Shown here piece by piece: positions 1 through 64,000 of a stretch of 64,000 nucleotides of DNA. Below the pieces are notes generated by a model. That model was not told the origin of the DNA, made no database searches, and saw only the letters and a list, made by a program, of their open reading frames with translations. Both the position numbers and the translations under genes were made by a program. The stretch comes from Geosiphon pyriformis uo1 (taxonomy: Eukaryota > Fungi > Glomeromycota), in the NCBI GenBank assembly GCA_016748015.1, contig JAAOMT010000479.1:120332-184331 (forward strand), in the 5' to 3' direction. The stretch's first letter is position 1. Every line of letters starts with the position of its first letter.

Positions 1-3000
1 TACTTTAGCAATAACTTCAACAACAACTACAATAACAACAATCATTATCATTAGTACCAATGGCTTATGCTCCAATTGCCAAACTCGAAAAAGTCACTAA
101 TGAAGAAGACAATGTCCAAGTATGACTCAATAACATAGAAAAAGCCATCATTGTTAATAGATGGGATGACACCAGAGCATTATAAGCAATTCCATATTTT
201 CTTCAGAATACTGCTAATTTATGGTATCAAAGTCTGATTCAGAAATCCCAAGATTTTAATACATTTAAAGTTGAATTTTTGAGATATTTTAATAACAATA
301 ATAGCATTAATCATCTAGCCAATATTTTTACTATTATCAAACAAAAAAAAAACTGAAGCAGTTACCATTTATCTAGAATGCTTCTACAGAAATCTGTGCC
401 AAATACAAACAATTGACATAGATTACTTTACAGTACCACAGATCTTGAATCAATTCATATAAGACCTACATAACAGTTTATTATAATGAGTATGTATAAT
501 ACACCCAAATATACTTTAAAACACAGTTATCTACACCAAAAACTTTGAATCAACTAAATTAGAAGCCAATCATACACAAGCTATAAATCTAGTAATAAAC
601 AGATCATCTGACTTGGACTCAAAATTAAAACAGTTTAGCAATTCAATTAATCAGAAATTAGAAAGATACTTAGCTAACAACAATTAAGTAATATATTAAC
701 TATCACAACATTATGACAATTCCAGAGCTTTTAATAAGTACCAAAATCAGTCACATCCTATATCATTGTCAAATTGTCAATTGTGGCAACAAGAGACACA
801 TATCTGCGACAATTGTTGTAAACAAAGTCACATCAAGATTAACTGTCATGTCAAAATTAATAATTAATAATCGGGAAATCAACATTAAAACTCCAATTGC
901 TGATTTTCAACTCTGAATTACCAGCCAAATAAAAATCTGTATCAACTCTATTACATTCCAATAACACAACAAGCAATATACTTACCACCAAATTATCAAA
1001 CTTTAATACTAGTGATATATCAACTGCAGTCACAGGTCATTTATTAATCCCAACAATTCCAAACACTACCACAAAATCCAGTTTAAATATCTGAAAATCT
1101 AAGACTGAGAATTATTCGTACCTAACAAAACTATTTAAGTCTCCTGGTTATTCCAGAAAACACCAAACTCAGCAAACAGAAACTCAATCAAACCCAACTA
1201 CTTACCAATAATATATCTTTAGCAATTATTACTAAAAATAAATTACTTATCATCATCTTCCCCTTTGAACTGAAAAAACCAGTCAAAATGTTGCTATTTA
1301 ATAGAGCTGCTCTGGAATCAAAACTCATTACTACAATATATACCAATACCAAAGTTGATAGAAAGTTTATGAAACTAATCCTAAACAGTAGATTAGCTGG
1401 CAGCATCATTACATAACAACTCATGAACCAATTAAGTTGCTGAGTTGATCATACTATCAGTGTTAGAATTATTATTACTAATAAAATGACAAAAACGTTC
1501 ATTGATAAGATTGATGACTTTCTATTTGAAGTCAATAGCATTATCACACTTATAGAAGTCCTTATCATAGAAGCCACACAGTATCAAGCTCTAGTTAGTA
1601 ATGACTGGCTGTTTAAGACCAATGCCATACTTAATTGAATTACCCAAGAATTACAACTAAGCCAGAATAGTCAGAACATTTAAGTATCAGCCACTTGTGG
1701 TCATTTCAAGACTACCACCAATTAACAACTGCTAATTGAATTTGAAGAAAAAGAAAAAAAATCTACCTAAGAAATGTATTAGATATTATGGGCTGAGAAA
1801 AAACACAATAAATTACTACCAGTATTTACATAAAAAGAAAAAAGAAAAGGGAAGAAAAAAGAAGAAAAAAACTCCAGGCAACTACTTTCACATATATCTT
1901 ATATATCACTGCTACTCAATACCAATCAAACTATCATTGACCAAAACTAATTTGCATTGATTGTGGCAAAAAATTGTCAACAATGGATGCATGTTGTGGT
2001 GATAATAAAAAATAGCCAATAGTAACAAAATATTACTGTTACCCATGTATTCTTAAACACTTTGGATAACCAAAAAGACAAAACAAATAAGACAATGAAT
2101 TTTGTTTTACATGTGGAACAATTCTTTCTGATGAAAGAGTGTGAAACAACATTTTTGGATGAGGGGGAATGTGTGATAAAATATGTTAGTACACAATTTT
2201 AATCAATAATTGGGTACAAAAAAGGACTCCAATTAATAATGCCTGAAAACAAGCACTATAATGCCTGAAAGTACCTATATAATGAACATAAAATCTGAAG
2301 AATAACAAGTGCCAAAATTAAAGGTGCTTTTCTCAACAAACTGCTGAAAATTAAGAATAATTCATTCACATTACTCAAACCAGAATACATTCTTACTTTT
2401 GACATCTTTGATAATGTTGAGAATAATTTAGAACACTTTTATGAACACTATTAAAATCTGGCATCTATACAAGAAAAGCAAAAACAGCATTTAGAAAAGC
2501 TAAAAACCTAACTATATAATTATTGTTTAATACCATGTGACTTTCAGTATTATAATGATTGTGATCTTATTTACAATTTACCACCACAAATAATCTATTT
2601 GATCTCTAAAAAAAAAGAACCAATCAGCAAATATACAGCAAAATCAGGATCAAAATTCAATCTCAATTCAAACTCTAATAATGATGACAATTATAATCTT
2701 AACTTTGTTTAAAATGACAATAACAACAACATTAATATGGACTCCAATTCAAACTCAGAACAATATATTACACTCCCAGATTTTTCAAAGGAGCAAGAAC
2801 TCAAATTGTTCAGCAATAATGATGAAGATATTATGCCAGAACATGTGCATAATATTAATACAGGATTTGATTTTAGATATCTCAGAAAAGTTGCCATCAA
2901 ATTAGAACTACATTCACACACTTATATAGATCTGAAATTAGCAATGGAAATACTGGCAACAACTATGGTTCAATTAGCATCTAGATTTAGTTTAGTGAAA

Positions 3001-4520
3001 AAAAAAATCAACATCAGAAAAGAAATAATTGATGCAGGATACATAAGAAATATTATTGCAATGCTATAAAATAATTCAGAAAAACCATATATTATTAAAC
3101 CAAATAAAAAGATAGCACAAACAATATTCTTATCTTTGGTGAAAATAGTTCAGTCAGTGTTAATGGGAACAAAAAAAGAATTAGGAATCACAGCCAGAGA
3201 AAAAAATAGATTTGGATCCATAAGTAGAATAGATATACTAGTTAATATAGCAGAGAAAAAAGTTATTGACAAGAGAAAAATTATCTCCATCTATCAATTA
3301 ATTTCTATTCTATTATATGACCAGTATTTAATAGTTATAGAAAAGAAAATAGAAGATCAGTTCTAGATTTTTGAAACAAAAGCTATTATTTATGAATTAG
3401 GAAAGATTGCTATTATCAATTTCTACATACTAGCTAAAAATAACAAACACATCAAGATTCCTATTTACAACACAATTGAAAACACTATTGAAATATTAAA
3501 CAAAACTACCATTGAATATTTGAGCACTGAAGTTGAAGACCAACTATTAAAGACCATTCCAGATTTTTCACAACTTTGCAAATATGTGGATATCACATCA
3601 CAAACAATATATGGACAAAAGAAATGTTATTTACTTTAATCAAAACAATTAGAACAAATGAACTTGAGAAACCTAGACTTACTTCAATAAATACAGTTCA
3701 AGATATTGCTTAACAATTTCACTGACATCTTTGCCAGTAAAAATGAATTTGGCAGAACTAACATTATCTAGTACCAGATCAAGACGAAAAATACAATGCC
3801 AATTAAACAAAGAGCATATAAAGTACTATCAGCCAGCCATAAAATCATCTGACAGAAAATCAATCAAATATTAGACAATAGGTTAATTTAATCATCAATG
3901 AGTTTATAGTTATTATTAGTAGCACTAGTCTATAAAAAGAATAGGAAAATTTGTTTTTGTGTAGATTATAAAAAACTCAATAGTATTACTCAGGAAGACA
4001 ACTATTTGACTTCACAGATTCAGAAATTGTTTGACATTTTTGGAAAAAAGAAATGGTTTTCAATATTAGATCTAGATAATAGTTACTAGCAAGTAGCTAT
4101 AAAACCAGAAAACAAAGAGAAAACTGTATTTACTACAAAAGAAAAGAATTTTAAATTTGAAGTAATGCTATTTGGTTTAACCAATACACCAGTTATTTTT
4201 CAACAACTTATGGAAATTATTTATATAGGACTACTATAAAAATTAATAGTTGTGTATTTAAATGATATCAACATATTTTCAAAGATATTTGATGATCATC
4301 TTTATTATCTACAGCAAGTATTCAAAAGACTAAAATAAGCAGTACTAAAGCTAAATACTATCAAATACTTATTTGGCAAAACAGAATTGAAATTCTTGGA
4401 ATATATTATAATCAAAAATAACATCAAAACAGATCCAAATAAAATTGAAATAGTTAAAAACTTTTCAGTATTAACAAATCTTACAGAATTAAGAATATTC
4501 TTGGAATTTGCTGGGTATTA

Positions 4521-6353
4521 TAGTCAGGAAGATTTTAAATTTCATAGATCAATTCTAGAATAATTCACAAAAAATTCTTGTAATCTAATTGGTGTTCAGT
4601 ATTATTAGCATAAAAAATTTGATAATACTTTATTGATCAAATACTTCAAATAAAAATCGAAATTAACAATAGAAACATACTTTTATAAACACAAAGTTTC
4701 AAAATTCATAAGAATCTACACAACTTTATATAGTAGTTTTTTATTAAATTGGATTTAAAATTATATCTTGCTTTATAATAAATGCCAAAAACTTACCCTG
4801 TTTATTTGAATCTCTTACCACTGAATATGACAAAAGTCAATTAGTAAAATGTAAGACCAAAGAAAATCAAAGATAGCAACATGTATTAGTTAGTGTTGCA
4901 GCAAAAAAAATAATGGAAATAACTAAGTATCTTCTTAGATTAATTATATTACTTAACTCTCTAAACAATTACTTTTTATGTGAAAGACATTATAATCAGA
5001 TTGTTGTTAAAAAGTCTTTTATTAAATGAATTCTAAATCAAATGATTCAACTTTTTTAAATTTAAAAAAAAACAGAAAGAAAAAGACCAAAACTTTCTAA
5101 TGATAACAAATTGTTAGAATTAGAAAAAACTTTTTCTGATTTTGGAGTTCAAATATTTTTGTCAGATCCAATATATGAAGTTCATATAAAACGGATACAG
5201 AAGTTAGAAGATATCAATCAGCAATTATTATCTGAGAATGCAACATTAAAGAAGCAATTAGATGAAGTATTTAATAATCAACAAAATTATATTAAATCCA
5301 TAACAGAAATTGTTAAAAGGGAATGAAATAATTTGTATAATGATATAATAAGTTTGAAAAAAAATCATGAACATTTTAGTCTAGATAGTCTTTTAAAGTA
5401 TTGTCTTTTAACATGGTTTGCAAAACAAAATCCAGTCATTGTAAGATTTATTGAAACTTTTACTCATGATAAAAATAAATATCAAAATGAAAAAGAAAAG
5501 CTTTTTAAGTATATTGTAGCAGTTGATACTATATATAGATCAAGGCACTTAAAATATGTTTCTGCTATTAATTTAGCCACTTCAGTGATCAAATATTCAG
5601 TAGCAAGATCGAAAATGGTCATTGATATTAATAATCATATTATAAATTCCAGTTGCTATAAAAAGTTTACTAACTAGTTAGAAAGTTTGGCTATAGAACA
5701 GTCAAAACTTCCCAAAAAATTTTTATTTTTAGCTTTTAACAATGAACAAAAAGGTCAAAAAAATTACTTAGTTGATATAAAAACGTATTTATTGGGTATA
5801 TATTGAAATCCTCATACTCTGAATTTTATTACTGGTTATATTTCTTTTTTTAAGGAAAAATAAATTTGAATTCCATTCCCAGTTGATTTGCTTAAGCAAT
5901 GTCTTATTAACAAACTTGTTCCCAGAGAATCCTATTGAACCATTATTCTCACTTGTAGATCTGTTAATTCTTTCTCCCAATACAGAGAAAAAGTAATCTC
6001 ATTAGCTAAAGTTTGATCCAGAGTAACTTCATTGATATCTGCAGCAACAGTTTTTAAAGCACTACTAGTTTTTGAAGCACTACTAGTCTCCAAAGCACCA
6101 AAAGCAGCAGTATTGTATTATATATCAATTATTATTAAAACTCTTATAATACCTGCAAACAACAAGCCAAATATAATAGTTCTATTATTGTCTTCTGATA
6201 GCAGTGGCAACTTATAAAGAAGAAAAATAATTGAATGTTATAATATTTTAGAAATTTTGTTTGTTTTACAATTGTTTCCAGAAACTTCTCTAATATTTTT
6301 TACTACCATAAAAAAATGATTTCTTTTAACAAATTGGGAAATTTTCCTGACTG
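4521..6353 (+). mobile_element. Internally deleted TIR DNA transposon inserted in the RT of copy A
   Basis: Left end TAGTCAGGAAGATTT vs reverse complement of right end CAGTCAGGAAAATTT; flanked by TATTA at 4516-4520 and 6354-6358; removing it restores RT ...FAGYYCQFI*NFSK. Confidence 0.88.
4825..5770 (+). pseudogene. Truncated putative transposase of the TIR element
   Basis: Collinear fragments LCERHYNQ (~4975-5000), ORFs 5111-5326 and 5333-5677, then FLAFNNEQKGQKNYL where the frame breaks off; lies between the TIRs. Confidence 0.6.
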
Positions 6354-8299
6354 TATTACTGTCAATTTATCTAGAATTTTTCCAAATTGGTCCAACCACT
6401 CTACTAGCTTCAAATAAAAAATGTAAAATATGAATAAACTAAAGCTCAGCAAAAAGCATTCGACATTCTAAGAAGAAAGTTCATTTAAGCACTAGTATTA
6501 ATCTATCCAGATCATAACAAGCCATTTATCATTACTATCAATGCATCTGGTCAAGCATTGAGAGCAGTACTATCTCAAAGAGAACTGGATAGACAAAAAT
6601 ATCTAGTCACATATGCCAGCCAAAGTTTGAGTTCAGCCAAAAAAAACTATAGAACATTAGTACTAGAACACTTAGCAATTTATTAGGCAGTCATCAAATA
6701 GAAAAAATACTTTAGCCAAAAATTTAACATATATACTAATCACAAAGGATTAACATCAATCTAGAAACAAAAATTTGGAGATAACTACCATGTCAGATAG
6801 AAAATAAAACTTTCACCATTCAAATATACAGTATATTATAAAAAAAAGGAAAAAAAAAGGAAATGCTAATAGTTTGTCATAAATAAGACAAATTTAAAAA
6901 CATTTCAACCCAAAAATATAACAAAAAATGAACACACAAAAATATTAACAACTTCAACATTATATTAAGACTTAATAGTTTAAAGAGAAATTATTTCAAA
7001 AAGAACAAAACAACATAAAACAACAAACAACAATATTTTATTACTCACCAAAATATATTATATCAGAAAAATAGAAAGGATCCAAATTAACCACTCAGAG
7101 TAATCACAGAAGCAGAAAAAGAAACAATATTATACAGCATGCACTCAGATTTAACAGCAAAACATTTTCATAAAGAAGCAACTATAGAAAAAACCAAAAA
7201 AAAATATTATTAGTTATTAATATATTCAAATATTATTCAATTTGTCTAAAATTGTGATGTTTGTCAGAAAAGAGAAAGAACAAGACTCAGTAAACCACTA
7301 AGACCAATTAAAATAGAACAACCATTTGATAGAATTGAAATTGACTTAGTTGGACTATTAACAATAACCAACAGAAGCAATTAGTACATAGCAGTAGCCA
7401 TAAACTATTTCACAAATTAGCCAAAAGTAAAAACAATTCAAAAAGCAAATGCAGAATCTGTAGCCGAATTTATTCATCAAGATTTGATTTGCCAACATAA
7501 ATGTCCAAAAAAATTGCTATTAAATCAAAGAACTCACTTTGTAAACAGAACATTAACAGAATTAAGCCAAAAATTTGGAATCAAGAAATTATTATTATCA
7601 TCATATCATTTACAAACAAACAGTTTAGTTGAAAAGTTCAACAGAATATTATGTAAAACAATTGCCAAAATCAGTCAAAAAGATCAGGATAAATAGGATT
7701 TGTTAATATTATTAGTATTATTTGCTTATGAGACAATAAAGCAAAATATTACACAAGCAACACCATTTGAATTTGTTTATGATAGAACAGCAACATTACT
7801 AGTTGAGATAGAAATCAACACATATCTAACTAAACCAATAACAGAAGACAATTTTCAAGACACATTGTTGAAAAGAACATATGACTTAATAGAAACTCTA
7901 GAAAACAAACAAAAAAAAGCAGTTGATAACATTCAAAGATTACAAAAAAAACAAAAAAAATGACATGATAACCAATTACCAGATAAACCAGTTGAATTCA
8001 AAATTAAAAACAAAGTACTTTTATATTGTATTAAAGCAAAAAAACAATAGAATAGAAAATTTGATCCCAAATGAGATAGACCATTTTACATTAAAAAATT
8101 TCTAGGAAATGGAGCTTACAAACTAAGATAAGACAACAAAATCTTAGCTAAAGCAGTATATAGAAATTGACTAAAACTATATCACAATACAGTATTAGCA
8201 TCTACTAGTAATATTCTACAACTGGAAATACAATGAATATTAGTTCAATCAAATAAGATTCTATGAAATCTGAAACCAATTATAGTTATCAATACAAAC

Positions 8300-9001
8300 A
8301 TGTCAAATTGATCAACCAAAATAATATATAAAGACATAATATATATAACCAAAAGCAACAATAAAAAGATGAAAATTACTAATAACATCTATTTATTTAC
8401 ACAACAACTATTTCAATTAATTCAACAAACAAATCTAAAAATCACAATTAATCAACAAATTATTTAGTACAAAGATAATAAAAAGAAAATTCAATACAAA
8501 GTACACAAAAAATTGGAAACCAATATAGACAAAATAATAGCAAAAATAAAGCTGTTAATAAAAACATTAAAAACAGTTATATCATACTAAAAAGTAACCA
8601 AAAAAACTTGGAACTGGTGGTTACAACAATTTTCAAGAAACTTTTGTTATTATTACTTAAAACAAAACCTAAATATTTAAAACTTATATACAGACAAAAC
8701 TAAATAATCATTTAATACAACAATATTACAACAACTTGAACAATTTGTGAAAAAAAACAGTCTGTTTATACAGACATGAGTTATATATTGGCTACACACA
8801 GAATTTTAAGATCAACCAGCAATACTACTTAATTCAATGATGAATACAGTTATTATCAACCAATTAGAAAAAATAACCAATGCCAAATTTGAAAAATTGC
8901 AGATCAAAATAACTCAAATAATTCTTGAAAAAGAAGTTTAAGAGTTAATTAAAGAAAGAGAGTTAAGAAATATAAGAGATTTCAATAGAGTTCAATATTA
9001 A
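8300..9001 (+). pseudogene. Accessory 3' ORF (ORF3) of copy A, unknown function
   Basis: ATG at 8300 at the integrase C-terminus; ends DFNRVQY* immediately before the PPT; homologous to ORF3 of B, C and D. Confidence 0.8.
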
Positions 9002-9014
9002 AAGAAGAAGATAA

Positions 9015-9918
9015 TATTACTTATAGAATATAGAAATCATATATTAATACATAAATTAGCCAATTAAAATAAGATATAGTAAAAGTGGAATTCCAAGATT
9101 CCTTTCAGAAAAATTGCAGGATTCCAAAATTATAGAATTCCAGTATGAAGAATTATAGAATTCCAAAATTCCAAAATTTTTCTTAGGCAATTACAGGATT
9201 CCAAAAATTCCAGAATTTTTGACTAGAAAATTGAGAAATTCAAGAAATTTTATATAACAAAATTATGTATATATAACAGTAGTATTAGAAGCAAAAAAAA
9301 CAGAATTCCTCAACTAGAATTCTTTGTTTAGAATACTCAGTTTCAATTTCTATCTATTCTTTTATATAATAATATTCTATAATTTAAAGTAAAGACATCA
9401 AATATTAATAAAATACTTGTTATTATCACAATTTATCTTTCTGCTATTAGCTATTTATGTTAATAATTACTAATACTTAACTATACTGGACCAATAACTC
9501 TTAATCATAACTATTGACAGGATACTAAATTTTCTTGCTTTGGCTTATTTTTTTATTTTTTTTTTATTTTTTTTTATTTTTTTTGTTGTTTATTTATTAA
9601 ATTGATTAAAAAAAATTAATGTGCAGAGTACTGGCATCAAAATATAATACTGGTAAAAGATCCAAAAATAAGAGTAGATATTCAAAATTGAGGATAGCTT
9701 ACTAAAAGATTGTTGGCCACCAAGCCAAGAAAAAAATTGACAGAATTGCAATTCCAAAAGACAACTAAAAACAACTTTTGAATTTTTGTCTATTATACAA
9801 AGAACTTAATTAAAACTTTTAGATTAAAATCTTTAGATATTACCAATAATATTAGCTATTGAGCACCAAGTTATGGGTTTGTTATTTGTTTCCAGACCCC
9901 AAATAATTACCTGTAACA
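9015..9918 (+). repeat. 3' LTR of copy A
   Basis: TATTAC (decayed TGTTAC)...GTAACA; GGAATTCC-type U3 repeats 9085-9250, TATATATA ~9270, AATAAA ~9407, hairpin module 9443-9527, T-tract 9545-9590. Confidence 0.92.
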
Positions 9919-12211
9919 ACATCTTCTTGGATGTTTCTGTTAATTAGAATTATAGTCAATTCATAGATTATTTCATCATTATGTAAGTAATAGTAGAGTT
10001 TGTTAAAAATATTGTTATATGCTATATCAAAAAAGGTTTCTCTTTTTACTTTTTTAGCAATTGAAAATGCATATTGACAGATTTAATTACAGACTTTTTT
10101 TCTTATTGCAACATTAATCCAGTTGCATTTTTTTGATAACATTTTTCCATATATAAAATATGGAGTGTTGTTCTATTTTCTACTTTGTTTAGAGTATTCA
10201 AATCGTTTTCTATGGCATACTTTACAAAAATAACAGATGTGTATTTCATATTCCTCTTTTAAAAATATATATACTCCCATTAATGAAAATTTTTTATTGC
10301 AGTCTTTATATTTTAGTGGAATATAAGATGATTGTTTCTGTAGTTCTGGTGTAAAATATCTAACAACATTTCATCTTTTGGTTTCTTTAAAAATTTTTTG
10401 TTCTATTTCTTTGGCCCAATTAAATGTTAATCCAAGAGCCATGTACATTTTAATAATTAATATTTTTTTTTCAAATTCAAATACTAGAGCTTTTTCAGAT
10501 TATTTGTTAAAAATACTACATATAACAAGTATTTGGATATATTGTTCTTGGTATAAAATTTTTAATTTTTGTGTTTTCCAGTCTAAGTTTGCATTGATTT
10601 TAAGAAGCCAATTGTTTTTGACAAGAACTTAGTATTGGGATGTATTTATAACAAAAACTTTAATTGAAATAATGATCTCATTAATTGTGAAAAAGAAGTT
10701 GTCAATTTTTTTTACTGAGGTCTTTTTCATATTATTTGCAATAACAATGACTGTCTGGGCAGATCTGTCAACAGTTTGTTAAAACTGTTGTATTAGTTGG
10801 TAGGTAATAATATTACCAACAGATCTGCTGTCCAAAATCAATTAAATTGGTTTTTCTTCAACTTTAGCTTCAATATACATTGTTGTAATTACTTTTTGTT
10901 TATTGACTGCTATATTACTAAGTAAAGATAATGATTTATTGGCTTTAAATTCGAATGAAAATATATCTGAAAAATTGGCATTTTAAACAATTTAGGCTAG
11001 TAAAATATTATTGTTGAAAGAGTTTGATCTTGGTGCTATAGCTTTATTTTCAAAAAGTGCAGTTTGTTGAAAATCTAGTTCTTTAAATATTGTTAAATAA
11101 CTGAGTTGAATATAATAGTGATTGGGTTTTTGTTGACCAGAATTTTAGGAAACTAACTGGTTGTTTGAATTGATTCTGTTGTTGTTACTCTAAAGCAATT
11201 TTAAGATATAAATTGGTTTTGTTAAACTAATTTTTAAGCAAATACTTAATATTATTAAATAAATGGTGTTTGATATTGCTAAATTAGTAAAAGTTGCAAT
11301 TATTGCTGCTGTATTAGTTATGGAGTAGATTAATAGTAACTGTTTTGCTTTTGTGGTCTTAATAGATAATAAGTTGATAATAAAGATTAATAATAGAATT
11401 GCTAAAATTGAAAATAATGTTGATTATTCTTTTGCTGTTGGTCTTTTTGTATTTTTCAGCAATCTCATTTTTAATGTCCTAGAATTCCACAATAAAAACA
11501 GTCTTGAAGTTGATTTTTAAATAATGATAATAAAAAACTGCTTTGGTTTTATTGTTGTAAAGATTAATATCTTTGTTGTTGCTGCTGTTGTTGTTAATTA
11601 CTAAAAAAGTTTTCAACTTTTTTGGTGAGTTGGTCAATTTTTTCTTCAGCTGCTAAGCTGGTTTCTCCAATTGCAAAATTCACAAGTTTTGTTCAGTTGG
11701 CTTTTTTTATAGCTATTTCATAATTTTTTGCATATCAAATAGCAGTAGTTAGGTTTTTTGAAGCATGTGAGCAGATTTTTTTGATCAATTTATCTTTTAA
11801 TTCTGCAATAAATTAATCTAATATCTTGGTATTGAAATAATAGTTATTTGTTTTTAATTGTCAAATTTATCAGAGAAGTTTGTTGAACTTTCTAAGATAA
11901 GTTATAACAGTTTTAGATGATACTTATTTGATATTGTAAAAGCAATTTTGGAGAGTAATAAAAGTGTTATTATCAATAAATTGCTCTAAGAAAGCATTTT
12001 TGAATGCTTGCCAGTTTTCAAAAGATTTAGTTAGATTTTTAAACTATTTTCCTGTTGTTTTTTAGAGAAAGTATAGAATTGCTTTTAGTATTTTTGCTGT
12101 ATTTTATCTGTTTGCATCTTCTGCTTTTTGGATTTTGTCAAGCCATTTCTGAGAACTGGTATTAGTATTTTTTTCTGTAAATTCAATAATTTATGCAATA
12201 TAGATAACTGT

Positions 12212-13109
12212 TGTTACAGATGATTATTTGGGGTTTCAAATCAAATAACAAATTTGTAACTTGGTGCTTAATAATTAAATTATATTGGTAATATCTGAAG
12301 GTTTTATGATCTGAAGGTTTTGGTTAAAGTTCTTTGTATAATAAACAGAAATTCAATAATTGTGTTAATAGCCTTTTGGAATTACAATTCCATTCAATTT
12401 CTGTTTTTAACATAGTAACCAGTTTATTTTGGTAGTTGTGCTCTTCTAGTAAGCTATTTTTAAATTTTTAAACTCTATACTTTCCCTTTGAGATCTTTTA
12501 TTAGGCTATCTTTAATGTCAATAACTCAGCACTTAATTTTTAATCAATTAGTAAACAACAAAAAAATAAAATCAAAAAAATAAAATATAAATCAAGGTAA
12601 TAAAATTAGTATCACATTAATAGCCATGATCAAGAGCTATTGTTCTAGTGTGATTAAGTATCAGCAGCTATTAACATAAAGTATTGATAGTTGGAGTTTA
12701 ATAAATATTTTTTAATCAAATGATGACAACATGAATTAGATATAGATAAGTGTTTTATTGATATTTTGATGATTTTACTTTAGTAGATATGAACTATTTT
12801 TAAAGTAATTAATAAATAGATAAGAAAAGAAATCTGAACTAAGAGGTCTATTTTTTTCTGTTTCTAATGCTACTACTATATATACATAATTTTCTTTACA
12901 TGAAAAATTCTTTTTCTTTGCTTAATTTCCTGAAACATTCAAGATTTCCTGAAAAATTCTCAACTTTTCTGAAATATTTTGGATTTCCTGAAACATCTAA
13001 AATTTTCTGAAAAATTCTCTTTTTTTTTCTTCTATTTTAATTGGCTAATTTATAATCATGTGTTTTTTTTTTAAATTATGTATTATTTTTCTCTTTTCTA
13101 AGTGTAACA
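12212..13109 (-). repeat. 3' LTR of copy B
   Basis: TGTTACA...TGTAACA; purine tract on the minus strand at 13110-13125; matches 20065-20521. Confidence 0.92.
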
Positions 13110-13123
13110 TTATTTCTTTTTTT

Positions 13124-13836
13124 TTAATATTGGGCTTCATCAAAATCTCTTAATATTTCTTTTTGTAATAATTTCATAACTTCTTTTTCTAAGATTATTT
13201 TATCTATTTTTCTATAAAGTTTTTCAAACTGGCTGTTGGTCATTTTTCCCTATTGATTAGTAAATAAGCTACTGATTTTTGGTTGTAATAGTATTTCTGA
13301 ATAGTTATGAAAGATAGTGTATATTTAGTAGATAGTTTTGATGTATATACTCGAATTGGATTTCTTTTCAAGAAAGTTTTCTATGTCTTATATAATCTTT
13401 TGATCAAAGACTCTTCTGGTTTGATCTGTATACAAATTTTGGATCATTACTTTTTGTCTCAGATGCCAATAACAATATAAAACTGGAAATTGTTTTATCC
13501 ATTGATTCCAATTTCCTGTTGTCACTTCTCTTGGTTGAACAGTGACAGTTGGTTTTTTAAGAGCACTTTTCACTTTCTCAATAATTTTGTTAATATTATT
13601 GTTAATTCTTTTGTGTATTTGTTAATATGATGTAATATTTTTTCTTTTTTTTTTAGTGTTTTTATAGTAGATGGTTTGATAATTGATTGTTATTTCCATG
13701 TCTATTTGTTGTTAATTTATGGCCTAAAATAATTGTTGTGCTAGTTAGTAAATATGGTTTGGAATTTTCATTTTTTTGTTATTGTTGTCATATGCTTTGG
13801 TTTCTTATATATTGTTTTGGTAAATCAGATCAACAT
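13124..13836 (-). pseudogene. ORF3 of copy B
   Basis: Includes ORF 13388-13573 (NWNQWIKQFPVLYCYWHL); ends DFDEAQY*. Confidence 0.8.
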
Positions 13837-16800
13837 GTTTTGTTTTAATGTGTATAATTGGTTTCAGATTTCGTGGAATTTCATTTGGTCTCACTAGTGT
13901 TCTTTGTACTCCCAGTTGTGGAATACTATTGGTAAATAATGATGTGCAATAATAGAGTTTTAGTCGATTACTATGTGCTGTTTTGGCTAAGATTTTGTTG
14001 TCTTATCTTAGCTTATATGCTTTATTTCTCAAAATTTTTTCAATGTGAAATGATCTATCCCATTTGGAGTCAAATTTTCTATTCTATTGTTTTTTTGTTT
14101 TGATACAATATAAAAGTACTTTGTCTCTAATCTTGAATTTAACTGGTTTATTTAATAATTGGTTATAATGCCTTTTTTTTTGTTTTTTTTGTGACTTTTG
14201 TATGTTATTAACTGCTTTTTGCCTTTTGTTTTTTAGAGTTTCCATTAAGTCATATATTTTTCTTAATAATGTTTCTTGGAAATTGTTTTCTGTTATTGGT
14301 TCTGTTGGATATGTATTGACTTTTATCTTAACTGGTAATATTGTTGTTCTATTATATATTAATTCAAATGGTATTACTTGTGTAGTATCTTGCTTTGTTG
14401 TTTGATAAGCAAATAATACTGATAGTATAAACAAATCCTATTTGTTCTGGTTTTCTTAGCTGATCTTAGCAATTGCTTCACACAATATTCTATTAAATCT
14501 TTTAACTAAGTCATTGATTTGTAGATAATATAGTAATGATAATGGTCTTTTGATTCCAAATCTTTGACTTAATTCTATTAATGTTCTATTCACAAAGTGA
14601 GTTCTTTGATCTAATAACATTTTTTTGGATATTTGTGTTGACAAATTAGATCTTGATAAACGAATTTGGCTGTAGATTCTGCATCTGGTCTTTGAATTGC
14701 TTTCACTTCTGGCCATTTTGTGAGATAATCTATGACTACTGCAATATATCTATTATCTCTGCTGGTAATTGTTAATAGTCTAACTAAATCAATTCTGATT
14801 TGATCAAATGATTGTCCTACTTTGATTGGTCTCAATGGTTTACTTGGTTTTGTTTCTTTTCTTTTCTAACAAGCATTACAATTTTGAATATATTAGATAA
14901 TATCTGAATATATAGATAGCCAATAGTATTTTTTTCTGGTTCTTTTCATGGTTGTTTCTTTATGAAAATATCTTACTATTAAATCTGAATGCATATTAAA
15001 TAGTATTGTTTTTTTCTCTGATTCTATAATTACTCTGAGTAGTTGGTCTAAATTTTTTCTGTTTTTCTAATATAATTTATTTTGGTGAGTGATAAAATAT
15101 TTGGATTGTTGTTTTATATTGTTCTATTCTTTTGAAAATAATTTCTCCTTAAACTGCTAGGTATTAATATAGTATTGGAATTGTTAATATTTTTGTGTAT
15201 TCATCTTTTGTTATATTTTTGGGTTGAAATAGTTTTAAATTTGTTTTATTCATAACAAGTTATTAGCATTTTCATTTTCTTTTTTCTTTTTGTAATATAC
15301 TGTATATTTGAATAGTACAAGTTCTATTTTCTATCTCACATGACGATCATTTTCAAATTTTTGCTTTTAGATTGATGTTAATTTTTTGTGATTCATGTAT
15401 ATATTAAATTTCTGGTTTAAGTATTTTTTCTATTTTATAACTGCTCAATAAATAGCTAAGTGTTCTAATGCTGGTATTTCATAGTTTTTTTCAGCTGAAC
15501 TTAAACTGTGACTAGTATATGCTACTAGATATTCTCTTTCATTTAGTTTTTTCTGAAATAATACTGTTTTTAATGCTTGGCTTAATGTATTAGTAGTAAT
15601 AATAAATGATTTGCTGTGATCTGGATAGATTAATACTGACACTTGAATAAGCTTGCTTCTTAGTATGTTAAAAGCTTCTTGCTGAATTTTTGTCCATTCA
15701 TATTTTACATTTTTGACTTAGAACTGGTGGAGTGATTAAGTTATTTTTTAGAAGTTCTGAATAAAGCAGTGGTAGTATTGGCAAATCCCAAGAATGCTCA
15801 TAGTTCTATCAAATTTGTTGATACTAGAAAGTTTTTTACTATTTCAATCTTGTCTAAATTTATTTTGATTCCATTTTTGTTTACAATATGTCTCAAGAAT
15901 TTCAATTCTGTTTTGCCAAAAAAGCATTTGGTAGTATTTAACTTTAGCCTTACTTGTCTTAATCTTTCAAACACCTGTTGTAGCTAATAAAAATAGTCAT
16001 CAAATGTTTTTGAAAATATGTTGATGTTATTTAAGTAGACTATTACTGATTTCCATAGCAGTTTAGTATAAACAATTTCTATAAGTTATTGGAAGGTGGC
16101 TAGTATATTAGTCAAACCAAATAGCATTATTTTGAATTCAAAATTTTTTTTTCTGATTGTAAAAGCAGTCTTCTCTTTATTTTCTAGTTTTATAGCTACT
16201 TGCCAATAACCACTATCTAAATCTAATATTGAAAACCATTTTTTTTTTCTGAAAGCATCAAATAATTCCTGAATATGTAGAATGGGGTAACTGTTTTTAT
16301 GCATTACTCTATTGAGTTTTTTATAATTCACACAAAAACAAATTTTATCATTCTTCTTAAGATTAGTACTACTGGCAACAACCATAGACTTATTAATGAT
16401 TGAATTAATCCATTGTCTAATATTCTGTTAATTTCTTGTCATATGATCTCATGATTGGCTGGTAGTACTTGGTATGCTTTTTGTTTAATTGACATTGCAT
16501 CTCCAGTTTTGATCTGATGCTAGATGATATTAGTTTGATCAAATTTGTTTTCACTAACAAAAATATCAGTGAAATTGTTAAGTAGTAATTTGAGTTGTAT
16601 TTGTTAAAGTGGGTCTAAGTTTCCCAGATTTATTTGTTCTAATTGTTTTGGTTGGAGCAAATAACATTCTTCACATCTATATATTGTTTGTAATGTAATA
16701 TCTACATATCTGCATAGTTGTGAAAAGTTTGAGATAATGCTTAGTAGTTGGTTTTTAACTTCAGTGCTTAAGTATCCTATGGTGGTTTTTTTTGGTATTT

Positions 16801-19800
16801 TGATAACATCTCTTATTGTGTTGTGAATGGGAATTTTTATGTATAAAGATTGGTAAGTTCAATCTTTTTTGATTTGCAAATAGTAGTTTTTACTTTGAAA
16901 ATTTGAGCTTGATTCTTTACTTTTCTTTCTATGGTTAATATGTACTAATTATGTAACAAAATAAAAATTAATTAACAGATAGAAATATTTTTTTCCTTGT
17001 CAATAACTTCTTTCTCTGTCATATTAACTGGTATATCTATTTTACCTATGAATCTGAATTCCTGTATTCTTCTTGTTGTTATCTCTAATTTCTCTCTTTT
17101 TTTTACTAACACTAATTAAACTATTTTAACTAAAGGCAAGAATATTGCTTATGCTATTTTTTTATTAGGCTCTATTGTATAGACTTTTTTTGAGTTGTTT
17201 TGTAGTATTGTGATAATATTTTCTACATATCCTGCATCAATTATTTTTTTTCTTATATTAATTTTTTTTTCACTAAATTACTTCTAGATGTTAATTGAAC
17301 TATTGTTGTTGCTGGGATTTCTATTACAACTTTTATATCAATGCATATGCACAAGTATAGTTCTAATTTGATGGCTTTTTTTCCTGGGTATCTCAAATCA
17401 AAATCTGCATCAGTATTATGTGCATATTTTGGCATAATATCTTTATTGTTATTGCTGAATTATTTAAGTTTTTGTTTTTTGGAAAGGTTAAGAAGTGTAA
17501 TATATTGTTCTGGGTTTGAATTAGAGTTCAAATCTTTGTTGTTTTTGTTGCCAGTTTGAATAGAACCTAAACTATTATTATCATTATCATTATCAGAGTT
17601 TAAATTAAGATTGAATATCAATTCTTATTCTAATGTACAGCTGCTGATTGGTTCTTTTTCTTCTGAAATTATGTAGATCATGTGTGGTAGTGGATTATAA
17701 ATAAGATCACATTCATTACAATACTCAAAGTTACTGGGAATTAGGCAATATTGATACAGTCTAATGTTTAGCTGTTCTAACTGCTGTTTTTGTTTTTCTT
17801 TGGTTGGTGTTAATTCTTGGTAGTGTTCATAAAATTGTTCTGGGCCCATAAGATCTGGGACAATATCTGAATTTGGGGTCTAATTGAGTTTTATAAGTTC
17901 TGGTAAGTTGTTTTTTATTATTTTTATTTCTTCTGGTAATGTGCCTTCGATTTTGGTAAGAGTTATTTTCCATATTTTATTATCATTATATAGACAACCA
18001 TTCAAATGTTTTACAGCTCTTCTCTATGCAAAATCTATGGGCATTTTTTTTCTTATCTAGTTATTGATTAAAATTGTGTATTGACACAATTTATTACATG
18101 TTTCTTTATGATTAGAAATGTTGTTCCACATTCCTTTGTCTAGAAGAGTTTCTTTACAAGCAAAACATGGTTTATTGTTCTATTTTTCTTGTCTTTTTGG
18201 CCATCCAAAGCATTCAAAGACACATGGGCAGCAATAGAACTTTGTTGTAGTTGGCCATTTCTTATTGTTGCTATAGCATGTGCCCATTGTAGACAATTTT
18301 TTGTCACAATTGATGCATATTAGCTTGGGTTAATAATAATTTGTTTGCTAGATAGTAGTGTACAGTAGATAAGTGAAGATAGTGGCTAGTGTTGATTCTT
18401 CCTCTCTTTCCTTCTCTTTTTCTTTTTTCTTCCAAGTTAAAATTGGTGGTAGCTTATTGTAGTCTTCTTTGGCTTATGAGACTTGGAATGCTTTTCAGAT
18501 AGGTTTTTTTTTCTCCTTTTCTAACTCTATTAATAGTTGTTTGTTAATGGTGGTCCTAAAATAACTGCAAGTGGCTGGTATTTGGCTATGCTAGCCATTC
18601 AGACTCAGTTGTAATTTCTGAGTGTTTTAATCTAGTACTGTATTGGTTTTAGACAACCAGTCATTACTAACAAGAGCTTAGTACTAAGTGGCTTCTATTA
18701 CAAAAATTTTGATGAGTATAGTAAGGCCATTGACTTCAAAAGGGAAGTTATCTATTTCACCAATAGGAGTTTTTGTGGCTTTATCAGCAGTGATAATTTG
18801 GGCACTGGCAGCATGATCAACTTGATAATCTAATTGGTCTATGAGTTGTTATGTGATGATGCTGTCTGCTAATCCACTATTAAGAATTAGTTTGATAAAC
18901 TGACTATTAACATTGGCATTTATGTACATTGCAGTAATGGGTTTGGTGTTGAAAATGGCTCTACTAAAAAAAGGCATTGTTGATTCCTTAAGTTTAAAGG
19001 AAAAGATGGCTGCAAGTAATTCATCTTTAGTAATTGTTGTTAGAAGTATATTACTGGTAAATAGTATTTGATTGGCTTCCAAGTTGTTAGATGTGATATC
19101 TTTTAAAGTAACCAGAAGACTTAAATAGTTCTAAGAATTCTGATTTTGAATATATTCAGTTCCTAAACTCTACTGTCATGATCCTGATTGTGGGGTTAAT
19201 GAACTGGAGATTGGTTGGTACATAATTATTGCTAATCTCCAGTTTTGTTGGATATGGGTAACTTTTGGCTTTTAATTTCTGAATGTCAGGTGAATTGAAT
19301 TTGATGGTGATGTTTGAATTAATGGAGTTTAATAAATTATTTGTGGCAGTGAGGTTTGATAAATTACAGGTGTTGCCAGTTAATAAATAAGTGTTTAATA
19401 GATTGGCTGTATTACTTGTGTATAATACAGTTAAGTTTGGTACTGTTTGAGTGCTTGATGACTGATGTAGTTCTGAGTTTGAAATTAGTAATTGGAATTT
19501 TGATACTGATTTTCTGATTATTGGTTGTTTATTTTTTTTTAACATTCAAATTACAGATGTTCTTATTTATTACAATAATGGCAGATACATTTTTCTTGTT
19601 ACCATAATTGATCAGTTAATGACAATGGATGCACCTAATTTTGGATACAATTTGTGTTTTTCTGATTATTTTGCTATTATGAAGATTAATAAACTGTCTG
19701 ATTATTAACTAAGTATTTCTCAAGTTTCTGGTTGATTGAATTACTAAACTGCTTTAATTTGGAATTTAAGTCAAATGATCCATTTATTACTAAGTTTATT

Positions 19801-20064
19801 GTTTGGGCATGATTTGCTTTTAACTCAGCTGATTCTAAATCTCTAATATAGTTAATGGCATCCTGAAATATAGTTGGACATAGTGGACATACATGTTGTA
19901 ATAAGCTGCTGCATAGCCTATGAATAAACTAATTCAAAACCTGAAATATAATAAAGTAGTCTGCATTAATGGCTTGAATTTAATGCAAGTTTCTGTAAAA
20001 GCATTTTAAGTAAGTGATAACAGTTTCAATGTTTTTCTGTTTAATAGTAGTGAAATTAGTTACT

Positions 20065-20521
20065 AAGTATTGACAGCTATCAACATAAAGTGTTGATAAT
20101 TAGAGTTTGATGAATATTTTTTAATCAAATGATGGCAACATAAATTAGATATAGATAAGTGTTTTATTAATATTTTGATAATTTCACTTCAGTAGATATA
20201 AACTATCTTTAAAGTAATTAGTGAATAGATAAAAAAAGAAGTCTGAACTAAGAAGTTTGTCTTTTTTTATTTCTAATGCTACTGCTATATATACATAATT
20301 TTTTTTACATGAAAAATTTGTTTTCTTTGCTAAATTTTCTGCAAAATCTTTGATTTCCTAAAACATCTAAGATTTTCTGAAAAATTTTCAACTTTTCTGA
20401 AATATTTTAGATTTTCTGAAAAATTTTTTTTTCTTTTCTTTTATTCTAATTGGCTAATTTATAATCATGTGTTTTTTTCTTTTTTGATTATGTATTATTA
20501 TTATTTTTTTTAAGTATAATA
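20065..20521 (-). repeat. Truncated 5' LTR of copy B fused to mid-gag by deletion
   Basis: Near-identical to 12655-13109; abuts gag FTTIKQ codons at ~20055. Confidence 0.88.
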
Positions 20522-20938
20522 CTGTCATGTTTTCTGTATTTTTGTTTTCTATGGTTTCTTCTTCTGTGAATTCAGAAGTGTTTTTATTGTTATTAGAATG
20601 ATTATTTTGGTTTTCTGTTAAAAAATCAAGAAGATTGATACTAGTAAATATGAATTCTGGTTGTTGAATAAGATTTCTTGGTAAGGTAAAATCTTTTGGT
20701 CTCAAAAATCAGATAAGAGGTGAATTGGAAGTTTGTAGTTGAGCAAGTGAAATTAGAAATAGTATAATAAAAAGTGATAATTTGATATTGATTCTTTTTT
20801 TAAATGTTTGCAAGTATTTGGCAGTTGTTTTTGGTGTATTATAAGTTGTATAACTAACTTAAAGTTTTTTTTTTGTTTTTTGTTGTTGCTATTTTTTGGT
20901 TTTGATTCAAATTCAAAAGAGTATTTGAACTGTATTGG

Positions 20939-21958
20939 TATTACAGATAAACTAAGTAGTATGTGGTAGTAATATTTGGTGCTCAAATTGTGGGTTTTTA
21001 AGGAGCTTTAAAAATTTTTTTTAGTAGTCTTATTTAATATGTCAGTATTATCAGTTTTTGAAGGTCTTTTTGATTGATCGAAATTAATTTGTGGAGTTTT
21101 TTGGTTATAAAGCACAAAGAAATAGTTTTGTGATGTTGTAACTTTTATGTATGTAAGCTATTTTCTTCAAGTTAGTTAAGTACAGTTACTAAGATCTGCT
21201 AATATCTTTTTGTCTTTCTGGTAAGCTAACAAGATAATATTAATATTTAATTCTAAGAAGAGCTTCTTTCTTTTACCAGACTATTACAAAATCTATTTCT
21301 AAACAGTTAATTTTTTATGTTATCATTCTATAAGAGAAAACAAAAAAAAATAAAAAAATAAAAAATAAAAAAAAATAAAAAAAGAAGAAATTAGTATTGT
21401 CAATTGCTATAATTAAAAACAATTGGTCTAAGTTGTAATGGTTTAAGACTGTTTTATGCTAAGAGCATCTGGTCAAGAACCAAAGTAAAAACAAAATTAA
21501 TTCAATTAAAATACATAAATACAAAAATTATATAGACATAAATTACAAGTTTGTTAATATTTTTTTCATTTTAGTAATATAAGATATAAAATATAACAAA
21601 AAATATATAACAAATATAGATAGAAGAAAATTGATTCTTGTCTATTTGTTTTTTTTTTATTTTTTACAACTACTTTCTTTTATATATTTTTTTTAGTTTT
21701 ACAAGACTGCTTTTAATTATTTTGTTATTGTTAATTATTGCTTGCTATTTCTGTTATTGTTTTATTTTTTTATGTTATTATTAGTTATTCTAAGTTTAAC
21801 TAGTTTCTTTGTGTTATATCATATTTTCACATTTTGTATTATGTTCATATTATTACATATTATTATGTGTTTTTTTGTATTATTTTGTATTATTTTATGT
21901 TATTATATTTTGATCACATTTTTTTATAACTTGAATTAGTTTTTCTACTCAGATAATA
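20939..21958 (-). mobile_element. Solo LTR F (divergent family-1-like) inserted in element E
   Basis: Ends TATTACAG...GATAATA (decayed TGTTAC...GTAACA); flanks TTGG/CTGA, each one transition from CTGG; removal restores E reading ...KY[SP][VI]QFKYSFEFE; hairpin module at 21390-21428 and A/T tract. Confidence 0.75.
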
Positions 21959-22290
21959 CTGAATATTTTTTTTCATAATACTAAATAATATTAAAATTGA
22001 GTTTATGGAATTAAGTATCAAGTATTTCATTCTTAATGTTTTTAGTTTCCAAGTAAAAATAGTGCAATAAATTTTTGTAGAGATTGTTTCTCACTTCTAA
22101 AATATTGTAGTTTCTAAAAAAATAATTGTTAATATAATTTTTGATGTATTAATATAATGTTTTCTTGAATGTTAAATCTTTGCTTACAGTAAATATAAAT
22201 TGATTAATAATACTCTAGAGTTGTTATGTCTGGTGTGGTCACTACTTTAAAGTTGTTGTTATTGTGTTATTTTTGTAAAAGAGCACAAAA

Positions 22291-23092
22291 TATTATTGGA
22301 GGTTTTTAGTCTCTTTTTTTGAATGTTGTTGATATTTGTTTGTTGTAAATTTAGGTTTTTTGGAAGTTAGTAAATCTTCAATAACTGAATTTATTTTCAA
22401 ATTATTTCTTATAATTTGAACTGCTGGACTTATAAGTAGAATAGCCAATTCTGTGCCAATTGTTTTGTATAGTTATATTGTAGTAAATATCAACTCTTTC
22501 TTAAGAATTGCTTGTTTAGAAGCTTACTAAAAAATGTGTAGTTACTTTGCTGTAAAAGTTAACTCTTTTACAGAAATTTTGTCTGTAAATTACCCTAATT
22601 ATTATAATAAAAAAACAAAAAAAAATATAAAAAATATAAAAAAAATAGGATTTTGTTAAGTGAATTATTTTTTATTTAAGCCTGAAGTCACTAACAAATT
22701 ATTGAAATTGATAACTAATTAATTTCAAAATATTAGTTGGGTTTTTGGAGAATTATTAAATATAATAATCAAAGATTGAGTTTTCAAATATTTATTTTTA
22801 TTGATTTATAAAGATATGTAAAAGAATGATTTTTTTTAGCTAAGATATCTAAGAAAAAATATATTTTTTTGAAGAAAAAAGCTCTTTTTTTATACAATTT
22901 GTTGTAATATTAGTCTTTGAACTTGCATTTTTTCTTTTGTTATAATTTTGGTGAACTACAAGTTATTTCTATAAACTATTAATTATTTGGGCCAATTCTT
23001 ACTAATTTCGGCAAATTTTTGAATATTAAATAGTTTAAAGTATTGTGTAATTTGATTATTTTAATTTCTATAGTACAAATTGAATTATTAAT
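22291..23092 (-). repeat. 5' LTR remnant of element E (family 2 LTR)
   Basis: Reverse complement aligns with solo LTR 43877-44811; followed on the minus strand by the decayed PBS TTTTGTGCTCTTT. Confidence 0.85.
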
Positions 23093-23547
23093 TGTTTTAT
23101 TATATATTAATAGTATTTATATATTATTTTTATTTTATAATATATAAATTTTAATAATAATAATTGGTTAAATTTCATTATCTTTCTCTTGTTGATCCCC
23201 CGGTCACAACAAGAGTGAGATATTGTCAAAGAAAAAGTCTTCTTTACTCCTTATTCTCTTCGTATTTTAATTATTTCTTCGAGCATCCCTTTATTCATGA
23301 ACATAGAACCAGTGAATTATGTTGCTGGTGGCTCTGGATCTACTTCTGCTGGTTTGGGAAACTGGCTCGATACAAAAAAGAAGAGAGTGAATAATGTATA
23401 TTCTTATAGTGCATCTTATAAGAAGCCTAAAAATCCTAAAGTTGACATTGGTATGGTCGATTTGTCTGCTGGTCTGTTGGGCCTGGCCGATATTGGTAAT
23501 GTTGACAGTAAGTTTTCAAAATCTTGGGGCAGCAAAATGGAAAGTGA

Positions 23548-24368
23548 TGTTATAAATGATTATTTGGGGTTTTAAGTCAAATAACAAATCCATAACGTGG
23601 TACTTGATTGATATTCTGGTGTTAATATCTGAAGGTTTTGTTGTTAAGTTCTTGGTATAATAGACAAAAAATGAATTGATGGTTTTATCTATAGCTTTCT
23701 GAAACCACAGTTTTGTCAAATTTTTTTCTTAGCATGGTGGCCAGTAATTCTTCTGGTAAGCTATCCTCAAGTCTATAAGTGTTTTACCCTTGTTTTACAG
23801 GTCTTTTACCAGTCACTATAACATCTGTATCTCAGCATTTTTAATTCTCAATCAATTAGTATACAACAATAAAAATCAAAGAAAGAAAAGAAAATAAAAG
23901 AAAAGAAAAAAAGAAAGGAGCCAAGACAATGCACAAGTTAGTATTCCGTCAATAGCCATAATCAAGAGTTATTGTTCCTGTGAGTTTAAGTATCAATTAC
24001 TATCAACATGAAGTGTTGATTGTGAAGAGTGAATTTGAGATAGTGAATAATTATTTATTGATATTTGTAATATGAAAAGTTTCTAACTGATGGATTCTGC
24101 TTTTTTTACTTCTAACACTACTGCTATATATACATAATTGATGTTTTATAAGATCGCTTACATTTCTGAGCAATGTGCTATGATTTCTTGAGCAATACTC
24201 ACATTGCTGAGCAATGTGCTCTAATTTTCTAACATTGCTCCATATTGCTGAATGATATGCCATGTTTTCTGACATTGCTCCATATTGTTGAGCAATGTGC
24301 TTATGTGCTAACTACTACTCACTTATTGATCTACTATTTTCTATATCTGTTTTTTTTTATGAGTAATA
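23548..24368 (-). repeat. 3' LTR of copy C
   Basis: TGTTATA...GTAATA; collinear with 42474-43338; U3 built from CACATTGCTGAGCAATGTG palindromes. Confidence 0.95.
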
Positions 24369-24382
24369 TTATCTCTTTTTTT

Positions 24383-25082
24383 TTAATATTGAACTTCATC
24401 AAAATCTTCATTCTGAATTAATTTCAATGCTTTTTTTTCTAGTATTGCTTGTTTGACTTTCTTTTTTATGTTTTTTACTTGTATATTGTTCATTTTTCCC
24501 CATTGGTTAATGGTTATGGTTTTTATGTCGGAGTGTAACAGTATTTCTGAATAGTTCTGAAATATGTTGTATAGTCGGTACATTGTTTTAATATGTAGTG
24601 TTGAATTTGTTTTTTTCCAATAAATTCTTCAATTTGTTGTATTATGTTCTGGTTAAATATTCTCTTAGATTTGTTGGTATACAACTCCTAAATATTCAAC
24701 TTCCGACCTAACCAGTAATAGCAGTATGATATTGGAAGTTGTTCTGTCCATTGCTTCCAATTCTCTTTTGTAAGTTCTTTTGTTGGTGCCATAGCAGAAA
24801 TTTTCCCAAAAGTGTTCTTTACTTTTTCTATTATGTTGTTTAACCAGTTTTTATCATTCTTTGGTACTTGTTGATATAGTGTATTCTTTGTCTTTCTTTT
24901 GGTGTTTTGATAGCAAATTGTTTGGTTATTAATGATAATTTCTATGTCAAATGGTTGTTGACTTAATGCTTGGAATAATTGCTGTACTATGGTGTGAATA
25001 TGATCTGGTATTTCTATTTTCTTGGTTGCTTTTGTTGCATATATTATGTTTTTATATATTCTCTAATTGTTTGATTTTACAT
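24383..25082 (-). pseudogene. ORF3 of copy C (~233 aa)
   Basis: Reads ...HTIVQQLFQAL...ENWKQWTEQLPISYCYYWLG...MYRLYNIFQNYSEILL...EDFDEVQY*. Confidence 0.82.
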
Positions 25083-28000
25083 GTTTGGTCCAATGATTAT
25101 GATTGGTTCCAGATCTCGTGGAATCTCATCTGGTTGGACTAGTATTTATTGTACTCCTAATTGTGGAATATTATTGGTGAATAGTGACACTATATAGTGA
25201 TATGGTTTCAGTTGATCACCATATGCTGCTTTGGCTAAAATTTTGTTGTCTCATCTTAATTTATAAGCTTTATTTCTAAGAATTTCTTCAATGTGAAATG
25301 GTCCATCCCATTTGGAGTCAAATTTTCTACTCCATTGTTTTTCTGCTTTAGTACGATGTAGAAGTACTTTGTCTCCAATCTTGAATTCAACTGGTTTGTT
25401 TGGTAATTGGTTATCATGTCTCTCTTTTTGTTTTTCTTGTGATTTTTTAATGTTATCAGCTGCTCTTCATCGCTTGTTTTCTAGAGTTTCCATCAAATCA
25501 TATGTTTTTTTTAGCAATGTTTTCTGAAAATTGTCTTCAGTTATTGGTTCTGTTAGATAAGTGTTGACTTCTATTTCAACTGGTAATATTGTTGTTCTAC
25601 TATATACTAATTCAAATGGTGTTGCTTGTGTAGTGTCTTGCTTATTGTCTGATAAGCTAATAGTATTGATAGTATAAACAAATCCCATTTATTCTGATTT
25701 TTTTGACTGATCTTGGTGATTGCTTCACACAATGTTTTGTTAAACCTCTCAACTAACTCATTTGTTTGTAGATGGTATAATAATAATAATGGTCTTTTGA
25801 TTCCAAATTTCTGACTTAATTCTGCTAATGTTCTGTTTACAAAGTGAGTTCTTTGATCTGATAATAGTTCTTTTGGACATCTATGTCGACAAATTAAATC
25901 TTGATGAATGAATTCGGTAACGGATTCTGCATCTGCTCTTTAAATGGCTTTTGCTTCTGGCCATTTTGTGAGATAGTTCATAGCTACTGCAATATATCTG
26001 TTGCCTCTACTGGTGATTGTTAATAGTCCGACTAAGTTAATTCCAATGCGATCAAATAGTTGTTTCACTTTAATTAGTCTTAATGGTTCACTGGGTCTTT
26101 TTTCTCCTCTTCTCTGACAAGCATCACAATTTTGAGCATATTGGATGATGTTTGGATACATTAATAGCCAATAGTATTTTTTTCTGGTTCTTTTTATGGT
26201 TGTTTCTTTATGAAAATGTCTTGCTGTTGGGTTTGAGTGTATGTTGAATAATATTGTCTCTTTCTCTGGTTCTGTGATTACTCTGATTGGTTGATCTGGA
26301 TTTCTTCTGTTCTTTCAGTAAAGTATATTTTGATGGTTGATAAAATATTTTGATTGTTGTTTTATGTTGTTTTGTTCTTTTTGAGATAATTTCTCCTTAA
26401 ACAATTGGGTATTTATATAATATTGGAGTTGTTAGTATTTTTGTATATTTATCTTTTGTTATATTTTTGGGTTGGAATGTTTTTTTTTTAGATTTGTTTT
26501 ATTGACAACAGTCCATTGGCATTTCCATTGTCTTTTCCCTTTTTATAATATACTGTATAATTAAATGGTAAAAGTTCTATTTTCCATCTGGCATAACAAT
26601 TGTCTGCAAATTCTTGTTTTTGGATTGAAGTCATTCTTTTGTGATCAGTATACACTTTAAACTTTTGGCTCAAGTATTTTTTCAATTTAATAACAGCCCA
26701 ATAGATAGCTAAGTGTTCTAGTGCTGGAGTTCTATAGTTCTTCTCAGCTGGACTTAAGCTTCTATTGGCATAAGCTATTGGATGTTCTCTTCTATTGGGT
26801 TCTTTCTGTAAAAGTACTGCTCCCAATACTTGACCTGATGCATCAGTGGTGATTATGAATGGTTTGCTGTGGTCTGGATACATCAATACTGGAGCTTAAA
26901 TAAGCTTTCTTCTTAATGTATCAAAAGCTTCTTGTTGAGTTTCTGTCCATTGATACTTCACATTCTTTGTTTGGAGTTGATGTAATAGTTAAGCTATTAT
27001 AGAAAAATTCTTAATGAAGTGGTAGTAGTATCTGGCAAATCCCAAAAACACTCTCAATTCTATAAGATTATTTGGTACTGGAAAGTTCTTGACAATCTCA
27101 ATTTTGTCTGGATTTGTTTTGATTCCATCTTTGCTCACCACATGTCCCAAAAACTTGAGTTCAATTTTTCCAAAGAAACATTTGGTTGCATTTAATTTCA
27201 GTCCAGCTCTTCTTAATCTTTCAAACACTTGTTGGAGATAATGCAGATAATCATCAAATGTTTTTGAGAACACATTGGTGTCATCTAAGTATACAACTAC
27301 TGATTTCCATGTAATCCAGTATAGACAATTTCCATAAGTCATTGGAATGTTGCTAAAGCATTCATTAAGCCAAATAGCATGACTTCAAATTTGAAATTCT
27401 CTTCTCTTATTGTGAATGCAGTCTTTTTTTTGTCAGCTGGGTCTATGGCTACTTGTCAGTAACCACTATCTAAATCCAGTGTCGAGAACCATTTATTTCC
27501 TCCAAAAGCATTGAACAGCTCTTGGATTTTGGGCATTGGATAGCTATCTCTTTTGGTTACTCCATTGAGTTTCTGGTAATCCACACAAAAGTGGATTTTT
27601 CCATTTTTTTTCCAGACTAGCACCATTGGTAATGACCATAGATTCATTGATGACTGAATTAACCTATTGTCAAGCATCCAATTGATTTTTTGACAAATGA
27701 TTTCATGGCTAGCTGGTGGTACTCTGTATGCTCTTTGCTTAATTGGCATTACATCTCCAGTCTTGATCTGATGCTAGATGATGTTGGTTCAGCCAAATTC
27801 ATTTTTGCTAGCAAAGATGTTATTGAAATTGTTAAGTAACATCTTGAGTTGCATCTATTGAAGTGGATCTAAATTTCCCATGTTCATCTGTTCTAATTGT
27901 TCTGGTTGGAGCAGATAACATTCACTTCTTCCATAGATGGTTTGTGATGTAATGTCTACATATCCACAAAGCTGTGGAAAATCCGGAACATGGTTTGGTG

Positions 28001-31000
28001 GTTGATCCTCAACTTGAGTGATTAAATATCTAATGATAGTTCCCTTTGGTATTTTAATGACTTTTCCAGTTGCAATATAGATGGGAATTTTGATGTTTTT
28101 GGGGCTTTTGGCTGATATGTAAAGATTAGTAAGTCTAATTTTTTCTGATTCACAAATAGTGGCTTTTGCTTCAAACAATTGAGCTTGATCCTTTACTTCT
28201 CTTTTTATGGCTAACATATACTGATCATATGATGGAATAGAGATTGATTGACAGGTTAAGATAATTTCTCCTTTGTTAATAATCTCTTCCTCTGCCATAT
28301 TAACTGGTACGTCTATTTTACCTGTTGATCCAAATCCCTGTATCTTTTTAGCAGTAATCCTTAATTCTTCCCTGTTTTCCACTAACACTAATTGAGCTAT
28401 TTTCACCAAAGATAGGAATATTGCCTGTGCTATCTTTTTGTTTAGATCTATGGTATATGCTTTTTCTGAATCATTTTGTAGCATAGCAATGATATTTTCT
28501 ACATATCCTGTGTCAATTATTTCTCCTTTGATGTTTATCTCTTTTTTTGCTAAACTACTCCTAGATGCTAATTGAATCATTGTTGTTGCTAGAATTTCCA
28601 GTGCTATTTTTAGATCAATACAAGTGCGCAAATGTGGTTCCAATTTGATGAGATTTTTCTCTGGATATCTCAGATCAAACTCTGCATCAGTATCATGTGC
28701 ATGTTCTGACATGATACCTTCGCCATTATTGCTGAACCATTTAAGTTCCTGCTTTTTGAAAAGGTCAGGAAGTGCGATAAATGTTTTGGGGTTTGAATCA
28801 GAGTTTGAATTGTTGTCATTTTCATTGCTATTTGAAGCAGAGCTGGAATTGTTGTTTTCGTTATCATCATTGTCAGAGTTTGAATTGGGATCAAAAGTTG
28901 ATTCCAATTCCAATGTGCAGTTGCTCATTGGTTTGTTTTTTTCTGGGATCATGTAAATCATGTGTGGTAGTGGATTGTAAATAAGATCACACTCATTGCA
29001 ATATTAGAAGTCATATGGGATCAAACAGTGGTCACATAATCAGGTGTTTATTTCTTCCAAGCATTGTTTCTGCTCTTCTCTGGTGGATGCTAATTGCTGG
29101 TAATGTTCATGAAATTCTTCTGGGTTGTCCTCAATATTGCCAAAGATGTCAAAAGTTTGGACATATTCAGATTCAGGAAGAGATAAAGAATTATTTTTAA
29201 TCTTTAGTAGTTTGTTGGTTGTTGCACTTTCTGCTTTCACATATGCCATTCTTCATAGTTCATCTTTGTCATAGAAATATCCTTCCAATTGTTGCAATGC
29301 TCATTTTTAGGCATTGTTGATTAGTGTTCCTTTGTTTACCTAATTGTTTATCAGTATGGTGTACTGGCATGTCTTATCACATGTTCTTCCATGCCCAGAA
29401 ATGTTATTCCACATTCCTTCATCAGGTAAAATAGTTTCACATGTGAGACATGGTTGGTTATCCCACTTTTCTTGTTGTTTCAGTTGTCCAAAGCACTTTA
29501 TGATGCATGGGTGGCAGTAGAATCTTGTGGCCATGGAGTATTCTTCATCATCATCACAGCATGTGCCTATTGACAACAATTTTTTGTCACAATCGACACA
29601 TTCCAATTTTGATTAACAATAATTGGATGGTGGTAATGAAGTGTAAGTGTATGAACTATAAGTGCTGTTGGTGAGAGTAGTTTCTTTTTTTTCTCCTTTC
29701 CCTTTTTCTTATTAGTTTCTTCCCACTTCCAGTTTGTTGGTTTGTCTTGGTTATTATCAGTTTCCCAGTTTTGGTCAGTATTCCAGGTAAGTTTTTTGTT
29801 TTCCTTCCCTTTTCCCTTGTTGTCCCAAGAAGTTATTAGTGGTAGCTTGTTGTGGTCTTCATCAGCTCAAGAGATTTAGTATGCTTCCCAAATAGGTTTC
29901 TCTTTTTCTTCTTTGAATTTGATAAGTGGAGCTGATGGTGTAGTGATGGGTCTGAAATGACCACACATGGCTGGTACATGTGTGTGTCATCTGTTTTGGC
30001 TAAGCTGGAGCTCTTGGGTGTTTTAGTCAAGTGTTGTGTTGATTTTGAACAGCCAGTTATTACCTACTAATGCTTAGTATTAAGTGGCTTCCATGACTAA
30101 TATCTTAATTGGTACAGTGATATCATTAATTTTTATGAGCAAGTTATCTATTTCACCAATTGGAGTCTTAGTGGTCCTATTGGCTGTAATTATCTTTGCA
30201 CTGGCAGCTTGATCAACTCGGTGATCTAATTGGTTCATGAACTGTCTTGTGATGATGCTGCCAGCTAATCCACTATCTAGAATCAGTTTAATAAACTGAC
30301 CATCAATTTTGGCATCTGTGTATATTGCTATGATAGGTTTTTCCTCGAGTGTGGCTCCACTGAACAAAGAGATTTCTGTTGGTTCCTCAATTTCGAAAGA
30401 AAATATAACTACTAGAAACTCATATTTTATGACAGTGGCTGGCGGAATATTGGTAAGTGATTGCTTCTGTTTGGGTTTCTGAGTGTTGGATGCGGCATCT
30501 TCTGTGGTAATCAGAAGACTTAAATAGTTTTGGGAACTTGGGTTTTGAGTATATTCAGTTTCTGAACTCCACTGTCATGATCTTGATGGCTGGTTAGATA
30601 AACTGGAGATCAGTTAGTGAACAACTATTGCCAATCTCCAGTTTTGAGTGACTTTTGATTTAGAGTTTCCTAATGTTATTTGAGCTGAGTTTAATAGCAG
30701 TGTTTGAATTGTGAGTGTTTGATAAATTATTTGTGGCTGTAGTAGTTAATATATTATTGGTGGCTGTGGTTGATAAACTGAAGGTTGATATACAGGTGGT
30801 TGATATATTGGCAGTTGTATCATTGGCAGGTAAGTTGATTAATATGGTGCTGAGTTGGATTAATAACTCAGAGTTGGGAACCGGTGATCAGGGTTTTGAT
30901 ATTGATTTCCCGATTGTTGGTTATTATTATAAAATCAGCAGTTGGCTCTAATATGGTCTTGTTTACTACAATTATGATAGACACACATTTTTTGTTGCCA

Positions 31001-31714
31001 TGGCTGATTTGATGATAATAAACGTAACTGATTTTGGAAATGATTCATGTTTTCTGAATTATTGCATCATTGTAGTGATTGATAAATTGCATGATTGTCA
31101 GCTAAGTATCCTTCTAATTTCTGATTAATTGAATTACTGAATTGTTTTAATTTGAAATCCAATTCAGATGATCCATTCATCACTAGATTAACGGCTTGGG
31201 CATGGCTTGCTTTAAATTCTGCTGATTTGAAATTTCTGGCATTTGTAACTGTGTTTTGGAGAGTTTGTGGGTGTATTGGGCATATGCATTGAAGTAGGCT
31301 ACTACACAGTCCACAGATAAACTGATTTAAAATCTGAGGCACTGTAAAATAGTCAGCTTGAATTGCTTGGATTTGGCATAAATTTTTATGGAAATGTCCC
31401 AAGTAAGTGGTAACTGCTTCAGTTTCTCCCTGTTTAATTGTGGTAAAAGTGTTGGCTAAGTGATTAATGTTGTTATTATTACTGAAATATTCCAGGAATG
31501 CAGTTTTGAATTTCTGGAATGTTTGAGGTTTAACGGCTAAACTCTGATACCATGAATTGGTGGTATCTTGTAGAAAATAGAGAATTGCTTGAAGGGCTCT
31601 GTCATTGTTCCATCCATTGGCTGCAATGGCTTTTTCCACATTGTTAAGCCATACTTGGGTGTTATCCTCTTCACCAGTAAATTTCTCAATTTTGGCGATT
31701 AGAGCATAAGCCAT
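25078..31714 (-). pseudogene. gag-pol of copy C
   Basis: Gag 31067-31714, CHNC-type knuckle ~30950-30990, protease LILDSG 30080-30367, Cys-rich 28970-29606, dUTPase within 27855-28961, RT 26989-27749 (VYLDD), RNase H 26488-26886 (TDAS..LEHLAI..YTDH), integrase 25078-26300 (H..H..CDAC; KFDSKWDGPF). Confidence 0.96.
28321..28712 (-). pseudogene. dut: dUTPase domain in copy C Pol
   Basis: All five trimeric dUTPase motifs in order: A[EG]FDL, LASRSS, GEIIDTGYVENI, KIAQ, GFGSTG. Confidence 0.92.
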
Positions 31715-31942
31715 TGGTTGTTGTTGTGATTGCTGCTGGATTTGTTGAGATAGTGGTTGTGGCTGTTGTTGTTATTCAGCATTTGGTGGTACTGATAGTG
31801 AATTAATCACAATTACTGGAGGTAAGTGTTGTTGATTATTAATATTGGGTTTTCACTTGTTCTGATTGTACTGCATTTGAAAATTTGGAGTTTCAATTTC
31901 CAGATTTTTTAAAGTTAGATTTTGCTGAGTTTGAAAGTTTGG

Positions 31943-32402
31943 TATTACAGATGACAATTTCTGGTGTTGAATTAAATATGAACCTGTAACTTGGTATTCA
32001 AAGCTATTCTCATTGTTGATAATCTGAAGGTTTGGTATCTGAAGGTTTTGAGATAACAAATAGTTATTTATTAGATAATTGTAATTTGGAAAGTGGCTTA
32101 GATTAAATCTAAAACTAAGAGGTTTGTCTTTTTAGCTTCTAATCCTGCTGCTATATATACATAATTAAGATTCTTCAATTTCTTGATTCTTTACGACAGG
32201 AATTCTGGAATTCCTGGAATCCTGCAATTCTTTTGAGAGGAATTCTAGAATTCTGCAATTCTGCAATTCCTTGTCAGGGAATCCTGAAATTCCTGGAATC
32301 CTGCAATTCCTGAGAAAAATCCTGGAATTCCACATTTACTATGTCTACTTCTGATTGGCTAATAATCATACTAATATATTTCCTATATTTCTATGAGTAA
32401 CA
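31943..32402 (-). repeat. 3' LTR of copy D (internal ~420-bp deletion)
   Basis: Matches 40768-40875 joined to 41294-41663. Confidence 0.92.
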
Positions 32403-32415
32403 TTATTCCCTCCTT

Positions 32416-33111
32416 TTAATATTGAGCTCTGTCGAAATCCAACTCATTTAATTTCCTCTCTTAAAGTATTTTCTGGATTTCATTTTCGAGAATTACTTGT
32501 GTTATTTGGGTCTGTAATTTTTCGAATTGAGCATTGGTGATCTTTCCCAATTGATTACTGGTAACCATATCCATTGTTTTGTTGAGTAATATTTCTGGTC
32601 TATCTTGAAATACTGTGTGTATTTGGTATATAGCTTGGGCCTGTGTGGATAAGTTATTCTTTCTCACAAAATATTCTAATTGTTGTAGTATTTTTTTGTC
32701 GAATAATCGCTTTGTTTTATCTGTATATAAGTTCTGGATATTTACGTGTTGTCCCAAGTAAAAATAACAATAGTTTCGTGGAAATTGTTGTATCTATCAA
32801 TTTCAAGTTTTTTTAGTCAACTCTTGATATAGTAACTTTTTTGTCAACTCTCTTATTGCTAATTTTACTTTTGCCATGATTTTGTCCATAGTATTTTTAG
32901 TTTTTTTCTGTGTTCTGGGTTGTAATGTCTTTCTAGTATTTTGATATTAAATGGTTTGTTGATTGATTGTAATTTCCATTTCCTGGTGTTAGATCAATTG
33001 AAAGAGTTGTTGTGCTAGTGAGTGAATGTTGTCTGTAATTTCCATTTTTCTGATATTTTCTGTCGTGTCTATCATGTCTTTATATATTCTTTTGATGAAT
33101 CAATTTGACAT
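32416..33111 (-). pseudogene. ORF3 of copy D
   Basis: Includes ORF 32461-32757; ends DFDRAQY* next to the PPT. Confidence 0.82.
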
Positions 33112-36100
33112 GTTGTTGTCAATAATAATGATTGGTTTCAGATCTTGTGGAATCTGATCTGGTTGGACTAATATTTTCTGTACTTTTAATTGTGGAATAT
33201 TACTGGTGGATGATGGTATGGTGTTGTAGTATGGTTTTAGTCGATCTCTATGTGCTGCTTTGGTTAAGATTTTGTTGTTCAGTCTTAATTTGTAAGCTTT
33301 ATTTCCTAGAATTTCTTCTATGTAAAATGGTCTATCCTATTTGGGATCAAATTTTCCACTTCATTGTTTTTCTGCTTTGGTACAATATAAGAGTACTTTG
33401 TCTCCAATCTTGAATTCAACTGGTTTGTTTGATAGTTGATTATTATGTCTTTTTTTCTGTTTCTCTTGTGACTTTTGTATGTTATCAGCTGTTTTTCTTC
33501 GTTTGTTTTCCAATGTTTCTATTAAGTCATATGTTCTTCTTAACAATGTTTCTTGGAAATTTTTTTCTGTTATTGGTTCAGTTAGATATGTGTTGACCTT
33601 TATCTCTACTGGTAATGTTGCTGTTCTACCATATAGTAATTCAAATGGTGTTGTTTGTGTAGTGTCTTGCTTCATTGTTCAATAAGCAAATAGTACTGAT
33701 GGTATCAACACATCCTAATTGTTCTGGTTTTCTTGGCTGAGCTTAGCTATTGCTTCACACAATGTTCTGTTGAATTTTTCAACTAATCTGTTGGTTTGTG
33801 GATGGTATGGTGATAATAGTGGTCTCTTAATTCCAAATCTTTGGCTCAATTCTGTTAATGTTTTGTTCACAAAATGAGTTCCTTAGTCTGATAATAATTT
33901 TTTTTGACATCTGTATTGACAAATTAAATTTTGATGAATGAATTTGGCAACAGATTCTGCATCTGCTCTTTGAATTGCTCTCACCTCTAGCCATTTTGTA
34001 AGATAGTCCATGGCTACTGCTATGTACCTGTTTTTTCTTCTGGTGATTGTTAATGATTTGACTAGATCAATTTCAATACAGTCGAATGATTGTTCCACTT
34101 TGATTGGTCTTAATAGTTTACTGGATTTTGTTTCTCCTCTTTGCTAACAAGCATTACAATTTTGAACATATTAGATGATATCTGGATATATTGATGGCCA
34201 ATAGTATTTTTTTCTGGTTTTTTCTATGGTTGCTTCTTTGTGAAAGTGTCTTGCTATTGGATTTAAGTGCATATTGAATAATATTGTTTCTTTTTCTGAC
34301 TCTGTAATTACTTTGGTTGGTTGCTCTAGCTTTCTTCTATTTTTCTGATACAGTATATTTTGGTGAGTAATAAAATATTTTGATTGTTGTTTGATACTCT
34401 TTCGTTCCATTTAAGATAAATTCTCCTTGAACTGTTGAGTGTTTATATAATGTAGCAGTTGTTGATATTTTTGTATGTTCATTTTTTGTTATATTTTCGT
34501 TGGTATTGTTATATTTTTGGGTTGAAATGTTCTTAGATTTGTCTCATTTGCGACAAACTGTCAGCATTTCCATTGTCTTTTCCCTTTTTATAATGTATAG
34601 TATAATTATATGGTACGAGTGCCATTTTCCATCTTGACTGTCTTCCATTTCCAAATTCTTGTTTTTGAAATGATGTTAATTCTTTGTGATCTGTGTATAC
34701 TTCAAACTTCTGGCTCAAGTATTTTTTCCATTTCATGACTGCCCAGTATATCGCTAAGTGTTCTTGTTCCAGTGTTTCATAGTTTTTTTTGGCTGGTATT
34801 AAACTTCTGCTGGCATATGCTACTGGATGTTCCCTGCCGTCTGGTTTTTTCTGAGATAGTATTGCTCCCAATGCTTGGCTGGATGCATTGGTGGTGATGA
34901 TAAATAGTTTGCTGTAATCTGGATAGATCAGTACTGGAGCTTGAATGAGCTTTCTTTTCAGAATATCAAAAGCTTCTTGTTGACTTTCTGTCCATTCATA
35001 TTTTGTATTCTTGGTTTGCAGCTGGTTGAGTGGCTGCACTATCTTGGAAAAGTTCTTGATAAAACATCAATAGTAACTAGTAAATCCCAAGAATAATTTC
35101 AGTTCTGTTATATTTGTTGGTACTGGAAAGTTCTTTACTATCTCTATTTTTTCTGGATCCGTTTTGATGCCGTTTTTGCTGACTATGTGTCCCAAAAATT
35201 TTAGTTCTGTCTTATCAAAGAAGCACTTTGTTGCATTTAACTTTAGTCCTGCTCTTCTTAATCTTTTGAACATTTGTTGAAAATGATGAAGATGATTATC
35301 AAATGTTTTTGAGAATACATTGGTGTTGTCCAAATATACAACTACTGATTTCCACAATAAACCAGTATAAATGATTTCCATTAGCCGTTGGAAAGTGGCT
35401 GGTGCATTGGTTAAGCCAAATGGCATAACTTCAAACTCAAAGTTTCCCTCTCTTGTAGTGAATGCTGTTTTTTCTTTGTCGGCTGGATCCATGGCTACTT
35501 GTCAGTAACTACTATCTAAGTCTAATGTTGAGAACCATTTGTTTCCACCAAAAGCATCAAATAGTTTTTGTATCCATAGAGTTGGATAGCTGTCTCCATA
35601 AGTTATACTATTTAGTTTTCTGTAGTCTACACAAAATTGGATTTTTCTATTCTTCTTACAGACAAGTACTATTGATGACGATCATGGATTCATTGATGGC
35701 TGAATTAACCCATTGTCAAGCATTCAGTTGATCTCTTGACAGATGATTTCATGGCTGGCTGGTAGTACTCTGTATGCTAGCTGTTTGATTGGCATTGTAT
35801 CTCCAGTCTTAATTTGATGTTGAATGATGTCAGTTCTGCCAAATTTGTTTTCGTTGGCAAAAATGTCATTGAAATTGTTGAGTAACATCTTGAGCTGCAT
35901 ATGTTGTAGTTGGTCTAGATTTCCCATGTTTATTTGTTCTAATTGTTCTGGTTGAAGCAAATAACATTCATCTCGTCCATAGATTGTTTGTGATGTGATG
36001 TCAACATATTTACAAAGCTGTGGAAAGTCTGGAATGGGATTTGGTGGTTGATTCTCTATTTCAGTGTTTAAGTATCCCATAGTAGTTCCAGCTGGTATTA

Positions 36101-39100
36101 CTATGACATTTCCTGTGTTGTTGTAGATGGGAATTTTGATGTGACTGTAATCTTTGGCTGGTATGTGGAGATTGATGAGTCCAATCTCTCTTGATTTGCA
36201 AAGGGTCAGTTCTGCTTCAAAAATCTGATTTTGTTCTTTTTCTTTCCTTTCTATTGCTAACATGTACTGGCTATATAGTAGAATGGAAATAGCTTGACTG
36301 GTTGAGATAATTTCTCCTTGGCCAACAATTTTTTTTTCCACCATATTAACTGGTACATCTACTCTACCTGTTGATCCAAATCCTTGTATCCCTCTTGTTG
36401 TTATCTTTAATTCCTCCCTTGTTCCCACTGACACTAAGCTAGCTACTTTGACTAGTAGCAGGAATATGGTCTGTGCTATCTTTTTATTTGGCTCAATGAT
36501 ATAAGTCTTTTCTGAGTCATTTTGTAGCATGGTACTGATATTTCTTGTATATTCTGCATCCACTATTCCCTCTTTAATATTAATCCTTTTTTTCATTAAA
36601 CTACTCCTAGATACTAACAGAACCATGGTTGTTGCTGGGATCTCTAGAGCTATTCTCAGATCAATGCATGCTCGCGCATTTGGCTCCAATTTGATGGCAT
36701 TTTTTTCTGGATATCTCAGATCAAACCCTGCATTAGTATCATGCACACGTTCTGGCATGATACTTTTCTCATTGTCACTATATCATTTTAACTTCTGTTT
36801 CTTGAAGAGATCTGGTAGTGCAATATATTGTTTGTAGTTTGTATTGGAGTTTGAATCTGAGTTGGAATCATTGTCGTTGTCATTGCCATTTTGAACAGAA
36901 CTTGAACCATTGTTGTCATCATCATTGTTAGAATTTGAATCGCGATTGATCAGTGATTCTGATTCTGATGTGCAATTGCTGATTGGTTTTTCCTCTTTAG
37001 AGATCATGTAGATCATGTGTGGTGGTGAATTGTAAATAAGATCACACTCATTACAATATTGAAAGTCACATGGAATTAAACAGTGGTCACATAACCGGGT
37101 GTTTAGCTGTGCTAAGCACTCTTTTTGTTCTTCTCTTGTGATTGCTAGTCGCTGGTAGTGTTCATAAAATTTTTCTGGATTGTCTTCGATGTTGCCAAAG
37201 ACATTGAAGGTTTGGACATATTCAGGCTCAGATAGGGATAGTAGGTTGTTTTTAATTTCTTTCAGCTCCTCTGTTATAGCACCTTCTAACATAGCATATA
37301 CCATTCTCCAGATCTCATCTTCATTGTGTGGGTATCTTTCTAGGTGTCTTAATGCTCGTTTTCAGGCGTCATTGATGGGAGTTCCCTTTCATACCCAGTC
37401 ATTGATCAGGATGATGTATTGGCATGTCTCATTACATGCTTCTTCTCTTCCAGGAATGTCTTTCCACATCCCTTCATCTAAGAGAGTATCTTCACAAGCT
37501 AAACACAAGGTACCATCCCATTTTCTTATTTTTGGCAGTTGTCCATCACATTCAAGGACACATAGACAACAGTAGTACTTGGTTGCTGCCATCCATTCTT
37601 TGTCCTTACTACAGTATGTGCTCATTGTTAACAGTTTCTTGCCACAACTGACACATACAAGTTTGGGTCAATAGTAAGCGTTTTGAGGTGGTGTCGCATA
37701 TAGAATATGAGTGTAGTAGGTGGTTTGTTTTGGTTCCTCTTCCTGTTTCTTTCCTTTTCTCTTTTCTTCTCAACTCCATTCAGTGGCTGGTTCACTTTGG
37801 CCATTGTCACTCCATGATTTTTGGTTTGTTCCCCAGATAAGTTCTTTTTCTTCTTTCCTCTTTCCTTTGTCATTCCATGAGAGTATGAGTGGCAATTTGT
37901 TGTGGTCATTGTCGGCCCACGAGACTTGGTAAGCTTTCCAAATAGGCTTCTTTTCTTCTTCCTCCAGCTCTATCAATGGTTCCTCTCTTGATAGAATCTT
38001 GAAGTGGCCACACATGGCTGGCACACGTGTGTGTTGACCATTAATGCTTAGTTGGAGCTCTTGCGTTGTCCAGTCCAGAACGGCATTGGTTTTGAACAGC
38101 CAGTTATTACCAACTAGAGCTTGGTATTGAGTGGCTTCTATCACCAAGACTTTGATGGGAGTGATGATGCCATTGACTTCAAATGGGAATTCATCTATCT
38201 TGCTAATAGGCGTTTTGGTTGCTTCATCGGCTGTGAGAATTCTGGCACTGGCAGTGCGATCAACTCAGCAACCTAATTAGTCCATGAGTTGTTGTGTAAT
38301 GATGCTACCTACTAAACTGCTGTCAAGGATCAATTTGATAGATTGTTCATCAACTTTGGCATCTATGTAAATCACAGTGATTAGTTTGGCTTCAAGAGTG
38401 GCTTCACTAAATAACAGCGTTATAGTTGTTTCCTCAAATTTGAATGGAAAAATAGCAGTCAAGGACTCATCTTTAGTAATAGTAACAGGTGGGATATTAC
38501 TGGGGAGTGGTTGTTTTTGGGCGGATTTCAGGTTATTGGCTGAGACATCTTCTGGAGAGACCAGAAGACTTAAATAGTTCTGGAAATTTGGGTTTTGGGT
38601 GACACCAGTACCCGAATTCCAAGAACGTGATCCTGATGGTGAGTTGGAAGAACTGGAGATAAATTGGTGGACAACTATTGCCGATCTCTAGTTTTGTGTG
38701 ATTCTAGGTTTGGAGTGGCCTGATGTCATATTAACTGAATTTTGGGGCAGTGTCTGAATTGATTGGGGTTGATAAATTACTTGGGGTTGTGGCTAATAGA
38801 TTACTGGTGGCTGTGGTTGATAAATTTGAGGTTGATATACTGGCAGTTGATAGATTGGTGGCTGTGTCATTGGCAGATAAGTAATTTGATCTTGATTTGG
38901 GTAACAATTCGGAGTTTGAAATCTGCAATCGAGGTTTTAATATTGATTTCCCGATCATGAATTGTTGCTATAAAATCTGCAGTCTGCTCTTATGTGCTCT
39001 TGTTTACCACAGTTGTGACAAATATGTGTTTCTGGCTGCCATAGCTGATTAGGTGCTGCTAATGATGATGATGGACATGACTGATTTTGGAAACAATTCA

Positions 39101-39767
39101 CATTTCCTGAATTATTGCATCATTGTGGTGGTTGATAAATTGCACGATTGTCAGCTAAGTATCCCTCTAACTTCTGATTAATTGAATCACTGAATTGTTT
39201 CAATTTAGAATCCAATTTAGATAATCTATTCATTACTAGGTTTATGGCATAAGTGTAATTGGCTTCTAATTTAGCAGATTCGAAATTTCGGGCCTGTGTG
39301 ACTGCATTCTAAAAAGTAGCTAGATACAGTGAGCATATGTGTTGCAAAATACTACTGCACAAACCATGGATGAATTGATTGAGAATTTGTGGCACTGTGA
39401 AATAATTAGCATCAATTGCTTGGATTTGTCGCAGATTTCTATGAAAGCATTCTAGATATGTGGTAACTGCTTCAGTTTCTCTTTGTTTAATTGTAGTGAA
39501 AGTGTTGGCTAATCTGTTGATGCTGTTGTTATTGCTAAAATATCTCAAAAATTCTAATTTGAAGGCGTTGAAATTTTGGGGTTTGTCGACCAGGCTTTGA
39601 TACCATGAATCTGCTGTGTTCTTGAGGAAATAAAGTATGGCTTACATGGCTCTGGCATTATTTTATTCATTGGCTGTAATGGTTTTTTCTATATCATTTA
39701 GCCAAACTTGTACATCATTCTCTTTGCCAGTGAATTTGTTGAGCTTTGTGATTGGTGCATATGCCAT
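33105..39767 (-). pseudogene. gag-pol of copy D
   Basis: Gag from 39767 with CHNCGKQEHIRADC, protease 37770-38462, Cys-rich 37020-37660, dUTPase 36368-36758 (AGFDL, VSRSS, GIVDAEY, GFGSTG), RT 35067-35800, RNase H 34533-35039, integrase 33105-34410. Confidence 0.96.
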
Positions 39768-40745
39768 TTGTTGTTGTTGCTATAGTAGAAGTTGTTGTTG
39801 TTGTTGAGGTAGTACTGAGGGTGGTTGTTGAGTTTGTTGGTTTGGTATATGGATGAGCTGACCAATTGGTTCAACTGGTGGTTGATCGATGACAATAACT
39901 GGAGGTAAGTGTTAATTAATTACTTTGGGGTTTTGATTTTGCAGTGCTTGAATATTTGGAGTTTCGATTTCTGGATTTTCTTGCTGAGTTTGAATGTTCA
40001 GAGTTCCAAATTCCAGGTTTTTAAGGATCAGGTTTTGGTAAGTAAATTCTTAATCTTCCGATTTTTTTTTCTTTTTTTCTTCAGATAGTTCTCACAGAGT
40101 AGTGGTTCCAAAGTCTAGTTGAGGCAGTGGTGATCAAATTCCTGATAGTGTTGGTGATTGTGACTTAAATCCTTCAAAATATTCACTATATGGTCCTAGT
40201 AGATCTGTTTTTTTTTGTTTACTTTGGAATGAAAATTGTCCAAATGTTGATATCGTATTTGATGTGGACACACTTGCTAATGTTATATTGATGACACTTC
40301 CCAGTGTGTAGTGATAGGATGGAGCAGTTGGTAATTCAACTCTTGTTTTCTTCTAAGTCAGTAGTTGTATCCTTTTGGGTGTTATCGCTGGTGTTTGTAG
40401 TTTTCCTTTGTCTTTACTGGCGTAAGTAATTGGATATCTTTGTTGATCTCAGTAATGATTGAGGCAAAATTGTGATTTGTTGGCAGGTTGGTATTTTGAA
40501 TTAATTCTCTGTAGAAAGTTTCCCTGGCTGATTCAGTATTCACTGGTGTTTTTAACAAAGAGAAAATCTTTTTGTTGATGTAGAAATTAAAGGCTGATTC
40601 GGCAGATATATGATTGTAATTTAATCCCAAATGTTGACAATAGTGTTGAAATAGGAATTTCACAAATCCTAAATGGTTTGCTCCTATGTTTTCTGATTCT
40701 GCCACTTTTGGATGGTGTTTGTTGGTGCTGGTTTTCTATAAGATT
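39768..40745 (-). pseudogene. Long N-terminal Gag extension / upstream ORF of copy D (homolog in C at 41664-42450 plus 31715-31942)
   Basis: ORF 40382-40705 (VAESENIGANHLGF...) is conserved at protein level between C and D. Confidence 0.7.
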
Positions 40746-40749
40746 ATAT

Positions 40750-40765
40750 CTCACAAAGAGCACCA
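40750..40765 (-). promoter_or_regulatory. Primer-binding site TGGTGCTCTTTGTGAG of copy D
   Basis: Begins with TGG 2 nt after the LTR's terminal CA; the same motif lies next to the 5' LTRs of C and E. Confidence 0.9.
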
Positions 40766-40767
40766 AA

Positions 40768-41663
40768 TGTTACAGATGACAATTTTTGGTATTGAATTAA
40801 ATACGAACCTATAACTTGATGCTCAAAGCTATTCTTGTTGTCAATGATCTGAAGATTTGGTATCTGAAGGTTTTGTATCTGAAGGGTTTGGTTGAGTTTT
40901 TTGTATAATAAACAGAGATTCAATGGTAATAGATTTTTTCATAGCTTCTCAAAACCGCAGTTTTGTCAATTTTTTTCTTAGCTTGATGGCTGGTATTCCT
41001 CCTAATAAGCTATCTTCAATCAAGTATTTTATTCTTATTTCTGAATTTTTTACCAATCATGTTTATCCTAACATCAGTGCCCCATGTGTTAATCTTCAAT
41101 AGAGTTAGTATACAACAATAAAATCAAAGCAAGAAAATAAAGAAAAAAAAATAAAATAAAGAAAAAAAAAAAATAAGACAAGACGATTTGCAAGTTAGTA
41201 TTTCGTTAATAGCCATGATCAAGAGCTATTTTTCCAGTGTGGTTAAGTATCAATTATTATCAACATGAAGTGTTGATAGTAGAAATGGGTTTGAGATAAC
41301 AAAATAGTTATTTATTAGATGATTATAATTTGGAAAGTGGCTTAGATTAAATTTAAAACTAAGAGATCTGTCTTTTCAGCTTCTAATCCTGCTGCTATAT
41401 ATACATAATTGAGATTCCTCAATTCCTTGATTCTTTACAACAGGAATCTTAGAATTTCTGGAAGCCTGCAATTCCTGGAATCTTGCAATTCCTTTGAAAA
41501 GAATCCTGGAATTTTAGAATTCTGCAATTCTTTGTCAGGGAATTCTGAAATTCTTGGAATTCTGCAATTCCTGAGAGGAATCCTGGAATTCCATATTTAC
41601 TACATCTACTTTTGATTGGCTAATAATCATGCTAATATATTTCCTATATTTCTATAAGTAGCA
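40768..41663 (-). repeat. 5' LTR of copy D
   Basis: TGTTACA...GTAGCA; U3 GGAATTCC/CTGCAATTCC repeats 41410-41595, TATA ~41396-41403, AATAAA ~41310, hairpin module 41194-41280. Confidence 0.95.
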
Positions 41664-42455
41664 TTATGGTTTCAATTTCCGAGTTTTCTGTGATCAGATT
41701 CTGGTAAGTAAATTCTTAATCTTCAGATTCTTCTTTCTCTTCTTCTTCTTGTTCTTCTTCTAAATCTGTTACTTCCCAGAGACTTGCAGTTCCAAAATCT
41801 GGTTGAAATAGTGGAGATCAAAGTCCTGATGGCATTGGTGATCACGACTTAAATTCTTTGAAATATGCGCCATATGGTCCTAAAAGATCTTCTTTTTTTT
41901 ATTTACTTTGAAATGGAAATCGTCTAAAGGTTGATGTCACATGTAATGTGGACGCGTCTGTTGATGTAATATTGATGGCGCTTCTGGGTGTATAGTGGTA
42001 TGATGGTTTTGTTGGTGATTCGACTCTAGTTTTCTTTAAGTAGGTGGTTGTATCCTTTGAAGTGTTACTGCTAGTGTTTAATTTTTCTTTGCCTTTGTTT
42101 GCATAGGTAATTGGATATTTTTGTTGAGTGTGAATTTCAATTTCTTTATTGATTTCAGTGAGGATTGCTGTGAAATTGTAATTTGTTGATAGACTGGTAT
42201 TCTGGATTAATTTGTTGTAGAAGTTTCCTCTAGCTGAATCGGTTTCTACTGATACTCCTAGTAAATATGAGATTTTCTTGTTGCGTAAAAATTGAAAGCT
42301 AATTTTGTTGATAAATGGTTGTTGGTTAATCCTAAATGTTGACAGTAGTGTTGGAATAAGGATTTCGCAAATTCTAAATAGTTTGTCCCTGTTTTTTTAG
42401 ATTCTGCCACTGTTTAAATAGGTGTTGTTGGTACTGATTTTCTGTAGGATTATAC

Positions 42456-42471
42456 TTCACAAAAAGCACCA
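42456..42471 (-). promoter_or_regulatory. Primer-binding site of copy C
   Basis: TGGTGCTTTTTGTGAA, two transitions away from the PBS of D. Confidence 0.85.
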
Positions 42472-42473
42472 AA

Positions 42474-43338
42474 TATTACAGATGATTATTTGGGGTCTCA
42501 AGTTAAATAACAAATCCGTAATATAGTGCTTGGTTGATATTTTGGTATTGATATCTGAAGGTTTTGTTATTGAGTTTTTTGTATAATAGACAGAGAGTGA
42601 ATTGATGGTTTTATCTGTAGCTTCCCAAAACCACAGTTTTATCAAATATTTTTCTCAGCCTAGTGGCTGGTAATCCTCCTAGTAAGCTATCCTCAAGTCT
42701 ATGAGTGTTCTATCCTTGTTTCATAGGTCTTTTATCAGTCACTATGATGTCTATATCTCAGCACTTTTAATCCTCAATCAATTAGTATACAACAATAAAA
42801 ATCAAAAAAAGAAAAGAAAATAAAATAAAATAAAATAAAAAAAGGAGCCAAGACAATGCACAAGTTAATATTCCATCAATAACTGTGATCAAGAGCTATT
42901 GTTACTGTGGGTTTAAGTATCAATTACTATCAACATGAAGTGTTGATAATGAAGAGTAGATTTGAGATAGTGAATAATTATTTATTAATATTTGTGATGT
43001 AAAAGGTTTTTAACTGATGGATTCTGCTTTTTCTACTTCTAACACTACTGCTATATATACATAATTGATGTTTTACGAGATTGCTCACATTTCTGAGTGA
43101 TGTGTTATGATTTCTTGAGTAATGCTCACATTGCTGAGCAATATGCTCTAATTTTCTAACATCACTCCACATTGCTGAGTGATGTGCTGTGTTTTTTGAC
43201 ATTGCTCCACATTGCTGAGCAATGTGCCATGATTTCTGACATTGCTCTATATTGCTGAGCAATGTGCTTATGTGTTAACTACTACTCACTTATTGGTCTA
43301 CTATTTTCTATATCTGTTTTTTCTTTTTATAAGTAACA
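42474..43338 (-). repeat. 5' LTR of copy C
   Basis: TATTACA...GTAACA followed by TSD GTGA; collinear with 23548-24368. Confidence 0.95.
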
Positions 43339-43876
43339 GTGAAGCAAGTAGTGTGAGTGGTCTGTTGGACTTGAAAAACATGAAAAATACTGTCACTAAA
43401 GAAACTAGTTACGCTGACTCAGACAATTCTGTGGTCAATAACATGAAGGACAATATCACGCCCAGGAAAATGCACACTTGCATATATGTGTTAAGTTAAC
43501 CTCTGAAAGCTTTTTTGTTTGACGTTTTAAGTGGTAATAAGAATATGGTAGCTTTTCTACCTCCTAAATTCAAAAATTCTAATCAGCTGCTGAGTATTAA
43601 GTCATGTGTTTCAGAAAAAAAAAACTTTGAGCCAGTCAAATCTTTTGTATTGGATATTGAGCTATCTGCTGTGCCTGGAAAAACAAACAGTGATAAGTTA
43701 ATTGCAATCAAAAAATTTTTTTATTAAGTAGATGGTTTTGGGGGAGCTTCTACTCCTTCAAAATTCCCAGGAATCATCAGATCCTTCTTTATTTCTGAGT
43801 TGAGTCTTAACAAGGCTAAAAAATTGACAGTTTGTGAGAAAATTTTAATAAATAATGATGTTAGAAAGTTGAACAT

Positions 43877-44811
43877 TGTTACCAGTAAAATTTTAGCTAT
43901 TAATTAGCATATATTATTATTTTGATTATCACTTATTATTTAATCAAATTATTAAATATCATTACTTAATCAATAATTTGATTTGTACTCTAGAAATTAA
44001 GATAATCAAATTACACAATACCTTAAATCTTTTAACATAGTCAAAATTTGCCGAAATTAATAAAAATTTGCCGAAATAATCAATAGTTCAGTGAAATAAC
44101 TTGTAAATTTGCCAAAATGTATCTTTAGTTCACCTAAATTGTAGCAAAAAGAAAAGTACAAGTTCAAAGACTAGTACTACAACAAGTTGTATAAAAAAAG
44201 AGCTTTTCTCCTCAAGAAAATGTATTTTCTCATATCTTACTATAGTATCTTACTTTAGATATCTTAATTAAAACAAATCACTTTTTTACACATCTCAAAA
44301 TAAAAATTAAATATTCGAAAACCAAATTTTTTGATTATTACACTTGAAATTTCCTCAACACAAACTAACATTTTGAAATTGATTAGCTACCAATTTCAGT
44401 AATTTGTTAATAACTTCAGGCTTGGATAGAAAACGTTTCCCTTAATAAAATTCTATTTCTTTTATATTTCTTTTATTTTTTTATTTTTTTCTTATTACAA
44501 TCATTGAGGTAGCCTACAGACGAGATTCCTGTTAAAGAGTTGACTTTTACAGCAAAGTAACTACACATTTTTTAGTGAGCTTCCAAACAAGCAATTCCTG
44601 GGAAAGAGTTGACATTTACTACAACGTAACTACATAAAGTAACTGGCAAGGAATTGGCCATTCCACTTATAAGTCCAGCAGTTCAAATTATAGAAGATAA
44701 TTTGAAGATAAATTCAGTTACTGGAGATTCAACTACTTTCTGGAAATGTAAATTTACAGCAAATTAACATTAACAACATTCAAGAAAAGAAACCAAAAAC
44801 CTCCAGTAACA
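43877..44811 (+). mobile_element. Solo LTR H (family 2) inserted in LINE ORF1
   Basis: TGTTACCAG...CCAGTAACA; flanks ACAT/GTGT, both derivable from GCGT by transitions; ORF1 frame is restored on removal; homologous to 22291-23092. Confidence 0.9.
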
Positions 44812-45988
44812 GTGTTCATTCAAATCAGAAAATAATTGTCAAGAAAATTCCAGTAGATCTTCTTAGATCAGCAGTTGAGTCAGTTTTTACTAAGTTTGGT
44901 AAGATTGTGTCAATCAAGATGCAATTGATTGGTTTGTGGCAAAAAGCTTTGGTTGAGTTTAAGTCATCAAAGGTGGCTAGTTTGGTTGCTTCTAAATGGT
45001 CAGTTCTCATGAGAAAGGATTCTGTGTAGATGGCATTGGCTGTTAAAGATAAACAATCTTGGGTATTTAGAGATCAGCATAAGGCCTTGCTCTATACTTT
45101 ACCAGTTGGCACTACTGTTCATGATTTGTCTGGTTTACTTGATTCATATGGTGAAAAGACCTGTTTGATTGGTTGCAATCCTAGTTCTTATGTTTGTGAC
45201 AGATGTGCTGTGGTTTGTTTGGCTGATGAGGAATCAAAGTTGGCTGTAATTGGTTCTATTCCGGTTTTTAAGAGTGTGAATTTGCGATGAACTGGTCTTT
45301 CTCTGGCTTGCTGTGCCAAATGCAAACAAATTGGTTACATCTTTGATGCATGTTTGTCTGGTGAGATTTCTGGAATTCGTGGAAAGTGGATGGTGACTGA
45401 CCAGGATCAGGTTTGTCTGGCTAGTATCTATAAGAAAAAACATGCTTCTATTGCCCATTCAGTTTTTTTTGGTGATAGAACTTGGGCTCAGGTAGCTGGT
45501 AGTTTATCTTCTCATGTGGCTTCTTCAGTTTTTTTTGGTACTAGTCTGTTCCTTGTTGCTGAGATCTCCCTATTTGCTTCTGCTTTGTCTGGCAATTGTG
45601 ACATATATAGTTGCTTGGCTTTTTTGGAACGCTTTCTAGAACTTTTGGCTGATCAGGTTTCTGGTATTTTGGAGAAATTGGGTTCCATAAATTTAGTGCT
45701 TTTGGCAAATACATCTGATGCTTATTCTCTGGCAGTTCCAGTGTTTGTGGTTTCAGGTTTGGATTTAAATATGGTATTGAATGATGCTTTAGCAATTCCC
45801 AACTCCTCTACTCCTGTCATTAGTAATACAGCTCTCATTATAAGTCCAAGTAGTTCTAAAGTTTTGACTACCAAAATTGGTGGTTTAGAATCCAAGATGG
45901 TGGCTTTGGAGATTTTGGTTGAATCTGTTTTGGAAAAATTGAATTGTTTGTGCTTAGGTTTGGGTTTGTTGGCTGCCTTTATTTCTCA

Positions 45989-48900
45989 ATAAGTGTTTTG
46001 GTTTAGAAGATTGCCATGTGCAATGTAAGAGGCATGAACAATTCTATGAAACAGGAAGATATAATTCATTGGCATAAGGAGACAAACAATTTTATTTTTA
46101 TTGTTACTGAGACCAAATTAAAAGGTAAAATTTGCCCATGAATTATAAATAAGTTTGATGGTATCTGGGTGTTTACTTCTGGTTTGAATTCTGGTCATGT
46201 GGGCTCTGGCGTTGTGATTGTTATGGACATTTCTTTAGCAAAACATGTGTGCAAAGTTTCTGAGATGCCTGGTGGGTTACTGTCTATTAAGTTGCTTTTC
46301 AAGAATAAACTTTCTGTGTCTATTTTGGGATTATATGCTGGTGCTTCTTCAACAGTTCAGTTCTCTCAGGCTGATAAAGTCAACTTTCTCATTGCTAAGG
46401 CTGTTAATAAATCTTTTTTTGTTGTTTTGGATGGTAATTTCAATGAGAATGGTTTACATAAAAGTGTGAGTTTTAAAAGATGTCTAGACTTGGGGCTGGT
46501 TAACTCTTTGTCAGGTAGCCCAGTAGTGAAAAGTTCTACATGGAAAAATTCGAAAGGTGTGAAAAAAACAATTGATTTTGTGCTAGTTTCATTTAATTTG
46601 GTTAATGCAGTAGTAGATCACAATGTTGTGGATGTGAGCAAACATTTCAACACTAATCATTGGGCAGTTTCTGTTTCTGTAAGCCTGGGTGGTCTGCTGG
46701 ATACTTAGTTAAACTTTCTTCATAGTCAGGCTAATAGAGATTGTTGGAAGTTTGATTTTAGGGGTGCTGATGACATTAAATAGAAAAGTTTTAAAGATGC
46801 CACTTCAGTCAATGCTGATATGTTTGCCAATGAGTTTGAAGCTGCTGTACAACTCTCAAATTTGGATATTATGTAGAATGTTTTGTGCAAAATAATGACT
46901 CTTTCAGCTAATGAGATATTTAGGAAGAAATGGTTCAAAGATTTTGATGGAGTTTTCATCAGAGATTCTTTGAGATTTCATAAGCTAGAGTTGCTAGTGT
47001 CTAAGCTGGTTAAGGCTTTTCACTTAGTCTCTAATGTGGAATTTGCTTCATTGTTGGATATGTGGTGTGGGATTGATACTGATAGTGCAGCAGTAATAAA
47101 GTCTTTATTTCTTTTAGGTTCCAATTTTGACACGATTTGCTTGGCTCTGATTAAGGTGAGGAAATCTTACCACTTTTCTAAGTTGCTGGAATTCAGGCAT
47201 GCTGAAAAAGTGTGTATCAAGGCAGCTATTAATAAGAAAATAGAGAGCTTTGAATCAGACAAGGATTATACCATTAGGAGTGTTTTGGAGTGCTCCTTTT
47301 ACAAGGTGGTACTGGATTATCTGGTAGTAGGTAACGAATTGGTATTGGAGCCAATCCTAGTTAAATCTAGAGTGGATAGGATCATGAAAGGTTGAACCAA
47401 GAAGTGCAGAGTAATGCCTGACATTTCAGATAAATGGTCCTGCCAATACCGGCCTTTGGAGTATGTTTTCAATGATGCTTTTTCTAGTGTGATGTGTCCT
47501 GTTGGTATTGATAAATTGCTTGGTGTGGTTTCTAATCTTTCTGAGAATAAAGCTGCTGGTCTCTCTGGGATTTCGAATGAACTCTGGAAACATTGCAATA
47601 AATCAGTTTTGGATATGCTTTTGGTGCTTTTGAATTCTTGTTTGATCTGCGAATCAGTATCCAGTGCTTGGAAGGAAGCTTGGGTTTTGATAATTCCTAA
47701 GTCATATGAGTAGGATAGAGTTCTCACAAACATCCAACCTATTGTTTTGATTGAAACTGCCTGCAAGATTCTTTTTAAAATTCTCTTAAATAGAATCTTG
47801 TCAGCATGTAGTATTTTTGATGTTTTGCGTGGGGACAATTTTTCAGTCCTAAGGGGTACGACAATGCAGTCACCCATTTTTGCCATTGGTTCAGTGGTTG
47901 AAGATGCTTTGGAGAAGGGTTATAAACTCTGGTTGGTCTTGCAGGACATGTGGAAGGCTTATGATTCTGTTGGGTGAGAGCATCTTTGAAACAGTTTGGT
48001 TAGGATAAAGATGTGTAGCAAGTTCATTAGGTTTTTTGGTGGTATTTATAATGATTGCATTAATAGAATTATAACAGATTTTGGTTTGACAAATGAATAC
48101 AGAATGCACGATGACTTGGACTAAGGGAAAGTGTTCTTGCCACTTCTTTGGCACATATTTTATGATCTTCTTCTGTATGAGGTCAAAAGACAGGCAGATG
48201 GGTGTGGATATAGGTTGAATTTTTACTTTATTTCTGAATGTGGTCGTGCCAAATTTTGGGCTGGTCTCTCCTCTTTTTTTGCTGTAAGTGCCTTTGTTGA
48301 TGATACTATATGGATTGGCAGCAGTCAAAGTGCTACACAGTATATTCTCAATATTGCTAGTGAATTTTTTGATATCAATAATATTTCAATTAATAATAAT
48401 AAGACTGTGGCCATTCTCATCAATTGCAAGGTTGCAGATTCTTTTCTGTTAATCAGTGAGTTATCTATTTTTATTGCCAAGAAAGAGGAATTGCATTACT
48501 ATTTAGAGATCTATCTGTCAACTGAGGGTTTTTTCAAACCTAGCCTGGCCAAAGAACATTCTGATGTCCGGTTTTTTGCTAATCTGGTCCTCAAAAAGAC
48601 AGTATCTGATAAGCAGTTTTTGTATTTGGTTTCAGCAGTCCTCTTTCCTATCATTGGTTATAGAACACAATTCAGTTATGTTCTTGTCAGTGCTTATAAG
48701 AAGTAGGACACTTTAATTCATAAGAGCTTGAAATCTAAATCTGGCCTGCTGCATGACTTCCCTAATAATACAATTCATTATTTTTCTCTGTATGGTTTGA
48801 AAACTTTTGAACAGATTCAGGCCGAGAATAACTCAGCTTCAGTCATTTCTTTCACAAACTCTATTGGTATTTTGGGTCATCTATTTTCTTACCAGTCACA

Positions 48901-50676
48901 TGATTTTCAGGTCCTCTGCTGGCATCCACTTCACTCTTTGCAGTATTCAGTTCATGTCAAGATCAACTTTCTGAATAATTTTCTGGTTGGTATGATGTGT
49001 ATTTTCTCTGGAAGTAATTTGTCCTTGGGTGGCTCTCTAACCAATGCTTTTCATCATCAAAGTAGAACTTCTATGTCTTGTGTTCTTGGTGAATCAATCT
49101 ATTTTAAGTGTGTCTCTTTATTTCATCATTATGAGATTGTTTTTGTGAACCAGCTGCTTGACCAAAGTGGGGCTATTTTTGATTGGAAAATCTTCAAGCA
49201 GTAAAAGCAATTGGACTTGCGTGGTCCAGTTCTTGCCTGGTTTGAGCTTTCTGTTTGGTTTCTTAGTAGTGCATCTTTTCTTTCTGTCTATTTCTTATCT
49301 TTGGATGATGATGGCTCTTCAAATATTCTTCATTCTTATGGGTTTAGTACTATTAGTGCCAATTTGTTGTGTTCTGATATTGGTCATTTTTCTGTCTATA
49401 TGGATAGATTTTTGAGTGGCTTGGAGTCTGTTAATATAAAAGCTGGGACTGCTGTTTTTTTTGAGGACATTGGTATGAGTTTGGGTGTGAGAATTTCTGG
49501 TTTGATGTCTTCTATCTTGACAGAGTTGCAGGCCATTGTTCTAGCTTTCGAGTGTGTCTCTTTTTTTTGCTCAATCGACTTGTTCTTGGACAGTCAAGTG
49601 GCTTTGAATGCTTGCAAGTTGGAATTGGATTTGGTTTGCCCAGATTTTAGAAATTGGTGTTGGATTGAACATCGCCACATTGTGAATGTTATTCGTCATA
49701 AGAATTTGAATATTAATTGGTATAAGGTCAAAAATTATTCAGGTGTTTTAGGCAATAAGCATGTGGATGAGTTGGCCAGAGCTGCGGCTCTTTCTAGCTG
49801 GAATCTGTCTCATTTTATCAATGAACACTATTTTAGGATTGATGGTGCTGCCATTTCTGGTAATTTTAGGCATTTTGTTGATAATGTTTTTCAGTCAGTC
49901 TATTGTACATATTGGGAAATTGGTTCTGGTTCATGGATGGTGGTGGATAGTTTGTGTGCAGATATTGATTGGTTCAGATTATCACTGGTATGGCACCCAG
50001 ACTCTCACATGGCTGCTGGCTTTACTAGCAAGCGGACTGCTGGTTTCTAGACATATTTTATGAAGGCATTGTATCTTCAGCTCTCTGTTGCCATGCAAAA
50101 ATGGCTTTATAATAAGAGTTACCTTAGTGTGATGTGTTTGTTTTGTGGTAATATTAAAGTTTTGAACCATGCTTTTTCTTGTTTGTTTGATGCCAATGTT
50201 CGTGCTTGTTTGTTGGACTCTTATGCTTTAGCTTGGGGAGTGCAATCTGGTCTGAGTCATTCTTTCTCAGTTGTTTTGCAGCTGTTGTCTACTTGTTCAT
50301 CTAATGTTTGGTCAGCACTGCTCTGTGCAAGGGTTTTGTTTTCAAGGATTGGTTTCGTGAGTCTGTCTCTGTTTTCAAGAATTCCAGAGTGGTGAGTCAA
50401 ACCATTGTGGCCTTTGTACATGAGTTTAGTCATGCTTTTTGGAAAGACATTTGGTTGGTTTGTGCCAAGCACTATGCTTTTATGGAAAAAAATGGGCTTA
50501 TTCTATGTAATAGATCTGTTTCTATCTCGATTTCTGGGCTTCTTTCAGTGCTGTCGGTGAGTGTGATTGAATTGCTGGGTGTTGCTAAGACAAGTGGTAT
50601 TGGTTTCAGTTTTCGTAAGTCTTGTTTGTTTTTTTCAGACATAGGTAATGAAATTTCTGTTCATATAGGTATATAG
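45989..50676 (+). pseudogene. LINE ORF2: APE endonuclease, reverse transcriptase, RNase H, CCHC-like C-terminus
   Basis: APE: CNVRG, VTETKL, GNFNE, TW..IDFVL, TNH; RT: PIVLIETACKI, QDMWKAYDSV, AFVDDTIW; RNase H: VYMDR, TELQAI, LDSQ, WYKVKNYSG..GNKHVDELAR; CLFCG..NHAFSC; one frame until ~50310. Confidence 0.95.
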
Positions 50677-50809
50677 TATTGTTCTGATTGGTCCAAGTGG
50701 CTAGTTACATGTAGAAAGAGCATGATTCACACCTAGTTTAGATTATTTTGTATAATGTATTATACTAAATAGTGTTTGGACTTCACTCATTAAATGAAAA
50801 AAAAAAAAA

Positions 50810-51900
50810 TTGGTTTTAAATTTTATGAAATCTTATTTGGTTTAATAAATATTTTTTATGTTTTTAATAGTAGTATATTAGATATTGTTATTAATTTAAT
50901 ATAATATAGTTTTAGTTAATTACTATGTTTTATTTTTAATCATTTTTTAATATAAAATAACCTATTTTATTTTGGATCAAATTTTCTATTCTATTATTTT
51001 TTTGCTTTGATATAATATAATAATACTTTGTTTTTAATTTTGAATTTAATTAGTTTATTTAAAAATTAACTATTATGTTTTTTTTTGGTTTTTTTTTATA
51101 ATGCTTTAATGTTGTTAACTGCTTTTTTTGGTTTTTTAATGTTTTTATTAAGTTATATATTTTTTTTAATAGTGTTTTTTAAAATATGGCTTTTGTTATT
51201 AATTTAATTAAATATATTATTGGTTTTATTTTTATTAATAATATTAATATTTTATTATATACTAATTTAAATAATAGTATTTAAATTATATTTGTTTTAT
51301 TATTTAATAAGTAAATAATATTAATAATATAAACAAATTTTATTTTTTGATTGTTTTGACTAATTTTGGTTAATATTTTACACAATTTTTTATTAAACTT
51401 TTTAATTAAGCTATTTATTTGTAAATAATATAATAATAATAATAATTTTTTTATTTCAAATTTTGATTTAATTTAGCCAATATTTTGTTTACCAAATGAG
51501 CTTTTTGATTAAATAACAATTTTTTTAAACATCTATATTAACATATTAAGTTTTAATAAACAAATTTGATTTTTAGTTTAACATAAATTTTTTGAATTAT
51601 TTTGGTTTTTAGTCATTTTGTAAGTAGTTTTTTTAATTAATTTTATACTTATTTTTGTGTTTTTTATTAGACAATTTTTAATATTATGATTTCAATATTT
51701 TTTTTAATCAATTAATAAACAAAAAACAAAATTAAAAAAAATAAAATAATAAGAAATATAAATTAATATTTTATTAATAATTATAATTAAAAACTATTGT
51801 TTTAATATTGTTAATATAATAGTATTAATATTATTAACATTAATTTACAAGTAAATAGTATTTAATAAGATAAATATAAATTTATAAAAGTTTAAATATT
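50810..51900 (-). mobile_element. Hyper-decayed family-1 Gypsy relic G (integrase C-terminal half plus LTR remnant); host of the LINE; its ORF3 start lies at ~23093-23175
   Basis: 50960-51560 aligns to the integrase of B/C/D with most C/G converted to T/A; 51760-51810 is an AT-converted copy of the LTR hairpin module. Confidence 0.75.
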
Positions 51901-54900
51901 AAATATTTTAAAAACAATAATTTATTAAATAAATATTACTTTACGTGTTAAATTTTTAACTATTAAAGTTACTTAGATAAATTTTTATTTAACTTTTTTC
52001 AGTTATTATTATATGTTCTGATAATTTATGTTATATTATTAACTAATTATAATATTTTTTATCTATTATTTTTTTGCTTTATTCTATAAATAACAATATT
52101 TAAGAATTTAATATTAAATATAATACTTATACAAAATATTAATTTTTAAATAATAAAATTTAAAATCTTTTAAGTCTTAAAAATTATAACAGCAAAACAT
52201 TAACAATAATAAAAAATAAAAAAATAAAATATAAACTATTAACTTAAAAAATTAAATTATTAATTTTAAAATTTTTTTTAAAGTAATAAATTTATTTTGG
52301 TTTATTAAAAAAAATTCTAATATTGCTTTTTTTTACTAATACAAACTAGTAAACAAAAGCAATAATAACAGAAAAAAGGTTTTTAAAATAAATAATAATA
52401 TATTATTATAAATTAGTAAACTGTAATTTAACAAAAAAAAATTATTAAAAACACCAAGAACATTTTAAAATTTTCAGTAAATATATTAAAAAAAATATTA
52501 TAAAATATAACAGAAAAAAAACCAAAGATTATAAAAGATTTACAATTTTAAAATAATTAAAAAAAAATTACTAATAACAATTTTAATAACTATATTCAAA
52601 AAATTTTAAAATACAAAATTTACATAAAAAACTTAATATTGTCTTTTAATACAGATTTAAATCTAATAATATTAGACAGTAATTAAATAAAAACTAATTT
52701 AATCTTAAATATAAAATCAAATATTAGAATAAAAGTTCTTTATTAAAAAATTTTTAACAACTAAAAATAGTTTTTTATGTATTACTAAAAACAATACCAA
52801 AAGACAAAAAAATTGTTTTGGTTTCTATTTAATTAATATAATCTTTAAGATTAAATAACTTAATAATCTAATTAATTAAAAATATATTCAAAAATGTGTT
52901 TTGTTTAGCTTTTAATATTAATAAAAATTTGTTAAAAAACACTATTTTTGACAATACAACTATTTATATTAAAAAAAAGATTAATTACTATAATAAGAAT
53001 TTTATTTAAAATTTTATTTAAAATTACAAAAAAATTTGATACAATAATACTAAATAAGAATAATTATTATTGATTTTTAAAGTTTTTGGTTTTTTTTTAT
53101 TTTTCTAATGTAATAATAATAATAATATAAAAAGCAAAAAAGATCAATTTATTGAATAATTTATTATTAAAAACTTTAAAACTTTTAAAAAAAACAAAAA
53201 AAAACTAAAACTAACTTTAATATGTTTCTTAAAAAAAAACTTTAACTAAAAAAACTATTAATTAAAGATAAAAAATTGTTTTAAAAGCCACTAAAAACAG
53301 CTTTATATTATTATAAATAAAATTTTTATTTTTTAGTTTTATTTATTTACTTAGTTATATTAATTGTATGTATTAACTATTAATATTATTATATAATTAC
53401 TTTATTTTTAAAAATAATTATTAATATAACTATTAATAATATCAATGTTTTAATTATTAACTTAATTATTAATAATATCAATGTTTTAATTATTAACTTA
53501 ATTATTAATTTAATCATTAATTAAATTATTATGTAATTATTAACTTAATTATTGATTTAGTTATTAACTTAATTATTAATCAAATTATTATGTAATTACT
53601 GACTTAATTATTGATTTTTTTTAAAAGTATATAAGCAAAAGCTTCCAAAACTATAAAATTACATTTATACTTAAATTAATTAACAATATTAACTCTTTTT
53701 ATTTTTTTTACAATTTTTTTATTTTTTTCTTAATTTGTATAATTATTGGTTTTTGTAAAATATATTAAATAAATGTTTATTGAAAAATACAATTAATATT
53801 TGATATTAATTATAAAAGTACTAATATAAGATATAAAATTATATTAGTGTGTTATTTTTTATCTTCTGATTTTTTTGTTATCTTTTAGAAAAAATAGTGA
53901 TTAAAATATTTAACTGTAATAATATTATTAATACTTAAAAAAAATATTTTCAAAATGTTTTGTTTAACTGCTTTTATAACAAAAAGTATTTTTTTGTTAA
54001 AATTTTATTAATTACTAGAAAAAAAATAATATTTAAAACATTTTTACTTTTTGTTTTAATTATAATTATAAAAATTGAAAAAAAAAGTTAATTTTTTTTA
54101 ATAACCTATTTTTGGCTTTTTATTATTACAGATTAAAAAAATATACTAAAAAATAGCAAAAAATAAATATTATATAATAGAAATTTAATTTACTTAATAA
54201 GTTAATTTTATAAATATTTAATTGTTATTCTTTTTAAAAGATAATAAAAAAAATTAAAAGTTTAAAAATAATTTATATTGTTAATAAAGATAACATAATT
54301 GTTATAATTATATGTTTTATTTTAATGTTTTTATAATTTAATAACAGATATTATTATACTTTTTAATTAACATTTATTTAATATATTTTACAAAAGCTAA
54401 CAATATATAAATCAAAAAATAATAACAATTAAAAATATAAATAAATTAAAATTTTTGTATTAATTTTGTAATTAATTTATAAATTCAAGTAAAAATGTTT
54501 TTTTATAGTTTTAAAAGACTTGTTGTTATATTTTTAAAAAGAAATTAATGATTAAATTAATAATTAAATAAATAATTTAATTATTAATTAAGTTAATAGT
54601 TAAGTTATTAATTAAGTTAATATTATATTAAAAATTAATTCTAAAAATAAAAATAATATTAGTAGTTAATATATGTAATTAAAAATAATTAGAAAATTTA
54701 ATAAACTAAAAACTAAAAAATTAAAAGATAATAATATAATTATTAATTTGATTAAAAACTTAATTATTAACTTAATTAACTATTATTTTTAATAAATATG
54801 TAAAAAAGTATTTATTTATTAAATTAATTTTTTTAATACTATAATTTAAATTCTTTTTTATCTTTTTTAATTACAACTTTTTCCTTTTTTTTCTCTTAAT

Positions 54901-55020
54901 TTACATATTAGATTTTAAAAATATTATTGAAAAAAAAATTATCAAAAAAGTATAAATAATATTTGTCATTAAATTTTAAAATACCAATTGAAAACATAAA
55001 ATTATATATTACTATATTAT
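51900..55020. other. Extremely AT-rich relic DNA with TAATTATTAACT-type tandem repeats and internal direct/inverted duplications
   Basis: Tandem units 53420-53615; 53320-53420 inverted at ~54600-54725; 53620-53860 resembles 54785-55020. Confidence 0.5.
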
Positions 55021-56878
55021 TCTTTAACAGTATTAAATTGGGTGGCTGATTACGTGTGGTTAAGCATGAGCCATACTTATTTTTTTAGCTTTTAATTTTG
55101 CCGAAATTGTAAGGTCACGCTTGTTATTGCATAATAAAAAAAAAGTATAAATTATTTATATTTAGATTTTTTTGAAAAAATTAATAATAAAGATTTTATA
55201 AGATTGATTTCACATTATTTTATTACTTTACAATATTTGTTTTCTTTTTTTATTTATTAGCTTGTTACTCTAATCTGTAATAATATTATATTTATATTGT
55301 ATAAAATACATAATAGTTAGATTATATCTTATTTTAATAATCAAATTAATTTAATATTTCAAGTTTATTTTTATTAATAAAATAGAATTAAAGATAAATT
55401 TTGTGTTTGAAAATTTGAATAATATACATATTAACTAAATTAAATTTTATTATTTAATAAAACTTAAAGTAACAATTTTATCTGTTATTTTTTAAAATTA
55501 TGTAGTTATTAAATTTATTAATAATAAAACTTTAAATTTTTTTTAAAGAATAAATTTTAATTAAAAAAAAATTTTAATATTTATTTTGTTATAACTCTTG
55601 AATAATTTTAAAACAAATATTAAACATATTATTTTTTCGAATTATTAGTTTTATAATAATATTAATTTGAAAATTTTATTAATATATATAAAAAATAAAA
55701 AGAATAATAATTAATCTTAATGAAATTAAATTAAATTAAAAGTTTTTTGTTAATAGAAAAAAAATAGTTAAAGTTATTAATATATAAAAGATTAAAAATT
55801 TGAATCAAATTTGTCTGGGAAAAATTGTATTTTTGAATTGAAAAACACAAGGTCAATTAGAAAATAACTGGAAATTTTCTTGATGAAAAAATTATTATAT
55901 TTATTATGTAAAAGAATGGTTATAAATGGTTTTCAAACCAAGATGGTTGATAATTATAAAAGTATTTCATCTGAATAGAAATAAATAAACAATGGGTAAA
56001 TTTCATATCCATGTTATGAAACCCATTCATCCAAATTTGCCTAATCTCCTGATTCAAATTAAAATATATATTGACGAGGAAACGATCATTTGGGTCAGGT
56101 ATGAATGAAAAATAAAGATGTAAAGAAGATGTGTAGTAGTAAAGGTTTTTTCGAAGAATTTGTGCGAGTTTCACAAATGTTTAATTCGTCGAATAATTAT
56201 TGTTTATTGTGGGTATGTATCACAGACAAAAGTTTTGGTATGACTAATTTTTTAATAATGACTACTGGAATTGTGTAAAATAAAAGTTTGCTACCCTGAA
56301 ATACCCCGAGACTCAAAAAGAGGCCAAGACAATGAAAATAACAGGAATCAACGTTCTCATTTTATTAAAGTTTAATAATGAGTTTTATTGCAACATTAAT
56401 GTCAGAACGGTTTTATTTTGGCGGCAAATCAAATATAAAGTTCAAACAATAGGTAAAAAGCGTTCAAATGATGAAAGGAACCTCTGTTTTTTGATTTTTT
56501 TTACGTTACCCTAAACCTAAACTTGCCTTTATCTTCTAGATCAATTTACTATTCTGTATTGGTAGAAACCTTCTGCAAGTAATCATTTTATTTCCTAAAT
56601 GATATAAAATTAATAAAATATTAAAGCATAATATTAAATCTTGTCGTGTGATATTAGGATATATTGCACTACCTTGACCATCATAACCCCCTACATGTAT
56701 GTATCGAAGCTGCATATTAATATGATGCACCACGTTAAAACCTGAATTGGATAAAATATTAGCAGGCCAAGTAACAATGCTAAATATCATCCCATGATAA
56801 GAGAAAAATATTAAACCAGCAATGCAATGATTGGTAATATTTTCGGGGGGTAGTTTCCAATTCAAAGTCTCTTAATGA

Positions 56879-56942
<64 letters not shown>
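56879..56942. repeat. (AAT)n microsatellite
   Basis: Direct reading. Confidence 0.97.
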
Positions 56943-58486
56943 GGAATCAAAGCCTTAAGAATGTGATTAGATTTTTTTGAGGAGCTAAAAAGTTCCCATA
57001 GAATAACTGTGGCTTTTGGATTATGTACAACGGATTGAACGGTAAAACTTGATAGATCACCGCCTAGGTATAATAAGATATTTTAAAAATCATTCAAAGA
57101 GAGCGCAGCTTTACATTTGAAATTTTCGAATAACGATATTTTCATTGGATTTTCAAAAAATGAAAATTTTATCAAATTGGTGTATTTGGCATATATCTTT
57201 GAAAAAGGCTAAGAAGTAGTTTGTAATTTTTTAAATTGACTTGGCGACTAGATCGGATATCGAGGAAAGTTGAATATTAATTATTAATTGATCCTTTGAA
57301 AAAAAAATGATCCGACGCTAAACTTTAGAAAAATAATTTTTTTTTCCACACTTTTGCATCCCTTTCAAAAATTTTGGTTATGCCATCATTCCATCATGAA
57401 ATTTGAATTCATTGACCCATTGTTTCGTTTTTCAAGGATACAAATAAAAAGAAATAGTCATTTATCATACAAATCAATTAATTTAAAGAAAATTTTGATA
57501 AGCTTTCATCGAATAAACCAAAGAGATTTGACCGCAATCGATCTGGGTATAATAACGTGGCTTTAAAATTTTTTGATACATAAATAGTTTTTTTGATTAA
57601 TGTATATACAAACGAAAGACGTTTTAATTTGACTTTCGTATTCACCAATTTGAACCAATGACACAGAAAATGACAATCACGTTTCCATATCCGTTTAAAA
57701 TTTCGGATGTCCCGAACAAGTTTTTTTTGGTGATTCTTTTATTTGAGCGCGGAAAAATTTTTATTTGTTTTACACAGCATTTTATCATATAAAGGTAAAA
57801 AAAAAATTCAAAGATCGAAATTCACACAACATCACCATCACCATCACCATCACCATGAACTATTCTTCTCATCCCATTCGAAATGATTGGTGGCTGCGAC
57901 TCAGATCTGCAATAAAACATATCCATCCTAGGTATGATCGAAACTTGATTAGTTTACAAAATATTATTATTATTATCATTATTATTATTTAGACTAGACA
58001 AAAATCTGTTTTTGGAATTTTTATTAGTGTTTGTTCGTTGTTGATCTTTTTTTCATTATATAGATCGTAAAACCTTTTTATCAATTATTCACACATAAAA
58101 AGTAATTTCGATTTTATCATAATCAATCAATAAATCAATCAAATAAATCAAAAGGAGAAAAAAACCTCTCTCTCTCTCAACTTTTTCGGGAAATTTCCTT
58201 TTTACAATTTGAGCAATTATTTCACCGATACTTGTCAATATTAATGATAACCAAGAAAATATGATCTCCCATTGTGTAGATTCACCCATTCAACTCCCCA
58301 TGTACTTTGAAAAATCTTATCATTTATCAAATTCATATAAACAATGATTGATCTTTTTTATATGTTTTTGTGCAAATAGTACAAGAAACACGATCAAGGT
58401 CCCGAGAATTTTATAATTGATCAAAGTTTCTCAATTATAAACAAATAATTTTTTTCTTTGCTGAATATCCTTAATAGAACCATCCA

Positions 58487-58517
58487 TTCAAGTCAAGTCA
58501 AGTCAAGTCAAATCAAA

Positions 58518-58548
<31 letters not shown>

Positions 58549-58562
58549 CAAAACAAAGCAAA
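58487..58562. repeat. (TCAAG)n followed by (AAAAC)n pentanucleotide repeats
   Basis: Direct reading. Confidence 0.9.
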
Positions 58563-59734
58563 ATATCGTCAATATTTATGCTATACTGACGTTTTAGCAA
58601 AAATTAATCGGAACTCCACGAAAAATATTTATTAGTGTACATCTTAAAAAAAAAAAAAAAAACGAATCAAAGGAAATGTGTCTATTTTGAAATATTTAGA
58701 ACAAGGAAACAAAATATTCGGGACATGAATAAGTGGGTCAAGTTTGTTTATCACGGAAAAGAAACATTTTCATCATACCATACAATTCTGTAGACTTTGA
58801 CAGCCAAATTGACCTTTAAGTTTTAAGTTGGCTAATTATTAATAATAATAAAACAATAAAAATTTACCCAAAATTACAAAATTGGGAATTTAAATTAAAA
58901 AAAGAAAAAAGAAAAAAAGACATTAGAAAAATTGTAATAATATTTGTGAGTAATGTGTTGATTAAAATTTATGTAATTAAAAGAAAAAAGGTTAACCTTG
59001 AAAGCGGAATAGCTTGAGAAATTACTTAACTCGGGATCATAGATTATTTAATCAAATTTCTTTCTCTATAATAGACGGAATTTTCAGCATCAATAACGGG
59101 GAATCATTTTAAAAATTGGAAAATAAATTCCTTTCTGAAAAAAGATTAATTCCAAAGATTTTGTTATCCAACAAAAATCATTCACGAACGGTTGAAAGAA
59201 AATGTATCATCATCATTACACCGGGGTTTCACGATCGTGAAAATTGGTTAATATTTCAGGATTTCTTTTTATTGGTTCAATGGATTTTTAAAGATCAAAT
59301 TTATTTATTGTTATATTTGGTCAAAACAAAATGATTGATTATGGAACTTTTCCCTTCGAATTCTTTGTGGACGACAATTGTTAAAAGAAATAGACGGAAG
59401 AAATCTTCAAAATATTTTTTGTAATCATGTAATTTTTATTAAAATGGATATTGTTTCATGAGGGGTAAATTACGGATGGTTAGCAGCTTACAATAAAACG
59501 TTTAGAATTTATTTTAAAGTTTATGATTTTCACTGCACTTGAAAGAAATGTGAGAACATCTTACTTTTGAAAATCTTGTTGAGCTGACTATATTAATAAT
59601 GTAAACATTTCACAAATTATCAACAACAAAAAAAAATGGGCCAAAGTTAGAAATCGTATTGATTCAATCCCATTGTTTAAAACATTGTTCCTATTTATTA
59701 TTTAGCAAATATTTTTCCCATGTTTTTTTTTTGA

Positions 59735-59817
59735 CAACAACAACAACAACTACAACAACTACAACAACTACAACAACTACAACAACAACAGCAACAATAA
59801 CAACAATAACAACAACT
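59735..59817. repeat. (ACA)n-type compound microsatellite
   Basis: Direct reading. Confidence 0.93.
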
Positions 59818-60333
59818 AGGCAAGCAAACATTAAAAAAATAGACAGGATTAAGATTTGAAAATGAACTTAATTAATAACACATACACATGGAAAGATTCC
59901 CAAGAAAAGAAAGAAACTTATGCGGGGTAACAAGGAAATTAGTATTAGGCTTATGTTTGTGATGGAAATCATTAAGATCAACAATCCAACGAAGATCTTA
60001 AATAATTGAGATGCGAAAATTCCCCGAGCCACGAATCATTTGAGAATCATATTATGTCAATATTTATGTTTCAGCAGGTGATAATTTCGAATCAATTTTT
60101 TCTCTGTGATTTGTTCAAGAATTACAAAATGGATATATATTCCCGTTATTCTTTTGGGAAATATTTTCATGATAAATATTTACAATTAAAACTAGTATTC
60201 TTCCGGAAATTAGAGAATTCAGGTGGGCTCGGCAATGAATCTCATTCATTGATTGAGATAAGATTATTTTTTTTTGGGGGGGGGGGGGGAAACTTGAAAT
60301 GTGACTTTATAATAATTTTTTTTTAAATTATCC

Positions 60334-60388
60334 ATTATTATTATTGTTATTGTTATTGTGATTATTATTATTATTATTATTATTATTT
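60334..60388. repeat. (ATT)n imperfect microsatellite
   Basis: Direct reading. Confidence 0.9.
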
Positions 60389-61999
60389 AAATAAGGAGGA
60401 AATCAATCGCATCGTGTCATCATCACTGTTTCATCCGCTATCAAATATTACGAATTCTTTACAATGCGACAGAAACTTCCAAGCGTAAAAAAAATCAAGG
60501 ATCTTATCTTGATCCTTGATTCATTGTCTAGGTCTCCAAAAAAAGATCATATTATTAAACAAAACAATAGATATTTTTTCAAATATTTTAATTAATAATT
60601 TTTTAAAACTTTGAGCCCGAATTGAAAATGGATCCGAAATTGATTTTTGTAAAAGGAATAGGATGTTTTTTTATTTGTATGCGTAGAGGTGGTTATTTGC
60701 TTTTATAAGAGTTGTTTTTCTGCTATAATTTAAATTTTATGGGTAAAAATTTGTTATCAGATTTCCACAGGGCAGTGTTCTAATTATCATTAACACCCCA
60801 ATCTTGTCTTCGAAAAATCGCCATTTATGAAACATTAGCCCGAAAACTTTCAAGGTCATCATCATCATTATCATAATCATCATTATTAAACCTTATAATT
60901 ATTAAAGTTTATTTCCTTCGAAACTCGGGATTTATAAAGATTTTGTCAATCAGAATTTTTTAATATATAATATTATTTCCCCCGCAAACTTTTACCTGGA
61001 AAGGTGTGAGAAAATCTAATATTGTTAATAAAGAAGATTCTTGAAACTTTCGAAAAATAATTTTCATAACCTGAACCAATAAACAAAATACTCATTCAAA
61101 AGTGAAACAAAATTATCTTTTCGATCATTGTCTTTAGGATTAATGAATTTAAGGGGGGGGAGGTGGGGACTAACGAATATTTGATTGGGGAAAATGCGTG
61201 CGTGCGAGAAATTATGTAAAAATTTCCTTTAATTTATTATTGAACTTTTGTTTCTTCCGTATTCTTCCCCATTTAACCAAAAAAGAAAAAATTATTGATA
61301 TTGAACAATACCAATTTATTTGTTATTTGATAATTTGATAATTTGAAAATGGTGGCGCTAACCGATCTTCATAATTGTGGCGGTGGCCATTTGCGGAATT
61401 TTTGACGGTTGATTTTCAGCTTTTAGCCACCAAATTCGAACGCCATGAATGCCACAAATTGTGCGTACATAGCCTTATTTTTTATCTTGATGAGAAAAAT
61501 ACTTGAAATCTATAGTCCGAGTAAATCAAAGATCGCATGCTGAAACTTTTTTTTTATAAAGTTACAGTATAAAAACTAAGAGATGCATGATTGCGAAAAA
61601 AATATCCCAAATTAATGGTCTATGATAAATTTATTTGACCTTTGCAAAAATTCACAAGATTAAATTAACAAAATTTCCTATATATCAATATTTCTGAAAT
61701 TAAACAAAGCTAAATAATTTAAAAACGCTGAATAATTTTGTTTGAAAAATCTTTTAAGGAAATTATTTCATAACATTAAAACCATTTCGAAAAAGAAAAA
61801 TTTAATTTTCAATTTTTAAATAAGGCAATAAATTACTTTTTGAACTTTTTTAACGAACATAAAAATGGGAACATTATCTTTCATGTTTGAACACGCGATA
61901 TCCATGTGGTGGTCATGATTATTAGAATGTGATTGCATACATTTAATAAATCAAATCTAATGGTAAAAAGGTTTCTATTCGAGAATAAAATATAATAAA

Positions 62000-62002
<3 letters not shown>

Positions 62003-62061
<59 letters not shown>
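62003..62061. repeat. (AAT)n microsatellite
   Basis: Direct reading. Confidence 0.97.
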
Positions 62062-63424
62062 GGATAAATTTTGCTTTCACCTAAAACTTTTTTCAAAAGT
62101 CACACTAAAAAGATATCCCCATATAATTATAAAATTTATTTTTAAGGAAGATACTTCTCTAAAATCTTGTTTGATAATTAAAAACCGAGAAAGGATTTAC
62201 ATTACTGGATAATGTTTGAACGTCTCATTAATCAAAAAAAAAAAAAACTGTCAAAATTTCTTGATGTAATTTGATTAAAAATTAATCTTTCTACTCACAG
62301 CATAATGATTGTAAACAAAACGCCAATACCTGCAAACATCTGCACGATTTTTACCTCTGAATTTTATACCATGATTGCACTTGAAAAATTCGTCATTTTA
62401 TGCGGCCTGAACCTCTAAATTTATCTTAAAAATGCACGAACCAGATTCGAGTCATTTGAAACTATAAAAAGTCTTTTTGCGGCTTGGAGTAATGTTAGAC
62501 CACCAGCCCTGGAGCATTTGATTTATTTCTTCCCTTTAATCTTAGACATCATATAGAACTGTATTGGCTTCACTGCAGGTTATTTAATCAAGTTTTTTTA
62601 TACTTTGATTAAATTTCTGATATTTATTATTAATTTTACTTACTAACTATCAAATTGAAACATATAACGTTAATAACGAATTCTGACTTATAATTTGTTT
62701 GTTAAATTACCAGTGAGAAATGCTTACAAATCAAAAATCCCGAGTATTCTAAAGAATAATAATGTTAGACGTTTAAAGACTTTATTTTTGGACTAAAAAT
62801 TGTGTTGTGTCATGAATACATTAGTTGGATCTATTCTTTAAAAGATGCTACTTGACGCTTACACGTCACCAATCAGAGATTGCAGAAGTGACTAAGCGTT
62901 GGTCTATTTACAAAGATATATTTCATAGTCATTATTAGAAAATTTATGAAAAATTTTTTTTTTTGCCTATCCTTGGCAAAATTTTACAGATTTGTTTTTT
63001 ACAAAATTCAATTATGAATTATAAAATATTTGAAATCATGATAAACAAAATATAATTAAACTTAATTAATGCTATATTTAATTTTTTAAATCAAGTTCTT
63101 ATTTTTTGTTGTTTTTATTTTTTAATTATTTTAAAAACCTGAATAAATTGATTATTATTTGAATTTTTGGTTTAAATAAAAAAATAAAAATAATTTTTTT
63201 TTTTAAAATTTAAAAATAATTCTACATATAATATATTTGCTGAGAAAATTTAAAATAAATTTTATTTATAATATTTCATCAGAATAATAAAAAATTATAT
63301 ATAAATTTTTTTTTGATTTGTTATTTATTATTTCATATACTTAAACTTTTTTGTTCAATTTTTGCTTTTTTATTAATTGATATTTTTCCTCTTTTATTGT
63401 TTTCTACTTTGCTAAATTAAAAAT

Positions 63425-63694
63425 CAGGTTTTACCTAATTGTTTACTAATACTGTTTTATTTATAGTTAATGATTATATATTGTAAATAGTATTTATGAA
63501 ATTATAGTTTTTAGAGATTAGATGGCCTTTGTTGACATGATAAAACCACACTTGGGATTGATTAAAAAGAATAAAGTCTAATCATTGCTTTAGTGTAGAA
63601 ATCTTTTGATAATTTAAAATTTTTGCTCATGGTGTAATTTTTAGTGTGTTTGGTGTTATTTATAAGAACTCTCTCAAAAGGAACCAAAAAAAAA
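63425..63694 (+). mobile_element. Possible short decayed LINE 3' fragment
   Basis: CpG-depleted, TG-rich patch encoding EIIVFRD* (compare KGFVFKDW in the LINE ORF2 C-terminus) and ending in an A-run. Confidence 0.3.
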
Positions 63695-63811
63695 TGTCGC
63701 CTTTTATTTCTTGTGTTCACACTGGCCAATCTCAGCTGTGAATAGTAGTTTACACGTGGAGCGCGGTTATTTTGCTGATGGAATAGCCACTGAGGAAGCT
63801 TGTGTGATTCT

Positions 63812-63841
63812 TACTACTACTACTACTACTACTACTACTAT

Positions 63842-63928
<87 letters not shown>
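63812..63928. repeat. (TAC)n microsatellite
   Basis: Direct reading, with one TAT interruption. Confidence 0.97.
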
Positions 63929-63929
<1 letters not shown>

Positions 63930-64000
63930 GGTTCTTGGAGATGTGTGAATAATGGCTTAAACTTGGAAGGTAAATTTAAATGGCAACTAAAGTCTCGAAT

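Follow-up and report, generated by a model that had tools for sequence, protein, structure and literature searches.

Four decayed copies of one LTR retrotransposon family lie within a 64-kb stretch of the Geosiphon pyriformis genome (hereafter the window), and each of them holds an additional sense frame, ORF3, in the env position, raising the question of whether ORF3 is a gene in its own right and, if so, what its product may do for the element. The window is AT-rich eukaryotic DNA depleted in CpG (O/E 0.26), and LTR sequence has been reported to account for 41.2% of the G. pyriformis genome (PMC11952901). Perfect 4-bp target duplications were found for two of the three elements with both ends (copies 2 and 3), copy 4 having none that is clean, and the LTR ends read TG/TA..CA/TA across copies, in decayed form. 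Differences within LTR pairs are mostly transitions. The positions of the features are collected in Table 1.

Table 1. Features of the four element copies in the window. In-frame stops of ORF3 are counted from the conserved Met.
Feature	Position	Strand	Remarks
Copy 1		+	5'-truncated
3' LTR of copy 1	9015-9918	+	type A array
ORF3 of copy 1 (type A)	8369-9001	+	7 in-frame stops
Copy 2	20521-12212	-	target duplication ACAG
3' LTR of copy 2	12212-13109	-	type C array 12924-13019 (TTTCAGRAAA)
5' LTR remnant of copy 2	20064-20521	-	
ORF3 of copy 2 (type C)	13124-13771	-	5 in-frame stops
Copy 3	43338-23548	-	holds copy 4 in its 5' region
3' LTR of copy 3	23548-24368	-	TA..CA, decayed TG..CA; then 4-bp target duplication TCAC
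U3 tandem array of copy 3 (type B)	24162-24301	-	period 40, palindrome CACATTGCTcAGCAATGTG; just upstream of TATA box 24125-24136
Polypurine tract of copy 3	24369-24382	-	between ORF3 stop and 3' LTR
ORF3 of copy 3 (type B)	24383-25017	-	one in-frame stop; stop codon 24383-24385; P0003 69-70% identical
TATATAA of copy 3	25052-25058	-	41 nt before the ORF3 Met; weak candidate internal promoter; also 33080-33086, 13805-13811, 8325-8331
Separate integrase ORF of copy 3	25090-26452	-	H2C2, rve, SH3-like tail; 3' end approximate
Stop closing gag-PR-dUTPase-RT-RH frame of copy 3	26488-26490	-	
dUTPase domain of copy 3	28320-28709	-	Pfam; between Cys-rich region and RT
Capsid region of copy 3	31067-31771	-	Pfam (Retrotrans_gag / Ty3_capsid)
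5' LTR of copy 3	42474-43338	-	88% identical to 3' LTR of copy 3; type B array 43068-43273
Copy 4	41663-31943	-	nested in copy 3, between its two LTRs
3' LTR of copy 4	31943-32402	-	internally shortened; type A array 32186-32331, GGAATTCC palindromes
ORF3 of copy 4 (type A)	32416-33045	-	6 in-frame stops; P0002 82% identical
Separate integrase ORF of copy 4	33100-34482	-	ATG 34482 to TGA 33100-33102, stop conserved among relatives
Stop closing gag-PR-dUTPase-RT-RH frame of copy 4	34533-34535	-	
dUTPase domain of copy 4	36366-36764	-	Pfam; between Cys-rich region and RT
5' LTR of copy 4	40768-41663	-	type A array

Besides the four copies, the window contains other repeats and remnants. A 1.84-kb insertion (4512-6353) with remnants of one unrelated ORF, probably another transposon, separates the RT of copy 1 from its RNase H. 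Weak Pfam matches to RT and RNase H mark a LINE-like element (45300-50700 (+), 43340-43700, and 23219-23547), and the translations indicate that copy 3 appears to have inserted into a LINE ORF1-like fragment. In addition, an 870-bp inverted repeat (22293-23112 and 43950-44809) is 78% identical between its arms, a fifth and more decayed integrase fragment of the family occurs without ORF3 at 50916-51630 (-), and the region 52000-56000 is extremely AT-rich (11-12% GC) and contains two tandem arrays of a 12-bp unit (53415-53617 and 54542-54658).

Pfam analysis of copies 3 and 4 revealed the domain order capsid, protease, a Cys-rich region without a Pfam match, dUTPase, RT, RNase H, and integrase, and the presence of the dUTPase, which the initial annotation had proposed, was supported at E 9e-20. 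The gag-PR-RT-RH-IN order, the polypurine tract (PPT), the 4-bp duplications, and a Ty3-type RT identify the element as a Ty3/Gypsy (Metaviridae) LTR retrotransposon. Among 8 solved-structure matches of the RT, 4ol8 (E 3e-26) and the Ty3-G Gag-Pol 7q5b (E 1e-25) were the strongest, the next being 2e-16 or weaker. The integrase tails of copy 4 and the related metagenomic contig L001 gave no match to a chromodomain, the trait of chromoviruses, and that of L001 matched only SH3_Tf2-1, weakly. Membership in Troyka was considered and rejected, as the CG..CG termini and 3-bp target duplication of that group (PMC12440569) are not those of the window elements. The Cys-rich region, with several CxxC pairs, lies between the protease and the dUTPase (36783-37700 (-) and 29000-29700 (-)) and is followed by an Asp/Asn/Ser-rich linker. 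The gag frame carries a long N-terminal extension (40000-40700 (-)), beginning some 40 nt downstream of the 5' LTR, possibly a matrix-like domain, with no Pfam match on the fragments tested.

The usual Ty3/Gypsy placement of integrase inside the Pol polyprotein, which is not a strictly defining trait, was not found here. RNase H is followed by a stop in all four copies as well as in L001, where pol shows about 50% identity to that of the window elements, and a second stop lies two codons 5' of the integrase Met in all four copies, L001 having one stop only. The integrase start codon is ATG in three copies and ATA in copy 3. At the junction (34482-34535 in copy 4, 26452-26490 in copy 3, and 772-805 in L001), the RT-RH stop and the integrase Met are separated by an A/C-rich spacer of 30-50 nt without a conserved splice acceptor; the RT-RH and integrase ORFs share one frame in copies 1 and 2 and L001, and are offset by private indels in copies 3 and 4. 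Since the junction stops recur in all copies and L001 also has the stop after RNase H, integrase is read as an ORF of its own, it being implausible that private decay struck the same two codons in every copy. Moreover, the Gag-PR-dUTPase-RT-RH part of copy 4 remains mostly in one frame, with 29 stops vs 127 and 144 in the other frames. The element thus has three ORFs, namely Gag-PR-dUTPase-RT-RH, integrase, and ORF3.

As the initial annotation had described, a homologous sense frame is present between the integrase tail and the PPT in all four copies, each ending in DF[DN]x[AV]QY-stop directly on the PPT. Of the motifs proposed for it, QQLF is retained in 4/4 copies, while W..W..Q[FL]P..[YF]CY and LYT[DN] are recognisable in decayed form (copy 1 reads QFS, and copy 4 has stops at three W). 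The proposed start at the integrase stop was not borne out: relatives differ in the ATG immediately preceding that stop (48% and 28% other letters). A conserved Met, found in the types whose N-terminus is intact, lies instead some 55 nt downstream of the stop and yields 209-217 aa for the types of the window; in type A, a further in-frame ATG precedes it by 30 nt. None of the window copies is open. Copy 3 has one in-frame stop, its start codon has decayed to ATA (25015-25017), and a 1-nt frameshift lies in an A-run at 24610-24616. At least five of the six stops of copy 4 are sense codons in 81-96% of depth among the 40 of 286 variants listed for the contigs of run X1, which possibly come from the sample behind the window and are not independent of it.

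The four ORF3 copies could be aligned over their whole length, and the alignment carries several marks of selection. Variable columns are distributed over codon positions as 120/84/150 of 204 (position 2 vs 3, Fisher p 5e-11), stops shared by three copies number 0 in the ORF3 frame vs 9 and 5 in the two other frames, and 10 of the 11 internal gap runs are multiples of 3. The dN/dS ratio is 0.16-0.31 in all 6 copy pairs, and the transversion-only ratio, counted so as to blunt post-insertion C-to-T decay, is 0.28-0.55 for ORF3 vs 0.07-0.12 for RT. ORF3 is therefore under selection, though several times more freely evolving than RT. The low dN/dS, the excess at position 3, and the private nature of the stops sustain the earlier description of a fast-evolving selected gene, as does its greater divergence than pol (38-58% amino acid identity vs 60-78% for dUTPase, RT, RH, and IN).

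A gene in this position might still be a tail of Pol. Copies 1 and 4 continue the integrase frame into ORF3 across one stop (TGA), copy 2 does so only via two compensating 1-nt indels, and copy 3 does not. A read-through tail through a CpG-type mutation at the integrase stop (TGA in three copies, CAA in copy 3) was rejected because type A relatives show only TGA or TAA there, the change of TGA to TAA (33%) being the sole variant at 4% or more. For the lineage as a whole, a read-through tail is ruled out by gene order. In L001, a JGI contig, RT-RH and integrase are followed by a 316-nt spacer and an intact 230-aa ORF3 that runs 10 codons into the 3' LTR, and in L002, another relative, a gap of about 700 nt between integrase and ORF3 contains a further 128-aa ORF (427-811) with no Pfam match and no detectable kinship with ORF3. 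This arrangement argues that ORF3 is a stand-alone gene of about 210-235 aa and not a Pol tail. With regard to its expression, a TATATAA lies 40-44 nt before the ORF3 Met in 4/4 window copies, which have no splice acceptor in common; as a promoter it carries little weight, being all A/T, readable as the codons I-Y-K, and followed in type A by an in-frame ATG 5 nt later.

Relatives of ORF3 are concentrated in the same fungus. A protein search gave 179 matches, and all 120 among the matches listed were Geosiphon pyriformis gene models. An unindexed search with a narrow window profile returned 89 representatives, of which the 10 looked up comprised 8 from Geosiphon and 2 metagenomic proteins (230-234 aa). 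Word-indexed protein searches (42-415 residues) yielded only Geosiphon and P0179 among the matches listed, at a limited sensitivity that missed P0159 even though it was part of the query, and no relatives were found in IMG/VR, GTDB, or the phage and plasmid collections. Every relative with a readable context sits behind a Gypsy integrase. One Geosiphon gene model, P0195, contains two ORF3 cores (types H and E), probably two nested elements joined by the gene caller.

The ORF3 protein shows none of the features of an envelope protein, in agreement with the initial annotation. Judged by hydropathy and Cys count, the signal peptide, TM helix, and Cys-rich ectodomain of env-like proteins are missing, the highest 19-residue hydropathy being 0.27-1.29 with 1-2 Cys in 8/8 database homologues tested. 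Most homologues have a basic linker near residues 30-55 (basic 20-mers net +4 to +12), and the pI of the two intact metagenomic proteins is acidic (5.4-5.9). AlphaFold modelling of the full length (pLDDT 72.5) gave a weak N-terminal helix plus hairpin (pLDDT about 65) and a confident helical core, which modelled alone reached pLDDT 90.7 and pTM 0.82. The protein is thus predicted to be soluble and all-helical, with a compact core of six to seven helices behind a short basic linker.

Neither sequence nor fold comparison assigned this protein to a described family. Scans with Pfam, PHROGs, and NCBIfam gave no consistent match, the Pfam scans covering 11 homologues singly and the best 25 of 44 families for 39 alignment members; within the same scope there was no match to DUF1985 or DUF287 of the anti-silencing protein VANC, both of which are Pfam families. 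The best E values against PDB sequences were 0.045 and 0.23, and Foldseek returned 0 matches at E 0.001 or better in PDB and BFVD. VIA-align reached at best Z 4.5 with the full model and Z 5.6 with the core, with sub-significant leads to the CHD1 C-terminal domain (Z 5.6, rmsd 3.8, 87 aligned), Orc6 (Z 5.6, rmsd 3.6, 73 aligned), and Spo0J (Z 5.3, rmsd 5.1, 97 aligned), KorB and ParB following at Z 3.5 and 3.3. The best fold rows (Z 5.2-5.6) include nucleic-acid-binding helical domains, although Z below 6 is background for helical bundles, and a missing fold match does not prove a new fold. By language-model comparison, the nearest neighbour was a Mucoromycota hypothetical Atlas cluster (0.94, 176/256 features) and the top named family an RNA-binding closterovirus coat protein (0.93), further neighbours being DUF6192, RegA, and DUF3102 clusters (0.88-0.91). 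A further lead, likeness to DUF1016_N, showed the expected register but no significance, at an hhalign probability of 0.1-0.2% to a 9-row alignment. In summary, the two findings that would have spoken against the initial annotation, a dN/dS near 1 or an unconserved frame on the one hand and a match to a characterised retroelement ORF on the other, were both absent.

ORF3 falls into deep types, with at least six in one Geosiphon genome (A, B, C, D, E, and H) and the metagenomic types F and G, at 23-45% identity, as typed by a tree of 22 selected rows and pairwise BLAST. The nearest type among 221 stored proteins was A for 155, E for 35, B for 20, D for 7, F for 2, and G and H for 1 each, tallies that count gene models and not element copies. 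The types present in the window differ in their LTRs as well. Tandem Repeats Finder (TRF) detected U3 arrays in all four copies, with a period of 39-40 in copies 2-4 and 16 in copy 1; the arrays form palindromes and stop 20-50 nt short of a TATA box common to all types. The motif is GGAATTCC palindromes in type A (copies 1 and 4), CACATTGCTcAGCAATGTG in type B (copy 3), and TTTCAGRAAA in type C (copy 2), each occurring 4-13 times in the U3s of its own type and 0-1 times in the others, the motifs having been picked after inspection. In a 7-mer shuffle test independent of motif choice, the top repeat exceeded or nearly exceeded all 200 shuffles in 6 of 7 window U3s and 0 of 4 R-U5 controls, failing in one U3 of copy 2 (21/200 shuffles reach it) and in the L001 U3 (74/200). 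One U3 array motif thus accompanies each ORF3 type, in the three types seen with DNA (4 copies). A type's own motif was not found upstream of ORF3 in the window copies. In L001, 5/5 sites of TTGCCCT, a motif picked post hoc, are non-coding, with 3 in U3 and 2 upstream of ORF3, a number reached by 0/200 shuffles.

The genealogy of this pair differs from that of the backbone. U3 identity is 72-88% within types and 43-59% between types, the latter no more alike than unrelated AT-rich DNA, while R-U5 remains 68-74% identical between types. Transversion-informative sites of ORF3 group copies 1 and 4 (52:6:6), whereas RT (10:3:3), PR (18:10:9), and the IN core (5:1:1) lean to copies 1 and 2; the Cys-dUTPase region (25:22:19) and RH (5:5:3) give no clear grouping, and the integrase tail already leans to copies 1 and 4 (5:2:0). 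Between types, transversion divergence is higher in ORF3 (0.15-0.21) than in non-coding R-U5 (0.10-0.12) and in IN (0.02-0.04). ORF3 and U3 are therefore co-inherited on a genealogy unlike that of pol, and this clash together with the divergence of ORF3 suggests that pol backbones, themselves younger and more uniform, have acquired old ORF3-U3 cassettes by recombination.

With regard to function, ORF3 is tentatively regarded, at somewhat less than even confidence, as the third gene of a three-ORF Geosiphon Ty3/Gypsy element whose product is a type-specific LTR-binding activator or anti-silencing factor, comparable in its mode of action to foamy-virus Tas or to VANC. Both roles had been among those suggested in the initial annotation, and the type-specific U3 arrays lend them indirect support. 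Expressed separately, via its own short transcript or by re-initiation, the soluble helical protein would be imported into the nucleus and bind DNA sequence-specifically at the palindromic repeat array in the LTR promoter of its own element, where it could activate the LTR or shield the element from host silencing, resulting in type-specific activation or demethylation of the cognate LTR. Protein and array would then form a lock-and-key pair kept together while pol backbones recombine freely, and new pairs may escape both cross-talk and host silencing. A silencing pressure of this kind is plausible, since the transposable elements of the related fungus Rhizophagus are CG-methylated and make small RNAs (10.1101/2021.03.30.436303) and the LTR pairs in the window differ mostly by transitions. 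The main weakness of the activator reading lies in the adjacency of ORF3 and the 3' U3, because physical linkage alone predicts their co-inheritance; moreover, only three types could be read with their LTRs, and variable palindromic LTR regions occur elsewhere without a known cognate protein (PMC4728375).

It is also conceivable, though unlikely, that ORF3 acts on RNA as a re-initiation trans-activator for the split integrase ORF, an RNA chaperone, or an RNA-silencing suppressor, with the U3 arrays hitchhiking. The P6/TAV protein of caulimoviruses is a translational trans-activator that allows ribosomes to re-initiate, and a polycistronic element whose spacer lacks a conserved splice acceptor needs a means to translate its downstream ORFs. 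Among the top language-model neighbours are a filamentous-virus coat protein and RegA, a translational repressor, but these feature matches share fewer than 170 of 256 features and are without fold support. Small RNAs are indeed made by Gypsy elements of the related fungus (10.1101/2021.03.30.436303), yet an action on RNA leaves unexplained why deep types are paired with different U3 motifs while the integrase spacer and R-U5 remain similar.

A role in integration or in the particle, with ORF3 as a targeting domain that replaces the chromodomain, either as a read-through extension of integrase or as its separate partner, appears rather improbable. In its favour, ORF3 of copies 1 and 4 lies in the integrase frame after only one TGA, the L001 integrase tail has an SH3-like match and no chromodomain, and the best fold rows are chromatin- or DNA-associated helical domains. 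However, relatives retain the integrase stop, copy 3 has no continuous frame, and the two genes lie apart in the metagenomic elements, with 316 nt between them in L001 and about 700 nt and a further ORF in L002. Furthermore, its genealogy is unlike that of the IN core, which is 5-10 times less diverged in transversions, a difference unexpected for an obligate partner.

Improbable too is a repressor or incompatibility factor that limits copy number or blocks other element types, even though the type diversity and cassette-like inheritance fit any specificity system and a protein bound just upstream of the TATA box could act in either direction. Against it stands the great abundance of the family, with 179 gene-model matches in a genome reported to consist of LTRs to 41.2% (PMC11952901). 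The insertion of copy 4, a type A element, within copy 3, which is of type B, attests to co-existence of the types, though not to a lack of interference. Finally, a passively carried host or bacterial gene or an env-like mobility protein is very improbable, for although ORF3 occupies the env position and its nearest Atlas cluster, a Mucoromycota hypothetical family (0.94), makes a host origin possible, purifying selection across types only about 25% identical, with dN/dS well under 1, refutes passive carriage, every context-readable relative lies behind a Gypsy integrase, none occurs in the phage, plasmid, prokaryote, or viral collections, and a TM helix is lacking, with almost no Cys.

Several natural ORF3 types, each beside a different short promoter motif, make a specific and cheap protein-by-array test of LTR activation possible. 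If the cognate pairs do act on each other, the element would encode its own sequence-specific LTR regulator, in a setting outside the retroviruses. ORF3 would then also be a candidate for what caused the LTR burst to which 41% of the genome is owed (PMC11952901), and would supply a set of orthogonal activator-promoter pairs. A broader interpretation, which is doubtful, is that this lineage independently evolved the life style of a complex retrovirus, with three genes each translated on its own, namely a Gag-Pol without integrase, an integrase, and a regulator in a lock-and-key cassette that is Tas- or VANC-like and non-retroviral. Such a cassette would combine a DNA-binding protein of possibly new fold with a cognate palindromic U3 enhancer array, and would have radiated into at least six specificity types in one genome while being shuffled across pol backbones. 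Should the regulator idea fail, ORF3 would still represent a new and, as modelled, well-folded family of retroelement proteins. The split-off integrase in turn raises the question of how downstream ORFs are translated and how an integrase unfused to Gag-Pol is packaged.

As far as searched, the ORF3 protein family, the split integrase, and the pairing of ORF3 type with U3 are new, whereas extra ORFs in this position and dUTPases in fungal Gypsy elements are already known. Literature searches on the family, extra ORFs, and split integrase, far from exhaustive, found no publication on ORF3 or its family and no description of a stand-alone Gypsy integrase, though Repbase or the TE library of PMC11952901 may already name the family. 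Three accessory modules had been proposed for this element, and ORF3, the dUTPase, and the Cys-rich region are all present, but the combination is less unusual than supposed, given the precedents for dUTPases in fungal Gypsy elements and for extra ORFs in this position (PMC2864245, PMC5408684, PMC7264820). The split-off integrase and the pairing of ORF type with U3, which the initial annotation had missed, are the more unusual features.

Extra ORFs between pol and the 3' LTR of Ty3/Gypsy elements have been described in plants (aORF-3S, PMC7264820), rotifers (ORF3s, PMC5408684), and fungi ('add. ORF', PMC2864245), and most extra ORFs of LTR retrotransposons are, according to the first of these sources, without known function (PMC7264820). 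Like them, ORF3 is in sense orientation, in the env position, and present in all copies, and the rotifer and some fungal lineages also carry a dUTPase. In the fungal elements PosPlaTy3 and Tmt1 the dUTPase lies between protease and RT, as in the window elements, although the elements of that survey have a chromodomain, which was not found in those of the window, and its available portion describes no split integrase (PMC2864245). Where a type was given in these sources, the extra ORFs are TM/env-like, GDSL esterases, or DEDDy exonucleases, whereas ORF3 is predicted to be soluble and helical, without a detectable family; its element also differs from those described there in the split-off integrase and in deep ORF3 types paired with U3 motifs.

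The Sireviruses often carry an env-like ORF. In maize Sireviruses, the LTR contains, similar to the window U3s, a fast-evolving, palindrome-rich cis-regulatory block, which has been explained by host siRNA and hairpins (PMC4728375); unlike the window elements, Sireviruses are plant Copia elements, and no cognate element-encoded binder is claimed in the sections of that report available (PMC4728375). A functional parallel may be VANC of the Arabidopsis VANDAL elements, a fast-evolving accessory anti-silencing protein beside a conserved transposition enzyme, whose targets are short tandem-repeated motifs that differ between related families (PMC5735166). VANDALs, as portrayed there, are however DNA transposons, and the window arrays are confined to U3 and only candidate targets.

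The foamy virus protein Tas (Bel1) is encoded next to the 3' LTR. It comprises 209-308 aa, is poorly conserved, is expressed by an internal promoter located where env ends, and, as outlined in PMC3798896, binds U3 response elements that are not conserved between viruses. The ORF3 element differs in its fungal host, in the absence of env, and in that the window copies have no second occurrence of their U3 motif ahead of ORF3; ORF3 gave no match in Pfam or among viral folds that would link it to Tas. Like Tas, ORF3 is a stand-alone gene adjoining or overlapping the 3' LTR; in L001, a motif shared with U3 (TTGCCCT, picked post hoc) lies upstream of it.
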